A stretch of 36,160 nt of DNA from Actinomycetota bacterium (GTDB taxonomy: Bacteria > Actinomycetota > CADDZG01 > JAHWKV01 > JAOPZY01). The DNA lies in the NCBI GenBank assembly GCA_025963875.1, contig JAOPZY010000062.1:1-36160 (forward strand), written 5' to 3'. The notes under the pieces are model-generated. The model did no database searches and was not told the origin of the DNA. It saw only the letters and a list, made by a program, of their open reading frames with translations. Position numbers and translations under genes: made by a program. Each line of letters starts with the position of its first letter. Position 1 is the stretch's first letter. Below are positions 1 through 36,160 of this stretch, piece after piece.

Positions 1-2
1 TC

Positions 3-1562
3 GCGATAAATGCGATTCAAATCGCGCATCAGCGCCTGCAGTTCGCGATGGTCCGGGTAGTCGAGCAGGTTCCAGTCGAGGCTCGAATCGTGATCCCATT
101 CGCGCCACTGGCCGATTTCCTCGCCCATGAAAATAAGTTTCTTGCCCGAGCGCGCCCACATGTAGGCGAACAGCGCGCGCTGATTTGCGAACTGGCGCCA
201 GCGGTCGCCCGGCATCTTGGCGAGCAGCGCGCGTTTGCCGTGCACGACCTCGTCATGCGACAGCGGCAGCACGAAGTTCTCGCTCCAGGCGTAGAGGAAG
301 CCGAAGGTGAGATCGCGATGATGATAGCGGCGATAGATCGGGTCGAGCGTGAAGTACTCGAGCGTATCGTGCATCCAGCCCATGTCCCACTTGAACCCGA
401 AGCCGAGGCCCCCGACGTAGGTGGGCCGGGACACCATCGGCCACGCCGTCGACTCCTCGGCCATCGTCTGGACGTCGGGGTACTCCTGGTACACGTCGGT
501 GTTGAGCTGGCGGAGGAAGTACAGCGCCTCGAGGTTCTCCCGGCCCCCGTACTCGTTCGGGATCCAGTCGCCGCCCTCACGCGAGTAGTCGAGGTACAGC
601 ATCGAGGCCACCGCATCCACCCGCAGGCCGTCGGCGTGGAACGTGCCGATCCAGTGCAGGGCGCTCGACATGAGGAAGCTGCGGACCTCGTTGCGGCCGT
701 AGTTGAAGATGTAGCTGTTCCAGTCGGGGTGGAATCCCTTGCGGGGGTCGGCGTGCTCGTAGAGGTGCGTGCCGTCGAAGTACCCCAGCCCGTGCTCGTC
801 GGTGGGGAAGTGCGACGGGACCCAGTCGAGGATCACGCCGACGCCGTGCTGGTGCAGGTAGTCGACGAGGTACATCAGGTCCTCGGGCGTCCCGTAGCGG
901 CTCGTCGGGGCGAAGTAGCCGGTGGTCTGGTAGCCCCACGATCCGTAGAACGGGTGCTCCATGAGCGGCAGGAACTCGACGTGCGTGAAGCCCATCCGTT
1001 GGGCGTACTCGGCGAGGCGCGGCGCCATCTCCCGGTAGGTGAGCCAGCGAGCCCCGTCTTCGGGGACCCGCATCCAGGAGCCGAGGTGCACCTCGTAGAT
1101 CGACATCGGGGCACCGAGGGCGTTGTGGCGCCAGCGCTCGGCCATCCAGGCATCGTCACCCCAGGTGTAGTCGATGTCCCACACCACAGAGGCCGTCTGC
1201 GGGGGCACCTCGGAATAGAGGGCGAAGGGGTCCGCCTTGTCGGCTCGGTACATGTTGTACCGGGAGGCGACGTGGTACTTGTAGCGCGTCCCCTTGCCGA
1301 TGCCGGGGATGAAGCCCTCCCAGATGCCGGACTTCTCGCGCACCCTGAGGGGGTGCGAATCCTTGCTCCAGCCGTTGAAGTCGCCCGTCACGTGCACGGC
1401 CTCGGCATTGGGCGCCCAGACGGAGAACACCGTCCCGGCAACGCCGTCGACGGTCGTCGGATGGGAACCCATCTTGTGCTGCAGCTGGGTGTGCGTCCCC
1501 TCGTTGAAGAGGTAGAGGTCGTCGTCGGTCAGCAGGCTGGGATCGGTCATCGGCTTCTCCAC
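3..1562 (-). CDS. glgB: 1,4-alpha-glucan branching enzyme (3' end runs off the window)
   Basis: Absent from the ORF track because there is no stop in the window. Manual translation from GTG 1562 (RBS GAGGAGG upstream; alternative ATG 1550) gives ...[11 protein letters not shown]..., [43 protein letters not shown] and [16 protein letters not shown], the GH13 GlgB catalytic motifs. Confidence 0.96.
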
Positions 1563-3691
1563 GTCGTGCCCTCCTCTACGGTCTCGGCGCGCGTGCGCAA
1601 GTCGTGTACCAATTTCAGCCTACCCACTACCTCGGGCATCGAACGGATCGCCTCCAGCGGGGAGGGGAAGCGCCGGCGCCAGTTCGGGTGCTCGTTGACG
1701 GTGCCGGGGATGTTCTGGCTGTGGGTCTCCCCCCAGAGGTCCTCCAGGAAGACCAGCACCCCCCGGGCGTCGCTGCGGGCCAGGAAGTCGAGCCAGGCGC
1801 CGACCACCTCGGCCTCCGGGTCGACGCCTGGCAACGGCGACGTCAGCAGCCCCTGGCGTACCAGGGCCCTCACCAGGAGCTTGCGGTCCCGTTCGCGCTC
1901 TGCGGTGTCCCGGGCCGCATGCTCCTCGGTGATCAGCCCCAACTCCAGGCGCTCGGTGATGTCGAGCCCGCGCCACCAGGCGGCGAACGGCGGCATGTCG
2001 TGGGTCCCGATGCTGGCGACCGTGGTCGGCGGCGGCGGCTCCAGGCCGTCCTCCCGTATCCCCCACCGGGCCACATGGCAGCCGTACACCCGGTGGGCTC
2101 GCATTGCCCGGCGGCACTCCGCGGGCACGGTGCCGAGATCCTCCCCGACGACCATCGTGTCGGACCGCTGGGATTCGAGACACAGGACGGCGTAGTTCTC
2201 CTCCGCCCGGTACCGGATGTAGACGCCCTCGCTGGCGTCGTGCCCCGGCGGGATCACGAACAGCCGGTGCAGCCCCATCACGTGGTCGATGCGCAGCACC
2301 CCGCAGCGGGCCATCAGCCGGCGGACCGAGTCGATGACATAGCCGTACCCGCCAGCCCGGATGCCCTCCGGGTGCAGCGGCGGGTTGCCCCAGTCCTGGC
2401 CCTTGGCGTTCATCGGGTCGGGGGGCGCCCCGGCGGTGCACCTGGGGAGGAACGCGCCGCGCTCACGCCAGACGTCGTAGCCGGCGGGATGGACCCCGAG
2501 CGGCAGGTCGAGCATCAACCCGGCCCCCGACCTGCGGGCTGCGGCCAGCTGGCCCGAGGCGACGAACTGCACGTAGCGGTGGTAGTTCCGCGCATCCTCC
2601 GGGACACCCGACGGCGCCAGCCGCCCGGCCCGCGCCTCGTCGGGCCACTCCTGCCACGGCCCGCGGAACGCCTCGCCGAAGGCCCGGAAGGCGGCGTAGT
2701 CGTCGAGGGCCGGGTCGGCGGCTGCGAAGCGCTCCAGTTCCTCACGCCGGGTGCCTCCGCCGGAGATCAGGCTTCCCGCCGCGGCGGCCAGGACGCTCCG
2801 CTTGGCCGCCGCTACCGCGTGGTAGTCCACCAGGGGCTCCTGTCCCGCCTCCAACAGGCCGGGAGCTGCCTCGGCCAGCGCCTCACGGGCCGCGGCAGAC
2901 GTCTCCAGCTCGGGCAGGGAAGCGACGTCGATGAAGACGTCGTTCCAGAACCGGCGCGTGACGGGGGAGTAGGGGCTGGGCTCGAACGGGTGGTCCAGGA
3001 ACGTGGCGAACAGCGGCAGCGTCGCCACGAAGTGACCGCCCTCCTCCCCGATCCAATCCTGGAGGTCCCCGAGATCCCGGAAGTCGCCGATGCCCAGGGA
3101 ATGCGCCGAGTGGACGGCGTAGAGGGGTGCGAACGCTCCCCACAGCCGGGGGGCCTCGGGACCCTCCGCCGCTTTGCGGGGCGCAGCGATGACCACGGCT
3201 TCGCCCCGCCGCCGCCCCGCTGACACCGAGAGGCGGTGGTAGCCGGGCGGCATCCGCTGCCCGAGCCGCAAGTCCAGCGAGACGTACTGGTTGCCGTCGA
3301 CCTCGGCCCGCTGCCGTACCGCGGGTCCCATGGCGCCGTCCAGGTCCACCCGGAAGGTGTCGACGGCGCCGTCCTCCAACTCCAGGCGCCCCCCGAGGCT
3401 CCCCGCCGCCGCCCCGGCCGGCAGCCGCACCCGCAGCGTCGTGAGGCGGCCGTCCCACGCCACCACGACCGGCTCGACGGTTCGCCGCCACAGGTCCCGC
3501 TGCCGAGCCCGGAGGGCCAACCCGATCTCCCGCGGCGATGAGGCCTCGGGGGAGATCGGGGCGCCGAGCGCTTCGAGGACCGACAGCAGGGATTCGCGCG
3601 AGGCTCGGATGCGGCGGTTCTCGACATCCACGTAGCTGGTGAGCACGTTCCAGAGCTGGGCCAGGCGGGCCAGCTCAGGCTCCGGTTTCAG
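1547..3691 (-). CDS. malQ: 4-alpha-glucanotransferase (amylomaltase, GH77)
   Basis: C-terminal part of ORF 1547..6577: [74 protein letters not shown]. Start uncertain: CTG 3691 behind GAGGA, or GTG 3646. Confidence 0.93.
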
Positions 3692-3693
3692 GC

Positions 3694-6600
3694 CTATTCC
3701 TCGAGCAGCTGGAGGATGCCCTGGATGGGGATCTTCATCCACTGCGGACGGTTGTTTGCCTCGTAGCCGAGCTCGTACATCGCTTTGCCGAGCAGGAAGG
3801 TGTCGAGCAGGACCTTGGTGTGGGCCTCGGAGCGGGGGATGAAGCTGGCCCCCTGGGCGACGTCGAGATAGGTGCCGAGGAACGCCCCCGCCGACCACAG
3901 GTACCAGAACCGCACCCAGTGCTGCAGCACGGAGGGGTCCCGGTCGGCGGCGATGCCCCCCACCCGTCCGTAGAGCGCGCTGTATGCCGCGTAGTTCAGG
4001 GACCGCAGCATCCCGGCCACGTCCTGGAGGGGCGACCGCTTGATGCGGCGCTCGGACAACGGGCGGGCCGGCTCCCCCTCGAAGTCGATGATGACGAAGT
4101 CCTTGCCGGTGTACAGCACCTGGCCGAGGTGGTAGTCGCCGTGGATGCGGATCCTCGAGGCGTTGATCTTCGGCTCCAGCACCCGCTGCAGCCGCCGCAC
4201 GACGTCGCTCTCGAGATCGAGGATCTGGACCGCCTCGGGGATCTGGTCGCCCAGGTCCCGCAGCAGCCGGAAGTTCTGCACGGTGATGCTGCGCATGGTC
4301 TGGTAGAGCGACCGCTGGTAGAACGGCGTCATGGGCTCGGGGGCGAAGGCGGGGTCCTCGCCGCCGGACGCCAGCGCCAGGTGCAGCTCGGCGGTGCGGC
4401 GCCCGAGCAGCCGGGCCCGGTCGAGGTAGTCGGCCATCGTCTCGCGGGCAAGCACCGGCGGCTCCACCCTGGCGGCCTGGAACAGACCGAGACCCTCCGG
4501 GATCGGCGGGTCGGGGATCTCGGGGTGGCGGACGATGGCCTCCTCGAAGAACCTGCCCAGCGAGTCCAGCGTGTAGTGCCAGGCGTCCCCGCTGTTGGGC
4601 ACGAGCTCCTGGGCGATGCCGAGCGTCATCGGCTCCCCCTTGCCCCGCCGGTACTCCAGCGCTCCCGCCACCTTCGGCACGTGCGGGAAGCCGACCCGCT
4701 CGGTGAGGAAGCGCCCGATCTCGAGGTCGGGGTTGACCCCTGCCTCGGGGCGCCGGAAGAGCTTGAAGAACAGCCGGTCGCCGAAGATCACCGACGTGTT
4801 CGACTGCTCCGCCTGCATCGGCTGGGGCTCGAGGGCCAGGGGTGCGCCGCCGGTCACCGCCTTGAAGGCCTTCGTCGGCGTGGCGAGCAGCCGCCCGGAT
4901 TGGCCCGGGATCTGGCGTCGCTTGGCGATCGCCTCCAGCAGCGCGCTGTCGAACTGCTCGTTCCAGAGTGCGTCGAACAGCATCCACTCGCCGTTCTTCG
5001 TCTTGAGGCGCGCCACCGCCGTGTCGGCGACCGCGTGGTTCAGGTCGCCGCTTCGCTGCGCCGGGGTGGCGCCGAGGGCAAGGACATAGGTCTGCGCGTC
5101 GCCCTCCACGTACTCGACCCTGACCGGGCAGATGAAGCCCAGGGGCGGCTCCGACTTGGCAGCTGCGGTCTGCGCCCGCCCGGACGCCCCCGGCCTGGAG
5201 ACCGCGATCACGTCCTCGAGCACGGTGGAGGCGATCTTCTGCGCCTTCGCCCCGAACCACCGCCGGCCCATGAGGTATTGCGGCAGGACCTCTTCGAGCG
5301 CGCCACGGCTGCGGCGGTTGAAGATCTCCTCCCACTCCCCCGCCACCTCGATGACCGGCAGCGGGGCCTCGGGGTCCTGGCGGGGCTGGCGGTCGCGCGA
5401 CGACTGCGCCTCCAGGGCAAACCAGTAGAACGAGTGGGGACCCAGGGTGAACAGGTACGGCTGGTCCCCGATGCGGGGCAGCTCCGTCTGGCCGAACAGC
5501 TCGACGGGCACGGCGCCCCGGTGTCCCCTGAGGTCGAGCTCCGCGTACTGCATGAACCGGGAGAGATTGGCGACGACGAGGATCACCTCGTCCCCGTACG
5601 TCCGGGTGAAGGCAAGCACCTTGCGGTTCTCCGGATACAGGAACTCCAGCGAGCCCCGTCCGAACGCCTGGTACCGCCGCCGCAGGACCACGAGGCGTTT
5701 CGTCCACCACAGCAGCGAGTTCGAGTTGTTGGACTGGCCCTCGACGTTGACCGCCTGGGCGTGGTACTCGGGGTCGATGACCACCGGCAGGAAGATGCTC
5801 TGGGGGTTGGCCCGCGAGAAGCCTGCGTTGCGGTCGCCGTTCCACTGCATCGGCGTGCGGACCCCGTTGCGGTCGCCGAGGTAGATGTTGTCGCCCATCC
5901 CGATCTCGTCCCCGTAATAGACGACGGGGGTGCCGGGCATCGAGAAGAGCAGCCCGTTCATCAGCTCGATCGTCTTGCGGTCGGCGCCGAGCAGCGGTGC
6001 GAGGCGGCGGCGGATCCCGAGGTTGATGCGGGCCTGCGGGTCGCCCGCGTACACGCGGTACATGTAGTCCCGCTCCTCGTCCGTGACCATCTCGAGGGTG
6101 AGCTCGTCGTGGTTGCGGAGGAACACCGCCCACTGGGCCGTGTCGGGGATCGGCGGCGTCTGGCCGAGGATGTCGAGGACGGGGAAGCGGTCCTCCATGC
6201 GGATCGACATGAACAGGCGCGGCATGAGGGGGAAGTGGAACGCCATGTGGCACTCGTCGCCCTTGCCGAAGTAGGCGCTGGCGTCCTCGGGCCACTGGTT
6301 CGCCTCGGCCAGCAGCATGCGGTTCTGGTAGCGCTCGTCGATGTGTGCCCGCAGCTCCTTCAGGATCTGGTGCGTCTCGGGGAGGTTCTCCCCGCTGGTC
6401 CCCTCCCGCTCGATGAGGTAGGGCACGGCGTCGAGGCGCAGCCCGTCGACCCCCAGGTCGAGCCAGAAGTCCACGACGCTGAACATCGCCCGCTTCACCT
6501 CGGGGTTGTCCCAGTTCAGGTCGGGCTGATGGGAGTAGAAGCGGTGCCAGTAGTAGGCCTTCGCCACCGGGTCCCACGCCCAGTTCGACGTCTCGAAGTC

Positions 6601-7086
6601 CTTGAAGATGATGCGGGCGTCCCGGTAGCGGTCCGGCGTGTCGCTCCAGACGTAGAAGTCACGGTGGACGCTTCCGGGCCGTGCCCGCCGTGCCCGCTGG
6701 AACCACGGGTGCTGGTCGGAGCTGTGGTTGAGCACCAGTTCGGTGATCACCTTCAGCCCGCGCCACCGGGCCTCCCGCAGGAACGTCTTGAAGTCCCGCA
6801 GGGTCCCGTAGGAGGGGTGGATGTCGGTGTAGTCGGCGATGTCGTAGCCGTCGTCGCGCAGGGGGGAGGGGTAGAACGGCAGCAGCCAGACCGCCGTGAC
6901 CCCGAGGTCCTGCAGGTAGTCGAGCTTGCTCGTGAGTCCCTTGAAGTCACCGATGCCGTCGGAGTCGGAGTCGGAGAATGCCCGCACCGGCACCTCGTAG
7001 ATGACGGCGTCCTTGTACCAGAGCGTGTCCCCCGAGTGAGGCTGTCCGACCAGGGTTGACTGTGCCGCGGCGGTCCTACGGGCCAT
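3694..7086 (-). CDS. treS: Trehalose synthase fused to maltokinase (TreS-Mak/Pep2)
   Basis: N-terminus [49 protein letters not shown]-terminus AEQSNTSV and [13 protein letters not shown]...IIDFEGEP (maltokinase). Confidence 0.96.
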
Positions 7087-9043
7087 AACTCACGGGGGCG
7101 TCGTGGGGGCGCAGGGCCAGGATGTGGGCGGGCAAGGCGGCGGGGTCGAGGCGAACGTAGTTGCGGGGGCCGCTCCAGGTGAACCTCGTGCCGGTCAGCA
7201 GGTCCTCGACCTGGTACGGGTCGTAGGCCGGCAGGCCGAGCGCCGCCAGGGGGAGGTCGACCCAGCCGGACTGGGCGTAGTGCGGGTCGAGGTTCACGAC
7301 GACCAGGATGACATTGGACAGGTCATCTGTTGCCTTCGTCCAGGCGATGAGCTGGTCGTTGTCCACCGGTTGGAAGGCGGGGATGGCGTCGCCCTGGAGG
7401 GCCGGGTTGTCGTTGCGGGCGAGGTTCACCCGGGCGATCACCTCGCTCAGGCTGTCCATCCGGTGCAGGTCCCAGCTGCGGATCTCGTACTTCTCCGAGT
7501 TCAGGTACTCCTCCGAGCCGGGGGTGATGGGGGCGTCCTCGCCCATCTCGAACGGCGGGCCGTAGATGCCGTAGGAGGGGCTCAGGCAGGCCGCCAGGAT
7601 CAGCCGGGCGACGAAGGCCGCCCGGCCGCCGCCTCCCTGAAGCTGCTGGGCCAGGATGTCGGGCGTGTTCGGCCAGAAGTTGGGCCGGAAGAACTCCCTG
7701 ACCTCGGTGGTGGTGAGCTCGGTGACGTACTCGATGAGCTCGGCCTTCGTCGTCCGCCAGGTGAAGTACGTGTACGACTGGGTGAAGCCGAGCTTCGCCA
7801 GGCGGTACATCACCTTCGGGCGGGTGAATGCCTCGGCCAGGAACAGCACGTCGGGGTGCTCGGCCTTCACGCCACCGATCAGCCACTCCCAGAAGGCGAA
7901 CGTCTTGGTGTGGGGGTTGTCGACCCGGAAGATCTTCACCCCATGGCCGATCCAGTAGTCCACGACCTCTTTCAGCGCCTCCCAGAGGTTCTGCCAGTCC
8001 TCGCTCTCGAAGTCGAGCGGGTAGATGTCCTGGTACTTCTTCGGGGGGTTCTCGGCGTACTGCAGGGTGCCGTCGGGCCGGGCCCGGAACCACTGGGGGT
8101 GCTCGGTGACCCACGGATGGTCGGGGGAGGCCTGGATCGCGAAGTCGAGCGCGATCTCGAGGCCGAAGCGCCCGGCCGCCACGACCAACCGGTCGAAGTC
8201 GGCGATGGTGCCGAGTTCCGGGTGGATGGCGGTGTGGCCGCCCTCAGCGCCGCCGATGGCCCAGGGGCTGCCGGGATCTTCGGGGCCAGCCTCCGTCGAG
8301 TTGTTCTTGCCCTTGCGGTGGGCGACGCCGATGGGGTGGATCGGCGGCAGGTACAGCACGTCGAAGCCGAGCCCGGCGACGTACGGCAGGCGCCGCTCGA
8401 CGTCCTTGAGCGTGCCGTGGCGGCCCGGCTCGTCCGATGCCGAGCGCGGGAACATCTCGTACCAGGCGCTGAAGCGGGCCCGGGGCCGGTCCACGACCAT
8501 GCCGTACTCCTGAGACGAGCCGGCCAGGGTGGTGTCGGCGTAGGCCGAGACCAGGGCCACCATCTCGCTGCTCAGGCCCAGCAGGTCGCCGGGGCCACGA
8601 AGCTGCTCCGCCTGGGCGAGCAACCGCTCTGCGTCCTCGCCGGGGGCGCGCTTGGCGGCTGCCTCGATCAGGTCCGCCCCGATCAGGCGGTCCACCTTGA
8701 CGTCCACCCCGGCTTCGCGCTTTTTCTGCATCCCGCGCCACCAGGTGGCGAAATGATCCACCCAACCGCGAACCGAGTACTCGTAGTTGCCGATCTCCTC
8801 CGGGACGAAGGAAGCCCGCCAGCGGTCGTTGCCCAGGTCCTCCATCGGCATCTCGGTCCACTGCTTGGCGCCGTGCCGCCGCCAGCCCAGGATGCCGGTG
8901 ACCACGTCGTGGCCGTCGGCGAAGACGTCCGCCTCCACGGTGACCGTGTCGCCCGTTATGCGTTTGATGGCGAACCGTCCGCAGTCGATCTCGGGTTGCA
9001 CACCCTCCACGACAACGCGGCGCCTGCCGTCGCTCAAGTTCAT
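7076..9043 (-). CDS. glgE: Alpha-1,4-glucan:maltose-1-phosphate maltosyltransferase
   Basis: [82 protein letters not shown]. Confidence 0.97.
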
Positions 9044-9187
9044 GCGCCTCGCCTTTATGACTTGCTCAGGGACTTGCTCGGGCCGGTCCGGATAAGGTCC
9101 ACTCTAAAGGATGCCTGCCGACCTCTCGCCCTTCGTTGCTCAGGGGTTCATACCCAAGGCCGGGGCACCATCATGCATGGGGTATTC

Positions 9188-10408
9188 GTGAAGGTCGTCC
9201 TGATGAGCCGCGAGTATCCCCCCGAGGTGTACGGGGGCGCGGGGGTCCACGTGGCCTACCTGGCCGCGGAGCTGGCCCGCTCGGTGCCCGTCGAGGTGCG
9301 CTGTTTCGGCGCCCAGCGGCCGGAATCGCGGCCGGGGGAGCCGGTGGTCAAGGCCTTCGGGGACCCCACCGCAGGACCGGGCGCCCCCCACAATGCGGGC
9401 ACCCTCCAGATCCTCTCCATCAATCTCTCGATGGCCGCGGGCCTCGACGATGCCTCGGTGGTCCACAGCCACACCTGGTACGCGAACCTGGGTGGGCACG
9501 CCGCCAAGCTCCTGTACGGCCTTCCCCACGTCATGACCTGCCACAGCCTCGAGCCGAAGCGGCTCTGGAAGGCCGAGCAGCTCGGAGCGGGGGGCCACGC
9601 CCTGTCGAGCTTCTGCGAGCGCACCGGGATCGAGGCTGCCGACGCCGTCATCGCCGTATCGGGTCAGATGCGCCTCGATGTACTGGAGTGCTACCCGGCC
9701 GTGGACCCGGAGCGGGTCGTCGTCATCCACAACGGCGTGGACCCCGAGGAGTACAAGCCGGACCACAATATCGACGCCCTGGAGCGCCACGGGATCGACC
9801 CCGCCACCCCCTCCGTCGTCTTCGTCGGCAGGATCACCCGCCAGAAGGGCATCACGCACCTGCTCGACGCGGCCGAGGACATCGATCCCGGTGCCCAGCT
9901 CGTCCTGTGCGCGAGCGCCCCCGACACCCCAGGCCTGGCCGCCCTGATCGCCGAGAAGGTCGCCCGCCTGCAGGACTGGCGGCCCGGCGTCATCTGGATC
10001 CCGGAGCCCCTGCCGCGGCGGGAGGTGATCCAGATCATGAGCCACGCCACCGTGTTCTGCTGCCCGTCCATCTACGAGCCCCTCGGGATCGTCAACCTGG
10101 AGGCGATGGCCTGCGAGGCTGCGGTGGTGGCGACGGCGACCGGCGGCATCCCGGAGGTCGTCGACGACGGCGTCACCGGGCTGCTGGTGCCCTACGACCC
10201 CGTGGCACCGGGTCCGTCCGGCGAGGTGGGCCCTTCCGACCCGGCGCAGTTCGCCCGCGACATCGCCGAGCGGGTCAACGTCCTCGTCGCCGACCCCGCC
10301 CGCGCGGATGCGATGGGCCGGGCAGGGCGGCGCCGGGTGATCGAGCAGTTCAGCTGGGAGGCCGCGGCCCGCCGGACCATCGAGGTCTACGAGGCGGTCA
10401 CGCCGTAA
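9188..10408 (+). CDS. glgA: GT4 glucosyltransferase of the actinobacterial GlgA/GlgM type (alpha-maltose-1-phosphate synthase)
   Basis: 3' part of ORF 7103..10408 from GTG 9188 (alternative ATG 9173): REYPPEVYGGAGVHV, HSHTWYANLGG, HSLEPKRLWKAEQLG, FVGRITRQKG, CPSIYEPLGIVNLEAMAC. Confidence 0.93.
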   Translation: MKVVLMSREYPPEVYGGAGVHVAYLAAELARSVPVEVRCFGAQRPESRPGEPVVKAFGDPTAGPGAPHNAGTLQILSINLSMAAGLDDASVVHSHTWYANLGGHAAKLLYGLPHVMTCHSLEPKRLWKAEQLGAGGHALSSFCERTGIEAADAVIAVSGQMRLDVLECYPAVDPERVVVIHNGVDPEEYKPDHNIDALERHGIDPATPSVVFVGRITRQKGITHLLDAAEDIDPGAQLVLCASAPDTPGLAALIAEKVARLQDWRPGVIWIPEPLPRREVIQIMSHATVFCCPSIYEPLGIVNLEAMACEAAVVATATGGIPEVVDDGVTGLLVPYDPVAPGPSGEVGPSDPAQFARDIAERVNVLVADPARADAMGRAGRRRVIEQFSWEAAARRTIEVYEAVTP

Positions 10409-10422
10409 ACCCGGTGGAGGTG

Positions 10423-10440
10423 AGCAGGCTGACGCCTGCT
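10423..10440 (+). terminator. Hairpin after glgA/glgM, probable intrinsic terminator
   Basis: AGCAGGC-TGAC-GCCTGCT followed by T-rich TATAATCTTCTTT, 14 nt after the TAA stop. Confidence 0.55.
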
Positions 10441-10443
10441 TAT

Positions 10444-10498
10444 AATCTTCTTTGTATGCAAAAACATGATAATGCTGCTTAATCATACAAAGAAGGTT
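10444..10498. repeat. AT-rich inverted repeat (palindrome family copy 1)
   Basis: AATCTTCTTTGTATG-N25-CATACAAAGAAGGTT, with perfect 12-bp core arms at 10447-10458 and 10484-10495. Confidence 0.85.
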
Positions 10499-10637
10499 CG
10501 TCATCGAAGTTAGATCACAGTTGGTGGGCAACCGGCCCAAGCGCCTGCAGCTCGTGAGCCCCGGCTGCGCCGCGGAGGCAGCTGTTCCGCTGTGGCAATT
10601 CGCTCCGAACAACCTATTCGGGTTGTAGGATGCTGAG

Positions 10638-11564
10638 GTGGCGGCAGTCGAGGTTGCCGGGCTTCGCAAGGTGTACCGCGGCGGCCTCCGTCGCCGGGAA
10701 CGTCGTGCCCTGGATGGCCTCGACCTCGTCGTCGCACCGGGCGAGGTCCACGGGTTCCTCGGCCCGAACGGCTCCGGCAAGACGACGACGCTGCGGATCC
10801 TCCTCGGCCTGGTCCGCCCCGACGCCGGCGAGGTCCGGCTCCTGGGCCGCCCCGTGCCGGCGGAGCTGGCTGGTGCCGTGCCCGAGATCGGCTCGGTGGT
10901 GGAGGCCCCGAGGTTTTTCCCGTCGTTCAGCGGCCGGCGCAACCTCGACCTGCTGGCCCGCGTGGCGGGGCTCGAGCCAGCCCGCGTCGACGAGGCACTC
11001 GAGATCGTGGGCCTGGCCGACCGGGCGCGGGACCGGGTCAAGGGCTACTCCCTCGGGATGCGCCAACGCCTCGGTATCGCCCAGGCCCTGATGAAGCGGC
11101 CCCGCCTGCTCCTGCTGGACGAGCCGACCAACGGGCTCGACCCGGCGGGCATCCGGGAGGTCCGCAGGCTGATGGCGCACCTCGCGAGCACCGGCGTGAC
11201 CGTGCTGCTGTCCTCCCACATGCTGTCGGAGGTCCAGCAGATCTGCACATCGGTGACCATCGTGGCCCAGGGCCGGGCCGTGCGGACCGGGACGGTGGAT
11301 GCGGTCCTCGCCGGTGACACCGCCGCCCGGGTCCGGCTGAGGGTCGCCGACCCGGCCGCCGCGACGGCGGTGCTCACCGAGGGAGGGCTCACCGTGGCGC
11401 ACCAGGATGACTGGCTGATGGTGTCGGGGGCCGTTCCCTCGGAGGTCAACCGGCTCCTGGGCGAGCGGGGGATCTGGGCCGACGAGCTTGGTCCCGACCA
11501 CGCCGACCTCGAGGACGTCTTCCTCTCGCTCACCCAGGCCTCGCAGGAGATCCCGCCGGCGTGA
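10638..11564 (+). CDS. ABC-2 type exporter ATP-binding protein
   Basis: Walker A GPNGSGKTT, signature YSLGMRQRL, Walker B LLLLDEPTNGLDP, H-loop SSH. TAGGAT -10 at 10626-10631, 6 nt before the GTG. Confidence 0.95.
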   Translation: MAAVEVAGLRKVYRGGLRRRERRALDGLDLVVAPGEVHGFLGPNGSGKTTTLRILLGLVRPDAGEVRLLGRPVPAELAGAVPEIGSVVEAPRFFPSFSGRRNLDLLARVAGLEPARVDEALEIVGLADRARDRVKGYSLGMRQRLGIAQALMKRPRLLLLDEPTNGLDPAGIREVRRLMAHLASTGVTVLLSSHMLSEVQQICTSVTIVAQGRAVRTGTVDAVLAGDTAARVRLRVADPAAATAVLTEGGLTVAHQDDWLMVSGAVPSEVNRLLGERGIWADELGPDHADLEDVFLSLTQASQEIPPA

Positions 11565-12556
11565 TACGCCTGTTCGGTGCCGAGGTGCGCCGCCTCACGG
11601 CCCGCCGCATGTTCCGCTACCTGCTGCTGGTGGGTCTTGCCGTCCTGGTCTTCCTCGGCGTCCTGCAGGCGATCCACTCCAGCCGCGACATCCCCGCAGC
11701 TCAGGCCCGGGCTCGCCGCCAGGCCCAAGCCGACGCGGCGCGCTTCTCCGTGGCGCCGCCGGAGGCGGTGGCGCGATGCAAGACTGGCCTGCCTGCCGGC
11801 GCCCCACCGGATGCCTGCACCTTCCACGGCCCCACCGCGGATGAGCTCTACCAGCAGATCTACCAGGACCAGCGCTACTCGTTCGCCCAGCACGCCCCCA
11901 ACGTCGTCGTCGGCCTCGTGGTTGCCGTCAGCCTGCTCGGTTTTGTCATCGGGACCAGCTTCATCGGTGCCGAGTGGGCGTCGGGGACGATGGCGTCGCT
12001 GCTGACCTGGGAGCCGCGGAGGATCCGCGTGCTCCTCGCCAAGCTGGCTGCCCCCATCGTGGTGCTCGTCGTCGTCGGGGCGGTGGCCGTCGCCCTCGGC
12101 CTGGCCGGCTCCTGGCTGATCGCCGCGATCCGGGGCACGACAGCCGACACCACCAGTCACGCGGTCAACCTGATGATCGCCCGCGGGGCCCGGGGCCTGC
12201 TGCTGATCGGGCTGCTCACGGGGGCCGGCTGTGCGATCGCCGGTTTCACCCGCCACACCGTGGCGGCCGTGGTCGCCACGGTGGCCTACCTGGTGATCGT
12301 CGAGAATATCCTCCGCCACCTCGAGCCCGGTTGGGAACGCTGGTTCCTGACGTCGAACGCCGCAGCGGTCCTCACCGGGAAGTTCCGGCTCTTCCTCCCG
12401 CCGACGGGCGGATTCGGCTCCGCGACCCTCCAACGCTCTTTCGTATTGCACGCGAGCCGGGGACTCATCTACCTCACGGCGCTCCTGGCGGCCCTCGTCG
12501 GCATCTGGGCGTTCACCTTCACCCAGCGGGACATCGACGAAGGCGGCGGCCGCTGA
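11561..12556 (+). CDS. ABC-2 type exporter permease
   Basis: GTGA overlap with the ATPase, about 6 hydrophobic segments, GAEWASGT...LTWEPRR motif, C-terminal QRDI. Confidence 0.9.
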   Translation: MIRLFGAEVRRLTARRMFRYLLLVGLAVLVFLGVLQAIHSSRDIPAAQARARRQAQADAARFSVAPPEAVARCKTGLPAGAPPDACTFHGPTADELYQQIYQDQRYSFAQHAPNVVVGLVVAVSLLGFVIGTSFIGAEWASGTMASLLTWEPRRIRVLLAKLAAPIVVLVVVGAVAVALGLAGSWLIAAIRGTTADTTSHAVNLMIARGARGLLLIGLLTGAGCAIAGFTRHTVAAVVATVAYLVIVENILRHLEPGWERWFLTSNAAAVLTGKFRLFLPPTGGFGSATLQRSFVLHASRGLIYLTALLAALVGIWAFTFTQRDIDEGGGR

Positions 12557-12602
12557 AGTTCGGAAGAAAACGCGTGCATACACGCGAAAAGTTCCGATCT
12601 TC
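12555..12602. repeat. Imperfect palindrome between convergent genes (family copy 2; may act as terminator)
   Basis: GAAG-T-TCGGAA-GAAAA-CGCGTG-[CATA]-CACGCG-AAAAG-TTCCGA-T-CTTC. Confidence 0.75.
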
Positions 12603-12629
12603 GTGCCAGCGTACGTCCCGCGGAGGCCG

Positions 12630-14186
12630 TTAGCGCAGCGGCAATTCCCGCACGGGGGCCAGTTCGTCGTCCTCCTCGTGCTCCGGCAGCCACGGCCCCC
12701 GCTCCTCCTCGGGCAGCAGGCTCGTGAGGCCCGCCAGGCGGGCGATCTCGGCCCGCACCAGGGTCTCCCGCTCGATGAGGGCCTCGGCGACGGCGCCGAG
12801 GCGGTCCTTGTTGTCCGCCAGGATGCTCCGGCCCGCCTGCTCCGCCCGGGTGATGAGGGCCTTGGCCTCCCGCTCGGGCGTGCGGTCCTGGCCGGAGTCC
12901 CGACCTGCGTCCTGCCCGCCGTGGTCCCGGCTCTCGTCCTTCTCCTCGGACATCCCCCAGCGGTTCACCATGCGCCTGGCGAGGTCCCAGGCCTGCTCCA
13001 GGTCGTCCTCGGCCCGCGTGCTGGGCTCGCCGAAGGTGTTCTTCTCGGCTGCCCGCCCGGCCAGCAGCACCATGAGCTGGCTCATGAGCTCCCGGCGGGT
13101 CATGACCTCGCTGTCGTCGTTGGCCGACCAGTTCGACCGCCCCAGGCCCCCCATCCTGCCGATGATCGACACCCGGGCCACCGGCCGGATGCCCCGCAGC
13201 AGCAGGGACAGGATCGCGTGGCCGGCCTCGTGGTAGGCGATGAGGCGCTTCTGGTCGTCGCTGATGACGCGGTTGGATCTGGCGCCGTTGGACACGCGGT
13301 CCACCGCCTCCTCGACCTCCTCGGCGCTGATGGTTCCGCGCTGGCGGCGGGCGGCGAGGAACGACGCCTCGTTGATGATGTTGGCAAGCTCCGCCCCGGT
13401 GAGGCCCGGCGTACGGTGGGCCACCGACATCCAGTCGATCCGGCCGGCGAAGGGCCGCCGGGAGGCGTGCAGACGCAGGATGGCCAGGCGTCCGTTCACG
13501 TCGGGCTTGTCGACATGCATCCGCCGGTCGAACCGCCCGGGCCGCATCAGGGCGGGGTCGATGAGCTCCGGCCGGTTCGTGGCGCCGATGAGCACGACCC
13601 CCTCCGACATGGCGAAGCCGTCGAGCTCGACGAGGAGCTGGTTGAGGGTGTGGTCGAACTCCCGGTCGCCACCGACGTCCGCGCTGCGGCGCCGGCCGAC
13701 GGCGTCGAGCTCGTCGATGAAGACGATCGACGGCGTGTTCTTCTTGGCCTCCTCGAAGAGCTGGCGCACCCGGGCGGCCCCGATGCCAACGTAGACCTCG
13801 ACGAAGCTGGAGGCCGAGACCGAGTAGAAAGGCACCCCCGTCTCGCCGGCGAGTGCCCGGGCGAGGAGGGTCTTGCCGCTGCCGGGGGGGCCGAAGAGCA
13901 GCATGCCGCGGGGGAGCTGGGCCCCGAGCGCTTTGAAGCGGTCCGGGTTGGTGAGGTAGTCCTTGACCTCCTTGAGCTCGGCGACGACCTCGTCCAGCCC
14001 GGCGACGTCGGCGAAGGTGACCGTCGGCTGGTCGGAGGTGAGCTGGACCCTCTGGGGGGTGAACGAGGTCAACTTGTGCTTCATCTGCTGCTTGGACGTT
14101 CGCAACGCCACCAGGGAGCCGCCGATGATCACCACCGCGGCTATGAGGAACAGAGGGTTCATGAGGATACCTAGCCAGTGCGGCAC
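12630..14186 (-). CDS. FtsH-like AAA+ zinc metalloprotease (short paralog)
   Basis: TFADVAG, GPPGSGKT, IVFIDELDAVG, ATNRPELIDPALMRPGRFDR, HEAGH zinc motif; one N-terminal hydrophobic segment. Confidence 0.92.
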   Translation of the reverse strand: MPHWLGILMNPLFLIAAVVIIGGSLVALRTSKQQMKHKLTSFTPQRVQLTSDQPTVTFADVAGLDEVVAELKEVKDYLTNPDRFKALGAQLPRGMLLFGPPGSGKTLLARALAGETGVPFYSVSASSFVEVYVGIGAARVRQLFEEAKKNTPSIVFIDELDAVGRRRSADVGGDREFDHTLNQLLVELDGFAMSEGVVLIGATNRPELIDPALMRPGRFDRRMHVDKPDVNGRLAILRLHASRRPFAGRIDWMSVAHRTPGLTGAELANIINEASFLAARRQRGTISAEEVEEAVDRVSNGARSNRVISDDQKRLIAYHEAGHAILSLLLRGIRPVARVSIIGRMGGLGRSNWSANDDSEVMTRRELMSQLMVLLAGRAAEKNTFGEPSTRAEDDLEQAWDLARRMVNRWGMSEEKDESRDHGGQDAGRDSGQDRTPEREAKALITRAEQAGRSILADNKDRLGAVAEALIERETLVRAEIARLAGLTSLLPEEERGPWLPEHEEDDELAPVRELPLR

Positions 14187-14216
14187 GCTCTTGCTCCTTT
14201 TTCCTTCTAGCTCTGA

Positions 14217-14480
14217 TTAGTGTTTGTCAGCCTTGTTCAGGCTGTCCGCCCGCTTCAGCAGGCTGGGGAGGACGGAGAAGATTTCCTTCATCGTGCGCTT
14301 GCGGGCCGGCGCCGCCATCGGGAGGCCGCCCTGCTGCTCGACGGTCTGGACCAGCGTCGTGGCGTGTTCCACCGCGGCGGCCATGGCTTTGAGGTTCCGG
14401 GCGATGACCAGGAACAGGACCATGAGGATCGTGAGGAACAGCGCCAGCAGGCCGAGGCCAAGGATGAGGATCATGTTCAT
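14217..14480 (-). CDS. Small single-pass membrane protein of unknown function
   Basis: 87 aa with a strongly hydrophobic N-terminal helix; lies between a predicted promoter and the ftsH-like gene. Confidence 0.7.
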   Translation of the reverse strand: MNMILILGLGLLALFLTILMVLFLVIARNLKAMAAAVEHATTLVQTVEQQGGLPMAAPARKRTMKEIFSVLPSLLKRADSLNKADKH

Positions 14481-14535
14481 GCGTGTGTCCCGCTGACAAG
14501 ATCCGTTAAGAAGTGCTTCGGATCGTGGTGCGGGT

Positions 14536-14565
14536 ACGATATACCGCTTCCCAAAGGTCAGTCAA
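14536..14565 (-). promoter_or_regulatory. Sigma-70/SigA-type promoter for the small membrane protein and ftsH-like gene
   Basis: The minus strand reads TTGACT-N18-TATCGT. Confidence 0.6.
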
Positions 14566-14596
14566 AGCCGGAATGCCCGGATTTGGCAGGCCGGCC

Positions 14597-15304
14597 TCAG
14601 TGGCCAGGCGAGCCGCTGGTGGCGGTCGCGGTCACCGACGGCGACGGCCCCGCCGTGAAGTGCTGGCTCCGGAAGGTCTGGATGGCCTTGTTGATGTCGG
14701 GCAGCACGCTGGCGTAACGGGCCGCCGTGGTCTCGAAGGTCACCTCCTCGAGCTTGGCCCCGTTGAAGAGGTAGTAGTCGGCGTCCTGGAGGACCACCGG
14801 TACCCCGCTCGAGGAGTCCGTGAATGTGTAGACATAACGGACGTAGGGGACGCCGCGGATGGTGCCGAAGGTCGGCCCCTCCCTGATCGTCACATCGGGT
14901 CCGTGCTTGTTCACGATGACCTTGAGCTGGTTGACGACGGTGTCGGTCCGCACCTGGTCGGCAGGCATCTCCTGCGGGAACCGCTGCGCCTGCACCCGGA
15001 TGCCCACGCCGCTGCCCTCCGCCTGGAACCGCACCGTGGAGCTCGTGAGCGCCTGCGCCTTCGCAGTCCAGCTGGTGGGGATGGTGATCGTCCACCCGAA
15101 GACGGGATCCCCCTCGGTCACCGTCCTGTTGCCGATGAACGGCACGTGGACGACGCCGGTTGCGACCAGGACGCCGAGGACCACCACGACGGCCACGAGC
15201 GCGGCCAGGATGATCAACTTGACGTTGCGGCGCTTCGGTTCGGGCTCCGGCAGGCCGGTGGTCCCCCAGGGGGGGCCTCCGCCTTCAGTGGCCCTGATTG
15301 ACAA
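14597..15304 (-). CDS. Membrane-anchored protein, possibly PsbP/DcrB-like extracytoplasmic fold
   Basis: 3' part of ORF 14597..15559: basic patch KRRNVK, a transmembrane helix, WTITIPTSW and ...INKAIQTFR. Start uncertain; TTG 15304 behind AGAGG was chosen. Confidence 0.7.
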   Translation of the reverse strand: MSIRATEGGGPPWGTTGLPEPEPKRRNVKLIILAALVAVVVVLGVLVATGVVHVPFIGNRTVTEGDPVFGWTITIPTSWTAKAQALTSSTVRFQAEGSGVGIRVQAQRFPQEMPADQVRTDTVVNQLKVIVNKHGPDVTIREGPTFGTIRGVPYVRYVYTFTDSSSGVPVVLQDADYYLFNGAKLEEVTFETTAARYASVLPDINKAIQTFRSQHFTAGPSPSVTATATSGSPGH

Positions 15305-15965
15305 CCTGTGCCTCTGCGACGAGCGAGTACTTGGCGACCTTCGCTCCCTGCTCCTGGAGCAGGATGGTGAACGAGGTGGTGCCGCCGGGTGGGATCGTGC
15401 TCCCGTCGGACACGTCGTGCGCGGCCCCCACGACGTTGCCGCCCTTGTCGTAGAAGGTGGCCACCACGTTGGCGAAGGTGACGGGCGTCGAGCTCGAATT
15501 CGAAACCGTGCCCGTGACCTCGTAGTCCGATCCGAGGGGCTGGCCCGCCTTGGACGCAACCTGCACTGTCGTGTACTGCATCTGCACCGACGGGTCTGCC
15601 TTCACGGTGGCGCTGACCTTGGCGACGTCGTGCGTTCCGCCGGTGTACGGGATGGAGAAGGGTGCCTTGGCCCCGGCGGGGAGGATCTTGAGGAGGGCGA
15701 AGCCGAACTGGTCCCCGATGGCGTGACCCGCCTTGTCGGTCAGCGAGACGTCGACCTGCACGCCCTCGATCGGCGAGTTCGAGGCGTTGCGGACCTCGCC
15801 CACGACCACCGGCCCGATCGAGGTCGGGAGGGTGTTGACCGAGACCACGGAGATCCGCTTGTCTGCGTTGTGAATGTTCTTCTCAACGGCCGCCGCCCCA
15901 CTCGAGCACGAGGCCGCGACCAGCATCCCCACCAGGAGCAGGGCTACCCGGGTGCGCGCTTGCAT
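15285..15965 (-). CDS. Lipoprotein with two FxLYD-like domains
   Basis: Signal peptide with lipobox-like VAAS-C; repeated units VVGEVRN...VSLTDKAG and VTGTVSN...VATFYDKGGNVVG. Confidence 0.8.
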   Translation of the reverse strand: MQARTRVALLLVGMLVAASCSSGAAAVEKNIHNADKRISVVSVNTLPTSIGPVVVGEVRNASNSPIEGVQVDVSLTDKAGHAIGDQFGFALLKILPAGAKAPFSIPYTGGTHDVAKVSATVKADPSVQMQYTTVQVASKAGQPLGSDYEVTGTVSNSSSTPVTFANVVATFYDKGGNVVGAAHDVSDGSTIPPGGTTSFTILLQEQGAKVAKYSLVAEAQVVNQGH

Positions 15966-15987
15966 TGTCCTGTACTACCGGCCCCTT

Positions 15988-16464
15988 CTAGTTCGATGAC
16001 TCCCGGCGATCTCGCATCCCCCGCACCGCCGTGGAGATCTCTTCGGCGTCCAGCACATCGGCCATGAGGCCCACCTGGTCGTCCCAGGTGTCGGCCGGTA
16101 TCCAGGACCTGATTTCCTCTTCCAAAATATGGTAGACGTCGAGACCCAACTGGGCCTCTGCCAATGGACCTGCGTACGTCGGGTCCCCGATGATCACGGT
16201 CTCCGCCGAGATCTCTGCGCTCTCCCCATCCGGGGCTCCGAGCAGCACCAGCAGCTTGTCCTTGCCGTGCTGGTTGACCAACCGGAGGATCGCTTCCTGG
16301 GTTCCCAGGTCCATGGCTCCCGACGCCGTTCAGACGAAGCACTCGGTGGCCGTGAACACCACATCGCTGCCGGCTGCCTTGGCGCACGCTGCGATGGCGG
16401 GGCCCGCCACGCCGTCGCGTTCGCCGAGGGCGATCACGAACTTGCCGTCGAACACTGGAGACAT
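15988..16464 (-). CDS. grdA: Glycine/sarcosine/betaine reductase selenoprotein A (158 aa, Sec at codon 45)
   Basis: From ATG 16464 (purine-rich AAAGGGGG upstream): [27 protein letters not shown]...ATECFV-TGA(16332-16330)-TASGAMDL..., continuing in frame into ORF 15988..16314 ([17 protein letters not shown]). Has the GrdA CxxU motif. Confidence 0.95.
16296..16309 (-). promoter_or_regulatory. Candidate bacterial SECIS hairpin of grdA
   Basis: CCTGG-GAAC-CCAGG begins 20 nt after the UGA; the loop starts with G. Confidence 0.6.
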
Positions 16465-16513
16465 CACCCCCTTTAAGGAAATCGGTCGTCCCTGTCGCGG
16501 CTCCATCAAGGAT

Positions 16514-17941
16514 CTACGAACCCTGATTTCGCTCGAGCAGGACGCTCATACCGTCGGATGCCTGTGTCATCCTCCCCAGAAACAGGCTTCCCTTTGCAAT
16601 CATATGCACTCGGGTCGCGTCGCCGCTGGTCAGCCGGCGCACCGCGTGCGGAAGGTAGCACAGCGCCGAGGCGAGGTGGCCCTGCGTGGGAGCGAAGCCG
16701 GGCATGCCCCGCTCGGCCATGAACTGCGGGATCGCCTCCCGGCCGATGTCCCCCCGCCGCGCGGCGAGGGCGGCCAGGGTCTTGTAGTTGCGCTCGGGAA
16801 CATTGCCCGAGCCCTGGGGCTCGGTGATCTCGGGGTTGTGGAGCTCGGTGGCGTAGTCGTCGACGTCGAGCATGCTGAGGCCGAGCTCCTCGAGCGGCTG
16901 GACGCCGAGCGCCTCCATGATCAGCGGGTTGGACGAGCCCGCCTGCACCCGGTGGCGACCGACGCCGTCGAGGCGCATCACGGGCGAGGCACCGTCGTCG
17001 GTGGTCACCAGGGCGGCCGAACCGCCCACGACGTCCTCGAGGACCGGCAGGCCATGCTTCAGGTGGCCCTGGAACTTCATGCCCAGCTTGGGTAGGGATC
17101 CCCCGCCCACCACCGCGACGTTGCGGAAGACCCCCGAAGCGACCAGCGCGCCGGCGATCACGAGCGCCGGGACGGGCGCGGCGCAGAAGTTCTTCACATC
17201 GGCGCCGGATGCCTGGCCGAGCCCGGCCGCCTCGGCGATGGTCTTGCCCATGTTGCCGCCGCCGCGCTGGTAGCGGTCGCCGACGGCCTCCTCCGAGCAG
17301 GAGATGACGTAGTCGATGCTGTCGGGATCGATCCCGTGGTCGTCGATGAGGTGCAGCAGGGCGAGGGTGCCGGTGGCCTTGCAGGCGAGGTTCTCGAGCA
17401 GCACGCCGGCGGCGAGCGCGTCGTCGGAGTCGTGGGCGTGGCGGAAGCCCGCGGCCAGCCGGTCCCGCGCGACGTGCAGCGGCAGGGAGCCGTGCTCGGC
17501 GGCCACGGCCTCGGCGTCGCCCGAGGCGGCAGCCAGCCGGTCGAGGTTCAGCCTCTTGGCGAGGGGATGCCGGGCAAGACCGGCTGCGGCGAGCTCGGCC
17601 ACCTCGTAGTCGAGGGTGACGAGACCGAACTGGTCCAGGCAGGCCAGCAGGCCGAGGAACTCCTCCTCGGGCATGATCTCGCCGCCGGAGGTGAAGCGGC
17701 CGGCGGCCGGTCCCGCCCCGACCCAGGGACGCGCCGGCAGGTCGCGGGGGTGGAGGGCGCCGATGTAGGCCTGGTGGGGCAGGTAGGCGACTGCCTCGTC
17801 GAAGCTTCGCAGCGACCCGAGGAACTGTGCCAGCACCTCGGCGTTCCGGGGCAGCTCACGGCTCGGCTTCGAGCCGTGGCGGGCGAGGCCCGGCACGTGG
17901 GCCAGCACCTGGGCGGCGTGACTGACGACGGGGTTGCCCAT
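16514..17941 (-). CDS. grdC: Glycine/sarcosine/betaine reductase component C, FabH-like subunit
   Basis: [92 protein letters not shown]. Confidence 0.93.
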
Positions 17942-17949
17942 CTACGTTC

Positions 17950-19269
17950 TCACGCTGGTGCCGGCGCCACGAGCATCGGGTCGAAGATCGTCGGCTTGTG
18001 GACCTCGGTCGAGACCGCGACCAGCGCCGTCTCCAGCAGCCGGCGGCGCCAGGCCCGCTCGGCTTCGGGATCGAGGCTGGGGTCCCCGGCGGGGAAGGGG
18101 ATGCCCCGCGTCGGCACGATGCGCGGCGCGCCCACCCTCGCCGCGATGGGCACGAGGTTCACCAGCAGGGCGGTGGGGATCCCGGCCCGCTCCAGCTCCT
18201 TCGCAAGCGTTGACCCGCAACGCGTCCCGGTCCCTCACGTGGCGGTCAGGATCGCCGCCTGGACGCCGGCACGGCGAAGCTCCGCTGCCCACTCGACACC
18301 GAAATGCGTGGCGTCGGCAACGCCGGTCCCGTTGCCGGCGGTGACGAGGTAGTCCGGGTGCAGGGCCTTGATCTCCCCGGACGCCTCCATCTCCCGGGCG
18401 ACGTCGAGGGGCAGCAGGCGGTTGGGGTCGGCGTTGGCGACCACGGTCGAGAAGCCGCCGTGGACGGACTGGAACTCGCCGGCGGCCATGGTGTCCCGGC
18501 CGGTGAGGGGGTAGCGGAACCAGTGCTTGGCCCGGGCGGATTCGAGGCGGTCGGGGTTGCCGAAGGGCACGAGCGCCCCCTCGGTGAGGATCGCCACGAC
18601 GGCTTCCCGGGGGTCGGCGATGGGGGCCGCGGGGGCCACGTGGCCGAAGTCGGGGAGCTTGATCTCGGTCGTCTTGCCGCCGGCGAGCCGGGACAGCGCC
18701 AGCAGCACGGCGCGCTGCGCCGCCGTGAGGGGGGCCAGCGAGTTGCGCCGGGCGCCGGCAGATGCACCGCCGATGACGCCTTCCGCCTCGCCGGGCGTCC
18801 CGCCCTTGGCCAGGACCGCCGCGGCGGCGGCCATCTTCGTCAGGGCGTCGCCCATGTGCCGCGCCGCGTCGCCCGAGTTGACTGCGACCGCCGGGGCCAC
18901 CTCGGGCACCCCCGGGTTCGACGGGTCCATGGCGGCGAGCGCGGGGATGCCGGCCGCCGACGCCGCGGCCGCCACCCTGGCGCAGGCGATGCCGTAGCGG
19001 CCGCTCCCGAAGGCGGGGCCCGCGATCAGCAGTTCGGCGCCGGCCTCGGTGGCCAGGGCGAGGATCTCGGCGGGGGCGTTGCGCTCGGACGCCGCATAGT
19101 CGTCGCCGCAGTACACGGTGGCCACCAGTTCGTGGCCCTCCGCCGCCAGGGCTGCGGCGAGCTTGCGCCCGGGCCCGACGGCCCCCTCGCGCGATGCGGG
19201 CAGGGTGGACGCCTTGTCCTCCCCGCCGATGCCCGCGAAGAACTGGTTGATGTAGTGGACGACCTTCAT
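17950..19269 (-). CDS. grdB: Glycine/sarcosine/betaine reductase-family selenoprotein B (439 aa, Sec at codon 345)
   Basis: ATG 19269 MKVVHYINQFFAGIGGEDKA, GPAFGSGRYG, HGGF, DPNRLLPLD, then AAILTAT-TGA(18237-18235)-GTGTRCGSTLAKELERAGIP, continuing in frame into ORF 17950..18162 (VGAPRIVP...GDPSL). Confidence 0.95.
18207..18223 (-). promoter_or_regulatory. Candidate bacterial SECIS hairpin of grdB
   Basis: GCGTTG-CGGGT-CAACGC starts 11 nt after the UGA, the spacing known for the E. coli fdhF SECIS. Confidence 0.7.
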
Positions 19270-20561
19270 TCGCTCACCATGTCCGCTCCCGACGCTGTCA
19301 GCTTTCCCCATCCGAGCGGGCTCAACGCCGCGACGATGACCGCGGTGGGCACCTCCATCGCCGCCGAGGCGTCGACGTCGAGGAGGGCGAAGCGCTCGGC
19401 GCCGTAGGCCTTCTCCACCGCCGGGAGCTGGAGTCGCTCGTCGTAGTTGCCGGTCGAGACCATGGCCGTGGCGGTCGAGGGCGGGGAGACGAGCGGCGGC
19501 GCGTTCCCGTCGGGGCCGGACATTTCGGAGAAGAGCCCCACCCCCAAGATCCCGACCTCCTCCAGCGCATCCATCTTCAGCGAATTGTCGGAGTCGGCGT
19601 TGCCCCCGCCCTCCTTCGTGATGATGGCGGCGTCCCAGCCGAGGGCGGCGCACAGCCGGGCGGTATGGGCGGCGGTCAGCTCCTTCGCCGCCTGGTCGAC
19701 CGGCTCCGGCGACAGGATCAGCCCGGCGAACTCCAGCGTTGCCGTGTCGGCGGCGCGCAGGGCCGCGACGACCGGGTTGTTCTGGTGGACGTAGGTGGGA
19801 TTGCGGAGGGCCGGGTGCCCGTACTGGCCGCTCACGATCGCCCCGTCGTCGATTTCGCAGGCGTCGATCGCCACCGGCGGGGACCCCGCCAGGCTGTGGC
19901 CGTAGAAGAAGACGTCCTTGAAGGCGCCCTGCGTCTGCAGGTTGGTGATCGCCCCGACCCTCGGCAGCGGGCCCTGGCCGCTGCGGGGGCCGGGCGTCGC
20001 AATCTCTTCGACCTCGTCCGGCGGCGCGCCGGCCGCGGCAGTGGCGTCGGCGAGGCGGGCCGCCACCCTCAGCATCCCCCGGCGCAGGGCGGCGTCGACG
20101 TTCTCCCACGCGGCGCCCTCGGCGGGCTCGAACTCGACGACGAGGTTGTGGGTGAGGCCCAGCGGCGACAGCTCGGCGGCCGGGCCGGACATCTCGACCA
20201 GCGCCTCCTGCGCCCTGGGCAGGAAGCCGGCGGCCACGACGGCGGCGCCGCGCAGCACATGGGTCTCGCCCCGCCCCTGGACCTTGGCGGGGGAGACGAA
20301 GCCCGGGAAGGCGCCCCCTTTTGGACCCTTGGACCTGGGCTCGACCGCGTCGAGCACCTTGACGATGCGGGCGCTGTCGCCGGGCGACACCCAGCTCAAC
20401 CGCACCGAGGTGAGGGCCGGGTCGGCCACCAAGGCCTCGAGCTCGGGCCTCGACGCGCTGAGCGTGCCTGCCTCGAACCCCGTTGCGTCGCCGAAGCCGA
20501 CCGCCGTCACCCGGTGAATGAGGCGCCGGAGTGCAACAGGGCTGGGCACCATGGAAACCAT
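19266..20561 (-). CDS. grdE: Reductase component B proprotein-like subunit (GrdE/GrdG/GrdI family)
   Basis: 3' part of ORF 19266..20945 from ATG 20561 (or 20552): PGDSARIVKVLDAVEPRSK, GETHVLRG, VEMSGP, DGAIVSG, PTYVHQNNP, EGGGNADSD, AMVSTGN. ATGA overlap with grdB. Confidence 0.88.
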   Translation of the reverse strand: MVSMVPSPVALRRLIHRVTAVGFGDATGFEAGTLSASRPELEALVADPALTSVRLSWVSPGDSARIVKVLDAVEPRSKGPKGGAFPGFVSPAKVQGRGETHVLRGAAVVAAGFLPRAQEALVEMSGPAAELSPLGLTHNLVVEFEPAEGAAWENVDAALRRGMLRVAARLADATAAAGAPPDEVEEIATPGPRSGQGPLPRVGAITNLQTQGAFKDVFFYGHSLAGSPPVAIDACEIDDGAIVSGQYGHPALRNPTYVHQNNPVVAALRAADTATLEFAGLILSPEPVDQAAKELTAAHTARLCAALGWDAAIITKEGGGNADSDNSLKMDALEEVGILGVGLFSEMSGPDGNAPPLVSPPSTATAMVSTGNYDERLQLPAVEKAYGAERFALLDVDASAAMEVPTAVIVAALSPLGWGKLTASGADMVSE

Positions 20562-20628
20562 CTGGAAATGGTATCGCGCCGGACGCTTGGGCCGGATGTG
20601 CCGTTTCTCGGCGAGGCATGGGTAGACT
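20557..20628. promoter_or_regulatory. Divergent promoter region with two leaderless-type -10 boxes and a possible operator
   Basis: Minus-strand TACCAT (20573-20568) lies 6 nt before grdE ATG 20561; plus-strand TAGACT (20623-20628) lies 8 nt before ATG 20637. The dyad ACCAT-N6-ATGGT (20557-20572) overlaps the grd -10 and start codon. Confidence 0.5.
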
Positions 20629-20636
20629 GCGCGGCA

Positions 20637-21629
20637 ATGGATTCTGTGACCCGGCTCAAGACCGCCATCGCCCTCGAGAAACCCGACCGGCCGCCGTTCA
20701 CGCTGTGGGGGCACACCTTCAAGGAGGAGTGGAACCCCCAAGAGCTCGCGGCGATCACGGTGCAGCGGGCACGCCGCTACCGGCTCGACTTCGTCAAGCT
20801 CCAGCCCCGGGCAACCTTCTTCGCCGAGGCCTACGGCTCCCAGTACCAGCCCTCGGGCAGCGAAGAGGAGCACCCGACCCTCACCCGGGCCGGGGTCGAG
20901 ACGCTCGAGGACTGGGCGAAGCTCCCCGAGGTCGATGCCTCCCATCCGGCCTTCGCCGACCAGGTCGAGGCCCTCCGCCTGACCGTGGCGGAGCTCGGCG
21001 ACAAGATCCCCGTCATCCAGACGGTCTTCTCACCGCTCACGGTAGCCGGCCATCTCATCGGCAAGGACCCCGAGGGGGTTGTGAAGATGCTCCTCGACCA
21101 CCCGGATCTCCTCGGCCCCGCGCTCGCACGGATCGCCCGTGGCCTTGCCAGTTTCTCGACGGCATCGGTCAAGGCCGGGGGAGTGGGTGTCTTCTTCGCC
21201 ATCTCGGGTTACGCCTCGGCCGACATGCTGTCGGAGGAGGACTACCGCCGCCTCGCCCTCGGCCACGACCTGTCGGTCATCGAGTTGCTCCCGGAGGACG
21301 CCTGGTTCAACGTGGCCCACCTCTGCGGTTCCCGCCTGCACTTCGACATCGCCAAGGCGCTCGGGCTGCAGGCGGTGAGCTGGGACGTGTACCAGCCCGG
21401 CAACCCCACCCTGGCGGAGGGCCGTGACCACACCGGCATGGCCGCCATGGGGGGGCTGCGCCAGAAGACCACCCTGGTCAAGGCGACCCCGAAGGAGGTC
21501 ATCGCCGAGGGCCAGGCCGCCCTGGAGGGCACCGATGGCCGCGGCGTGATCCTCGCTCCCGGCTGCTCGATCGACGTCCACGCCGGCGACGACAACCTCT
21601 CCGCAGTGAAAGAGGTAGTCGCGGCGTGA
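20637..21629 (+). CDS. Uroporphyrinogen-decarboxylase/MT2-methyltransferase superfamily protein
   Basis: 3' part of ORF 19665..21629: PDRPPFTLWGH, PVIQTVFSPLT, AHLCG, MGGL, ILAPGCS. The HemE MRQAGR motif is absent. Confidence 0.85.
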   Translation: MDSVTRLKTAIALEKPDRPPFTLWGHTFKEEWNPQELAAITVQRARRYRLDFVKLQPRATFFAEAYGSQYQPSGSEEEHPTLTRAGVETLEDWAKLPEVDASHPAFADQVEALRLTVAELGDKIPVIQTVFSPLTVAGHLIGKDPEGVVKMLLDHPDLLGPALARIARGLASFSTASVKAGGVGVFFAISGYASADMLSEEDYRRLALGHDLSVIELLPEDAWFNVAHLCGSRLHFDIAKALGLQAVSWDVYQPGNPTLAEGRDHTGMAAMGGLRQKTTLVKATPKEVIAEGQAALEGTDGRGVILAPGCSIDVHAGDDNLSAVKEVVAA

Positions 21630-22030
21630 AGCCGGTGGCCGGGCTGGCCGAGATCGTGCTCTGGACCCACGACATGGACCGCTCACTCGCCTTCTACCGG
21701 GATCTGTTCGGCCTCGAGGTCATCTCACCGCCGGACTTCCCCAAGCTCTTTCTCTCCGCGGGGACCGGTCCCGGCGGCATCCCGGAGATGATCGTCCTCA
21801 TGCCCCACCCCGAGCCGGGGGGAACCTTCCCGGCCCCCAAGCCCGAGCGGGTGCTGCACCACATGGCCTTCGCGGTCGACCCCGGTGCCTACGACGATCT
21901 CGAGACCCGGTGCCGGGCAGCCGGCCTGGAGGTCCGCCAGGGCATCCACCCGGTCCTCAAGGGCGTGCGGACCTTCTACGTCGACGACCCCGAGGGCAAC
22001 GAGGTGGAGATCATCGCCCTGGAGGCCTGA
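21626..22030 (+). CDS. VOC (glyoxalase/bleomycin resistance) family protein
   Basis: DMDRSLAFYRDLFGL, LHHMAFAV, TFYVDDPEGNEVEI; GTGA overlap with the upstream gene. Confidence 0.9.
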   Translation: MKPVAGLAEIVLWTHDMDRSLAFYRDLFGLEVISPPDFPKLFLSAGTGPGGIPEMIVLMPHPEPGGTFPAPKPERVLHHMAFAVDPGAYDDLETRCRAAGLEVRQGIHPVLKGVRTFYVDDPEGNEVEIIALEA

Positions 22031-22058
22031 GCCCGGGCTGGCGCTGGCCCTGGCCGGG

Positions 22059-22107
22059 GTAGTTTCCGTCAAAAAGCGTCCGTAGAGCCCTTTTTGACGG
22101 AATCTAC
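22059..22107. repeat. Inverted repeat between convergent genes (family copy 3; may act as bidirectional terminator)
   Basis: GTAGTTTCCGTCAAAAAG-N13-CTTTTTGACGGAATCTAC, 18-bp arms with 1 mismatch. Confidence 0.85.
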
Positions 22108-22131
22108 GGCAGTCGCACGTGCGACGGAGCG

Positions 22132-22872
22132 TCAGGGACGCAGTTCCAGGTCGAAGTGCTCCCCCGTCCCCACGACGAAGGGATCGGCTCCCGGCGGCTG
22201 CACCGTAGCGGTTCCCCGGCCCCGGACCTCCCAGTGCGCCCCGTCGCCGACGACCGCCGTGTCCTCGTCGACCCCGAGGAAGGCGCAGCCCTCCGGCGCC
22301 GCGGCAAGCATCATGGCCTGCGCTCCGGGGCGCCATCGCTCCACGGCGTCCCAGTGGGGGCCGAAGAGAGCCCGGAACCATCCCAGTCCGGGCACCCACA
22401 TTCGCTCCGGCGACCCGCCTCTGGCCGCAGCCGGGTCGAAGGTCAACGTGCCGAGAAAGGCGATGCCGGCGCTGGCCCCGGCCAGGGCGCAGCCGTCCCC
22501 GACGGCGGCAGTCACCGCCTCCCAGAAGGGCGTCTCCCGCAGTGTCCGGGCGAGATGGGCGGGGTTGCCTCCCGAGAAGAAGATGAGCGACGCCCCCGCC
22601 ACCTCGGCCGCCACCTCGGGCCGGAAGGCGTCCGCCCGGACCTTCAGATCCACGACCGCCGGCTCCAGGCCCAGCTTCCGGTAGTGCGAGAGCCCCATTG
22701 AACCCCACCGCCAGAAGACGTCGTCGCCCTCGGGGGCCGACGCCGTGGGGACGACCAGCACCCGGTCGTCCCGCCCGCTCGCCGACGAGGCCAGCCACTT
22801 GTCGACCGGCTCCGCCCAGGGCAGGAACTCTCCCGACCCGAACAGCCCGTAACGTTCCCGAAGTGGCAGCAA
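22132..22872 (-). CDS. Peptidase S51/cyanophycinase-like (class I glutamine-amidotransferase-like) hydrolase
   Basis: VVPTASAPEG, IFFSGGNP, nucleophile elbow GASAG, PHWD, GVDEDTA. TAACCT -10 lies just upstream of the TTG. Confidence 0.88.
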   Translation of the reverse strand: MLPLRERYGLFGSGEFLPWAEPVDKWLASSASGRDDRVLVVPTASAPEGDDVFWRWGSMGLSHYRKLGLEPAVVDLKVRADAFRPEVAAEVAGASLIFFSGGNPAHLARTLRETPFWEAVTAAVGDGCALAGASAGIAFLGTLTFDPAAARGGSPERMWVPGLGWFRALFGPHWDAVERWRPGAQAMMLAAAPEGCAFLGVDEDTAVVGDGAHWEVRGRGTATVQPPGADPFVVGTGEHFDLELRP

Positions 22873-22879
22873 GAGAAGG

Positions 22880-23593
22880 TTAGGGATCCAGCGCGCGCCG
22901 GCGCGCGCTGGATCCCTCAGTTCGGGCTGGCGGCCGGCGAGCGACGGGGATGACGAACTTCTCGGCCGTCAGTGCCGCCGAGAAGGCCACCACCTTGGTG
23001 TCGACGAGGCCCGCTGCCCGGCCGGCGTCGAGGACCTCCATCTCGGTGATGTCGGGGTTTCCCTTGGGGCGCAGCACCCAGAGGGCGCCGTCGGGCTTCA
23101 GGTGGTGCTGGAGCGCGGTCAGCTTCGCCAGCGCTGCCCGCTCGGGGGCCCCGACGAAGATCAGGTCGCAGTCCTGCGGCAACCCCTCCGCAACCTCGGC
23201 CCGCTGGGCGAGCTGCGCCCGGAACCCGTCGTCGTCGACATCGACGAGCGCCACCCTCATGCCGGGCTTGACGCCGAGCTTGTCGATCAACGGCTTGGGC
23301 TGGGTGATGGCCTTCAACCACTTGGGTGCCTTGGCGCCGAGCTCGAATGAGGCGACGGCCCCGGGGAAGGTCACCGACATCCAGCCATCCGAGGCCGAGA
23401 TGGCCGAAATCTCCTTGAACGGGATCGCCAGACGGAACCCGCCCCGGAAGACGAGCGTCTCCGTTTCGAGATGCGCGTTTCCTTCGGACTCCCGAACGGA
23501 CTCCCGGCTGGATTCCCCGACGGACTCCCGGCTGGATTCCCCGCTGGACTCCCGACCCTCGAGCCGGACGGTGCAGCGCACCTGGTCCCCCAT
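22880..23593 (-). CDS. DUF3052-like protein with N-terminal extension
   Basis: From ATG 23593 within ORF 22880..24313: PLIDKLGVKPG, LKPDGALWVLRPKG, GRAAGLVDTKVVAFS. Confidence 0.75.
   Translation of the reverse strand: MGDQVRCTVRLEGRESSGESSRESVGESSRESVRESEGNAHLETETLVFRGGFRLAIPFKEISAISASDGWMSVTFPGAVASFELGAKAPKWLKAITQPKPLIDKLGVKPGMRVALVDVDDDGFRAQLAQRAEVAEGLPQDCDLIFVGAPERAALAKLTALQHHLKPDGALWVLRPKGNPDITEMEVLDAGRAAGLVDTKVVAFSAALTAEKFVIPVARRPPARTEGSSARRRALDP
22882..22917. repeat. Perfect 36-bp palindrome
   Basis: AGGGATCCAGCGCGCGCC|GGCGCGCGCTGGATCCCT, no spacer and no mismatch. Confidence 0.95.
23486..23557. repeat. Intragenic tandem repeat, 6 x 12 bp
   Basis: ggactcccgaac ggactcccggct ggattccccgac ggactcccggct ggattccccgct ggactcccgacc; encodes RESSGESSRESVGESSRESVRES on the minus strand. 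Confidence 0.92.
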
Positions 23594-23662
23594 GGCCCGA
23601 AGTGTACCGCCGGCTGTGAACGCTCCGGCCTGGCGGGGCCCTGCGGAGATATCCTCCGGAAG

Positions 23663-25834
23663 ATGAGGTTCGCCGCGATTTGCACGCTGATCGCCACACT
23701 CATCCTCCTGGGCGCCCCCGCCCATCCCGCCGCCGCGGCCGACCCCGTCCTGACCGCGAAGCTCGTCGACTTCCGGCCGTGGCTCGGGCCAACCAACGAC
23801 CTCACCGCGACGTTGCACCTCACCAACCACGGGTCCGACCGGCTGCCCCTGTCGGGGCTGCAGATCCACGTCGAGGTCTTCGCCGGCCCCCGGCACCGCA
23901 CCGACCTGGAGAACGAGTTCCAGGGGCATACCGGCCAGACTGTCTGGTCGGACACCGAGTACCTCTCCCTGCCGGACCTGGCTCCCGGTGAGAGCCGCGA
24001 CGTCCAGTTCGACCACCAGGCGCCCCTCTCGTCGATCACGTTCTTCAAGACGGGCGCCGACGACCGCGCCTACCCCATCCGCTTCACCGCGGGGGCGGGT
24101 GGCTTCACGGCCAAGCCGATCGATACCAACCTCCTGTATTTCACCGAGCCTCAGGGCGTGGCACACCCCCTCGGTGTGGCCCTGGTGATCCCCCTCGATG
24201 CCCCGACGGCCTTCGACGCCCAGGGGAGGGAGACCTCCCGGGCCCTGGAGCAGTCCCTGGTTGGCGATGGCCGCATCAACCGCATCCTCAACGCCCTCGA
24301 AGACTCCAAGCATGCCGAGGTCACCGTCACGATGGCGCCCAGCGGCAAGTTCCTCGACGACCTGGCCCTCATGGCGTCACCCGCCGGTTTCACGCGGGTC
24401 ACCCCCTCGGGCAGCCAGGCGGTCGGGCCAACGGACCCGGCCCCGCAGGCCGCCGCGGCGACGATCCTGCGCCTGAGGAGCCTCGCTGCCCGAGCCGGGG
24501 TCCGGCTCCTGGCCTCGCCCTACTCCGGCGCGCCGCTGCCGTCCCTCGTCAGCAACGGGCTGAGCGGCGATGTCAAGATGCAGGTGGAGGCCGGGCGGGC
24601 ACAGGTCAAGGCGGTGCTCGGCTTCGACCCCCTCGCCGGCTGGTTGCTCCCCTCCGGCGGCCTGCTCGACGAAGCAACGATGAGTCAGCTCACAGCGCTG
24701 GGTATCCAGAACGTCGTGGTGTCCCCGTCGTCGCTGCAGTCCGTCACCCCGCCCCTGCTCACGCCCGGGGCGGACGTCGTGCTGAAGAGCCTTCCGCCCC
24801 TCTCCCGTCAGAAGGCCCAGGTCACCTCGACCTCGGTGGGGGCGCTGGTTGTGGACGACGTCCTCTCCTCCCGCCTCGAGAGCCCACCCGGGTTGAACGC
24901 GCTGCAGGTCCGCCAGCGATTTCTTGCCGAGTCCGCCACCATCCTCCTCGAGCAGCCGGCCCACACCCGCTCGATTGCGGTGCTGGCACCCCCGGACTGG
25001 GCCCCTGACCCCTTGGTGATCAACGGCGTCCTGGACGCCCTGACCCCGACGGGCGGGTCTCCCTGGATGACGGGCACGGCTCCCGATGCCGTCGTCGGGG
25101 GTGCCTCGGACCCGCCGGCCCGGCTCGTCGCGCAGAACGTCAGCGATGCTCTTCCCCAGTCGCCGGGCCGGGACTACGTGGAGTTGCTCCGGTCGGCACG
25201 CAGCTCCCTGGGCGACTTCACGGCGATCGCCCCGCCGCCGGCGATCGTCAACGAGCTCAACCGGCGGCTACTCGTCGCGGAGGGCTCCGAGTGGTTGGGG
25301 CGGGGATCGGCCGCCGACCGGGGCAAGGCGTTCGCCCGCTCGGTGTCCGACGGCGTCAAGGGCGAGTTTGCCAAGATCCAGGCCCCCAGGGACCAACTGA
25401 TCGTGCTCACCAACCGCCACGCGACCATCCCGCTCGCCCTCACCTCGGGTACCTCCTACCCCGTGTGGGTCAAGGTGGGCCTGGAGTCGGACAAGCTCGC
25501 CTTCAAAGACGGCGTGCCGTGCCACAGCTCGGGGCTCCCGTCGCAGACGACCTGCCTCACCCTGGAGCTGAAGCCGGGGGCCCAGACCGTCCCGGTGAAG
25601 GCAACCGCCAACTTCACCGGCAGCTTCCACGTCCAGGTGGACCTGCTGACCGACACCTCGGCGCCGGCGAAGATCTCCACCGGCAGGCTGTCCATCCGGT
25701 CGACCGCCTACAACGTCGTCGCCCTTGCCCTGATGGCGGCGGCCGCTCTCTTCATCCTGTTCTCGTGGGCCCGCGGCATGGCCCGCCGGCGGATCGCTCT
25801 CCAGGGTGCGCCCGCCGGGGCGCCGGTAGACTGA
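23663..25834 (+). CDS. Secreted, C-terminally anchored protein (DUF6049-like)
   Basis: ATG 23663, signal peptide (...PAAAA-DP), C-terminal transmembrane helix plus RRR, motifs LLASPYS and QRFLAESA. Its position upstream of kinase/sigma/anti-sigma matches the usual actinobacterial context. Confidence 0.75.
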   Translation: MRFAAICTLIATLILLGAPAHPAAAADPVLTAKLVDFRPWLGPTNDLTATLHLTNHGSDRLPLSGLQIHVEVFAGPRHRTDLENEFQGHTGQTVWSDTEYLSLPDLAPGESRDVQFDHQAPLSSITFFKTGADDRAYPIRFTAGAGGFTAKPIDTNLLYFTEPQGVAHPLGVALVIPLDAPTAFDAQGRETSRALEQSLVGDGRINRILNALEDSKHAEVTVTMAPSGKFLDDLALMASPAGFTRVTPSGSQAVGPTDPAPQAAAATILRLRSLAARAGVRLLASPYSGAPLPSLVSNGLSGDVKMQVEAGRAQVKAVLGFDPLAGWLLPSGGLLDEATMSQLTALGIQNVVVSPSSLQSVTPPLLTPGADVVLKSLPPLSRQKAQVTSTSVGALVVDDVLSSRLESPPGLNALQVRQRFLAESATILLEQPAHTRSIAVLAPPDWAPDPLVINGVLDALTPTGGSPWMTGTAPDAVVGGASDPPARLVAQNVSDALPQSPGRDYVELLRSARSSLGDFTAIAPPPAIVNELNRRLLVAEGSEWLGRGSAADRGKAFARSVSDGVKGEFAKIQAPRDQLIVLTNRHATIPLALTSGTSYPVWVKVGLESDKLAFKDGVPCHSSGLPSQTTCLTLELKPGAQTVPVKATANFTGSFHVQVDLLTDTSAPAKISTGRLSIRSTAYNVVALALMAAAALFILFSWARGMARRRIALQGAPAGAPVD

Positions 25835-25838
25835 GTCG

Positions 25839-27341
25839 ATGATCGACGTCAGGCTCGCCGGCCGTTACCGACTGGAAAGCGAGATTGGCGCCGGAGGGAT
25901 GACGGGTGTCTGGCAGGCCGTCGACGAGGTTTTGGAACGACCGGTCGCCGTCAAGATCCTCCACCGCCATCTGCTCTCCAACCAGGTGTTCTGCGACCGT
26001 TTCCGGAAGGAGGCCCTGGCGGCGGGCGCCCTCATCCACCCGAATATCGTTTCGGTCTACGACACGGGCCAGCACGACGAGGCCCCCTACGTGGTGATGG
26101 AGTACGTCGCCGGTGGATCGCTGGCCCGCCGCCTCGTTCATGGTCCCCTCCCATCGGGCGAGGTGGCCGCCATCGGAGCCGATGTCTGCGAGGCGCTGGG
26201 CTATGCCCACCGTGTGGGGGTCGTGCACCGCGACCTGAAGCCGGACAACATCCTGGTCTCGGAATCCGGCCAGGTGAAGGTCACCGACTTCGCCGTCGCC
26301 GGGGCCGCCCTCGGTGGTGACCTGACGGCGACCGGGGCGCTGCTCGGTACGCTCTCGTTCCTGGCGCCCGAGGTGCTGGAGGGGGGCGAGCCAGACCCCG
26401 CCGCCGATCTGTACGCCCTGGGGGTGGTCCTCTTCAAGGCGCTGACGGGCCGGTCGCCGAGGGTGGCCGGCATGGACCTCGGCACCAGCGCCGGGAAGCC
26501 CCGTCCGCAGCCGGCCCATCCCCGGGACTTCCGCCCCGAGGTCCCCCGCGACCTGGACGCTGCGGTGGCCAGGGCCCTGTCGGCGAACCCCGCAGAGCGC
26601 TTCGCCGACGCCGCCGAGTTCGGTCGTGTGCTCCGTTCCGTGGCGCAGGCACGCCCGGCCCGGACGGCCGTCTCCTCGGCACCCGCCCCTCCCCCGCCCA
26701 GGACCCACCTGCCGGCTCCGGCGCCGCCGACCCCCGGCGACTCGATCTCCTTCGTACGCAGCGAAGGCCGCTGGCTGGCGCCGGTGGTGCTGCTGGTGCT
26801 CGTGGCGATCGCCGTCGTCATCGGTGTGCTGCAGCTCTCCGGCAAGGTCACGATCATCGGCGGTGGTGGGGGCAGCACTGCCGCGCCGGCTGCGAATCCG
26901 ACGGTGAGTCAGGTGGCACTGCACCCCGGCGGCACCTTGAAGCCCAACCCGCCTGCTGGGGATCCCTACGAGCACCAGGACCAGGTGGCGCTCGCCTTCG
27001 ACGGCAACCCCTCCACGTCGTGGAGCACGCAGTGGTACCCGACGCCGGTGTTCGGCGGGCTCCGCGATGGCGTCGGCATCTACGGGGATGCCGGCCAGCC
27101 GGTGGCGTTGAAGCGCATCGAGGTCGACACCGCCCTCCCGGGCTGGACGGCGGCGATCAAGACCTCGGACGACGGCCAGACCTGGAGCGCTCCGGGACCG
27201 TCGGCCACGGTGGACGCCCAGCACAGTTTCGACGTGAGCGCCCTGGGCTTGCACCGGTACTGGATGGTCTGGATCACGAACCTGGTCTCGGGTCCGAATG
27301 GCTACCAAGCCTCGATAGCGGAGATCAAGGCTTTCCACTGA
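25839..27341 (+). CDS. Membrane Ser/Thr protein kinase with C-terminal discoidin-like domain
   Basis: GAGGMT, VAVK, HRDLKPDN, DFA (in place of DFG), APE, DLYALG; Pro-rich linker, transmembrane helix, AFDGNPSTSWST...IAEIK. Confidence 0.92.
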   Translation: MIDVRLAGRYRLESEIGAGGMTGVWQAVDEVLERPVAVKILHRHLLSNQVFCDRFRKEALAAGALIHPNIVSVYDTGQHDEAPYVVMEYVAGGSLARRLVHGPLPSGEVAAIGADVCEALGYAHRVGVVHRDLKPDNILVSESGQVKVTDFAVAGAALGGDLTATGALLGTLSFLAPEVLEGGEPDPAADLYALGVVLFKALTGRSPRVAGMDLGTSAGKPRPQPAHPRDFRPEVPRDLDAAVARALSANPAERFADAAEFGRVLRSVAQARPARTAVSSAPAPPPPRTHLPAPAPPTPGDSISFVRSEGRWLAPVVLLVLVAIAVVIGVLQLSGKVTIIGGGGGSTAAPAANPTVSQVALHPGGTLKPNPPAGDPYEHQDQVALAFDGNPSTSWSTQWYPTPVFGGLRDGVGIYGDAGQPVALKRIEVDTALPGWTAAIKTSDDGQTWSAPGPSATVDAQHSFDVSALGLHRYWMVWITNLVSGPNGYQASIAEIKAFH

Positions 27342-27377
27342 TCTCCGGGTCGTCCCCCATACTTGGCCCCACTCATC

Positions 27378-27968
27378 ATGTGGATCGCGGATCTGGAGGC
27401 ACTGGGCGACGAGGAGCTGGTCCGGCGCTTCGTCTCGGATGGGTCGAGCGATGCGGTCGACGTCCTGCTGCGCCGCCACCAGGACCGCGTCCTCGGGCTC
27501 GCCTACCGGATCCTCGGCAACCGGGCCGATGCCCTCGACGCCTCCCAGGAGGTCTTCGTTGCCGTGTTCCGCAAGGCGGCGTCGTTCCGCCACCAGTCGG
27601 CCTTCACGACCTGGCTCTACCGCCTGACCGTCAACGCCTGCAACGATCACGCCCGCCGCCGGTCCCGCCTCCCGCAGCCGGCCGAGGCAGTCGACGTTGC
27701 GTCCCCCGACGCCGTCGGGAGGGCCGACGACCGCCTGGCCATCGCCGGCGCCATGCGCAAGCTGCCGCTGGAGCAGCGCACCGCGGTGATCATGCGGGAC
27801 CTGCTCGGGCTCAGCTACGACGAGATTGCCCAGGCGACCGACACCGCCGTTGGTACCGTGAAGAGCAGGATCTCCCGAGGCCGGGCAGCCCTGGCCGGTG
27901 GCCTGGGGGAACGCCCGGAACCGGAACCGGGAGAGGCTCCGGCCCGTCTAAGCCCGAAGAAGCCATGA
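27378..27968 (+). CDS. ECF RNA polymerase sigma factor (SigM-like)
   Basis: DALDASQEVF, FTTWLYRLTVN, LSYDEIA...GTVKSRISRGR. Start ATG 27378 or TTG 27363. Confidence 0.93.
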   Translation: MWIADLEALGDEELVRRFVSDGSSDAVDVLLRRHQDRVLGLAYRILGNRADALDASQEVFVAVFRKAASFRHQSAFTTWLYRLTVNACNDHARRRSRLPQPAEAVDVASPDAVGRADDRLAIAGAMRKLPLEQRTAVIMRDLLGLSYDEIAQATDTAVGTVKSRISRGRAALAGGLGERPEPEPGEAPARLSPKKP

Positions 27969-28804
27969 GTCCGCACGCCGATACCGAACGCCTCAGCGCC
28001 TACCTCGACGGGGAAGTCCCGACCTCCGAGCGCGCCGGGCTCGAGGAGCACCTCGCATCGTGTCCCCAGTGCTCGGCGCGAAAGTCGGCCCTCGAAGGCG
28101 TGATCCGCTCGGTGGGGGGGCTGCCGCCGGTGACGACCACCGAGGCCGAGCACCTTGCGATCCGCCGTGCGGTGCTGGAGGGCGCCGGTGCCCGGGGGCC
28201 GGACTGGGCCCTCAAGCGTGCTCGTGCCTGGAGGATCTTCGCCGCCACCGCCGCGGTCGCAGCGGTGGTGGCGGGCATCCTGAGCTTTGTCCTCGTGAAG
28301 GCGTCGGGTCCGAAGGTGACCTCGACGGCGTCGGCGCCCGCACCCTCGGCCTCCCCCGCGCTGCCGAGCCTTGCCAACGACGCCGAGGTGCGCTCCTACG
28401 CCCGGACCCAGCCCGGTGTGAGCACCTTCCTGGGGCAGGGTCACGCCCCGGCAGGTGCCGCCGCCGCCCCCCAGGCACCGTTGCCCGCCCCGACGGCGGC
28501 GCCCCCGGCGTTCGCCCAGGTCAATCCGTCGGCCCCCAAATCCGACCGGGCGAATGCCTCGGGGGCGGCGACCCAGGCCGGCCCGCCCACGCTGGGCTCC
28601 TGCACCCGCGACGCCGTGCTCTCGGGCGGCGCCCTGCTGGGAGCGACCCCGGTGACCTACCAGGCGACCCCGGCGTGGGTCATCGCCTACGGGGCACCCT
28701 CCGGGTCGCCGGGGGGATCGGCCGGGACCCTCGACCGGGTGGTCGTGGAGGTCCGCTCCCAGTCGAGCTGCTCCGTGCTGGACCAGGCGACGCTCGTCCC
28801 CTGA
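27965..28804 (+). CDS. Zinc-finger (zf-HC2) membrane anti-sigma factor
   Basis: From ATG 27965 (ATGA overlap): LSAYLDGE...HLASCPQC (HxxxCxxC), followed by a transmembrane helix. Confidence 0.9.
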   Translation: MSPHADTERLSAYLDGEVPTSERAGLEEHLASCPQCSARKSALEGVIRSVGGLPPVTTTEAEHLAIRRAVLEGAGARGPDWALKRARAWRIFAATAAVAAVVAGILSFVLVKASGPKVTSTASAPAPSASPALPSLANDAEVRSYARTQPGVSTFLGQGHAPAGAAAAPQAPLPAPTAAPPAFAQVNPSAPKSDRANASGAATQAGPPTLGSCTRDAVLSGGALLGATPVTYQATPAWVIAYGAPSGSPGGSAGTLDRVVVEVRSQSSCSVLDQATLVP

Positions 28805-28902
28805 ATTCCACAAGGGGACTCCCAGGATCTTCCATATCTTTCAGACGTTGCCGAACCGATGTCGCGGGTCGTTAGAATGCGTAAGCAATAAGGAGGTGAC
28901 CC

Positions 28903-29106
28903 GTGGCAGTCGTAAAGACCATCGATCTGGTGGGCGTCTCGTCCGAGAGCTGGCGCCACGCGGCCAAGGAAGCATTGGCCGAGGCGGCGAAGACACTCCG
29001 GGGTATTGAATCGATGGACGTGCTCGAAACCTCCTGCAGCATCGAGGACAACGAGATCAGCGAGTACCTGGCCCACGTGCGGATCAAGTTCCGCATCGAA
29101 CGGTAG
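28903..29106 (+). CDS. Dodecin family protein
   Basis: 67 aa, KTIDLVGVSSESW...AAKTLRGI...IKFRIE; perfect RBS AAGGAGGT and TAGAAT -10 at 28873-28878. Confidence 0.92.
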   Translation: MAVVKTIDLVGVSSESWRHAAKEALAEAAKTLRGIESMDVLETSCSIEDNEISEYLAHVRIKFRIER

Positions 29107-29181
29107 CGGCCCACCCGGCCGGCTGACCAGCCGCCAGCAAGCCGGACACCGGCAGGACGCAACGACTCAAAGGGGACAAAC

Positions 29182-30486
29182 ATGCCTGGCATAGCCCTAT
29201 TGGGCACCCAGTGGGGAGACGAGGGGAAGGGCAAGGTCACCCACCTGATGGCCGACGCCATGGACATGGTCGTCCGGTACCAGGGGGGGAACAACGCCGG
29301 CCACACGGTCATCGTGGGCACGGAGACGTTCAAGCTGCACCTGCTCCCTGCCGGCATCCTGTACCCGCACATCACGCCGGTGCTCGCGCCCGGGGTGGTC
29401 GTGGACCCCTCCGTCCTGCTCGAGGAGATCGATGCCCTCGCCCTCCGCGGCATCTCGGCCGAAAAGCTCCGCATCTCGGGCAATGCGCACCTGATCATGC
29501 CCTACCACCGGGAGCTCGACCGCCTGACGGAGCGCCGCCTCGGCAAGATGAAGCTCGGGACCACCCGGCGGGGCATCGGCCCGGCGTACGCCGACAAGGC
29601 GTCCCGCATCGGCATCCGGATCCAGGACCTCCTGGACCGCAAGATCTTCACCGAGAAGCTCGACGTCGCCCTGCGGGAGAAGAACCTGCTCCTGACGAAG
29701 ATCTACGGACGGCTGCCGATGAATGCGGATGCGATCCTCCAGGAGTACCTGGGCTACGCCGACCGCCTGGAGCCCCATATCACCGACACGGTCGCCGAGG
29801 TCCACACCGCGCTCGACGCCGGAAAAAACGTCCTGTTCGAAGGTGCTCAGGGCATGCTGCTCGATCTCGACCACGGCACGTACCCGTTCGTGACCTCGTC
29901 GAACTGTGTCGCCGGCGGGGTCTGCACCGGGGCGGGGGTCGGCCCCCGGATGATCGACCGCATCATCGGCGTGACCAAGGCCTACACCACGCGGGTGGGC
30001 GAGGGGCCGTTCCCCACCGAGGACCTGGGCCCCGACGGCGACCTCCTGGTCGAGCGGGGTGCCGAGTTCGGTGCCACGACGGGCCGCAAGCGCCGCTGCG
30101 GCTGGTTCGACGCGGTCATCGTGCGCTACGCCGCCCGGGTCAGCTCGCTGACCGAGATCTTCCTCACCAAGATCGACGTGCTGTCGGCCTTCGACCGGAT
30201 CAAGGTCTGCGTCGGCTACGAGCACGAGGGCAAGATCTACGAGACCTTCCCGCCGCACCAGACGATCTTCCACAAAGCGGTGCCGATCTACAAGGAGTTC
30301 GAAGGCTGGAGGACCGACATCAGCGGTGCCCGGAGCTGGGCCGACCTGCCCAAGGCCGCCCAGACGTACGTCGAAAGCCTGGAGCAGATGGTGGGCGTGC
30401 CCATCACCCAGATCTCCGTGGGAGCCGAGGCCACCGAGACCGTGACCCGGCTGGCCCCGGTGACTCCCCGGAGCGCCCAGGCCTGA
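29182..30486 (+). CDS. purA: Adenylosuccinate synthetase
   Basis: [32 protein letters not shown]...[28 protein letters not shown]. Confidence 0.98.
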
Positions 30487-30505
30487 CGCTGAGAGGACTG
30501 GGTTC

Positions 30506-31816
30506 ATGAGGGTCCTCGTCGTCGGCGGCGGCGGGCGGGAGCACGCGCTGGTCTGGAGCCTCTCGAAAAGCTCCCTCGTCGCCGACCTCCTCTGCGCACC
30601 CGGCAACCCGGGCATCCAGGAGCTCGCCCGCTGCCGGCCGGTCGCCGTCGACGACCTGCCGGCCATGGTCACCATGGCCGCCCGGGAATTCGTCGACCTG
30701 GTGGTCGTCGGGCCCGAGGCCCCCCTGGTGGGGGGACTTGCCGACGCTCTGCGAGAGGCGGGCATCCGCGTGTTCGGCCCCGGGGCTGCCGGCGCCCGCC
30801 TCGAGGGTTCCAAGGGATGGGCCAAGTCCCTCATGGCCGCCGCCGGCATCCCGACGGCCGCCGCGCAGAGCTTCGACCGTGCCGACGAGGCGATCGCCTA
30901 CGCCCGGCAGCTGCTCGCGGCCGGGACCGGCGTGGTGGTGAAGGCCGACGGCCTGGCCGCCGGCAAGGGGGTCACCGTCTGCGACGACGAAGCCCAGGCC
31001 GCCACCGCCATCACCGACGCCCTGGACCGGCGGGTGTTCGGACCGGCGGGGAGCCGGGTGCTCGTCGAGGAGCGCCTCGCCGGCGAGGAACTGTCCGTGC
31101 TGGCGTTCTCCGACGGCAAGACGGTCCTCCCGATGCAGGCCGCCCAGGACTTCAAGCGGGCCCACGACGGCGACCTCGGCCCCAACACCGGTGGGATGGG
31201 GTCGCACTCGCCCGTCCCGTCCTGCACGCCGGACGTGGCCGGGAGGATCACCGACCAGGTGCTGGAGCCCGTCGCCGCCGCCCTGGCCGCGGAGGGCGAG
31301 CCGTACGTCGGCGTCATCTACGCCGGGATCATGCTGACGCCGGACGGGCCGAAGGTCCTGGAGTTCAACTGCCGCTTCGGCGATCCCGAGACCCAGGCCC
31401 TGCTGCCGAGGCTGGCGTCGGACCTCATGGAGCCCATCCTCGCCTGCACGGACGGCACCCTGTCGGGGGTGCGCCTCGACTGGCGTCCGGACGCATGCGT
31501 GGCGGTGGTGGCCGCCGCTGCCGGCTACCCCGGCACCCCCGCGACCGGCGCCCCGATCTCGGGCCTCGAGGGCGCCGAGGCGCTGACCGGGCTCCCGGTC
31601 TTCCAGGCGGGTACCCGGCCAGGTCCGGACGGGTCGGTGGTGACCTCGGGCGGCAGGGTGCTCGCCGTGGCCGCCCTCGGGGATGCTCCGTGGCTTGCCC
31701 GCCGCCGGGCTTACGATGGGCTCGCGAAAGTTTCGTTCGATGGCATGTGGTACCGGTCGGACATCGGCCCCCGGCCTGGCTTCGAGGCCGGATCTGCAAA
31801 GGGGGGTTTGGGGTGA
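30506..31816 (+). CDS. purD: Phosphoribosylamine-glycine ligase
   Basis: [55 protein letters not shown]. Confidence 0.98.
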
Positions 31817-32298
31817 CGAAAGCGCTTGACGACGGCGATCCGCTCGTCGGCATCGTGATGGGCTCGAGCTCGGACCAGCCGAAGATGCAGGCTGCGAACT
31901 TCATTCTCGAACGCTTCGGGGTCCCGTTCGAGTCCAACGTCATCAGCGCCCACCGCACGCCGGAGCAGGCCCACGAGTACGCCAAGCTGGCCGAGGACCG
32001 TGGCCTGGAGGTCATCATCGCCGCCGCGGGCCGGGCCGCCCATCTCGCCGGGGTGATGGCCGCCAACACCATCCTGCCGGTGATCGGCGTGCCCATCTAC
32101 ACCGACCATCTCGGCGGTGCGGACTCCCTCTACTCGACGGTGCAGATGCCGTCGGGGGTGCCCGTCGCCACGGTCGGGCTGTCCAATGCCACCAACGCCG
32201 CCATCCTCGCCGTGCAGATGCTGGCCCTCGCCCGGCCTGAGCTGCGCCACCAGCTCCGCAACTTCAAGAAGGAGCTCAGCCAGGGGCTCAAGATTTGA
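31813..32298 (+). CDS. purE: N5-CAIR mutase / AIR carboxylase catalytic subunit
   Basis: From GTG 31813: [41 protein letters not shown]. Confidence 0.97.
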
Positions 32299-33599
32299 TC
32301 GACCGCTACACGCGGCCTGCGATGGCCGCCGTCTGGAGCGAGGAGCGCAAGCTCTCGCACTGGCTGCGCATCGAGATCCTCGCGGTGCAGGCCCGGGTGG
32401 AGCGCGGCGAGGTCCCCGCAGAGGACCTGGCCGAGATCCGGGCGAAGGCCGCCTTCGACCTCGAGCGGGTGGCCGAGATCGAACGCACGACCCGCCACGA
32501 CGTCGCGGCGTTCCTCGACAACGTCGCCGAGTTCGTCGGCCCGGCCGCCCGGCACCTCCACTACGGCATGACCTCCTCCGACATCCTCGACACGACGCTC
32601 GCCCTCCAGCTCGTCGAGGCGGCCGACCTGCTCCTCGCGGGCATCGTGGCGGTTCGGGACGTGGCGGTCCGCCTCGCCCGCCGGTACGAGTCGACGCCGA
32701 TGGTCGGGCGCACGCACGGCATCCACGCCGAGCCGACGAGCTTCGGCCTCAAGGCGGCGGGCTGGGCCTTCGAGCTGGAGCGGGGCCGGGTGCGGATGCA
32801 GCGGGCGAAGGAGTCCGTGGCCGTCGGCAAGCTCTCGGGCGCCGTCGGCAACTACAGCCAGCTCCCCCCCGAGGTCGAAGCCTCCGTCTGCCGCGAGCTC
32901 GGCCTGGCGGCCGACCCCGTCTCCACGCAGGTCGTCGCCCGGGACCGCCACGCCGAGTTCTCGGCGGCGATGGCCGTCGTCGCGGCGTCGATCGAACGCA
33001 TCTTCACCGAGATCCGCCACCTCGCCCGCACCGAGGTCCGGGAGGTGGAGGAGCCCTTCGCCGAAGGGGCGCAGAAGGGCTCGTCGGCCATGCCGCACAA
33101 GCGCAACCCGTGGCGCTCCGAGCGGCTCTGCGGCCTGGCCCGCGTGGTGCGGGCCGGTGTCGTCCCGGCCCTCGAGAACGTCGCCCTGTGGCACGAGCGG
33201 GACATCTCCCATTCCTCGGTGGAGCGGGTCACCCTGCCCGACTCCTGCCTCGCCCTCGACTTCATGCTCGGCGAGGCCGAGGAGCTGCTCGAGGGACTCC
33301 GCGTCTATCCCGAGCGGATGCTCGCCAACATCGAGGCGTCCGGGGGGGTCGTCTTCTCCCAGTCGGTGCTGCTCTCGCTCATCGATGCGGGCATGAGCCG
33401 CGACGAGGCCTACCGCATCGTGCAGGAGTCGTCGATGGAGGCGTGGCGCACCGGAGGCCACCTGCGGGACCTGCTGAAGTCGTCGCCCGCTGCCAAGCGC
33501 CTGGAGCCGGCGGCCATCGATGTCTGCTTCGACCCGTCACGTTACCTGCAGCACGCCGGGGAGGTCGTCGCCCGGCTGGCAACCTTGGAGGAGACATGA
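32295..33599 (+). CDS. purB: Adenylosuccinate lyase
   Basis: [53 protein letters not shown]. Confidence 0.98.
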
Positions 33600-34495
33600 G
33601 CCAGACCACCGCTGTCAGCACCGTGGAGGTGGACCTCCCCCACCTGTCGTCGGGCAAGGTCCGCGAGCTGTTCGACCTGGGCGGCGACGGCCTGCTGTTC
33701 GTCGCCAGCGACCGCATCTCGGCCTACGACGTCGTCATGCCCCAGGCCATCCCCGACAAGGGCCGGCTGCTGACCGGCATGAGCATCTTCTGGTTCGGGG
33801 CGACCTCCGACATCTGCCCCAACCACTTCCTGTCCGCCGCCTCGAACGAGCTGCCCAGGGCGGTTCGGGAGCAGGTCGAGGCCCTCCAGGGGCGCCACAT
33901 GGTGGTCCGCAAGCTCGACATGCTGCCGGTCGAGTTCGTCGTCCGGGGCTACCTCGTCGGCTCCGGCTGGAAGGACTACCGGCAGACGGGGGCCGTCTGC
34001 GGGATCCCGCTGCCGGAGGGCCTCGTCGAGGCCGACAAGCTGCCGGAGCCCATCTTCACCCCAGCCACGAAGGCGACCGTCGGCCACGACGAGAACATCA
34101 GCGAGGCGCAGGCCGCCGAGCTGTGCCCGCCGGGCACCCTCAAGGTCGCCCGTGACTACGCCGTCGAGCTCTACAAGCGGGCCGCCGGCTACGCCAGGGG
34201 CCGGGGGATCATCATCGCCGACACCAAGTTCGAGTTCGGCCTGGCCCCCGACGGCGAGGTCACCCTGGCCGACGAGGTGCTTACCCCCGACTCCTCCCGT
34301 TTCTGGCCTGCGGACCAGTGGGAGCCCGGCGCCAACCCCCCGTCGCTCGACAAGCAGTACCTCCGGGACTGGCTCGACGTCCAGGGCTGGGACCACAAGC
34401 CCCCGGCCCCCGACCTGCCACCGGACGTGGTGGAGCGGACAAGGGCGGGCTACGTCGAGGCCTACGAGCGCCTGACGGGCCGCACGTTCAGCTAG
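33596..34495 (+). CDS. purC: SAICAR synthetase
   Basis: From ATG 33596 (RBS GGAGGAG): SGKVRELF, SDRISAYD, VRGYLVGSG, FTPATKA, ADTKFEFG, DEVLTPDSSRFW, DKQYLRDWL. Confidence 0.97.
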   Translation: MSQTTAVSTVEVDLPHLSSGKVRELFDLGGDGLLFVASDRISAYDVVMPQAIPDKGRLLTGMSIFWFGATSDICPNHFLSAASNELPRAVREQVEALQGRHMVVRKLDMLPVEFVVRGYLVGSGWKDYRQTGAVCGIPLPEGLVEADKLPEPIFTPATKATVGHDENISEAQAAELCPPGTLKVARDYAVELYKRAAGYARGRGIIIADTKFEFGLAPDGEVTLADEVLTPDSSRFWPADQWEPGANPPSLDKQYLRDWLDVQGWDHKPPAPDLPPDVVERTRAGYVEAYERLTGRTFS

Positions 34496-34578
34496 CCGGC
34501 AGACCACGCCGTTTGTCGTTCGTCCGCCGCGGGTACCTGTGGCCCGTCCAGTGCAACCGACGGTCTGGAGGCAGACGA

Positions 34579-34938
34579 ATGAGACGCAGGCTCCTTGCAG
34601 CGAAGATCGTCCTGTTGATTCCCGCCCTTGCTGGGGCCTGCTCCCAGGCCGGGAGTTCGGCCGCCAAGGACGTGAGCGTTGGGGCCTGTACCGCCGACCC
34701 GGCGGGAGGCAACCCGGTGGCGACCGGCCAGATCAACAACAGCACCGGCAAGGCGAGTGCCTACGTCATCCACGTCAAGTTCGTCGACAGCTCCGGCAAC
34801 GGCGTGGGCGATGGCGTGGCGACCGTCGCCAGAGTTGAGGCGCACGGCACGGCCACCTGGCGAGCGGTGGGCACGCAGTCAGCCCGTGGGCCATTAACCT
34901 GTCCCTTGTCCAGCGTGACCAGAACGGTCGCCCCGTAG
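34579..34938 (+). CDS. Small lipoprotein, FxLYD-like domain
   Basis: ATG 34579 behind GGAGG; lipobox-like AGA-C; GQINNST...YVIHVKFVDSSG. Confidence 0.75.
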   Translation: MRRRLLAAKIVLLIPALAGACSQAGSSAAKDVSVGACTADPAGGNPVATGQINNSTGKASAYVIHVKFVDSSGNGVGDGVATVARVEAHGTATWRAVGTQSARGPLTCPLSSVTRTVAP

Positions 34939-34947
34939 CCCGCCAAC

Positions 34948-35871
34948 CTAGCCTCGGCGGGCCTGCGCCGCAGCGACGATCCGGGCCATCAGCCCGAGCA
35001 GCCTCGAGGAGTCCCGAACCTGTACGCCGGTGATCGGCACGATCATCCACCCCTCGCCGAACAGCTCCAGATTGCGTTCCGCGTCGGCGGCGAATGCCTC
35101 CAGGCTGGAGTGGTGCTCGTAGCTGTGCGCCTCGAAGCCGACCGACACGGGAGGCGGGTAAGCGACATCCGGGTACCGCCAGCGTCCGTTGGCCAGCTGG
35201 ACCGGATACTCGAAGAACGGCTCGGGCAGGAGCCCGGCCTTGTATCCGTGCAGGGCGATCTGCTCCAACTGGCGCTGCAGCTCGCTGTCCACATGCCGCT
35301 GGCGGCCCCGGCGCTCCTCCAGCAACTCGAACAGGTCCGCCGCACCCCGGCGACCCCGAGTCCCCTGCGCCTCCAGCCGGTCGACGAGCAGGGCGAGGGG
35401 CACCTTCCGCTTGGCAAGGACATGATTGACCAGCCCTGGGGCGATCCGGGGGACCTCGAGCGAGACATCGATCACCGTGCGGGCCAGCGAGGTGACCGGG
35501 ATCCCGCTGCGATGGGCGAGGTCAACAGGCTGGAGGAATCTTGTGCGGTGCACTGCAAAGCCATCGAGTACGACTTTTCGACGCTGCGGGATCGTGATCT
35601 CGAGCCTGGGCTCGATCTCAGGCAGACGCCAGAGGATGCCCGCCGCCCGGTGCGACGCGATGCCGTCGGCGCAAAGGCACCCCGCCATCTCCGCCTGTTC
35701 CCACGTCCGTGGTGCGCCCGCGCGACGAGCCACGCCGTCGTAGACAGTTTCCCAGTCGTTGCTTCTCGTCAGCCAGCCCCACTGGCCCCGCGACATGCCT
35801 GCTTTCAGTGCCTGCTGACGAGCGATGAGACCATGTTGAGCAGTGGAAAGATCCAATAGAGCATCGTTCAT
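34948..35871 (-). CDS. AbiEi-like N-terminal domain plus C-terminal DUF559/Vsr-like putative endonuclease
   Basis: QHGLIARQQALKAG, ASHRAAGILW, IPVTSLARTVID, SELQR, YPDVAYP...GFEAHSYEHH, D.ERN.L...GW. CATACT -10 lies 6 nt before the ATG. Confidence 0.82.
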   Translation of the reverse strand: MNDALLDLSTAQHGLIARQQALKAGMSRGQWGWLTRSNDWETVYDGVARRAGAPRTWEQAEMAGCLCADGIASHRAAGILWRLPEIEPRLEITIPQRRKVVLDGFAVHRTRFLQPVDLAHRSGIPVTSLARTVIDVSLEVPRIAPGLVNHVLAKRKVPLALLVDRLEAQGTRGRRGAADLFELLEERRGRQRHVDSELQRQLEQIALHGYKAGLLPEPFFEYPVQLANGRWRYPDVAYPPPVSVGFEAHSYEHHSSLEAFAADAERNLELFGEGWMIVPITGVQVRDSSRLLGLMARIVAAAQARRG

Positions 35872-35915
35872 GCCCCAAGTATGGGGCGGGGTACCGACAG
35901 AAAGCGGGGCCTTTT

Positions 35916-35965
35916 CGAACTGAGGTAAAAATGGCGTGTATGCGCGGCATTTTTACCTCAGTTCG
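35916..35965. repeat. Perfect 18-bp inverted repeat upstream of the nuclease-like gene (family copy 4)
   Basis: CGAACTGAGGTAAAAATG-N14-CATTTTTACCTCAGTTCG. Confidence 0.92.
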
Positions 35966-35981
35966 GCCGGACTCGGCAGAG

Positions 35982-36158
35982 CTACGGCGCCAGGCGCAGG
36001 GTCGCCACGGTTGCCGCCTCGACGGCGGCCTCGGAGAACGGCAGCGGGTGGTACCCGCCCTTCGCCCAGATGCCGAGCAGGTCGTTGTAGTGCGGGCTCG
36101 TCGGGTTCTCGGACTGGCCCCCGGGCAGGCTCCCCAGCGAGGCGTCCCAGTCGGAGAC
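35982..36158 (-). CDS. Penicillin acylase (Ntn-hydrolase) family protein, C-terminal fragment
   Basis: Manual translation VSDWDASLGSLPGGQSENPTSPHYNDLLGIWAKGGYHPLPFSEAAVEAATVATLRLAP*; GQS..P.SPHY.D is the family's C-terminal signature. Confidence 0.85.
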   Translation of the reverse strand, partial: VSDWDASLGSLPGGQSENPTSPHYNDLLGIWAKGGYHPLPFSEAAVEAATVATLRLAP

Positions 36159-36160
36159 GT

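Follow-up and report, generated by a model that had tools for sequence, protein, structure and literature searches.

Reductases of the glycine/sarcosine/betaine (Grd) type are classically found in strict anaerobes that ferment amino acids and draw ATP from these enzymes by way of acetyl phosphate. What, then, does a grd-like operon do in an actinobacterium whose genome holds two COX1 (haem-copper oxidase) genes, and with them aerobic potential? The question is raised by Actinomycetota bacterium GCA_025963875.1, at positions 15988..22030 of JAOPZY010000062.1:1-36160 (the window, by which we mean the whole 36,160-nucleotide stretch of DNA that was analysed). Our answer, to which we give a probability of about 60% on the strength of sequence comparison, is that the operon is functional and vertically inherited and encodes a selenocysteine (Sec)-dependent Grd-type reductase of an uncharacterised clade widespread in soil Actinomycetota, for which we propose a mechanism. 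A literature search found no paper treating this Grd clade and, among the best 15 of 51 matches, none containing the name Acidimicrobiales.

Results

The first-pass annotation of this DNA described four linked minus-strand genes, two of them interrupted by an in-frame UGA at the family Sec position, and both the arrangement and the spacings were confirmed. In the order E-B-C-A these are a grdE-like gene (20561..19266; 431 aa; PF09338, 1.3e-91, 308 bits against a cut-off of 22), a grdB-like selenoprotein gene (19269..17950; 439 aa; PF07355, 4.2e-100, 336 bits, cut-off 22), grdC, for the thiolase/KAS-III-like protein C beta subunit (17941..16514; 475 aa; DUF5940 and ACP_syn_III; NF040746, 561 bits, cut-off 450), and grdA, for selenoprotein A (16464..15988; 158 aa; PF04723, 1.5e-56; NF040748, 195 bits, cut-off 130). 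The TGA stop of grdE overlaps the ATG of grdB (ATGA), and gaps of 8 nt and 49 nt separate grdB from grdC and grdC from grdA. The GrdB-like protein scores 378 bits with the NCBIfam selenoprotein-B subfamily model TIGR01918 (cut-off 65), so that superfamily membership, by TIGR01918, PF07355 and the partner family PF09338, lies above curated cut-offs throughout. A PDB sequence search returned no structure for any GrdB or GrdE relative. The leaderless-type promoter that had been suggested comes down to a single match of low information: TACCAT (TANNNT; 20568..20573, minus strand) stands 6 nt 5' of the grdE ATG as a possible -10 box for a leaderless transcript, and no Shine-Dalgarno sequence precedes grdE. 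A consensus scan for promoters and terminators returned 0 and 0.

Three departures from canonical Grd systems had been claimed (no pyruvoyl Cys, an altered Sec motif and no GrdD), and all three were confirmed and hold for the clade as a whole. Where canonical GrdE/GrdG reads SGNCVSACDK, the aligned GrdE-like protein reads SGQYGHPALRN. The Cys pair of GNCVSAC, which is cleaved to give the pyruvoyl group, is present in 4/4 GrdE and 1/1 GrdG and is absent from the window protein, from 9/9 clade members and from 4/4 GrdI. The Sec motif is UGTCTRCG in 9/9 labelled GrdB/F/H proteins and UGTGTRCG in this clade, where UxxGxxC replaces UxxCxxC, the first Cys having become Gly and the second being kept; in addition, the Ser of the STUG motif is Ala in the window protein and Gly in family f17. 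Two of these three departures have precedents: in excerpts of PMC10838667, GrdI (betaine) and FarE (fluoroacetate) are described without the Cys pair, and FarB without CxxC. The Cys-pair and CxxC departures indicate a substrate that is not bound as a Schiff base; they do not imply new chemistry.

The absence of GrdD extends from the genome to the lineage. There is no match in the source genome (94.56% complete), none above cut-off in the 27 genomes of the order, one of them a 7-contig, 97%-complete assembly, and none in 401 genomes sampled from the phylum, 15 of which bear GrdC. The same model scored above cut-off in four of five control genomes, the fifth having a fragment at a contig end; because the genomes concerned are metagenome bins, 64-98% complete, these absences are soft. 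Pta is likewise missing from 27/27 genomes of the order, and AckA is found in only 7 of its 21 GrdC-bearing genomes, a distribution that makes acetyl phosphate hard to defend as the product common to the clade. The source genome does have ackA (342 bits), so acetyl phosphate may be made there, and GrdC might itself catalyse the phosphorolysis. GrdC aligns without the C-terminal tail of about 30 residues seen in clostridial GrdC and keeps its catalytic Cys residues (in 11/12 and 12/12 sequences). A thioredoxin ORF lies between grdC and grdA at all four loci tested from two other families; the source operon has no trx gene in its 49-nt gap.

How close is the B subunit to reductases of named function? 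It falls below the NCBIfam cut-offs for GrdB, GrdF and GrdH: TIGR01917 (GrdB) gives 348 bits against 602, with control GrdB proteins at 650-820, and the betaine GrdH model NF040795 gives 342 against 775. The sarcosine models NF040794 and NF040793 give 381 and 201 bits against 800 and 780 (control pair, 837 and 877). The NCBIfam models that the GrdE-like protein matches best are those for GrdG (200.8 bits, cut-off 780) and for the fluoroacetate subunit FarE, NF053623 (105.9 bits, cut-off 675), while PrdA (TIGR04480) and PrdB (TIGR04483) reach 27 and 71 bits against cut-offs of 700 and 300. Representatives of its own clade are 59-62% identical and the next best sequences 40-47%. In trees built on the N-terminal 344 residues, a limit set by library proteins that end at the UGA, the clade has support of 100 and is nested in a 98-supported set of unlabelled sequences. 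AU tests, with groups named after the tree was seen, rejected a joint clade with the GrdH group (delta lnL 47.0, p 0.0146) as well as one with GrdB/F (delta lnL 62.0, p 0.0046), so the tree check that had been proposed places the protein outside the betaine and the glycine/sarcosine clades (p 0.015 and 0.005). At E<=1e-60 the FarE model matched 0/13 E-type subunits from five control genomes, and the tree is without a true FarE.

The alternative that survives best is that the operon encodes an equivalent of betaine reductase (GrdH/GrdI), turning betaine into trimethylamine, with GrdC alone making acetyl phosphate and AckA using it where present. Betaine is a common osmolyte in soil, and the ackA gene of the source genome would fit. 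So would the lack of the Cys pair in GrdI, as given in excerpts of PMC10838667. We nevertheless consider this unlikely: the GrdH score is less than half its cut-off, grouping with GrdH is rejected (p 0.0146), all four labelled GrdH proteins keep UGTCTRCG, AckA is missing in 14/21 carriers and Pta in the whole order sample, and no betaine transporter adjoins the operon in any annotated locus. An ordinary glycine or sarcosine reductase, gaining its carbonyl in some other way and with an unrelated enzyme, encoded at some other site, standing in for GrdD, seems less probable still. GrdA and GrdC do lie above equivalog cut-offs, the top NCBIfam matches carry sarcosine names, and the fluoroacetate reductase paper, in excerpts (PMC10838667), raises as a speculation a carbonyl derived from the Ser of the STUG motif. 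But that Ser is replaced here and in family f17, both Cys are absent clade-wide, scores are far under the GrdB, GrdF and GrdG cut-offs, union with GrdB/F is rejected (p 0.0046), and neither grdEBC nor the unlinked grdA has a conserved neighbour that could be the partner.

Whether the UGA codons are read as Sec bears on the function of the whole operon. Both TGA codons stand at the family Sec position: Sec345 of the GrdB-like protein (18235..18237, minus strand; motif LTAT-U-GTGTRCG, with the family's TU-G) aligns with the U of labelled GrdB/F/H, and Sec45 of GrdA (16330..16332, minus strand; CFVUTASGAMD) lies in CFVU, the CxxU motif of GrdA. We can imagine that these are pseudogenes, or that UGA is a plain stop and the operon not functional, and two observations lean that way: standard ORF calling truncates both genes, and a full-length tRNA-Sec gene was not found in the assembly. 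The remaining evidence makes this very improbable. The grdB UGA and its UGTGTRCG motif are kept in 13/13 relatives' loci and also in 7/7 loci from other families; grdA has exactly one TGA in 20 of the order's 27 genomes, with the UGA kept in 20/20 GrdA matches. Past the UGA the frame stays open for 94 codons in the GrdB-like gene and 113 in grdA, with third-position GC of 0.93 and 0.81. The genome encodes SelA (517 bits), SelB (330 bits) and a SelD that is itself Sec-containing (386 bits, one TGA), as a check suggested in the first-pass annotation had asked. It also contains a tRNA-Sec 3' part of 62 nt whose anticodon loop reads UCA, and tRNA-Sec scores above gathering in four of five relatives.

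Eleven nt past the grdB UGA starts a candidate SECIS hairpin, GCGUUG-CGGGU-CAACGC (18207..18223, minus strand), whose six pairs are invariant in 13/13 sequences, even at synonymous sites, although the third positions on either side are variable; these 13 sequences offer invariance only and no covariation, and the whole-stretch fold is not better than shuffles. A weaker SECIS candidate, CCUG-N6-CAGG (16296..16309, minus strand), lies 20 nt past the grdA UGA and holds its four pairs in 9/9 sequences; in two of the pairs it does so by way of changes on one side only. RNA-library contigs, which we take as a weak hint only, map to all four operon genes and bridge the grdA UGA codon with 0 differences. 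The earlier remark that Actinobacteria seldom use Sec is open to doubt, since excerpts of Zhang et al. 2006 (PMC1794560) count Actinobacteria as one of three selenoprotein-family-rich phyla.

Long residence in the host lineage, which had been proposed, is well borne out by host-like GC (0.667-0.757 across the operon region against 0.636-0.735 in the rest of the window), by flanks that are syntenic in a family relative, and by the spread of the operon, which is present in 5/5, 14/20 and 1/1 genomes from the three families of the order and also in three other families within the phylum. A recent horizontal transfer from anaerobic Firmicutes or Synergistota, recommended by the fact that the characterised relatives are all from anaerobes, is contradicted by this distribution as well as by the GC, the synteny and the distance of the nearest non-clade sequences (<=47% identical), and is the least probable of all the alternatives.

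A divergent pair of genes next to grdE had also been counted with the operon. The pair exists: a UROD-fold, MtaA/CmuA-like gene diverges from grdE (20637..21629, plus strand; PF01208, 5.7e-34), scoring 59-87 bits with MtaA/CmuA-type models, far under their cut-offs, and a VOC/glyoxalase-fold gene overlaps its stop (21626..22030, plus strand; PF00903, 2.8e-12). It is not part of the conserved unit. A UROD gene stands beside grdE in 1/12 relatives' loci, that of the same-family genome L040, and the VOC gene has a tblastn match in 0/12; these are neighbours only inside the window's own family and not conserved partners. At locus L174 an unrelated two-domain glyoxalase gene adjoins the operon. Across the annotated loci we found no conserved transporter, regulator, downstream enzyme or other neighbour that would tell the substrate.

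Discussion

The earlier proposal of a different substrate and product holds in part. The three departures and the separate clade stand behind it, and with GrdD, the subunit that makes acetyl phosphate, missing, a different compound is probably cleaved and its product probably released differently; this step is inferential, read from absences, and no conserved neighbour names the substrate.

We propose that a substrate X-CH2-COO- would bind to GrdE/GrdB without Schiff-base activation, in which case X must be a good leaving group, for example a quaternary or tertiary amine (as in betaine), a halide or some other. X would be displaced by Sec345 of GrdB, and the carboxymethyl group would then move to Sec45 of GrdA, where Cys42 could form a selenide-sulfide bond as the C2 unit passes as an acetyl thioester to a conserved Cys of GrdC. 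Thioredoxin would re-reduce GrdA. The acetyl group might be released by GrdC alone, most likely to CoA or water and not as acetyl phosphate, since GrdD and Pta are missing and most carriers are also without AckA. The two haem-copper oxidase genes suggest catabolism in an aerobic or facultative organism and not a clostridial Stickland fermentation. Taken further, these steps lead us to a tentative picture, possible but short of an even chance, of a self-contained five-part selenoenzyme (GrdE-like, GrdB-like, GrdC, thioredoxin and GrdA) in oxygen-respiring soil Actinomycetota, cutting a Schiff-base-independent carboxymethyl compound and letting the C2 unit leave GrdC as acetyl-CoA or acetate, with acetyl phosphate bypassed. 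Example substrates would be glycine betaine, dimethylglycine, a sulfonium- or arsonium-acetate, or a haloacetate.

Why would it matter? Selenium chemistry of the Grd type has been kept across several soil Actinomycetota families that have terminal oxidases and are without GrdD and Pta and mostly without AckA. If the enzyme is active, the substrates of the Grd family would extend past glycine, sarcosine, betaine, proline and fluoroacetate, GrdC would be able to function without GrdD, and a catabolic route in aerobic soils may be controlled by the availability of selenium. Should the five-part enzyme also prove true, it would give the Grd family a new catalytic outlet and point to an unrecognised selenium-dependent breakdown of osmolytes or xenobiotics, possibly with release of methylamines, in oxic soils. 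Because standard gene calling cuts both selenoprotein genes short and most library homologues end at the UGA, the system is systematically under-annotated in metagenomes.

Among known systems, D-proline reductase (PrdA/PrdB) is a distant superfamily member, covered by the name of TIGR01918, and is not known to need GrdA or GrdC. Glycine reductase (EC 1.21.4.2), known from Peptoclostridium acidaminophilum and Clostridium sticklandii as GrdA, GrdB/GrdE and GrdC/GrdD with thioredoxin, and compared here through loci of Clostridium carboxidivorans, Acidaminobacter hydrogenoformans, Paraclostridium bifermentans and Pyramidobacter piscolens, shares with the window operon its four protein families, the use of Sec both in GrdA (CFVU) and in GrdB, a full-length GrdC with conserved Cys and, in other actinobacterial families, an operon-encoded thioredoxin. 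The window operon differs in lacking GrdD and the Cys pair, in having UGTG for UGTC, in its gene order (E-B-C-A against E-A-B-C-D) and in a host that has terminal oxidases. Betaine reductase resembles the window operon in one respect: its A-type subunit GrdI is described in excerpts of PMC10838667 as without both processing Cys, so that no pyruvoyl group is formed. This common absence is a likeness in working mode and not evidence of membership, as the window clade is separate, labelled GrdH proteins keep UGTCTRCG, and betaine reductase organisms carry GrdC and GrdD whereas the window lineage is without GrdD. The remaining likeness is to FarB/FarE of Cloacibacillus porcorum MFA1, as excerpts of PMC10838667 present it. 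In its anaerobic host, Far works into a common GrdA/C/D system, unlike the GrdD-less window operon, and FarB is described without the CxxC residues, whereas the second Cys is kept in the window clade; yet FarB/FarE is, as here, a protein-B variant with no processing Cys in the E subunit and an altered CxxC in the B subunit, and it sets a precedent for such Grd variants taking non-amine substrates.

Results

Read on the minus strand with TGA translated as selenocysteine, the operon consists of a GrdE-like gene (20561..19266, 431 aa, Pfam PF09338) and a GrdB-like gene (19269..17950, 439 aa, PF07355, with U at residue 345, codon 18235-18237), both for subunits of the substrate-binding protein B, followed by the protein C gene grdC (17941..16514, 475 aa, DUF5940 with ACP_syn_III) and the selenoprotein A gene grdA (16464..15988, 158 aa, PF04723, with U at residue 45, codon 16330-16332). 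In standard ORF calls, both selenoprotein genes come out split. The gene coordinates agree with the spacing described in the first-pass annotation (an ATGA overlap of grdE and grdB, gaps of 8 nt to grdC and 49 nt to grdA), and the GC content of the operon region is host-like, as had also been proposed. A consensus scan returned no promoters and no terminators. Beyond the operon and the UROD/VOC pair described below, the window carries housekeeping genes (GlgE, TreS-like, FtsH-like, PurA, PurD and PurB).

Among NCBIfam models, GrdC, at 561 bits against a cut-off of 450, and GrdA, at 195 against 130, exceed their equivalog cut-offs, and the B subunit reaches 378 bits against a cut-off of 65 with the broad selenoprotein-B subfamily model. 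The substrate-specific subunits score far under every substrate-specific model: the GrdB-like protein has 348 bits with glycine GrdB (cut-off 602), 381 with sarcosine GrdF (800) and 342 with betaine GrdH (775), and the GrdE-like protein has 201 with sarcosine GrdG (780) and 106 with fluoroacetate FarE (675). No solved structure was matched by sequence. The actinobacterial GrdC keeps two conserved Cys and is missing the C-terminal tail of about 30 residues found in clostridial GrdC.

The first-pass annotation had named three departures from canonical Grd, and all three hold against five reference genomes (Acidaminobacter hydrogenoformans, Paraclostridium bifermentans, Clostridium carboxidivorans, a Cloacibacillus MAG and a Pyramidobacter piscolens MAG), whose B subunits were labelled by NCBIfam cut-offs as four GrdB, one GrdF and four GrdH. 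The pyruvoyl Cys pair, in the motif SGN-C-VSA-C-DK, is present in canonical GrdE (4/4) and GrdG (1/1); in the window protein and 9/9 members of its clade (the actinobacterial GrdD-less type) it is replaced by SGQ-[YF]-GHP-[AG]-L[RK]N. An alignment of A-type subunits finds both Cys missing also from the four GrdI. The selenocysteine motif reads UGTCTRCG in all nine labelled B subunits and UGTGTRCG in the window and in all 13 plus 7 actinobacterial loci; its Gly also occurs in one unassigned Pyramidobacter paralogue. GrdD, finally, had no match in a profile search of the window's genome (G000). It exceeded its cut-off neither in the order (0/27 genomes, 21 of which have GrdC over cut-off, one of them 97% complete in 7 contigs) nor in a phylum sample of 401 genomes, 15 of them with GrdC. 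The GrdD model itself exceeds its cut-off in 4/5 reference genomes, the fifth holding a fragment at a contig end. Order, class and phylum tallies here and below (GrdE-like, GrdC, GrdD, GrdA, AckA, Pta) take in the unpublished genomes G100, G105, G111, G112, G193, G065, G075 and G077; without these no tally would shift by more than four, and the conclusions would be unchanged.

For the B subunit, a search of 1.84 billion library representatives returned two from its own clade (59-62% identity), the next best being at 40-47%; most representatives end at the UGA. The unlabelled representatives nearest to the clade are P0125, P0136, P0150 and P0129. When 79 representatives were scanned, one was a clear GrdH and none reached the GrdB or GrdF cut-offs, and the family therefore contains many unassigned clades. 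The first-pass annotation had called for trees of the B and E subunits. In a FastTree tree of 103 rows support for the actinobacterial clade is 100, and its neighbours are all unlabelled; in an IQ-TREE tree of 57 rows (LG+C20) it again has support 100, within a 98-supported set of unlabelled sequences only, which includes neither the GrdB/F nor the GrdH group. If the clade is constrained to join the GrdH group, the log-likelihood falls by 47.0 units (AU p 0.0146), and if it is constrained to join the GrdB/F group, by 62.0 (AU p 0.0046), for groups named post hoc, with the tree already seen, and over the N-terminal 344 residues only. For the GrdE-like protein, the closest homologues that bear a name are 61-72% identical and belong to MAGs with the labels Acidimicrobiales, Acidimicrobiia or Actinomycetota. 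We found no true FarE reference: among the 13 E-type subunits scanned from the five reference genomes, 0 match the FarE model at E<=1e-60, and P0201 from the library, with 359 bits against a cut-off of 675, is no more than FarE-like. Four representatives (P0121, P0131, P0175 and P0201) are single called proteins of 774-798 aa that join GrdE-type and GrdB-type parts; either the fusions are real, or gene calling ran through overlapping stop/start sites.

Whether the interrupted genes are merely decaying can be judged from the UGA codons and the decoding machinery. The GrdB UGA and its UGTGTRCG motif are kept in 13/13 relatives' loci, and GrdA carries exactly one TGA in 20/27 genomes of the order. 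Eleven bases 3' of the grdB UGA lies a hairpin (GCGUUG-CGGGU-CAACGC) whose six pairs are all invariant in 13/13 sequences, synonymous positions included, while nearby third positions vary; this pattern is one of constraint, not covariation. The grdA UGA is followed by a four-pair hairpin. Conservation after the UGA codons is limited to these local hairpins; as a whole, the 70 nt downstream of each codon show no better folding than shuffled sequences (z -0.18 and 0.13). The search for selA, selB and selD proposed in the first-pass annotation found all three in G000 (3.84 Mb, 273 contigs, 94.56% complete), with selA and selB adjoining each other and selD having one in-frame TGA itself.

As for selC, a 3' fragment of a tRNA-Sec is present, and an intact gene was found in the fragmented assembly by neither Rfam nor ARAGORN. 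The Rfam model gave only sub-threshold matches across G000 and no match around selAB and selD; ARAGORN called 43 tRNAs and no Sec at defaults, and thousands of false calls at lowered thresholds, ten candidates from which included no tRNA-Sec when checked by Rfam. The fragment, at C37:10587-10661 on another contig of the genome, comprises the 3' 62 nt, 93.5% identical over that length to the full tRNA-Sec of a relative. It keeps the UCA anticodon loop (CUUCAAA), a long variable arm in which the changes are paired, the T arm and the acceptor strand on the 3' side; unrelated sequence replaces the 5' acceptor strand and D arm. It may have been left behind at the attachment site of an integrated element, or else be an assembly chimera. 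Relatives have tRNA-Sec in 4/5 cases, scoring 77-81 bits where the gathering score is 47. Taken together, the kept UGA codons, the hairpins, the Sec machinery and the relatives' tRNA-Sec make decay very unlikely.

Thirteen studies have soil metagenomes that contain the stretch. In three soil studies, four RNA libraries yielded short contigs that match parts of all four genes; three contigs span the grdA UGA with no mismatch. They give a weak hint that the operon is transcribed; DNA carry-over is possible, transcript ends are not visible in the contigs, and cover is missing in parts (e.g. 16705-16865 and 19603-19924), such gaps being uninformative.

A GrdE-like gene occurs in 23/113 genomes of the class: by family, in 5/5, 14/20 and 1/1 within the window's order and in 2/86 of a fourth family. 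Synteny with a genome of the same family extends over the whole neighbourhood (FtsH-like, small ORF, DUF3426, grdA-C-B-E, UROD, S51 peptidase, DUF6049). A survey of homologs' neighbourhoods, another suggestion of the first-pass annotation, found the grdE-B-C core in 12/12 loci, with grdA adjoining in 3 of those 12 and sitting elsewhere, amid unrelated genes, in the remaining loci examined; other neighbours vary from locus to locus. The order grdE-grdB-grdC-grdA recurs in three further families of the phylum, and in 4/4 loci tested from other families grdC is separated from grdA by a thioredoxin ORF.

The divergent UROD-fold and VOC genes do exist beside the operon, as first described. The UROD-fold gene (20637-21629, +) scores best with methylcobamide:CoM methyltransferase models (MtaA/MtbA/CmuA; 59-87 bits, far below cut-offs) and has only 30 bits with the hemE model; the window contains no corrinoid protein or MttB-type gene. 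It is kept beside grdE in the window's own family only, and with UROD in 1/12 loci and VOC in 0/12 we reject the pair as operon partners. At L174, a locus of another actinobacterial family, a gene for SBP56, the 56-kDa selenium-binding protein homologue (L174:11226-12689, +; 612 bits), comes after a two-domain glyoxalase gene divergent from a GrdD-less grd operon; it has a putative link to selenium handling or methanethiol oxidation.

A stand-in for GrdD was sought next to the grd genes of relatives. The unlinked grdA of the sister family f2 has unrelated neighbours (ThiE, sortase, MoaA, DinB, MerR and HNH), and the candidates beside grdEBC (a CrtI/CrtO-like flavoprotein, a ThiO-like oxidase, a PDZ protein, PheA and PntAB) are not specific and all fall below curated cut-offs. 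The flavoprotein, a 477-aa FAD protein, is on the same strand as grdE in eight f2 loci (L041, L043, L044, L046-L049 and L051) and directly upstream of it in seven (for example L043:11863-13293, -); the ThiO-like oxidase and PDZ protein of f2 loci are convergent downstream. G000 has an unlinked homologue of the flavoprotein at C43:18729-20156 (56% identity).

As for an outlet, Kohlstock et al. 2001 are said to have found that GrdD forms the acetyl phosphate of the classical enzyme. Pta is absent from all 27 genomes of the order, and AckA is present in only 7 of the 21 that bear GrdC. G000 has an acetate kinase (C10:33147-34088), for which phosphoketolase, pyruvate oxidase or the reductase of this operon are candidate sources of acetyl phosphate.

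Discussion

By its sequence, the system is a member of the Grd superfamily, and it probably works like a Grd reductase. Membership tests placed it with none of the characterised enzymes, whether glycine, sarcosine, betaine, fluoroacetate or proline reductase. G000 has two haem-copper oxidase genes, and the role of the operon differs from Stickland fermentation as clostridia carry it out.

Without a pyruvoyl group, the enzyme would be unable to activate a primary or secondary amine via a Schiff base, so that the expected substrate is a carboxymethyl compound whose leaving group departs readily. Judging from the conserved parts, catalysis would proceed via GrdB-Sec, GrdA-Sec/Cys and thioredoxin to an acetyl thioester on GrdC, then released as acetyl-CoA or acetate. 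We think that the GrdC-bound thioester may be resolved in this way because GrdD and Pta are absent and AckA occurs in a minority of the GrdC-bearing genomes, G000 among them. That the product is something other than acetyl phosphate we propose tentatively, giving it slightly less than an even chance.

We found no precedent in print for one oddity of the clade, namely that a phylum with terminal oxidases has apparently lost both GrdD and the acetyl-phosphate enzymes. The other two have precedents in GrdI (betaine) and FarB/FarE (fluoroacetate), and betaine and fluoroacetate reductases are understood to work without a pyruvoyl group and hence without Schiff-base activation (PMC10838667).

Follow-up and report, generated by a model that had tools for sequence, protein, structure and literature searches.

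The window analysed here, a stretch of 36,160 nucleotides from an Actinomycetota bacterium, carries on its minus strand an operon of the glycine-reductase type in the order grdE'-grdB'-grdC-grdA. The features on which the argument depends are these:

15988..16464, minus strand: grdA (selenoprotein A), 158 codons; PF04723, 1.8e-54
16332..16330, minus strand: in-frame TGA in the grdA motif ECFVU (CxxU)
16514..17941, minus strand: grdC (component C beta subunit), 475 aa; NF040746, 561.3 bits against a cut-off of 450
17950..19269, minus strand: grdB' (selenoprotein B-family subunit), 439 codons, with Sec as codon 345
17952..17950, minus strand: true stop TGA of grdB'
18223..18207, minus strand: predicted SECIS hairpin, GCGUUG / loop CGGGU / CAACGC, beginning 11 nt past the UGA, with covariation in 79 sequences
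18219..18217, minus strand: TGC, Cys351 at U+6, a codon within the 5' arm of the SECIS stem
18228..18226, minus strand: GGG, Gly348 at U+3 (Cys in canonical GrdB)
18237..18235, minus strand: in-frame TGA, predicted Sec codon 345 of grdB', with TGA at the homologous codon in related loci
19266..20561, minus strand: grdE' (component B alpha-type subunit), 431 aa, lacking Asn-Cys for self-cleavage; PF09338, 3.1e-91
19821..19826, minus strand: CAG TAC, Gln246-Tyr247 of grdE', at the position where canonical GrdE has its pyruvoyl-forming Asn-Cys
20637..21629, plus strand: divergent URO-D / MtaA-CmuA-type methyltransferase-like gene, given as context only; PF01208, 5.7e-34

The grdB' protein scores 335.8 bits (4.2e-100) with the Pfam model PF07355 (GRDB), for which the cut-off is 22, and 378.2 bits against 65.45 with the NCBIfam model TIGR01918 (various_sel_PB), matched over model positions 1-431. 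Its ATG start codon shares bases, as ATGA, with the stop codon of grdE', the partner-subunit gene directly upstream. Around the internal UGA the minus strand reads ACC GCC ACG TGA GGG ACC GGG ACG CGT TGC, or T-A-T-U-G-T-G-T-R-C, the same codons as in the original prediction, which had taken this UGA as a selenocysteine codon. That assignment is borne out by the related loci: all 78 that are long enough to include the Sec site carry TGA at the corresponding codon. Judged by this conservation, UGA345 is the family's Sec codon. The frame stays open for the 94 codons past the UGA, with a GC3 of 0.92, and the changes in it are mostly synonymous: 17 synonymous and 7 non-synonymous in 94 codons when the window is compared with its relative L002, and 25-35 against 14-21 in 85 codons for six remoter relatives. 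A product that ended at the UGA would have 344 residues, the length originally given for it, and all 120 database homologues listed end at or before residue 344, with a query coverage of at most 78%. Gene callers break every gene of the close homologues at the UGA, and the pieces are named "glycine reductase" or "betaine reductase".

The 6-bp stem GCGTTG/CAACGC with the loop CGGGT, which had been proposed to begin 11 nt past the UGA, was located at 18223..18207 and is conserved. In an alignment of 79 sequences, 90.8% of the hairpin cells are paired, whereas controls with the structure slid along the alignment gave 27-60%. Three of the seven pairs show changes on both sides, and the covariation score was reached in none of 500 shuffles; the compensatory pairs are 15-31 (GC<->UA, 9), 18-28 (UA<->CG, 7) and 19-27 (UA<->AU, 1). 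Folding of the single sequence, over 71 nt past the UGA, gave no significant result (z = -1.2, with 31 of 200 shuffles folding equally well), so that support for the hairpin comes from comparison only, and an Rfam search of 15900..18400 returned no family at E <= 1. In the bSECISearch literature a bacterial SECIS is a hairpin shortly past the UGA with a G in its apical loop; the grdB' hairpin has both the spacing and the G, and within the family the apical loop is CGGGU or GGN. On this comparative evidence the hairpin is the family's predicted SECIS. The U+6 codon in its 5' arm is TGC in 78 of the 79 sequences and TGT in none. There are two exceptions, L051 within the alignment (AGC, Ser) and L106 outside it, and in both the 3' arm has changed in compensation.

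The residue at U+3 sets this protein apart. Canonical GrdB genes encode STUGTCTRC, as the original prediction held, and GGG is indeed two substitutions away from TGC or TGT. Among the 79 aligned sequences U+3 is Gly in 54 and Cys in 25, and all four glycine codons are in use (GGC 33, GGA 10, GGG 8, GGT 3). Comparison of the sequences shows that selection on the amino acid has fixed this glycine.

To place the motif within the family, a tree of 76 rows was built from relatives that were the best 80 of about 600 found in genome_contigs. The tree contains a UGTGTRC clade of 47 rows (SH-aLRT 100), drawn from Actinomycetota, Dormibacterota, Chloroflexota and Gemmatimonadota, in which Gly at U+3 is fixed, and a 21-row clade of canonical UGTCTRC proteins with a support of 99. 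It had been asked whether UxxGxxC defines a clade or is scattered among canonical GrdB; the 47-row group answers the question, and outside it UxxG occurs in a small number of further deep-branching lineages, among them a 3-row Gaiellaceae-type clade (support 100) and the pair L051 and L077. The tree has an unresolved backbone (support 71), and the independent UxxG lineages number about five or six. Throughout the 76 rows the helix that follows Sec starts with GT.TRCG, where T347, T349 and R350 are invariant and C351 has one exception. In an evenly drawn phylum sample all nine of the GrdB loci fetched read UGTGTRC; of 301 Actinomycetota genomes sampled, 11 have the UxxG form, and the window's own stretch is present in soil metagenome runs from 12 studies. 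The main clade and the canonical clade have different fixed residues at 20 positions of GrdB and at 19 of the alpha subunit. We found no paper that describes the UxxG clade. The missing cysteine marks a large, hitherto undescribed branch of the glycine-reductase family.

Two other explanations of the motif may be considered here. The possibility that GGG is a sequencing or assembly error for TGC or TGT is negligible. Glycine occupies U+3 in 53 further loci from independent assemblies, in the nine loci of the phylum sample and in two paralogues, L106 and L107, from "Candidatus Formimonas warabiya". Contigs from four runs in the public domain, two of them of DNA from other studies and two of RNA libraries, cover 18173..18263, and none of the differences listed between these contigs and the window falls in 18026..18255, with 33 lesser-supported differences beyond those listed. 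The two RNA-library contigs bridge the UGA of grdB', an observation of presence only, with no strand or level, which may reflect DNA carry-over. That the gene is decaying, or yields only the 344-residue product, is also very improbable, although two points speak for it. The part of the DCMF genome paper that deals with B components took one without UxxCxxC as "likely a pseudogene" (PMC6778437), and no tRNA-Sec was detected over cut-off in the 94.6%-complete assembly of the window's own genome, where the 43 tRNAs listed by ARAGORN include no such gene and no match to Rfam RF01852 exceeds 47 bits. The best match is a tRNA-like gene with the anticodon UCA and a score of 40.6 bits, without D-arm positions, and it counts against decay. 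So do the downstream codons, the covarying SECIS and a motif that is invariant in more than 50 genomes of four phyla. The remaining machinery is intact as well, with selA and selB over cut-off on contig C167 of the same genome, selD over cut-off and carrying its own in-frame TGA, and grdA next to the gene itself.

The alpha subunit bears directly on the meaning of the motif. The pyruvoyl-forming site reads SGNCVSAC in canonical alpha subunits and SGQ[YF]GHP in the UxxG clade; in grdE', read from sequence only, Gln246-Tyr247 occupies the position of Asn-Cys. The main clade lacks four conserved cysteines: the one at U+3 and three in the alpha subunit, where residues 247, 251 and 330 of the window protein align with them. 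The expected association of UxxG with a Cys-less GrdE was found in every case. In 86 loci with both sites readable, a count dominated by kin, UxxG was combined with the absence of Asn-Cys 61 times and with its presence never, while UxxCxxC was accompanied by Asn-Cys in 21 loci and by its absence in four; all 21 Asn-Cys alpha subunits are thus paired with UxxCxxC. UxxG occurs only alongside an alpha subunit without the Asn-Cys site.

It was of interest to compare the system with characterised relatives. With GrdE/GrdB of Peptoclostridium (Eubacterium) acidaminophilum and Clostridium sticklandii it shares the two-subunit layout and alignment over the full length, the position of the Sec codon, the SECIS hairpin, the GT.TRCG helix start and operation alongside GrdA (CxxU) and GrdC. 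Unlike GrdB, which has Cys at U+3 within a motif given as UxxCxxC for GrdB, GrdF and GrdH (PMC6778437, in the section on these components), the window protein has Gly and reads UGTGTRC; and unlike GrdE, with SGNC, its alpha subunit reads SGQY and would therefore be no pyruvoyl precursor. The gene order is E-B-C-A as against E-A-B-C(-D) for glycine reductase, and the host, an uncultured high-GC soil actinobacterium, is unlike the hosts of that enzyme. Component C consists of GrdC and GrdD, and the window has GrdC only. GrdD (NF040747) had no match at E <= 1 in the 94.6%-complete assembly of the window's own genome and exceeded the cut-off in none of five genomes of clade relatives, whereas it was found in all five genomes with canonical systems that served as a positive control. 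Scores with the function-specific models are likewise low: 348.3 against 602.2 for the GrdB equivalog TIGR01917, whose cut-off is passed by the GrdB controls L058, L067, L062, L098 and L101; 381.3 against 800 and 200.8 against 780 for GrdF (NF040794) and GrdG (NF040793) of sarcosine reductase; 342.2 against 775 for GrdH (NF040795) of betaine reductase; and 105.9 against 675 for FarE (NF053623) of fluoroacetate reductase. D-proline reductase PrdA/PrdB (TIGR04480/TIGR04483), a selenoprotein with a pyruvoyl partner, is a distant homologue of both subunits with partial matches (PrdB 71 bits against 300, PrdA 27 against 700).

Other systems, too, lack the Asn-Cys site. At L100, which passes the GrdH cut-off with 854.7 bits, a selenoprotein B with the same SECIS is accompanied by an alpha subunit (GrdI) that reads SGSF; like the window subunit it lacks Asn-Cys, which argues in both cases for a pyruvoyl-independent enzyme, but this GrdH keeps UGTCTRC and the window protein falls in a separate clade. 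FarE/FarB of Cloacibacillus porcorum MFA1 is described, in the passages that deal with these proteins, as a FarB without CxxC and a FarE without the processing cysteines and "similar to GrdI", and it is proposed to attack X-CH2-COO- directly (PMC10838667). As far as that description goes, both systems pair a GrdB-like selenoprotein lacking a conserved Cys after Sec with a GrdE-like subunit, unprocessed in the case of FarE and predicted to be so in the window, but FarB lacks both cysteines (PMC10838667) and the window protein keeps the second. The neighbours also differ, the farA antiporter and farC radical-SAM genes on the one hand and grdC, grdA and the URO-D-like gene on the other, and the hosts belong to different phyla. 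"Candidatus Formimonas warabiya" DCMF has three UxxG paralogues (L105/L077 UGTGTRC, L107 UGTGTRC, L106 UGTGTRS) with Cys-less alpha subunits as in the window, only 43% identical to the window protein and outside the main clade. One of these systems lies directly behind grdC-grdD, so that UxxG and the loss of GrdD are separable traits. In the portion of its genome paper that treats the B components, two were left without assignment, the presumed pseudogene mentioned above among the components discussed (PMC6778437).

In an AlphaFold2 model of GrdB' (mean pLDDT 94.6) a strand at 338-342 leads to Sec345 at the N-terminal end of a helix, 346-361, which would place Gly348 in its first turn and Cys351 in its second. 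A PDB sequence search gave no match for GrdB' or GrdE', and Foldseek found only weak two-lobed alpha/beta look-alikes of the GrdB' model in the PDB (TM 0.15-0.21), so that there is no solved relative to lend a mechanism.

What then does the enzyme do? An isofunctional betaine reductase, distantly equivalent to GrdHI and converting glycine betaine to trimethylamine and an acetyl unit, is unlikely but deserves consideration. The alpha subunit without Asn-Cys, as in the GrdI beside a bona fide GrdH, fits this proposal, and betaine is a common soil osmolyte. The URO-D/MtaA-type gene divergent from the operon in the window and in L002 fits as well, as proteins related to that family have roles in methyl transfer involving methylamines and quaternary amines. 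However, this gene may not belong to the Grd system: its matches to NCBIfam subfamilies are all below cut-off, it adjoins the operon only in those two loci, and a tblastn search with the methyltransferase-like protein of the window found it in 1 of 80 related loci. The flanking ORFs of six clade loci differ, with no transporter, catabolic or other conserved neighbour, and no betaine transporter was present among the flanking ORFs scanned. Moreover, the lowest score among the three specific NCBIfam models is that with GrdH, and L100, the sole locus over its cut-off, retains the canonical motif.

Less likely again is that the enzyme still reduces glycine or sarcosine, with the amine activated by another carbonyl or mechanism and the change from Cys to Gly a quirk of the lineage, for example an adaptation to oxygen exposure. 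The end-to-end alignment with the GrdB (1-431) and GrdF (4-435) models, the canonical GrdA and GrdC, and JGI annotations of close homologues as "glycine reductase" are in keeping with such an activity, and Wagner et al. are said to have seen, in 1999, a carbonyl signal also in the 47-kDa subunit. Against it stand scores far under the equivalog cut-offs, the absence of the Asn-Cys site and of two more conserved alpha cysteines, the many positions of both subunits fixed differently from the canonical clade, and the absence of GrdD from the window's genome and from its clade relatives.

We therefore consider it probable that grdE'-grdB' encodes a pyruvoyl-independent selenoenzyme of the Grd type, predicted to act on a substrate other than glycine and belonging to an uncharacterised branch of the family, because a branch without a self-made pyruvoyl cofactor probably acts on something else. 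With no pyruvoyl carbonyl, a primary or secondary amine could not be activated as a Schiff base, and the enzyme should accordingly cleave a substituted acetate, X-CH2-COO-, in which X is already a good leaving group, as with GrdHI and FarEB. The selenolate of Sec345 would attack the alpha carbon directly, and GrdA, the CxxU selenoprotein, would receive the carboxymethyl group, which would then be released reductively with thioredoxin as the reductant and be taken up by GrdC. As GrdD is absent, acetyl phosphate formed by the textbook route is probably not what the pathway ends in. We infer this substrate class only from the features that are missing, and a different carbonyl or other activating group, supplied by another route, may be involved. 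In a more speculative form, which we offer tentatively, the operon would specify a Grd-type reductase that depends on selenium, is widespread in soil Actinomycetota (uncultured and probably aerobic) and in neighbouring phyla, operates without pyruvoyl, the U+3 Cys or GrdD, cleaves an unrecognised X-CH2-COO- (a quaternary ammonium, a sulfonium or another activated acetate) and releases the C2 unit without GrdD-made acetyl phosphate.

As a whole, these results bear on how the motif is to be read. Since 1999 UxxCxxC has counted as an obligatory hallmark of selenoprotein B. UxxGxxC is nonetheless a natural and strongly selected rule in a large clade, strictly tied to the loss of the pyruvoyl-forming site. 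The original reading of the motif, in terms of a selenol with changed redox protection or reactivity, is probably too narrow: because the other clade cysteines are missing too and GrdD is missing in the Actinomycetota-type lineage, the motif appears to be the signature of a pyruvoyl-independent subfamily and not a tuning of glycine reductase. A Cys at U+3 is apparently required only with pyruvoyl chemistry and would elsewhere be replaced, here by a selected Gly. This has relevance for annotation, in which UxxG genes are split at the UGA and named as glycine or betaine reductase, and in which the absence of UxxCxxC has been taken, at least in the section of PMC6778437 cited above, as the sign of a pseudogene. 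If the interpretation is true, the first Cys of UxxCxxC would serve pyruvoyl/imine chemistry and not act as a general shield of the selenol. The clade itself offers a direct handle on two questions, the role of that cysteine and why soil bacteria use a costly selenoenzyme.

The window (G+C content 70%) is contig C120 of a 3.84-Mb assembly in 273 contigs with an estimated completeness of 94.6%. Its selenoprotein B-family gene, grdB', lies on the minus strand, which it shares with the other genes of the system, namely grdE' (encoding the alpha-type partner subunit), grdC and grdA. The features considered here are as follows.

20637-21629, plus strand: URO-D/MtaA-like gene, divergent from grdE'
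20561..19266, minus strand: GrdE-type gene (grdE'); its stop and the grdB' start share the four bases ATGA
19269..17950, minus strand: grdB' frame, ATG at 19269, 439 codons, stop TGA at 17952..17950
18237..18235, minus strand: Sec codon 345, the single in-frame TGA of the grdB' frame
18223..18207, minus strand: 17-nt hairpin GCGTTG-CGGGT-CAACGC, first base 11 nt past the UGA
17941..16514, minus strand: grdC, exceeding its NCBIfam cut-off
16464..15988, minus strand: grdA, with the ECFVU motif and its own TGA at 16332..16330

The original prediction had read T-A-T-U-G-T-G-T-R-C at the UGA of grdB', and this reading was confirmed letter for letter on the minus strand, where the residues are T-A-T-U-G-T-G-T-R-C-G-S-T-L. 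The sequence and spacing of the hairpin that it had described, a 6-bp stem closed by a CGGGT loop, also proved correct. The grdB' product matches Pfam GRDB at 4.2e-100 and the NCBIfam selenoprotein B subfamily model from end to end at 378 bits. As to the surroundings, the URO-D-family gene resembles MtaA/CmuA/MtbA methyltransferases, with every NCBIfam match under cut-off, and a tblastn search with the window's protein found it at one of 80 related loci, L002. An alpha-glucan block occupies 3-9043 (minus strand) and 9101-10405 (plus strand) and includes a GlgB-like protein (CBM48 plus alpha-amylase), a MalQ 4-alpha-glucanotransferase, an 1130-aa alpha-amylase-family protein, a GlgE maltosyltransferase and a GT4 glycosyltransferase. 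A purine biosynthesis run (adenylosuccinate synthetase, GAR synthetase, adenylosuccinate lyase and SAICAR synthetase) lies at 29182-34495 on the plus strand.

All of the 120 database homologues listed cover at most 78% of the grdB' query and none extends past residue 344, indicating that gene callers cut the whole family at the Sec site. The related loci were examined as DNA, using the best 80 of 593 confirmed relatives from species-representative genomes. TGA stands at the homologous codon in all 78 that reach the Sec site, L020 and L029 being cut short before it. In comparison with L002, which is 90% identical, the 94 codons after the UGA contain 17 synonymous and 7 non-synonymous changes, a ratio similar to that in the 344 codons before it (79 and 36). 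Over 85 codons past the UGA, six relatives at greater distance differ by 25-35 synonymous versus 14-21 non-synonymous changes. By these substitutions the downstream codons behave as coding sequence. Two DNA runs of other studies and two RNA libraries also yielded contigs that span the UGA and hairpin; these serve as supporting evidence only, with no listed difference from 18026 to 18255, the listed differences near the UGA all at third codon positions, and 33 lesser differences beyond those listed. In the same genome selA adjoins selB and selD is present, all three over cut-off. The selD gene (G000:C179:4504-5433, locus L091), which exceeds the TIGR00476 cut-off, has one in-frame TGA inside it, and SelD is probably itself a selenoprotein, which would bring the Sec genes, with grdA and grdB', to three. 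The only gap in the Sec machinery is tRNA-Sec: a search of the assembly returned nothing at Rfam's 47-bit cut-off, and none of the 43 tRNAs called by ARAGORN is of this type. The best candidate, at 40.6 bits with anticodon UCA (G000:C37:10587-10661; positions 1501-1575 of locus L093, minus strand), is 75 nt long, with an anticodon loop CUUCAAA and an extended variable arm; it lacks the 16 D-arm positions and is not called by ARAGORN. This tRNA-like sequence represents either an unusual selC or a relic. The feature originally noticed is real, and grdB' is judged to be a functional selenoprotein gene.

Folding of the stretch after the UGA in this one sequence alone was not significant, and Rfam holds no model that matches it. 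From the UGA onward, 66 nt can be aligned without gaps in 79 sequences, and in this alignment 90.8% of the cells of a 7-pair stem are standard pairs. Pair 15-31 switches between GC and UA in 9 sequences, pair 18-28 between UA and CG in 7, and pair 19-27 between UA and AU in one. The covariation score of the stem was reached by none of 500 shuffles, which upholds the predicted SECIS-like hairpin, and sliding the stem partner lowers pairing to 27-60% of cells. The Cys codon at U+6 (18217-18219) lies inside the 5' arm of this stem. It is TGC in 78 of the 79 sequences, and TGT is absent even from AT-rich Bacillota; in contrast, the Cys codon at U+3 is TGT in 20 of the 25 sequences that bear it. 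Two loci, L051 and L106, have Ser (AGC) at U+6, and in both the 3'-arm partner has changed too, so that the pair is kept. The absence of TGT, the location in the stem and the compensated AGC variants show that the conservation of Cys351 is partly an RNA effect and not purely an active-site one. The Arg codon, CGT in 72 of the 79 sequences, shows the same kind of stem constraint.

The codon at U+3 lies in the spacer ahead of the hairpin and is therefore free of pairing constraint from the stem. It encodes Gly in 54 of the 79 sequences (GGC 33, GGA 10, GGG 8, GGT 3) and Cys in 25 (TGT 20, TGC 5), and the use of all four Gly codons shows that glycine itself is under selection. A maximum likelihood tree was computed for 76 full-length rows, leaving out L020 and L029, which stop short of the Sec site, and L021, L054 and L055, with fewer than 400 aa. 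The window falls inside a 47-row UGTGTRC clade (support 100) that spans Solirubrobacterales, Thermoleophilales, Acidimicrobiia, Dormibacterota, Chloroflexota and Gemmatimonadales, its nearest row being L002, an Actinomycetota MAG. UxxG is found elsewhere in a 3-row Gaiellaceae-type clade (support 100) and in L051 (Dehalococcoidia, UGTGTRS), which groups with L077 (Formimonas). Canonical UGTCTRC characterizes a 21-row clade (support 99) of Bacillota, Synergistota and Desulfovibrio, and also a 3-row Binatia/Thermodesulfobacteriota clade. The motif label changes 2-3 times on the tree versus about 21 times when shuffled. UxxG does define a clade, as had been proposed; the backbone support of 71 does not fix the number of UxxG origins. 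Of 301 Actinomycetota genomes sampled evenly across the phylum, 13 match the family at E <= 1e-20, two with short matches of 75-77 bits and 11 at full length with at least 332 bits, the window's own genome included. One of the 11, the unpublished G158, counts only toward this tally. Nine of the other ten were read at the motif and all carry UGTGTRC; eight have the order E-B-C-A, and the ninth, L114, has no grdA within the stretch examined.

Across the wider family, a survey of all 1.84 billion database representatives gave 169 relatives at E <= 1e-30, most of which end at the Sec site. A few read through with another residue, as CGTCQRC (P0125), CGTGTRC (P0185 and P0170), TGTGTRS (P0201), CGTSTRC (P0263) or GGTCTRC (P0233), indicating that U+3 is variable. 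The C that some of these records show at the Sec position could be either a genuine Cys or a U changed to C. There may thus be UxxG-type forms with Cys in place of Sec. Five proteins of about 700-800 aa (P0123, P0133, P0177, P0203 and P0222) match GrdB in their C-terminal half. P0222 has a GrdE-like part ahead of the GrdB part and W at the Sec position; the other four may be fused calls or genuine fusions like it.

The grdB' product does not fit the known glycine, sarcosine or betaine type, every NCBIfam score being below cut-off: 348.3 for GrdB (602.2), 381.3 for GrdF (800) and 342.2 for GrdH (775). The alpha-subunit models gave 200.8 for GrdG (780) and 105.9 for FarE (675). Every UxxG representative scored likewise fell under these cut-offs, and canonical controls pass GrdB. 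Gene order differs too, being E-B-C-(thioredoxin)-A in the UxxG clade and E-A-B-C in canonical loci. A thioredoxin gene of about 125 aa separates grdC from grdA at L011 (6697-7068), L019 (6705-7079) and L033 (6670-7047), and many other clade loci have a gap of about 350 bp there; in the window the gap is about 50 bp and the cluster contains no thioredoxin gene. For GrdD, reportedly the subunit responsible for acetyl phosphate formation, there is no match in the window's 94.6% complete genome and none over cut-off in five of five genomes of clade relatives; it was found in five of five genomes with canonical systems. Formimonas has a grdC-grdD pair immediately upstream of the UxxG grdE'-grdB' genes of L077 (G006:C1:5007504-5008649), so that GrdD loss belongs to the Actinomycetota-type clade rather than to UxxG in itself. 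Formimonas warabiya has three UxxG paralogues (L105, L106 and L107) alongside canonical ones. PMC6778437 takes UxxCxxC as the test for GrdB/F/H, regards one Formimonas B component as a likely pseudogene for want of it and leaves two unassigned; PMC13188914 gives the GrdB motif as UxxC/UxxCxxC, and PMC1794560 places GrdB in few phyla. Searches of the freely available literature turned up no account of a UxxGxxC clade or of the present actinobacterial system.

Asn-Cys cleavage in a GrdE-type protein is said to give a pyruvoyl group. The canonical site reads DGAI(V/I)SGNCVSAC, the window's alpha subunit reads DGAIVSGQYGHPAL at the aligned site, and those of the main clade read SGQ[Y/F/H/L]GHP. 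From 95 loci or window genes, eight without an alpha subunit in view and one with an alignment gap were subtracted, leaving 86.

Sec motif and alpha-subunit Asn-Cys pair in 86 loci
UxxG(xxC or xxS), alpha without Asn-Cys: 61
UxxG, alpha with Asn-Cys: 0
UxxCxxC, alpha with Asn-Cys: 21
UxxCxxC, alpha without Asn-Cys: 4

The expected co-occurrence of UxxGxxC with a Cys-less GrdE is thus seen at 61 of 61 UxxG loci, and the Formimonas paralogues L105, L106 and L107 are further such pairs. Of the four loci that combine UxxCxxC with an alpha subunit lacking Asn-Cys, one is L100 and the rest make up the Binatia-type clade. L100 exceeds the GrdH cut-off (854.7 versus 775), so that a bona fide betaine reductase in this data set has a Cys-less alpha subunit yet keeps UxxCxxC. 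Because the coupled loci include kin and represent roughly five or six UxxG lineages, the rule linking UxxG to loss of Asn-Cys is suggestive rather than statistical. The main and canonical clades are fixed differently at 20 GrdB and 19 alpha-subunit positions. The main clade retains none of the three conserved canonical alpha-subunit cysteines (aligned with window residues 247, 251 and 330); adding Cys348 of GrdB, four conserved cysteines have gone together. PMC10838667 attributes the pyruvoyl group of GrdE to Asn-Cys cleavage (citing Bednarski 2001) and describes FarB as being without CxxC and FarE, like GrdI, as being without the processing cysteines.

An AlphaFold2 model, for which the grdB' protein was aligned with homologues from databases, is confident: its mean pLDDT is 94.6, with 398 of 439 residues at 90 or above. 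In it Sec345 follows strand 338-342 at the N-terminus of helix 346-361; Gly348 belongs to the first helical turn, Cys351 to the second. Many thiol oxidoreductases place their redox-active CxxC at such an N-terminal helix position. From the modeled secondary structure, the canonical Cys at U+3 would be placed for a selenenylsulfide with Sec, and Cys351 would be one turn further off. Among solved structures there was no relative by sequence, and by fold the matches were unconvincing (TM 0.15-0.21). T347, T349 and R350 are invariant in the 76-row family alignment and C351 has one exception (L051); the glycine-rich helix start together with Arg350 may bind the substrate carboxylate. The predicted mechanism is a direct attack of the selenolate on an activated acetate derivative, proposed by analogy with GrdHI (betaine reductase) and FarEB (the proposed fluoroacetate reductase) and from the features that are missing. 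The UxxGxxC motif is under selection and marks out, as a clade, an undescribed and probably pyruvoyl-independent branch within the Grd family.

Follow-up and report, generated by a model that had tools for sequence, protein, structure and literature searches.

Glycine, sarcosine and betaine reductases

Glycine reductase (EC 1.21.4.2), found in Clostridia, Synergistota and Desulfovibrio, is composed of protein B (GrdE and GrdB), GrdA, protein C (GrdC and GrdD) and thioredoxin. Grd-type enzymes are part of anaerobic amino-acid fermentation, and the GrdE subunit of glycine reductase carries an Asn-Cys processing site, the Cys of which is the precursor of a pyruvoyl group. Betaine reductase GrdI lacks this processing Cys and is presumably uncleaved; according to the available part of one report, its onium substrate needs no pyruvoyl group (PMC10838667). 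The same part of that report describes the Far system, fluoroacetate reductase (FarE and FarB of Synergistota, NF053623), which feeds the ordinary GrdA and protein C of its host and was assigned from transcript data, not from a purified enzyme (PMC10838667). Far is the only reference system for a non-amine substrate.

Gene organization of the locus

The window, a stretch of 36,160 nucleotides from an actinobacterial genome (contig JAOPZY010000062.1), contains an operon of the order grdE'-grdB'(UGA)-grdC'-grdA(UGA), which is common among uncultured soil Actinomycetota (Table 1). All four encoded proteins belong to the same Pfam families as those of glycine reductase, and Sec is present in both GrdB' and GrdA. 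A thioredoxin gene, likewise a component of glycine reductase, lies between grdC' and grdA in 31 related loci. The resulting order E-B-C-(Trx)-A and the aerobic-type soil Actinomycetota that serve as hosts distinguish the operon from glycine reductase loci. Comparison of the gene context revealed no transporter, regulator or catabolic gene conserved throughout the clade loci, and no BCCT or ABC betaine transporter conserved near the operon.

The divergent neighbour encodes a URO-D-like protein (Pfam URO-D, 5.7e-34), which reaches 86.5 bits against the methylcobalamin:CoM methyltransferase subfamily of NCBIfam, below its cut-off of 244. The URO-D/MtaA-like family includes methylamine- and methylthiol-specific methyltransferases, and the protein might act on a leaving group that is methylated. 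Of 113 genomes of the class, 9 contain homologues, and all 9 carry grdE' (9/22 operon-bearing genomes vs 0/91 others). The association of the Glyoxalase/VOC gene with the URO-D gene was found by tblastn in 1 of 80 loci.

Table 1. Coordinates of the operon, its key residues and its neighbours in the window.
Feature	Position	Strand	Description
grdE'	19269..20561	-	GrdE-like subunit of 431 aa without the cleavage Cys; first gene of the operon
grdE' stop / grdB' start		-	Overlap as ATGA
Block S244-G-Q-Y247-G-H249-P-A-L-R-N254 of GrdE'	19800..19832	-	Replaces SGNC-VSACDKN
Y247 codon of GrdE'	19821-19823	-	At the position of the pyruvoyl-precursor Cys
grdB'	17953..19269	-	Selenoprotein-B-like, 439 aa with in-frame TGA as Sec
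Sec345 TGA of grdB'	18235..18237	-	Context T-A-T-U-G-T-G-T-R-C
Candidate SECIS hairpin GCGUUG-loop-CAACGC	18207..18223	-	12 nt past the UGA of grdB'
H270-G-G-F-S274 of GrdB'	18448..18462	-	Ser where GrdB, GrdF and GrdH have Asp
grdC'	16517..17941	-	Component C beta subunit, 475 aa
Cys428 of GrdC'	16658-16660	-	Clade-specific
grdA	15991..16464	-	Selenoprotein A, 158 aa
Sec45 TGA of grdA	16330-16332	-	Context E-C-F-V-U-T-A-S-G (translation)
URO-D / MtaA-CmuA-like gene	20637..21626	+	330 aa; divergently transcribed from the operon; possible accessory
Glyoxalase/VOC-family gene	21626..22027	+	Directly 3' of the URO-D-like gene; Pfam Glyoxalase 2.8e-12

The processing site of GrdE'

The segment at 19790-19850 on the minus strand lies inside the ORF 19269..20561(-), the product of which exceeds the gathering score of Pfam Gly_reductase PF09338 (1.3e-91, 307.7 bits). 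The residues here are D238-D-G-A-I-V-S244-G-Q246-Y247-G-H249-P-A-L-R-N254-P-T-Y-V, where Y247 and A251 occupy the first and second Cys positions of the canonical motif; the string quoted in the original prediction extends a few codons past 19790. That prediction had named a canonical SGNC-type sequence for comparison, correctly, as 77 of 83 E-subunits from canonical-type loci read SGNC-V[SA][AS]CDK[NI]. Its central observation, the absence of the pyruvoyl-forming Cys from the GrdE-like subunit, holds well beyond the window. Both cysteines are missing in 80/80 related loci, which share the pattern S[GA]Q[FYL]GHP[SAG]L[KR]N and have no Cys, Ser or Thr at the processing position, and G240, V243, S244, G245, G248, H249, P250, L252, N254 and T256 are invariant in the GrdE' alignment (51 sequences). 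GrdE' has Q246-Y247 instead of the Asn-Cys site expected of glycine reductase and, because the pattern recurs in every related locus with invariant flanking residues, the loss of Cys is neither chance nor a sequencing slip. The Cys-less state is the rule in the family, since 127 of the 143 rows of the PF09338 tree have no Cys in the processing column. The original prediction was silent on this rule and on the missing GrdD described below.

The aromatic residue at the processing site and the lack of a second Cys exclude, on sequence grounds, a pyruvoyl group at the homologous position, which makes the textbook Schiff-base handling of glycine or sarcosine unlikely; a pyruvoyl or other carbonyl group may be formed elsewhere in GrdE'. 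The invariant Q[FY]GHP block is compatible with a role in the substrate pocket. Among the NCBIfam models, GrdE' scores best with sarcosine_GrdG (200.8 bits, cut-off 780), followed by FarE (105.9 bits, cut-off 675). The D-proline reductase models likewise stay below their cut-offs in the window, at 27.2 bits for PrdA (equivalog cut-off 700) and 71.2 bits for PrdB (cut-off 300). An AF2 model of GrdE' (pLDDT 87, pTM 0.89) gave nothing specific in a Foldseek search of the PDB (best E-value 0.036), and VIA-align wide returned generic alpha/beta matches restricted to residues 194-425 with Z up to 8.0; a new fold is not shown by these unspecific matches. A sequence search of the PDB found no relative of GrdE' or GrdB'.

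Motif changes in GrdB'

GrdB' exceeds the gathering score of Pfam GRDB PF07355 (4.2e-100, 335.8 bits) and the cut-off of the NCBIfam subfamily TIGR01918 (378 bits), and it falls below those of the specific models GrdF (381 of 800 bits), GrdB TIGR01917 (348.3 of 602.2 bits) and GrdH NF040795 (342.2 of 775 bits). TIGR01917, whose cut-off defined the glycine reductase references, was exceeded by 11 of 15 tested canonical partners. The U-x-x-C-x-x-C motif of glycine reductase is retained in part, with Sec kept but the first Cys replaced by Gly, so that 73/73 clade sequences read U-GTG-TRC instead of U-GTC-TRC. The HGGYD motif is represented by HGGFS, the last position of which is Ser in 73 of 75 clade sequences and Asp in none. 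When compared by eye with the later blocks of the GrdB glycine motif given in the available part of a second report, GPxF[NF]AGRYG, AHGGxD[QTAP], RV[IL]PxD and TxGNxTxV (PMC9751293), the corresponding blocks of GrdB' (GPAFGSGRYG, VHGGFS, RLLPLD and TAGNGTGV) fail in three of four cases.

GrdA, GrdC' and the missing GrdD

GrdA and GrdC' exceed the equivalog cut-offs of their families, as in glycine reductase: GrdA scores 194.9 bits with reduct_selen_A NF040748 (cut-off 130) and contains the C-x-x-U motif (E-C-F-V-U), and GrdC' scores 561 bits with reduct_C_beta (cut-off 450). GrdC' differs from canonical GrdC at two cysteines, as it lacks the VGC Cys and has Cys428, which is present in 65/65 clade sequences where 46/46 canonical GrdC have Pro; a sequence search of the PDB with GrdC' gave only a weak KAS III match. 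Protein C is thus represented by its GrdC part, and the GrdD part was not detected. Neither NF040747 nor PF02504 has a match in the window's own genome (94.6% complete), no GrdD exceeded the cut-off in five relatives, and tblastn with a canonical GrdD gave best E-values of 1.3 in the own genome and 2.0 across the 80 clade loci, where the same query detects GrdD in 35 of 79 canonical loci. An unrelated, unrecognisable protein could replace GrdD.

Phylogeny and marker types

In a PF09338 tree (143 rows, quick search, LG+G4), all characterised types form one clade of 19 rows, and the window clade (SH-aLRT 100) is placed outside it, within a different radiation of 86 rows. GrdI was identified through adjacency to GrdH exceeding the NF040795 cut-off in 3/3 loci ([Clostridium] ultunense, Sporomusa rhizae and a Halanaerobium MAG). 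The original prediction that GrdI does not need the Cys-derived pyruvoyl group agrees with these loci, all of which lack the Cys and read SGSF-MPCSSKW, compared with SGQY-GHPALRN in the window. The canonical 19-row clade includes the GrdI clade (SH-aLRT 100) as a nested group; the window protein is unrelated to GrdI in the tree, and its E-type subunit did not group with GrdI. No description of the window clade was found in the literature searched, and the operon probably belongs to an undescribed branch residing in an aerobic-type soil actinobacterium.

Three markers distinguish the types: the two residues at the NC position, the one that follows HGG[YF], and the one three positions past Sec. 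When types were labelled through NCBIfam cut-offs, the glycine/sarcosine type showed NC, HGG[YF]D and U-GTC-TRC; betaine GrdI/GrdH, SF, HAG[FY]D and U-GTC-TRC (3/3); FarE/FarB, no Cys, HQGYN and U-GTS-SR[CG] (6/6); and the window clade, Q[FYL], HGGFS and U-GTG-TRC. No name exceeded any NCBIfam cut-off among 104 family representatives, and the markers offer a cheap way of sorting the many uncharacterised members of PF09338/PF07355 ahead of experiments.

GrdH, like GrdB and GrdF, retains the Asp and also the Cys that comes first after Sec. GrdB' has neither, and in both losses it resembles FarB and an uncharacterised type from Desulfovibrio piger. The Far system shares with the window the absence of the processing Cys from the E subunit and of the first Cys after Sec from the B subunit, together with an uncharged residue where the H-x-G-[YF]-D motif has Asp. 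The systems remain distinct, since the FarE loop has a six-residue gap and WRYW, the FarB motifs differ as listed above, and true FarE proteins, found in 11 of 151 genomes of the Synergistales order, score 694-937 bits with the model that GrdE' matches so poorly. The uncharacterised 'NY' type (Desulfovibrio piger, Desulfovirgula and Desulfobaccales; loci L105-L108) reads SGNY and, like the window clade, has no Cys at this site, and it shares U-GTG-TRC and an uncharged residue (here Asn) for Asp; its Desulfobaccales locus has the order E-B-C-A. It differs from the window clade in forming a separate clade of the tree and in a GrdC that keeps Pro and the canonical VGC Cys.

Selenocysteine decoding

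Standard ORF calling splits grdB' and grdA at TGA. The in-frame TGA is kept in 71/71 full-length GrdB' relatives and 51/51 GrdA relatives, with frame and motifs continuing past it, and the genome encodes Sec machinery over the model cut-offs (selA 517 bits, selB 330 bits and selD 386 bits). For the candidate grdB' hairpin, RNAalifold predicted six pairs, four of which are unchanged in 36/36 sequences; single-side changes preserve the other two in 36/36 and 35/36. The stem persists across synonymous sites, with no compensatory change. The grdA UGA region gave no RNAalifold consensus, three rows being misaligned by a second TGA. No tRNA-Sec was found among 43 tRNAs predicted by aragorn, and the best RF01852 match, which resembles a partial tRNA, scored 40.6 bits against a threshold of 47; as the MAG is in 273 contigs, this does not count as evidence that the gene is absent. 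Of 113 genomes of the class, 99 have selA, with or without the operon, so the Sec trait is not maintained for this operon alone. Contigs from soil RNA libraries contain parts of all four operon genes and of the URO-D-like gene, a weak hint that does not show transcription, and gaps in their cover of the operon carry no meaning. They include both TGA codons and bridge that of grdB', where no other letter is listed.

Substrate, mechanism and alternative explanations

We favour, with a probability of about 0.6, the reading that the window encodes a branch of the glycine/sarcosine/betaine-reductase family that acts as a pyruvoyl-independent, GrdD-less selenoreductase for X-CH2-COO-, in which X is probably not ammonium. 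X might, among other options, be a thiolate or thioether, a sulfonium, a halide or an ether oxygen. The uncleaved GrdE'/GrdB' pair would bind X-CH2-COO-, whose leaving group would need no Schiff base, and the Sec345 selenolate would displace X, perhaps helped by His249, an invariant residue of the Q[FY]GHP loop, as general acid. The carboxymethyl group would then move to Sec45 of GrdA, GrdC' alone would make an acetyl thioester on Cys428 and release acetyl phosphate, acetyl-CoA or acetate, and thioredoxin would re-reduce GrdA. The roles given here to the GrdB Asp, His249 and Cys428 are inferences from conservation patterns.

The original prediction combined two claims on the substrate, that it is probably neither glycine nor sarcosine and that it is probably a pre-activated quaternary amine, sulfonium or similar compound. 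The former stands insofar as the Schiff-base route is concerned; the latter, as a step to a betaine-like onium substrate, is not supported by the tree, the GrdB' motifs or the gene context, which shows no betaine transporter or other conserved substrate gene nearby. A betaine-type reductase converting glycine betaine, another quaternary amine or a sulfonium such as dimethylsulfonioacetate to an amine or sulfide and an acetyl unit would agree with the precedent of GrdI, which alone among characterised Cys-less subunits serves an N-substrate and works on an onium compound without pyruvoyl according to the available part of PMC10838667, and with the confinement of the URO-D/MtaA-like gene to operon-bearing genomes. 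The reading is nevertheless unlikely, as the window clade is distant from GrdI, GrdB' scores less than half the GrdH cut-off, the Asp and U-GTC-TRC that GrdH retains are lost, the neighbourhood has no conserved BCCT or ABC betaine transporter, and the URO-D-like gene is missing from 13 of the 22 operon-bearing genomes of the class. Similarly improbable is a glycine (or sarcosine) reductase with another mode of amine activation, which soil bacteria would use to catabolise glycine or in a reductive-glycine-type pathway. The GrdA and GrdC scores, the public annotation of relatives as 'glycine reductase' or 'sarcosine reductase', the genes flanking the operon (FAD amine oxidase in 5 loci, DAO in 5 and a Cu-amine-oxidase-like gene in 11) and the acetate kinase encoded in the same genome argue for it; the processing position devoid of Cys, Ser and Thr, the three deviating blocks of the glycine motif (as given in the available part of PMC9751293), the low TIGR01917 score and the failure to find GrdD in the own genome, five relatives and 80 loci argue against it.

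A decaying or non-functional Grd remnant, in which the TGA codons are real stops, would explain the broken ORF calls and the missing tRNA-Sec in a 94.6%-complete MAG, but is very improbable given the persistence of frame and motifs past TGA in all GrdB' and GrdA relatives, a mean column identity of 69-73% across many lineages (GrdE' and GrdB' alignments), the presence of selA, selB and selD, and the pieces of all four genes in soil RNA-library contigs. Within the preferred reading of a pyruvoyl-independent selenoreductase, a more specific proposal, less likely than not, is put forward tentatively: a new three-protein Sec reductase architecture, widespread in aerobic soil bacteria, would cleave a non-amine carboxymethyl compound (e.g., a thioether, sulfonium, halo- or alkoxy-acetate) without a pyruvoyl cofactor, Cys428 of GrdC' would take the acyl-accepting role of GrdD, and a zinc-thiol URO-D/MtaA-like enzyme would process the leaving group in some lineages. 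If true, this would represent a new reaction in soil carbon or sulfur cycling and 'anaerobic'-type Sec enzymes working in oxygen-respiring bacteria.

Distribution and significance

The selenoprotein machinery of anaerobic fermentation is found here in uncultured soil Actinomycetota with heme-copper oxidases, the window genome containing two COX1 genes, and four defining features of the known mechanism are lost, namely the pyruvoyl Cys, the Cys after Sec, the GrdB Asp and GrdD (not found). In automatic annotation the genes are named 'glycine' or 'sarcosine reductase' or end prematurely at UGA, so reconstructions of soil MAG metabolism are likely to be wrong here. Among 26 other genomes of the order to which the window belongs, 20 carry the operon, a count that includes unpublished genomes; Dormibacterota MAGs and one Gemmatimonadota MAG also contain relatives. 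Near-identical DNA was detected in soil metagenomes, in at least 20 runs from 13 studies, 13 of these runs holding at least half of the sampled words.

A Presumably Uncleaved E Subunit in a Selenoprotein Reductase Operon

The system encoded in the window consists of an E subunit that lacks the processing Cys and is presumably uncleaved, a selenocysteine (Sec) B subunit with two altered active-site markers, a Sec-containing GrdA and a modified GrdC; no GrdD was found. In this DNA of about 70% G+C, the flagged stretch (19790..19850) lies on the minus strand within an ORF whose most likely true start is the Met at 20561. The product, GrdE′, is a protein of 431 amino acids that matches Pfam Gly_reductase (PF09338) at 1.3e-91. 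Its residues 238-258 read D-D-G-A-I-V-S-G-Q-Y-G-H-P-A-L-R-N-P-T-Y-V, confirming the original prediction of a GrdE-like loop devoid of the pyruvoyl-forming Cys; Y247 stands at the canonical Cys position, and the second conserved Cys is replaced by A251. The reference string on which that prediction relied also holds, as SGNC-V[SA][AS]CDK[NI] was found in 77 of 83 E-type subunits (79 loci fetched with the family alignment).

The loop is a fixed feature of the related loci (the window clade), with the motif S[GA]Q[FYL]GHP[SAG]L[KR]N in 80/80 loci and with G240, V243, S244, G245, G248, H249, P250, L252, N254 and T256 invariant in a 51-sequence alignment. A confident AlphaFold2 model built from 51 sequences (pLDDT 87, pTM 0.89) places the Q[FY]GHP block in a loop joining strand 242-244 to helix 256-260. 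Among solved structures, nothing matches GrdE′ past a generic alpha/beta domain. GrdE′ scores far under all the specific NCBIfam models (bits/cut-off: GrdG 200.8/780, FarE 105.9/675, PrdA 27.2/700). GrdB′ is likewise under its specific models (GrdF 381.3/800, GrdB 348.3/602.2, GrdH 342.2/775) and clears only the broad TIGR01918 subfamily model. GrdA (194.9 bits, cut-off 130) and GrdC′ (561.3 bits, cut-off 450) pass their equivalog cut-offs.

Features of the reductase operon and its divergent neighbours in the window
Feature	Position	Strand	Remark
grdA	15991..16464	minus	last operon gene
grdA in-frame TGA	16330-16332	minus	E-C-F-V-U-T-A-S-G
grdC′	16517..17941	minus	third operon gene
GrdC′ Cys428	16658-16660	minus	Cys in 65/65 clade sequences, Pro in 46/46 canonical GrdC
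grdB′	17953..19269	minus	start overlaps grdE′ stop (ATGA)
grdB′ in-frame TGA	18235-18237	minus	T-A-T-U-G-T-G-T-R-C
grdE′	19269..20561	minus	first gene of compact operon
URO-D/MtaA-CmuA-like gene	20637-21626	plus	divergent from grdE′
Glyoxalase-fold protein gene	21626-22027	plus	directly 3′ of URO-D-like gene

The in-frame TGA codons of grdB′ and grdA encode selenocysteine. The frames past both codons carry the family motifs, and TGA stands at the same place in 71/71 full-length GrdB′ and 51/51 GrdA matches from related loci. Soil RNA-library contigs span both codons, with no alternative letter listed there. A 6-bp hairpin lies 12 nt 3′ of the grdB′ UGA. Across 36 sequences, four of its pairs never vary and two, which undergo single-side changes, are preserved in 36 and 35 of them; no compensatory change was seen. 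GC3 in this genome is about 90%, and the stem is maintained across synonymous positions. The window's own genome (G000; 3.84 Mb, 273 contigs, 94.6% complete) contains selA (517 bits) adjoining selB (330 bits), together with selD (386 bits). The selD gene (contig C179, 4504-5433, minus strand) has one in-frame TGA, so SelD is itself probably a selenoprotein here. tRNA-Sec was not found, a negative result that proves little for such a fragmented MAG. A 75-nt tRNA-like element (contig C37, 10587-10661, minus strand) combines a good T-arm and acceptor 3′ strand with a CUUCAAA sequence; it is without a proper anticodon arm, and it is the highest-scoring RF01852 match, at 40.6 bits (under the threshold of 47).

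Phylogeny and Distribution

A HMMER search run exhaustively against 1.84 billion representatives yielded 818 relatives (E up to 0.001). From the 150 listed, 120 of 380-470 amino acids were retained after dropping 30 fragments or fusions, and these were combined with the window protein, 7 clade loci and 15 labelled references into a quick 143-row IQ-TREE (LG+G4, SH-aLRT only). The characterised types (GrdE, GrdG-like and GrdI) form one 19-row clade (support 100). Cys occupies the processing column in 16 rows, 15 of them in this clade. With 11 rows and support 100, the window clade falls within a separate 86-row radiation (support 99) of uncharacterised proteins bearing NY, DY, QY and similar pairs. 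Since the Cys is absent from most of the tree, its lack is, judging from these sequences, the usual state of the uncharacterised PF09338 majority, not a loss peculiar to grdE′.

A word-indexed search gave 1253 relatives, of which the best 120 (61-97% identity) come from Acidimicrobiales and Actinomycetota MAGs and are mostly unnamed or annotated as glycine/sarcosine reductase. Among GTDB species genomes, 121 stretches code for a relative, and 80 loci were retained. Their hosts are Acidimicrobiales, Thermoleophilia (Solirubrobacterales and Gaiellales), Mycobacteriales and unclassified Actinomycetota MAGs, the non-Actinomycetota hosts being Dormibacterota (n = 2) and Gemmatimonadota (n = 1). By tblastn, GrdB′ lies downstream in 79, GrdC′ in 73 and GrdA in 58 of these loci, many of which end early. 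In 31 loci, grdC′ and grdA are separated by a thioredoxin gene, which is missing from this position in the window. In the 113 genomes of the window's class, a set of related, non-independent genomes including some flagged unpublished (G261, G266, G272, G273 and others), grdE′ occurs in 22, selA in 99 and URO-D-like homologues (E up to 1e-40) in 9, all 9 among the 22 operon carriers; per family, with the window's genome excluded, grdE′ is found in 5/5, 14/20, 1/1 and 1/86. Acetate kinase is encoded in the window's own genome, as are two COX1 genes. The stretch is present, at least in part, in 20 sequencing runs of 13 studies; 13 of these runs, mostly soil metagenomes and one of them possibly the source, contain at least half of the sampled words. 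A literature search found no description of the actinobacterial clade; wider trees may exist in the supplements of PMC10838667, PMC9751293 and PMC13188914.

Markers of the B Subunit and the Nature of the Leaving Group

Background on the Far (fluoroacetate reductase) system, on the GrdB motif and phylogeny and on the selenoproteome was taken from PMC10838667, PMC9751293 and PMC13188914 (a review), respectively. Reference types were labelled by curated NCBIfam cut-offs. The glycine-reductase equivalog TIGR01917 was passed by 11 of 15 B-type partners tested, all 11 adjoining an E subunit with the Asn-Cys (NC) processing site. Five genomes were searched for GrdH, and it exceeded its cut-off in three: [Clostridium] ultunense, Sporomusa rhizae and a Halanaerobium MAG. 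The GrdI beside it reads SGSF-MPCSSKW (3/3) and lacks Cys at the NC position, in agreement with the original claim that GrdI dispenses with this residue. Within a Synergistales-type order, FarE exceeded its cut-off in 11 of 151 genomes; its loop differs in having WRYW and a 6-residue gap (6 loci fetched).

B-subunit markers by reductase type
Type	First marker	Motif after Sec (U)	Occurrence
Canonical-type loci (glycine and sarcosine-like)	HGG[YF]D	U-GTC-TRC (one U-GSC-TRC)	76/81 each
GrdH	HAG[FY]D	U-GTC-TRC	3/3
FarB	HQGYN	U-GTS-SR[CG]	6/6
Desulfovibrio piger 'NY' type	HGGYN	U-GTG-TRC	3 loci
Window clade	HGGFS	U-GTG-TRC	Asp 0/75, Ser 73/75; U-GTG-TRC 73/73

The three enzymes with cationic-nitrogen substrates retain both Asp and Cys in the B subunit; both residues are gone from the enzyme with an assigned non-amine substrate and from the window clade. 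The Asp presumably contacts the substrate nitrogen. The B-subunit markers argue that X, the leaving group of the presumed substrate X-CH2-COO−, would not be an ammonium group. The 'NY' type, a second uncharacterised Cys-less one, was found at four loci (L105-L108) in a Desulfobaccales MAG, two Desulfovibrio records (including D. piger ATCC 29098) and a Desulfovirgula MAG; its E subunit reads SGNY/SSNY-IIA[CS]QKN, its GrdB carries HGGYN and U-GTG-TRC, and it is under all NCBIfam cut-offs.

Absence of GrdD and the Proposed Mechanism

In the textbook enzyme, the GrdD thiol is the acyl-group acceptor. The profiles NF040747 (GrdD) and PF02504 (PlsX/GrdD fold family) had no match in the window's own genome, and no GrdD was over cut-off in five relatives with long contigs (best 21.6 bits). 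The canonical GrdD of the C. ultunense locus, a query that detects GrdD in 35 of 79 canonical-type loci, gave best E-values of 1.3 in the own genome and 2.0 in the 80 clade loci. GrdC′ contains the motif PTQGHLAS[AS]LCYLPHA; His368 is present in 65/65 clade sequences where 40/46 canonical GrdC have Gln, and the canonical Cys of VGC..AH (44/46) is replaced by Ala or Gly. Cys428 of GrdC′ may accept the acyl group in place of the GrdD thiol.

In the proposed mechanism, the GrdE′B′ pair would bind X-CH2-COO−, with the carboxylate probably held by Lys/Arg253, a family-wide residue. Sec345 of GrdB′ would displace X without Schiff-base activation, His249 possibly acting as the proton donor, and the carboxymethyl group would pass to Sec45 of GrdA. 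GrdC′ Cys428 would then form and release an acetyl unit, and thioredoxin would close the cycle. We give a probability of roughly 0.6 to the general statement that GrdE′B′, GrdA and GrdC′ perform reductive cleavage of X-CH2-COO− without a Schiff base; any particular identity of X is far less probable.

Neighbouring Genes

The flanks of the operon vary, and no conserved transporter or regulator was found beside it in the loci compared. A URO-D-like gene lies divergently upstream of grdE′ in the window and 5 loci; its class homologues are on the same contig, less than 5 kb from grdE′, in 6 of 9 cases. H-L-C-G and A-P-G-C-S, which we take to resemble the zinc site of MtaA/MtbA/MtsA-type methyltransferases, are both retained in two of three aligned close relatives, the third being a truncated match covering H-L-C-G only. 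The URO-D-like accessory gene offers a hint that, in some lineages, X bears sulfur or a methyl group. A Cu-amine-oxidase-like gene is a neighbour in 11 loci, and FAD amine oxidase and DAO oxidase genes are neighbours in 5 each. In 9 loci (including L064, 12823-13587), a gene of the ODP family (oxygen-binding di-iron, beta-lactamase fold) lies directly 3′ of grdA, and it might have a role in oxygen handling around the Sec enzyme in aerobes.

Elsewhere in the window, GlgB-like, TreS-type (1131 aa) and GlgE genes stand in series at 1-9103 (minus strand); together they represent the GlgE route for alpha-glucan that is characteristic of Actinomycetota. On the plus strand, purA, purD and purB are grouped at 29107-33596; 5′ of them lie genes for a Ser/Thr kinase (25830-27338), an ECF sigma factor (27342-27965) and a DUF6049 protein.
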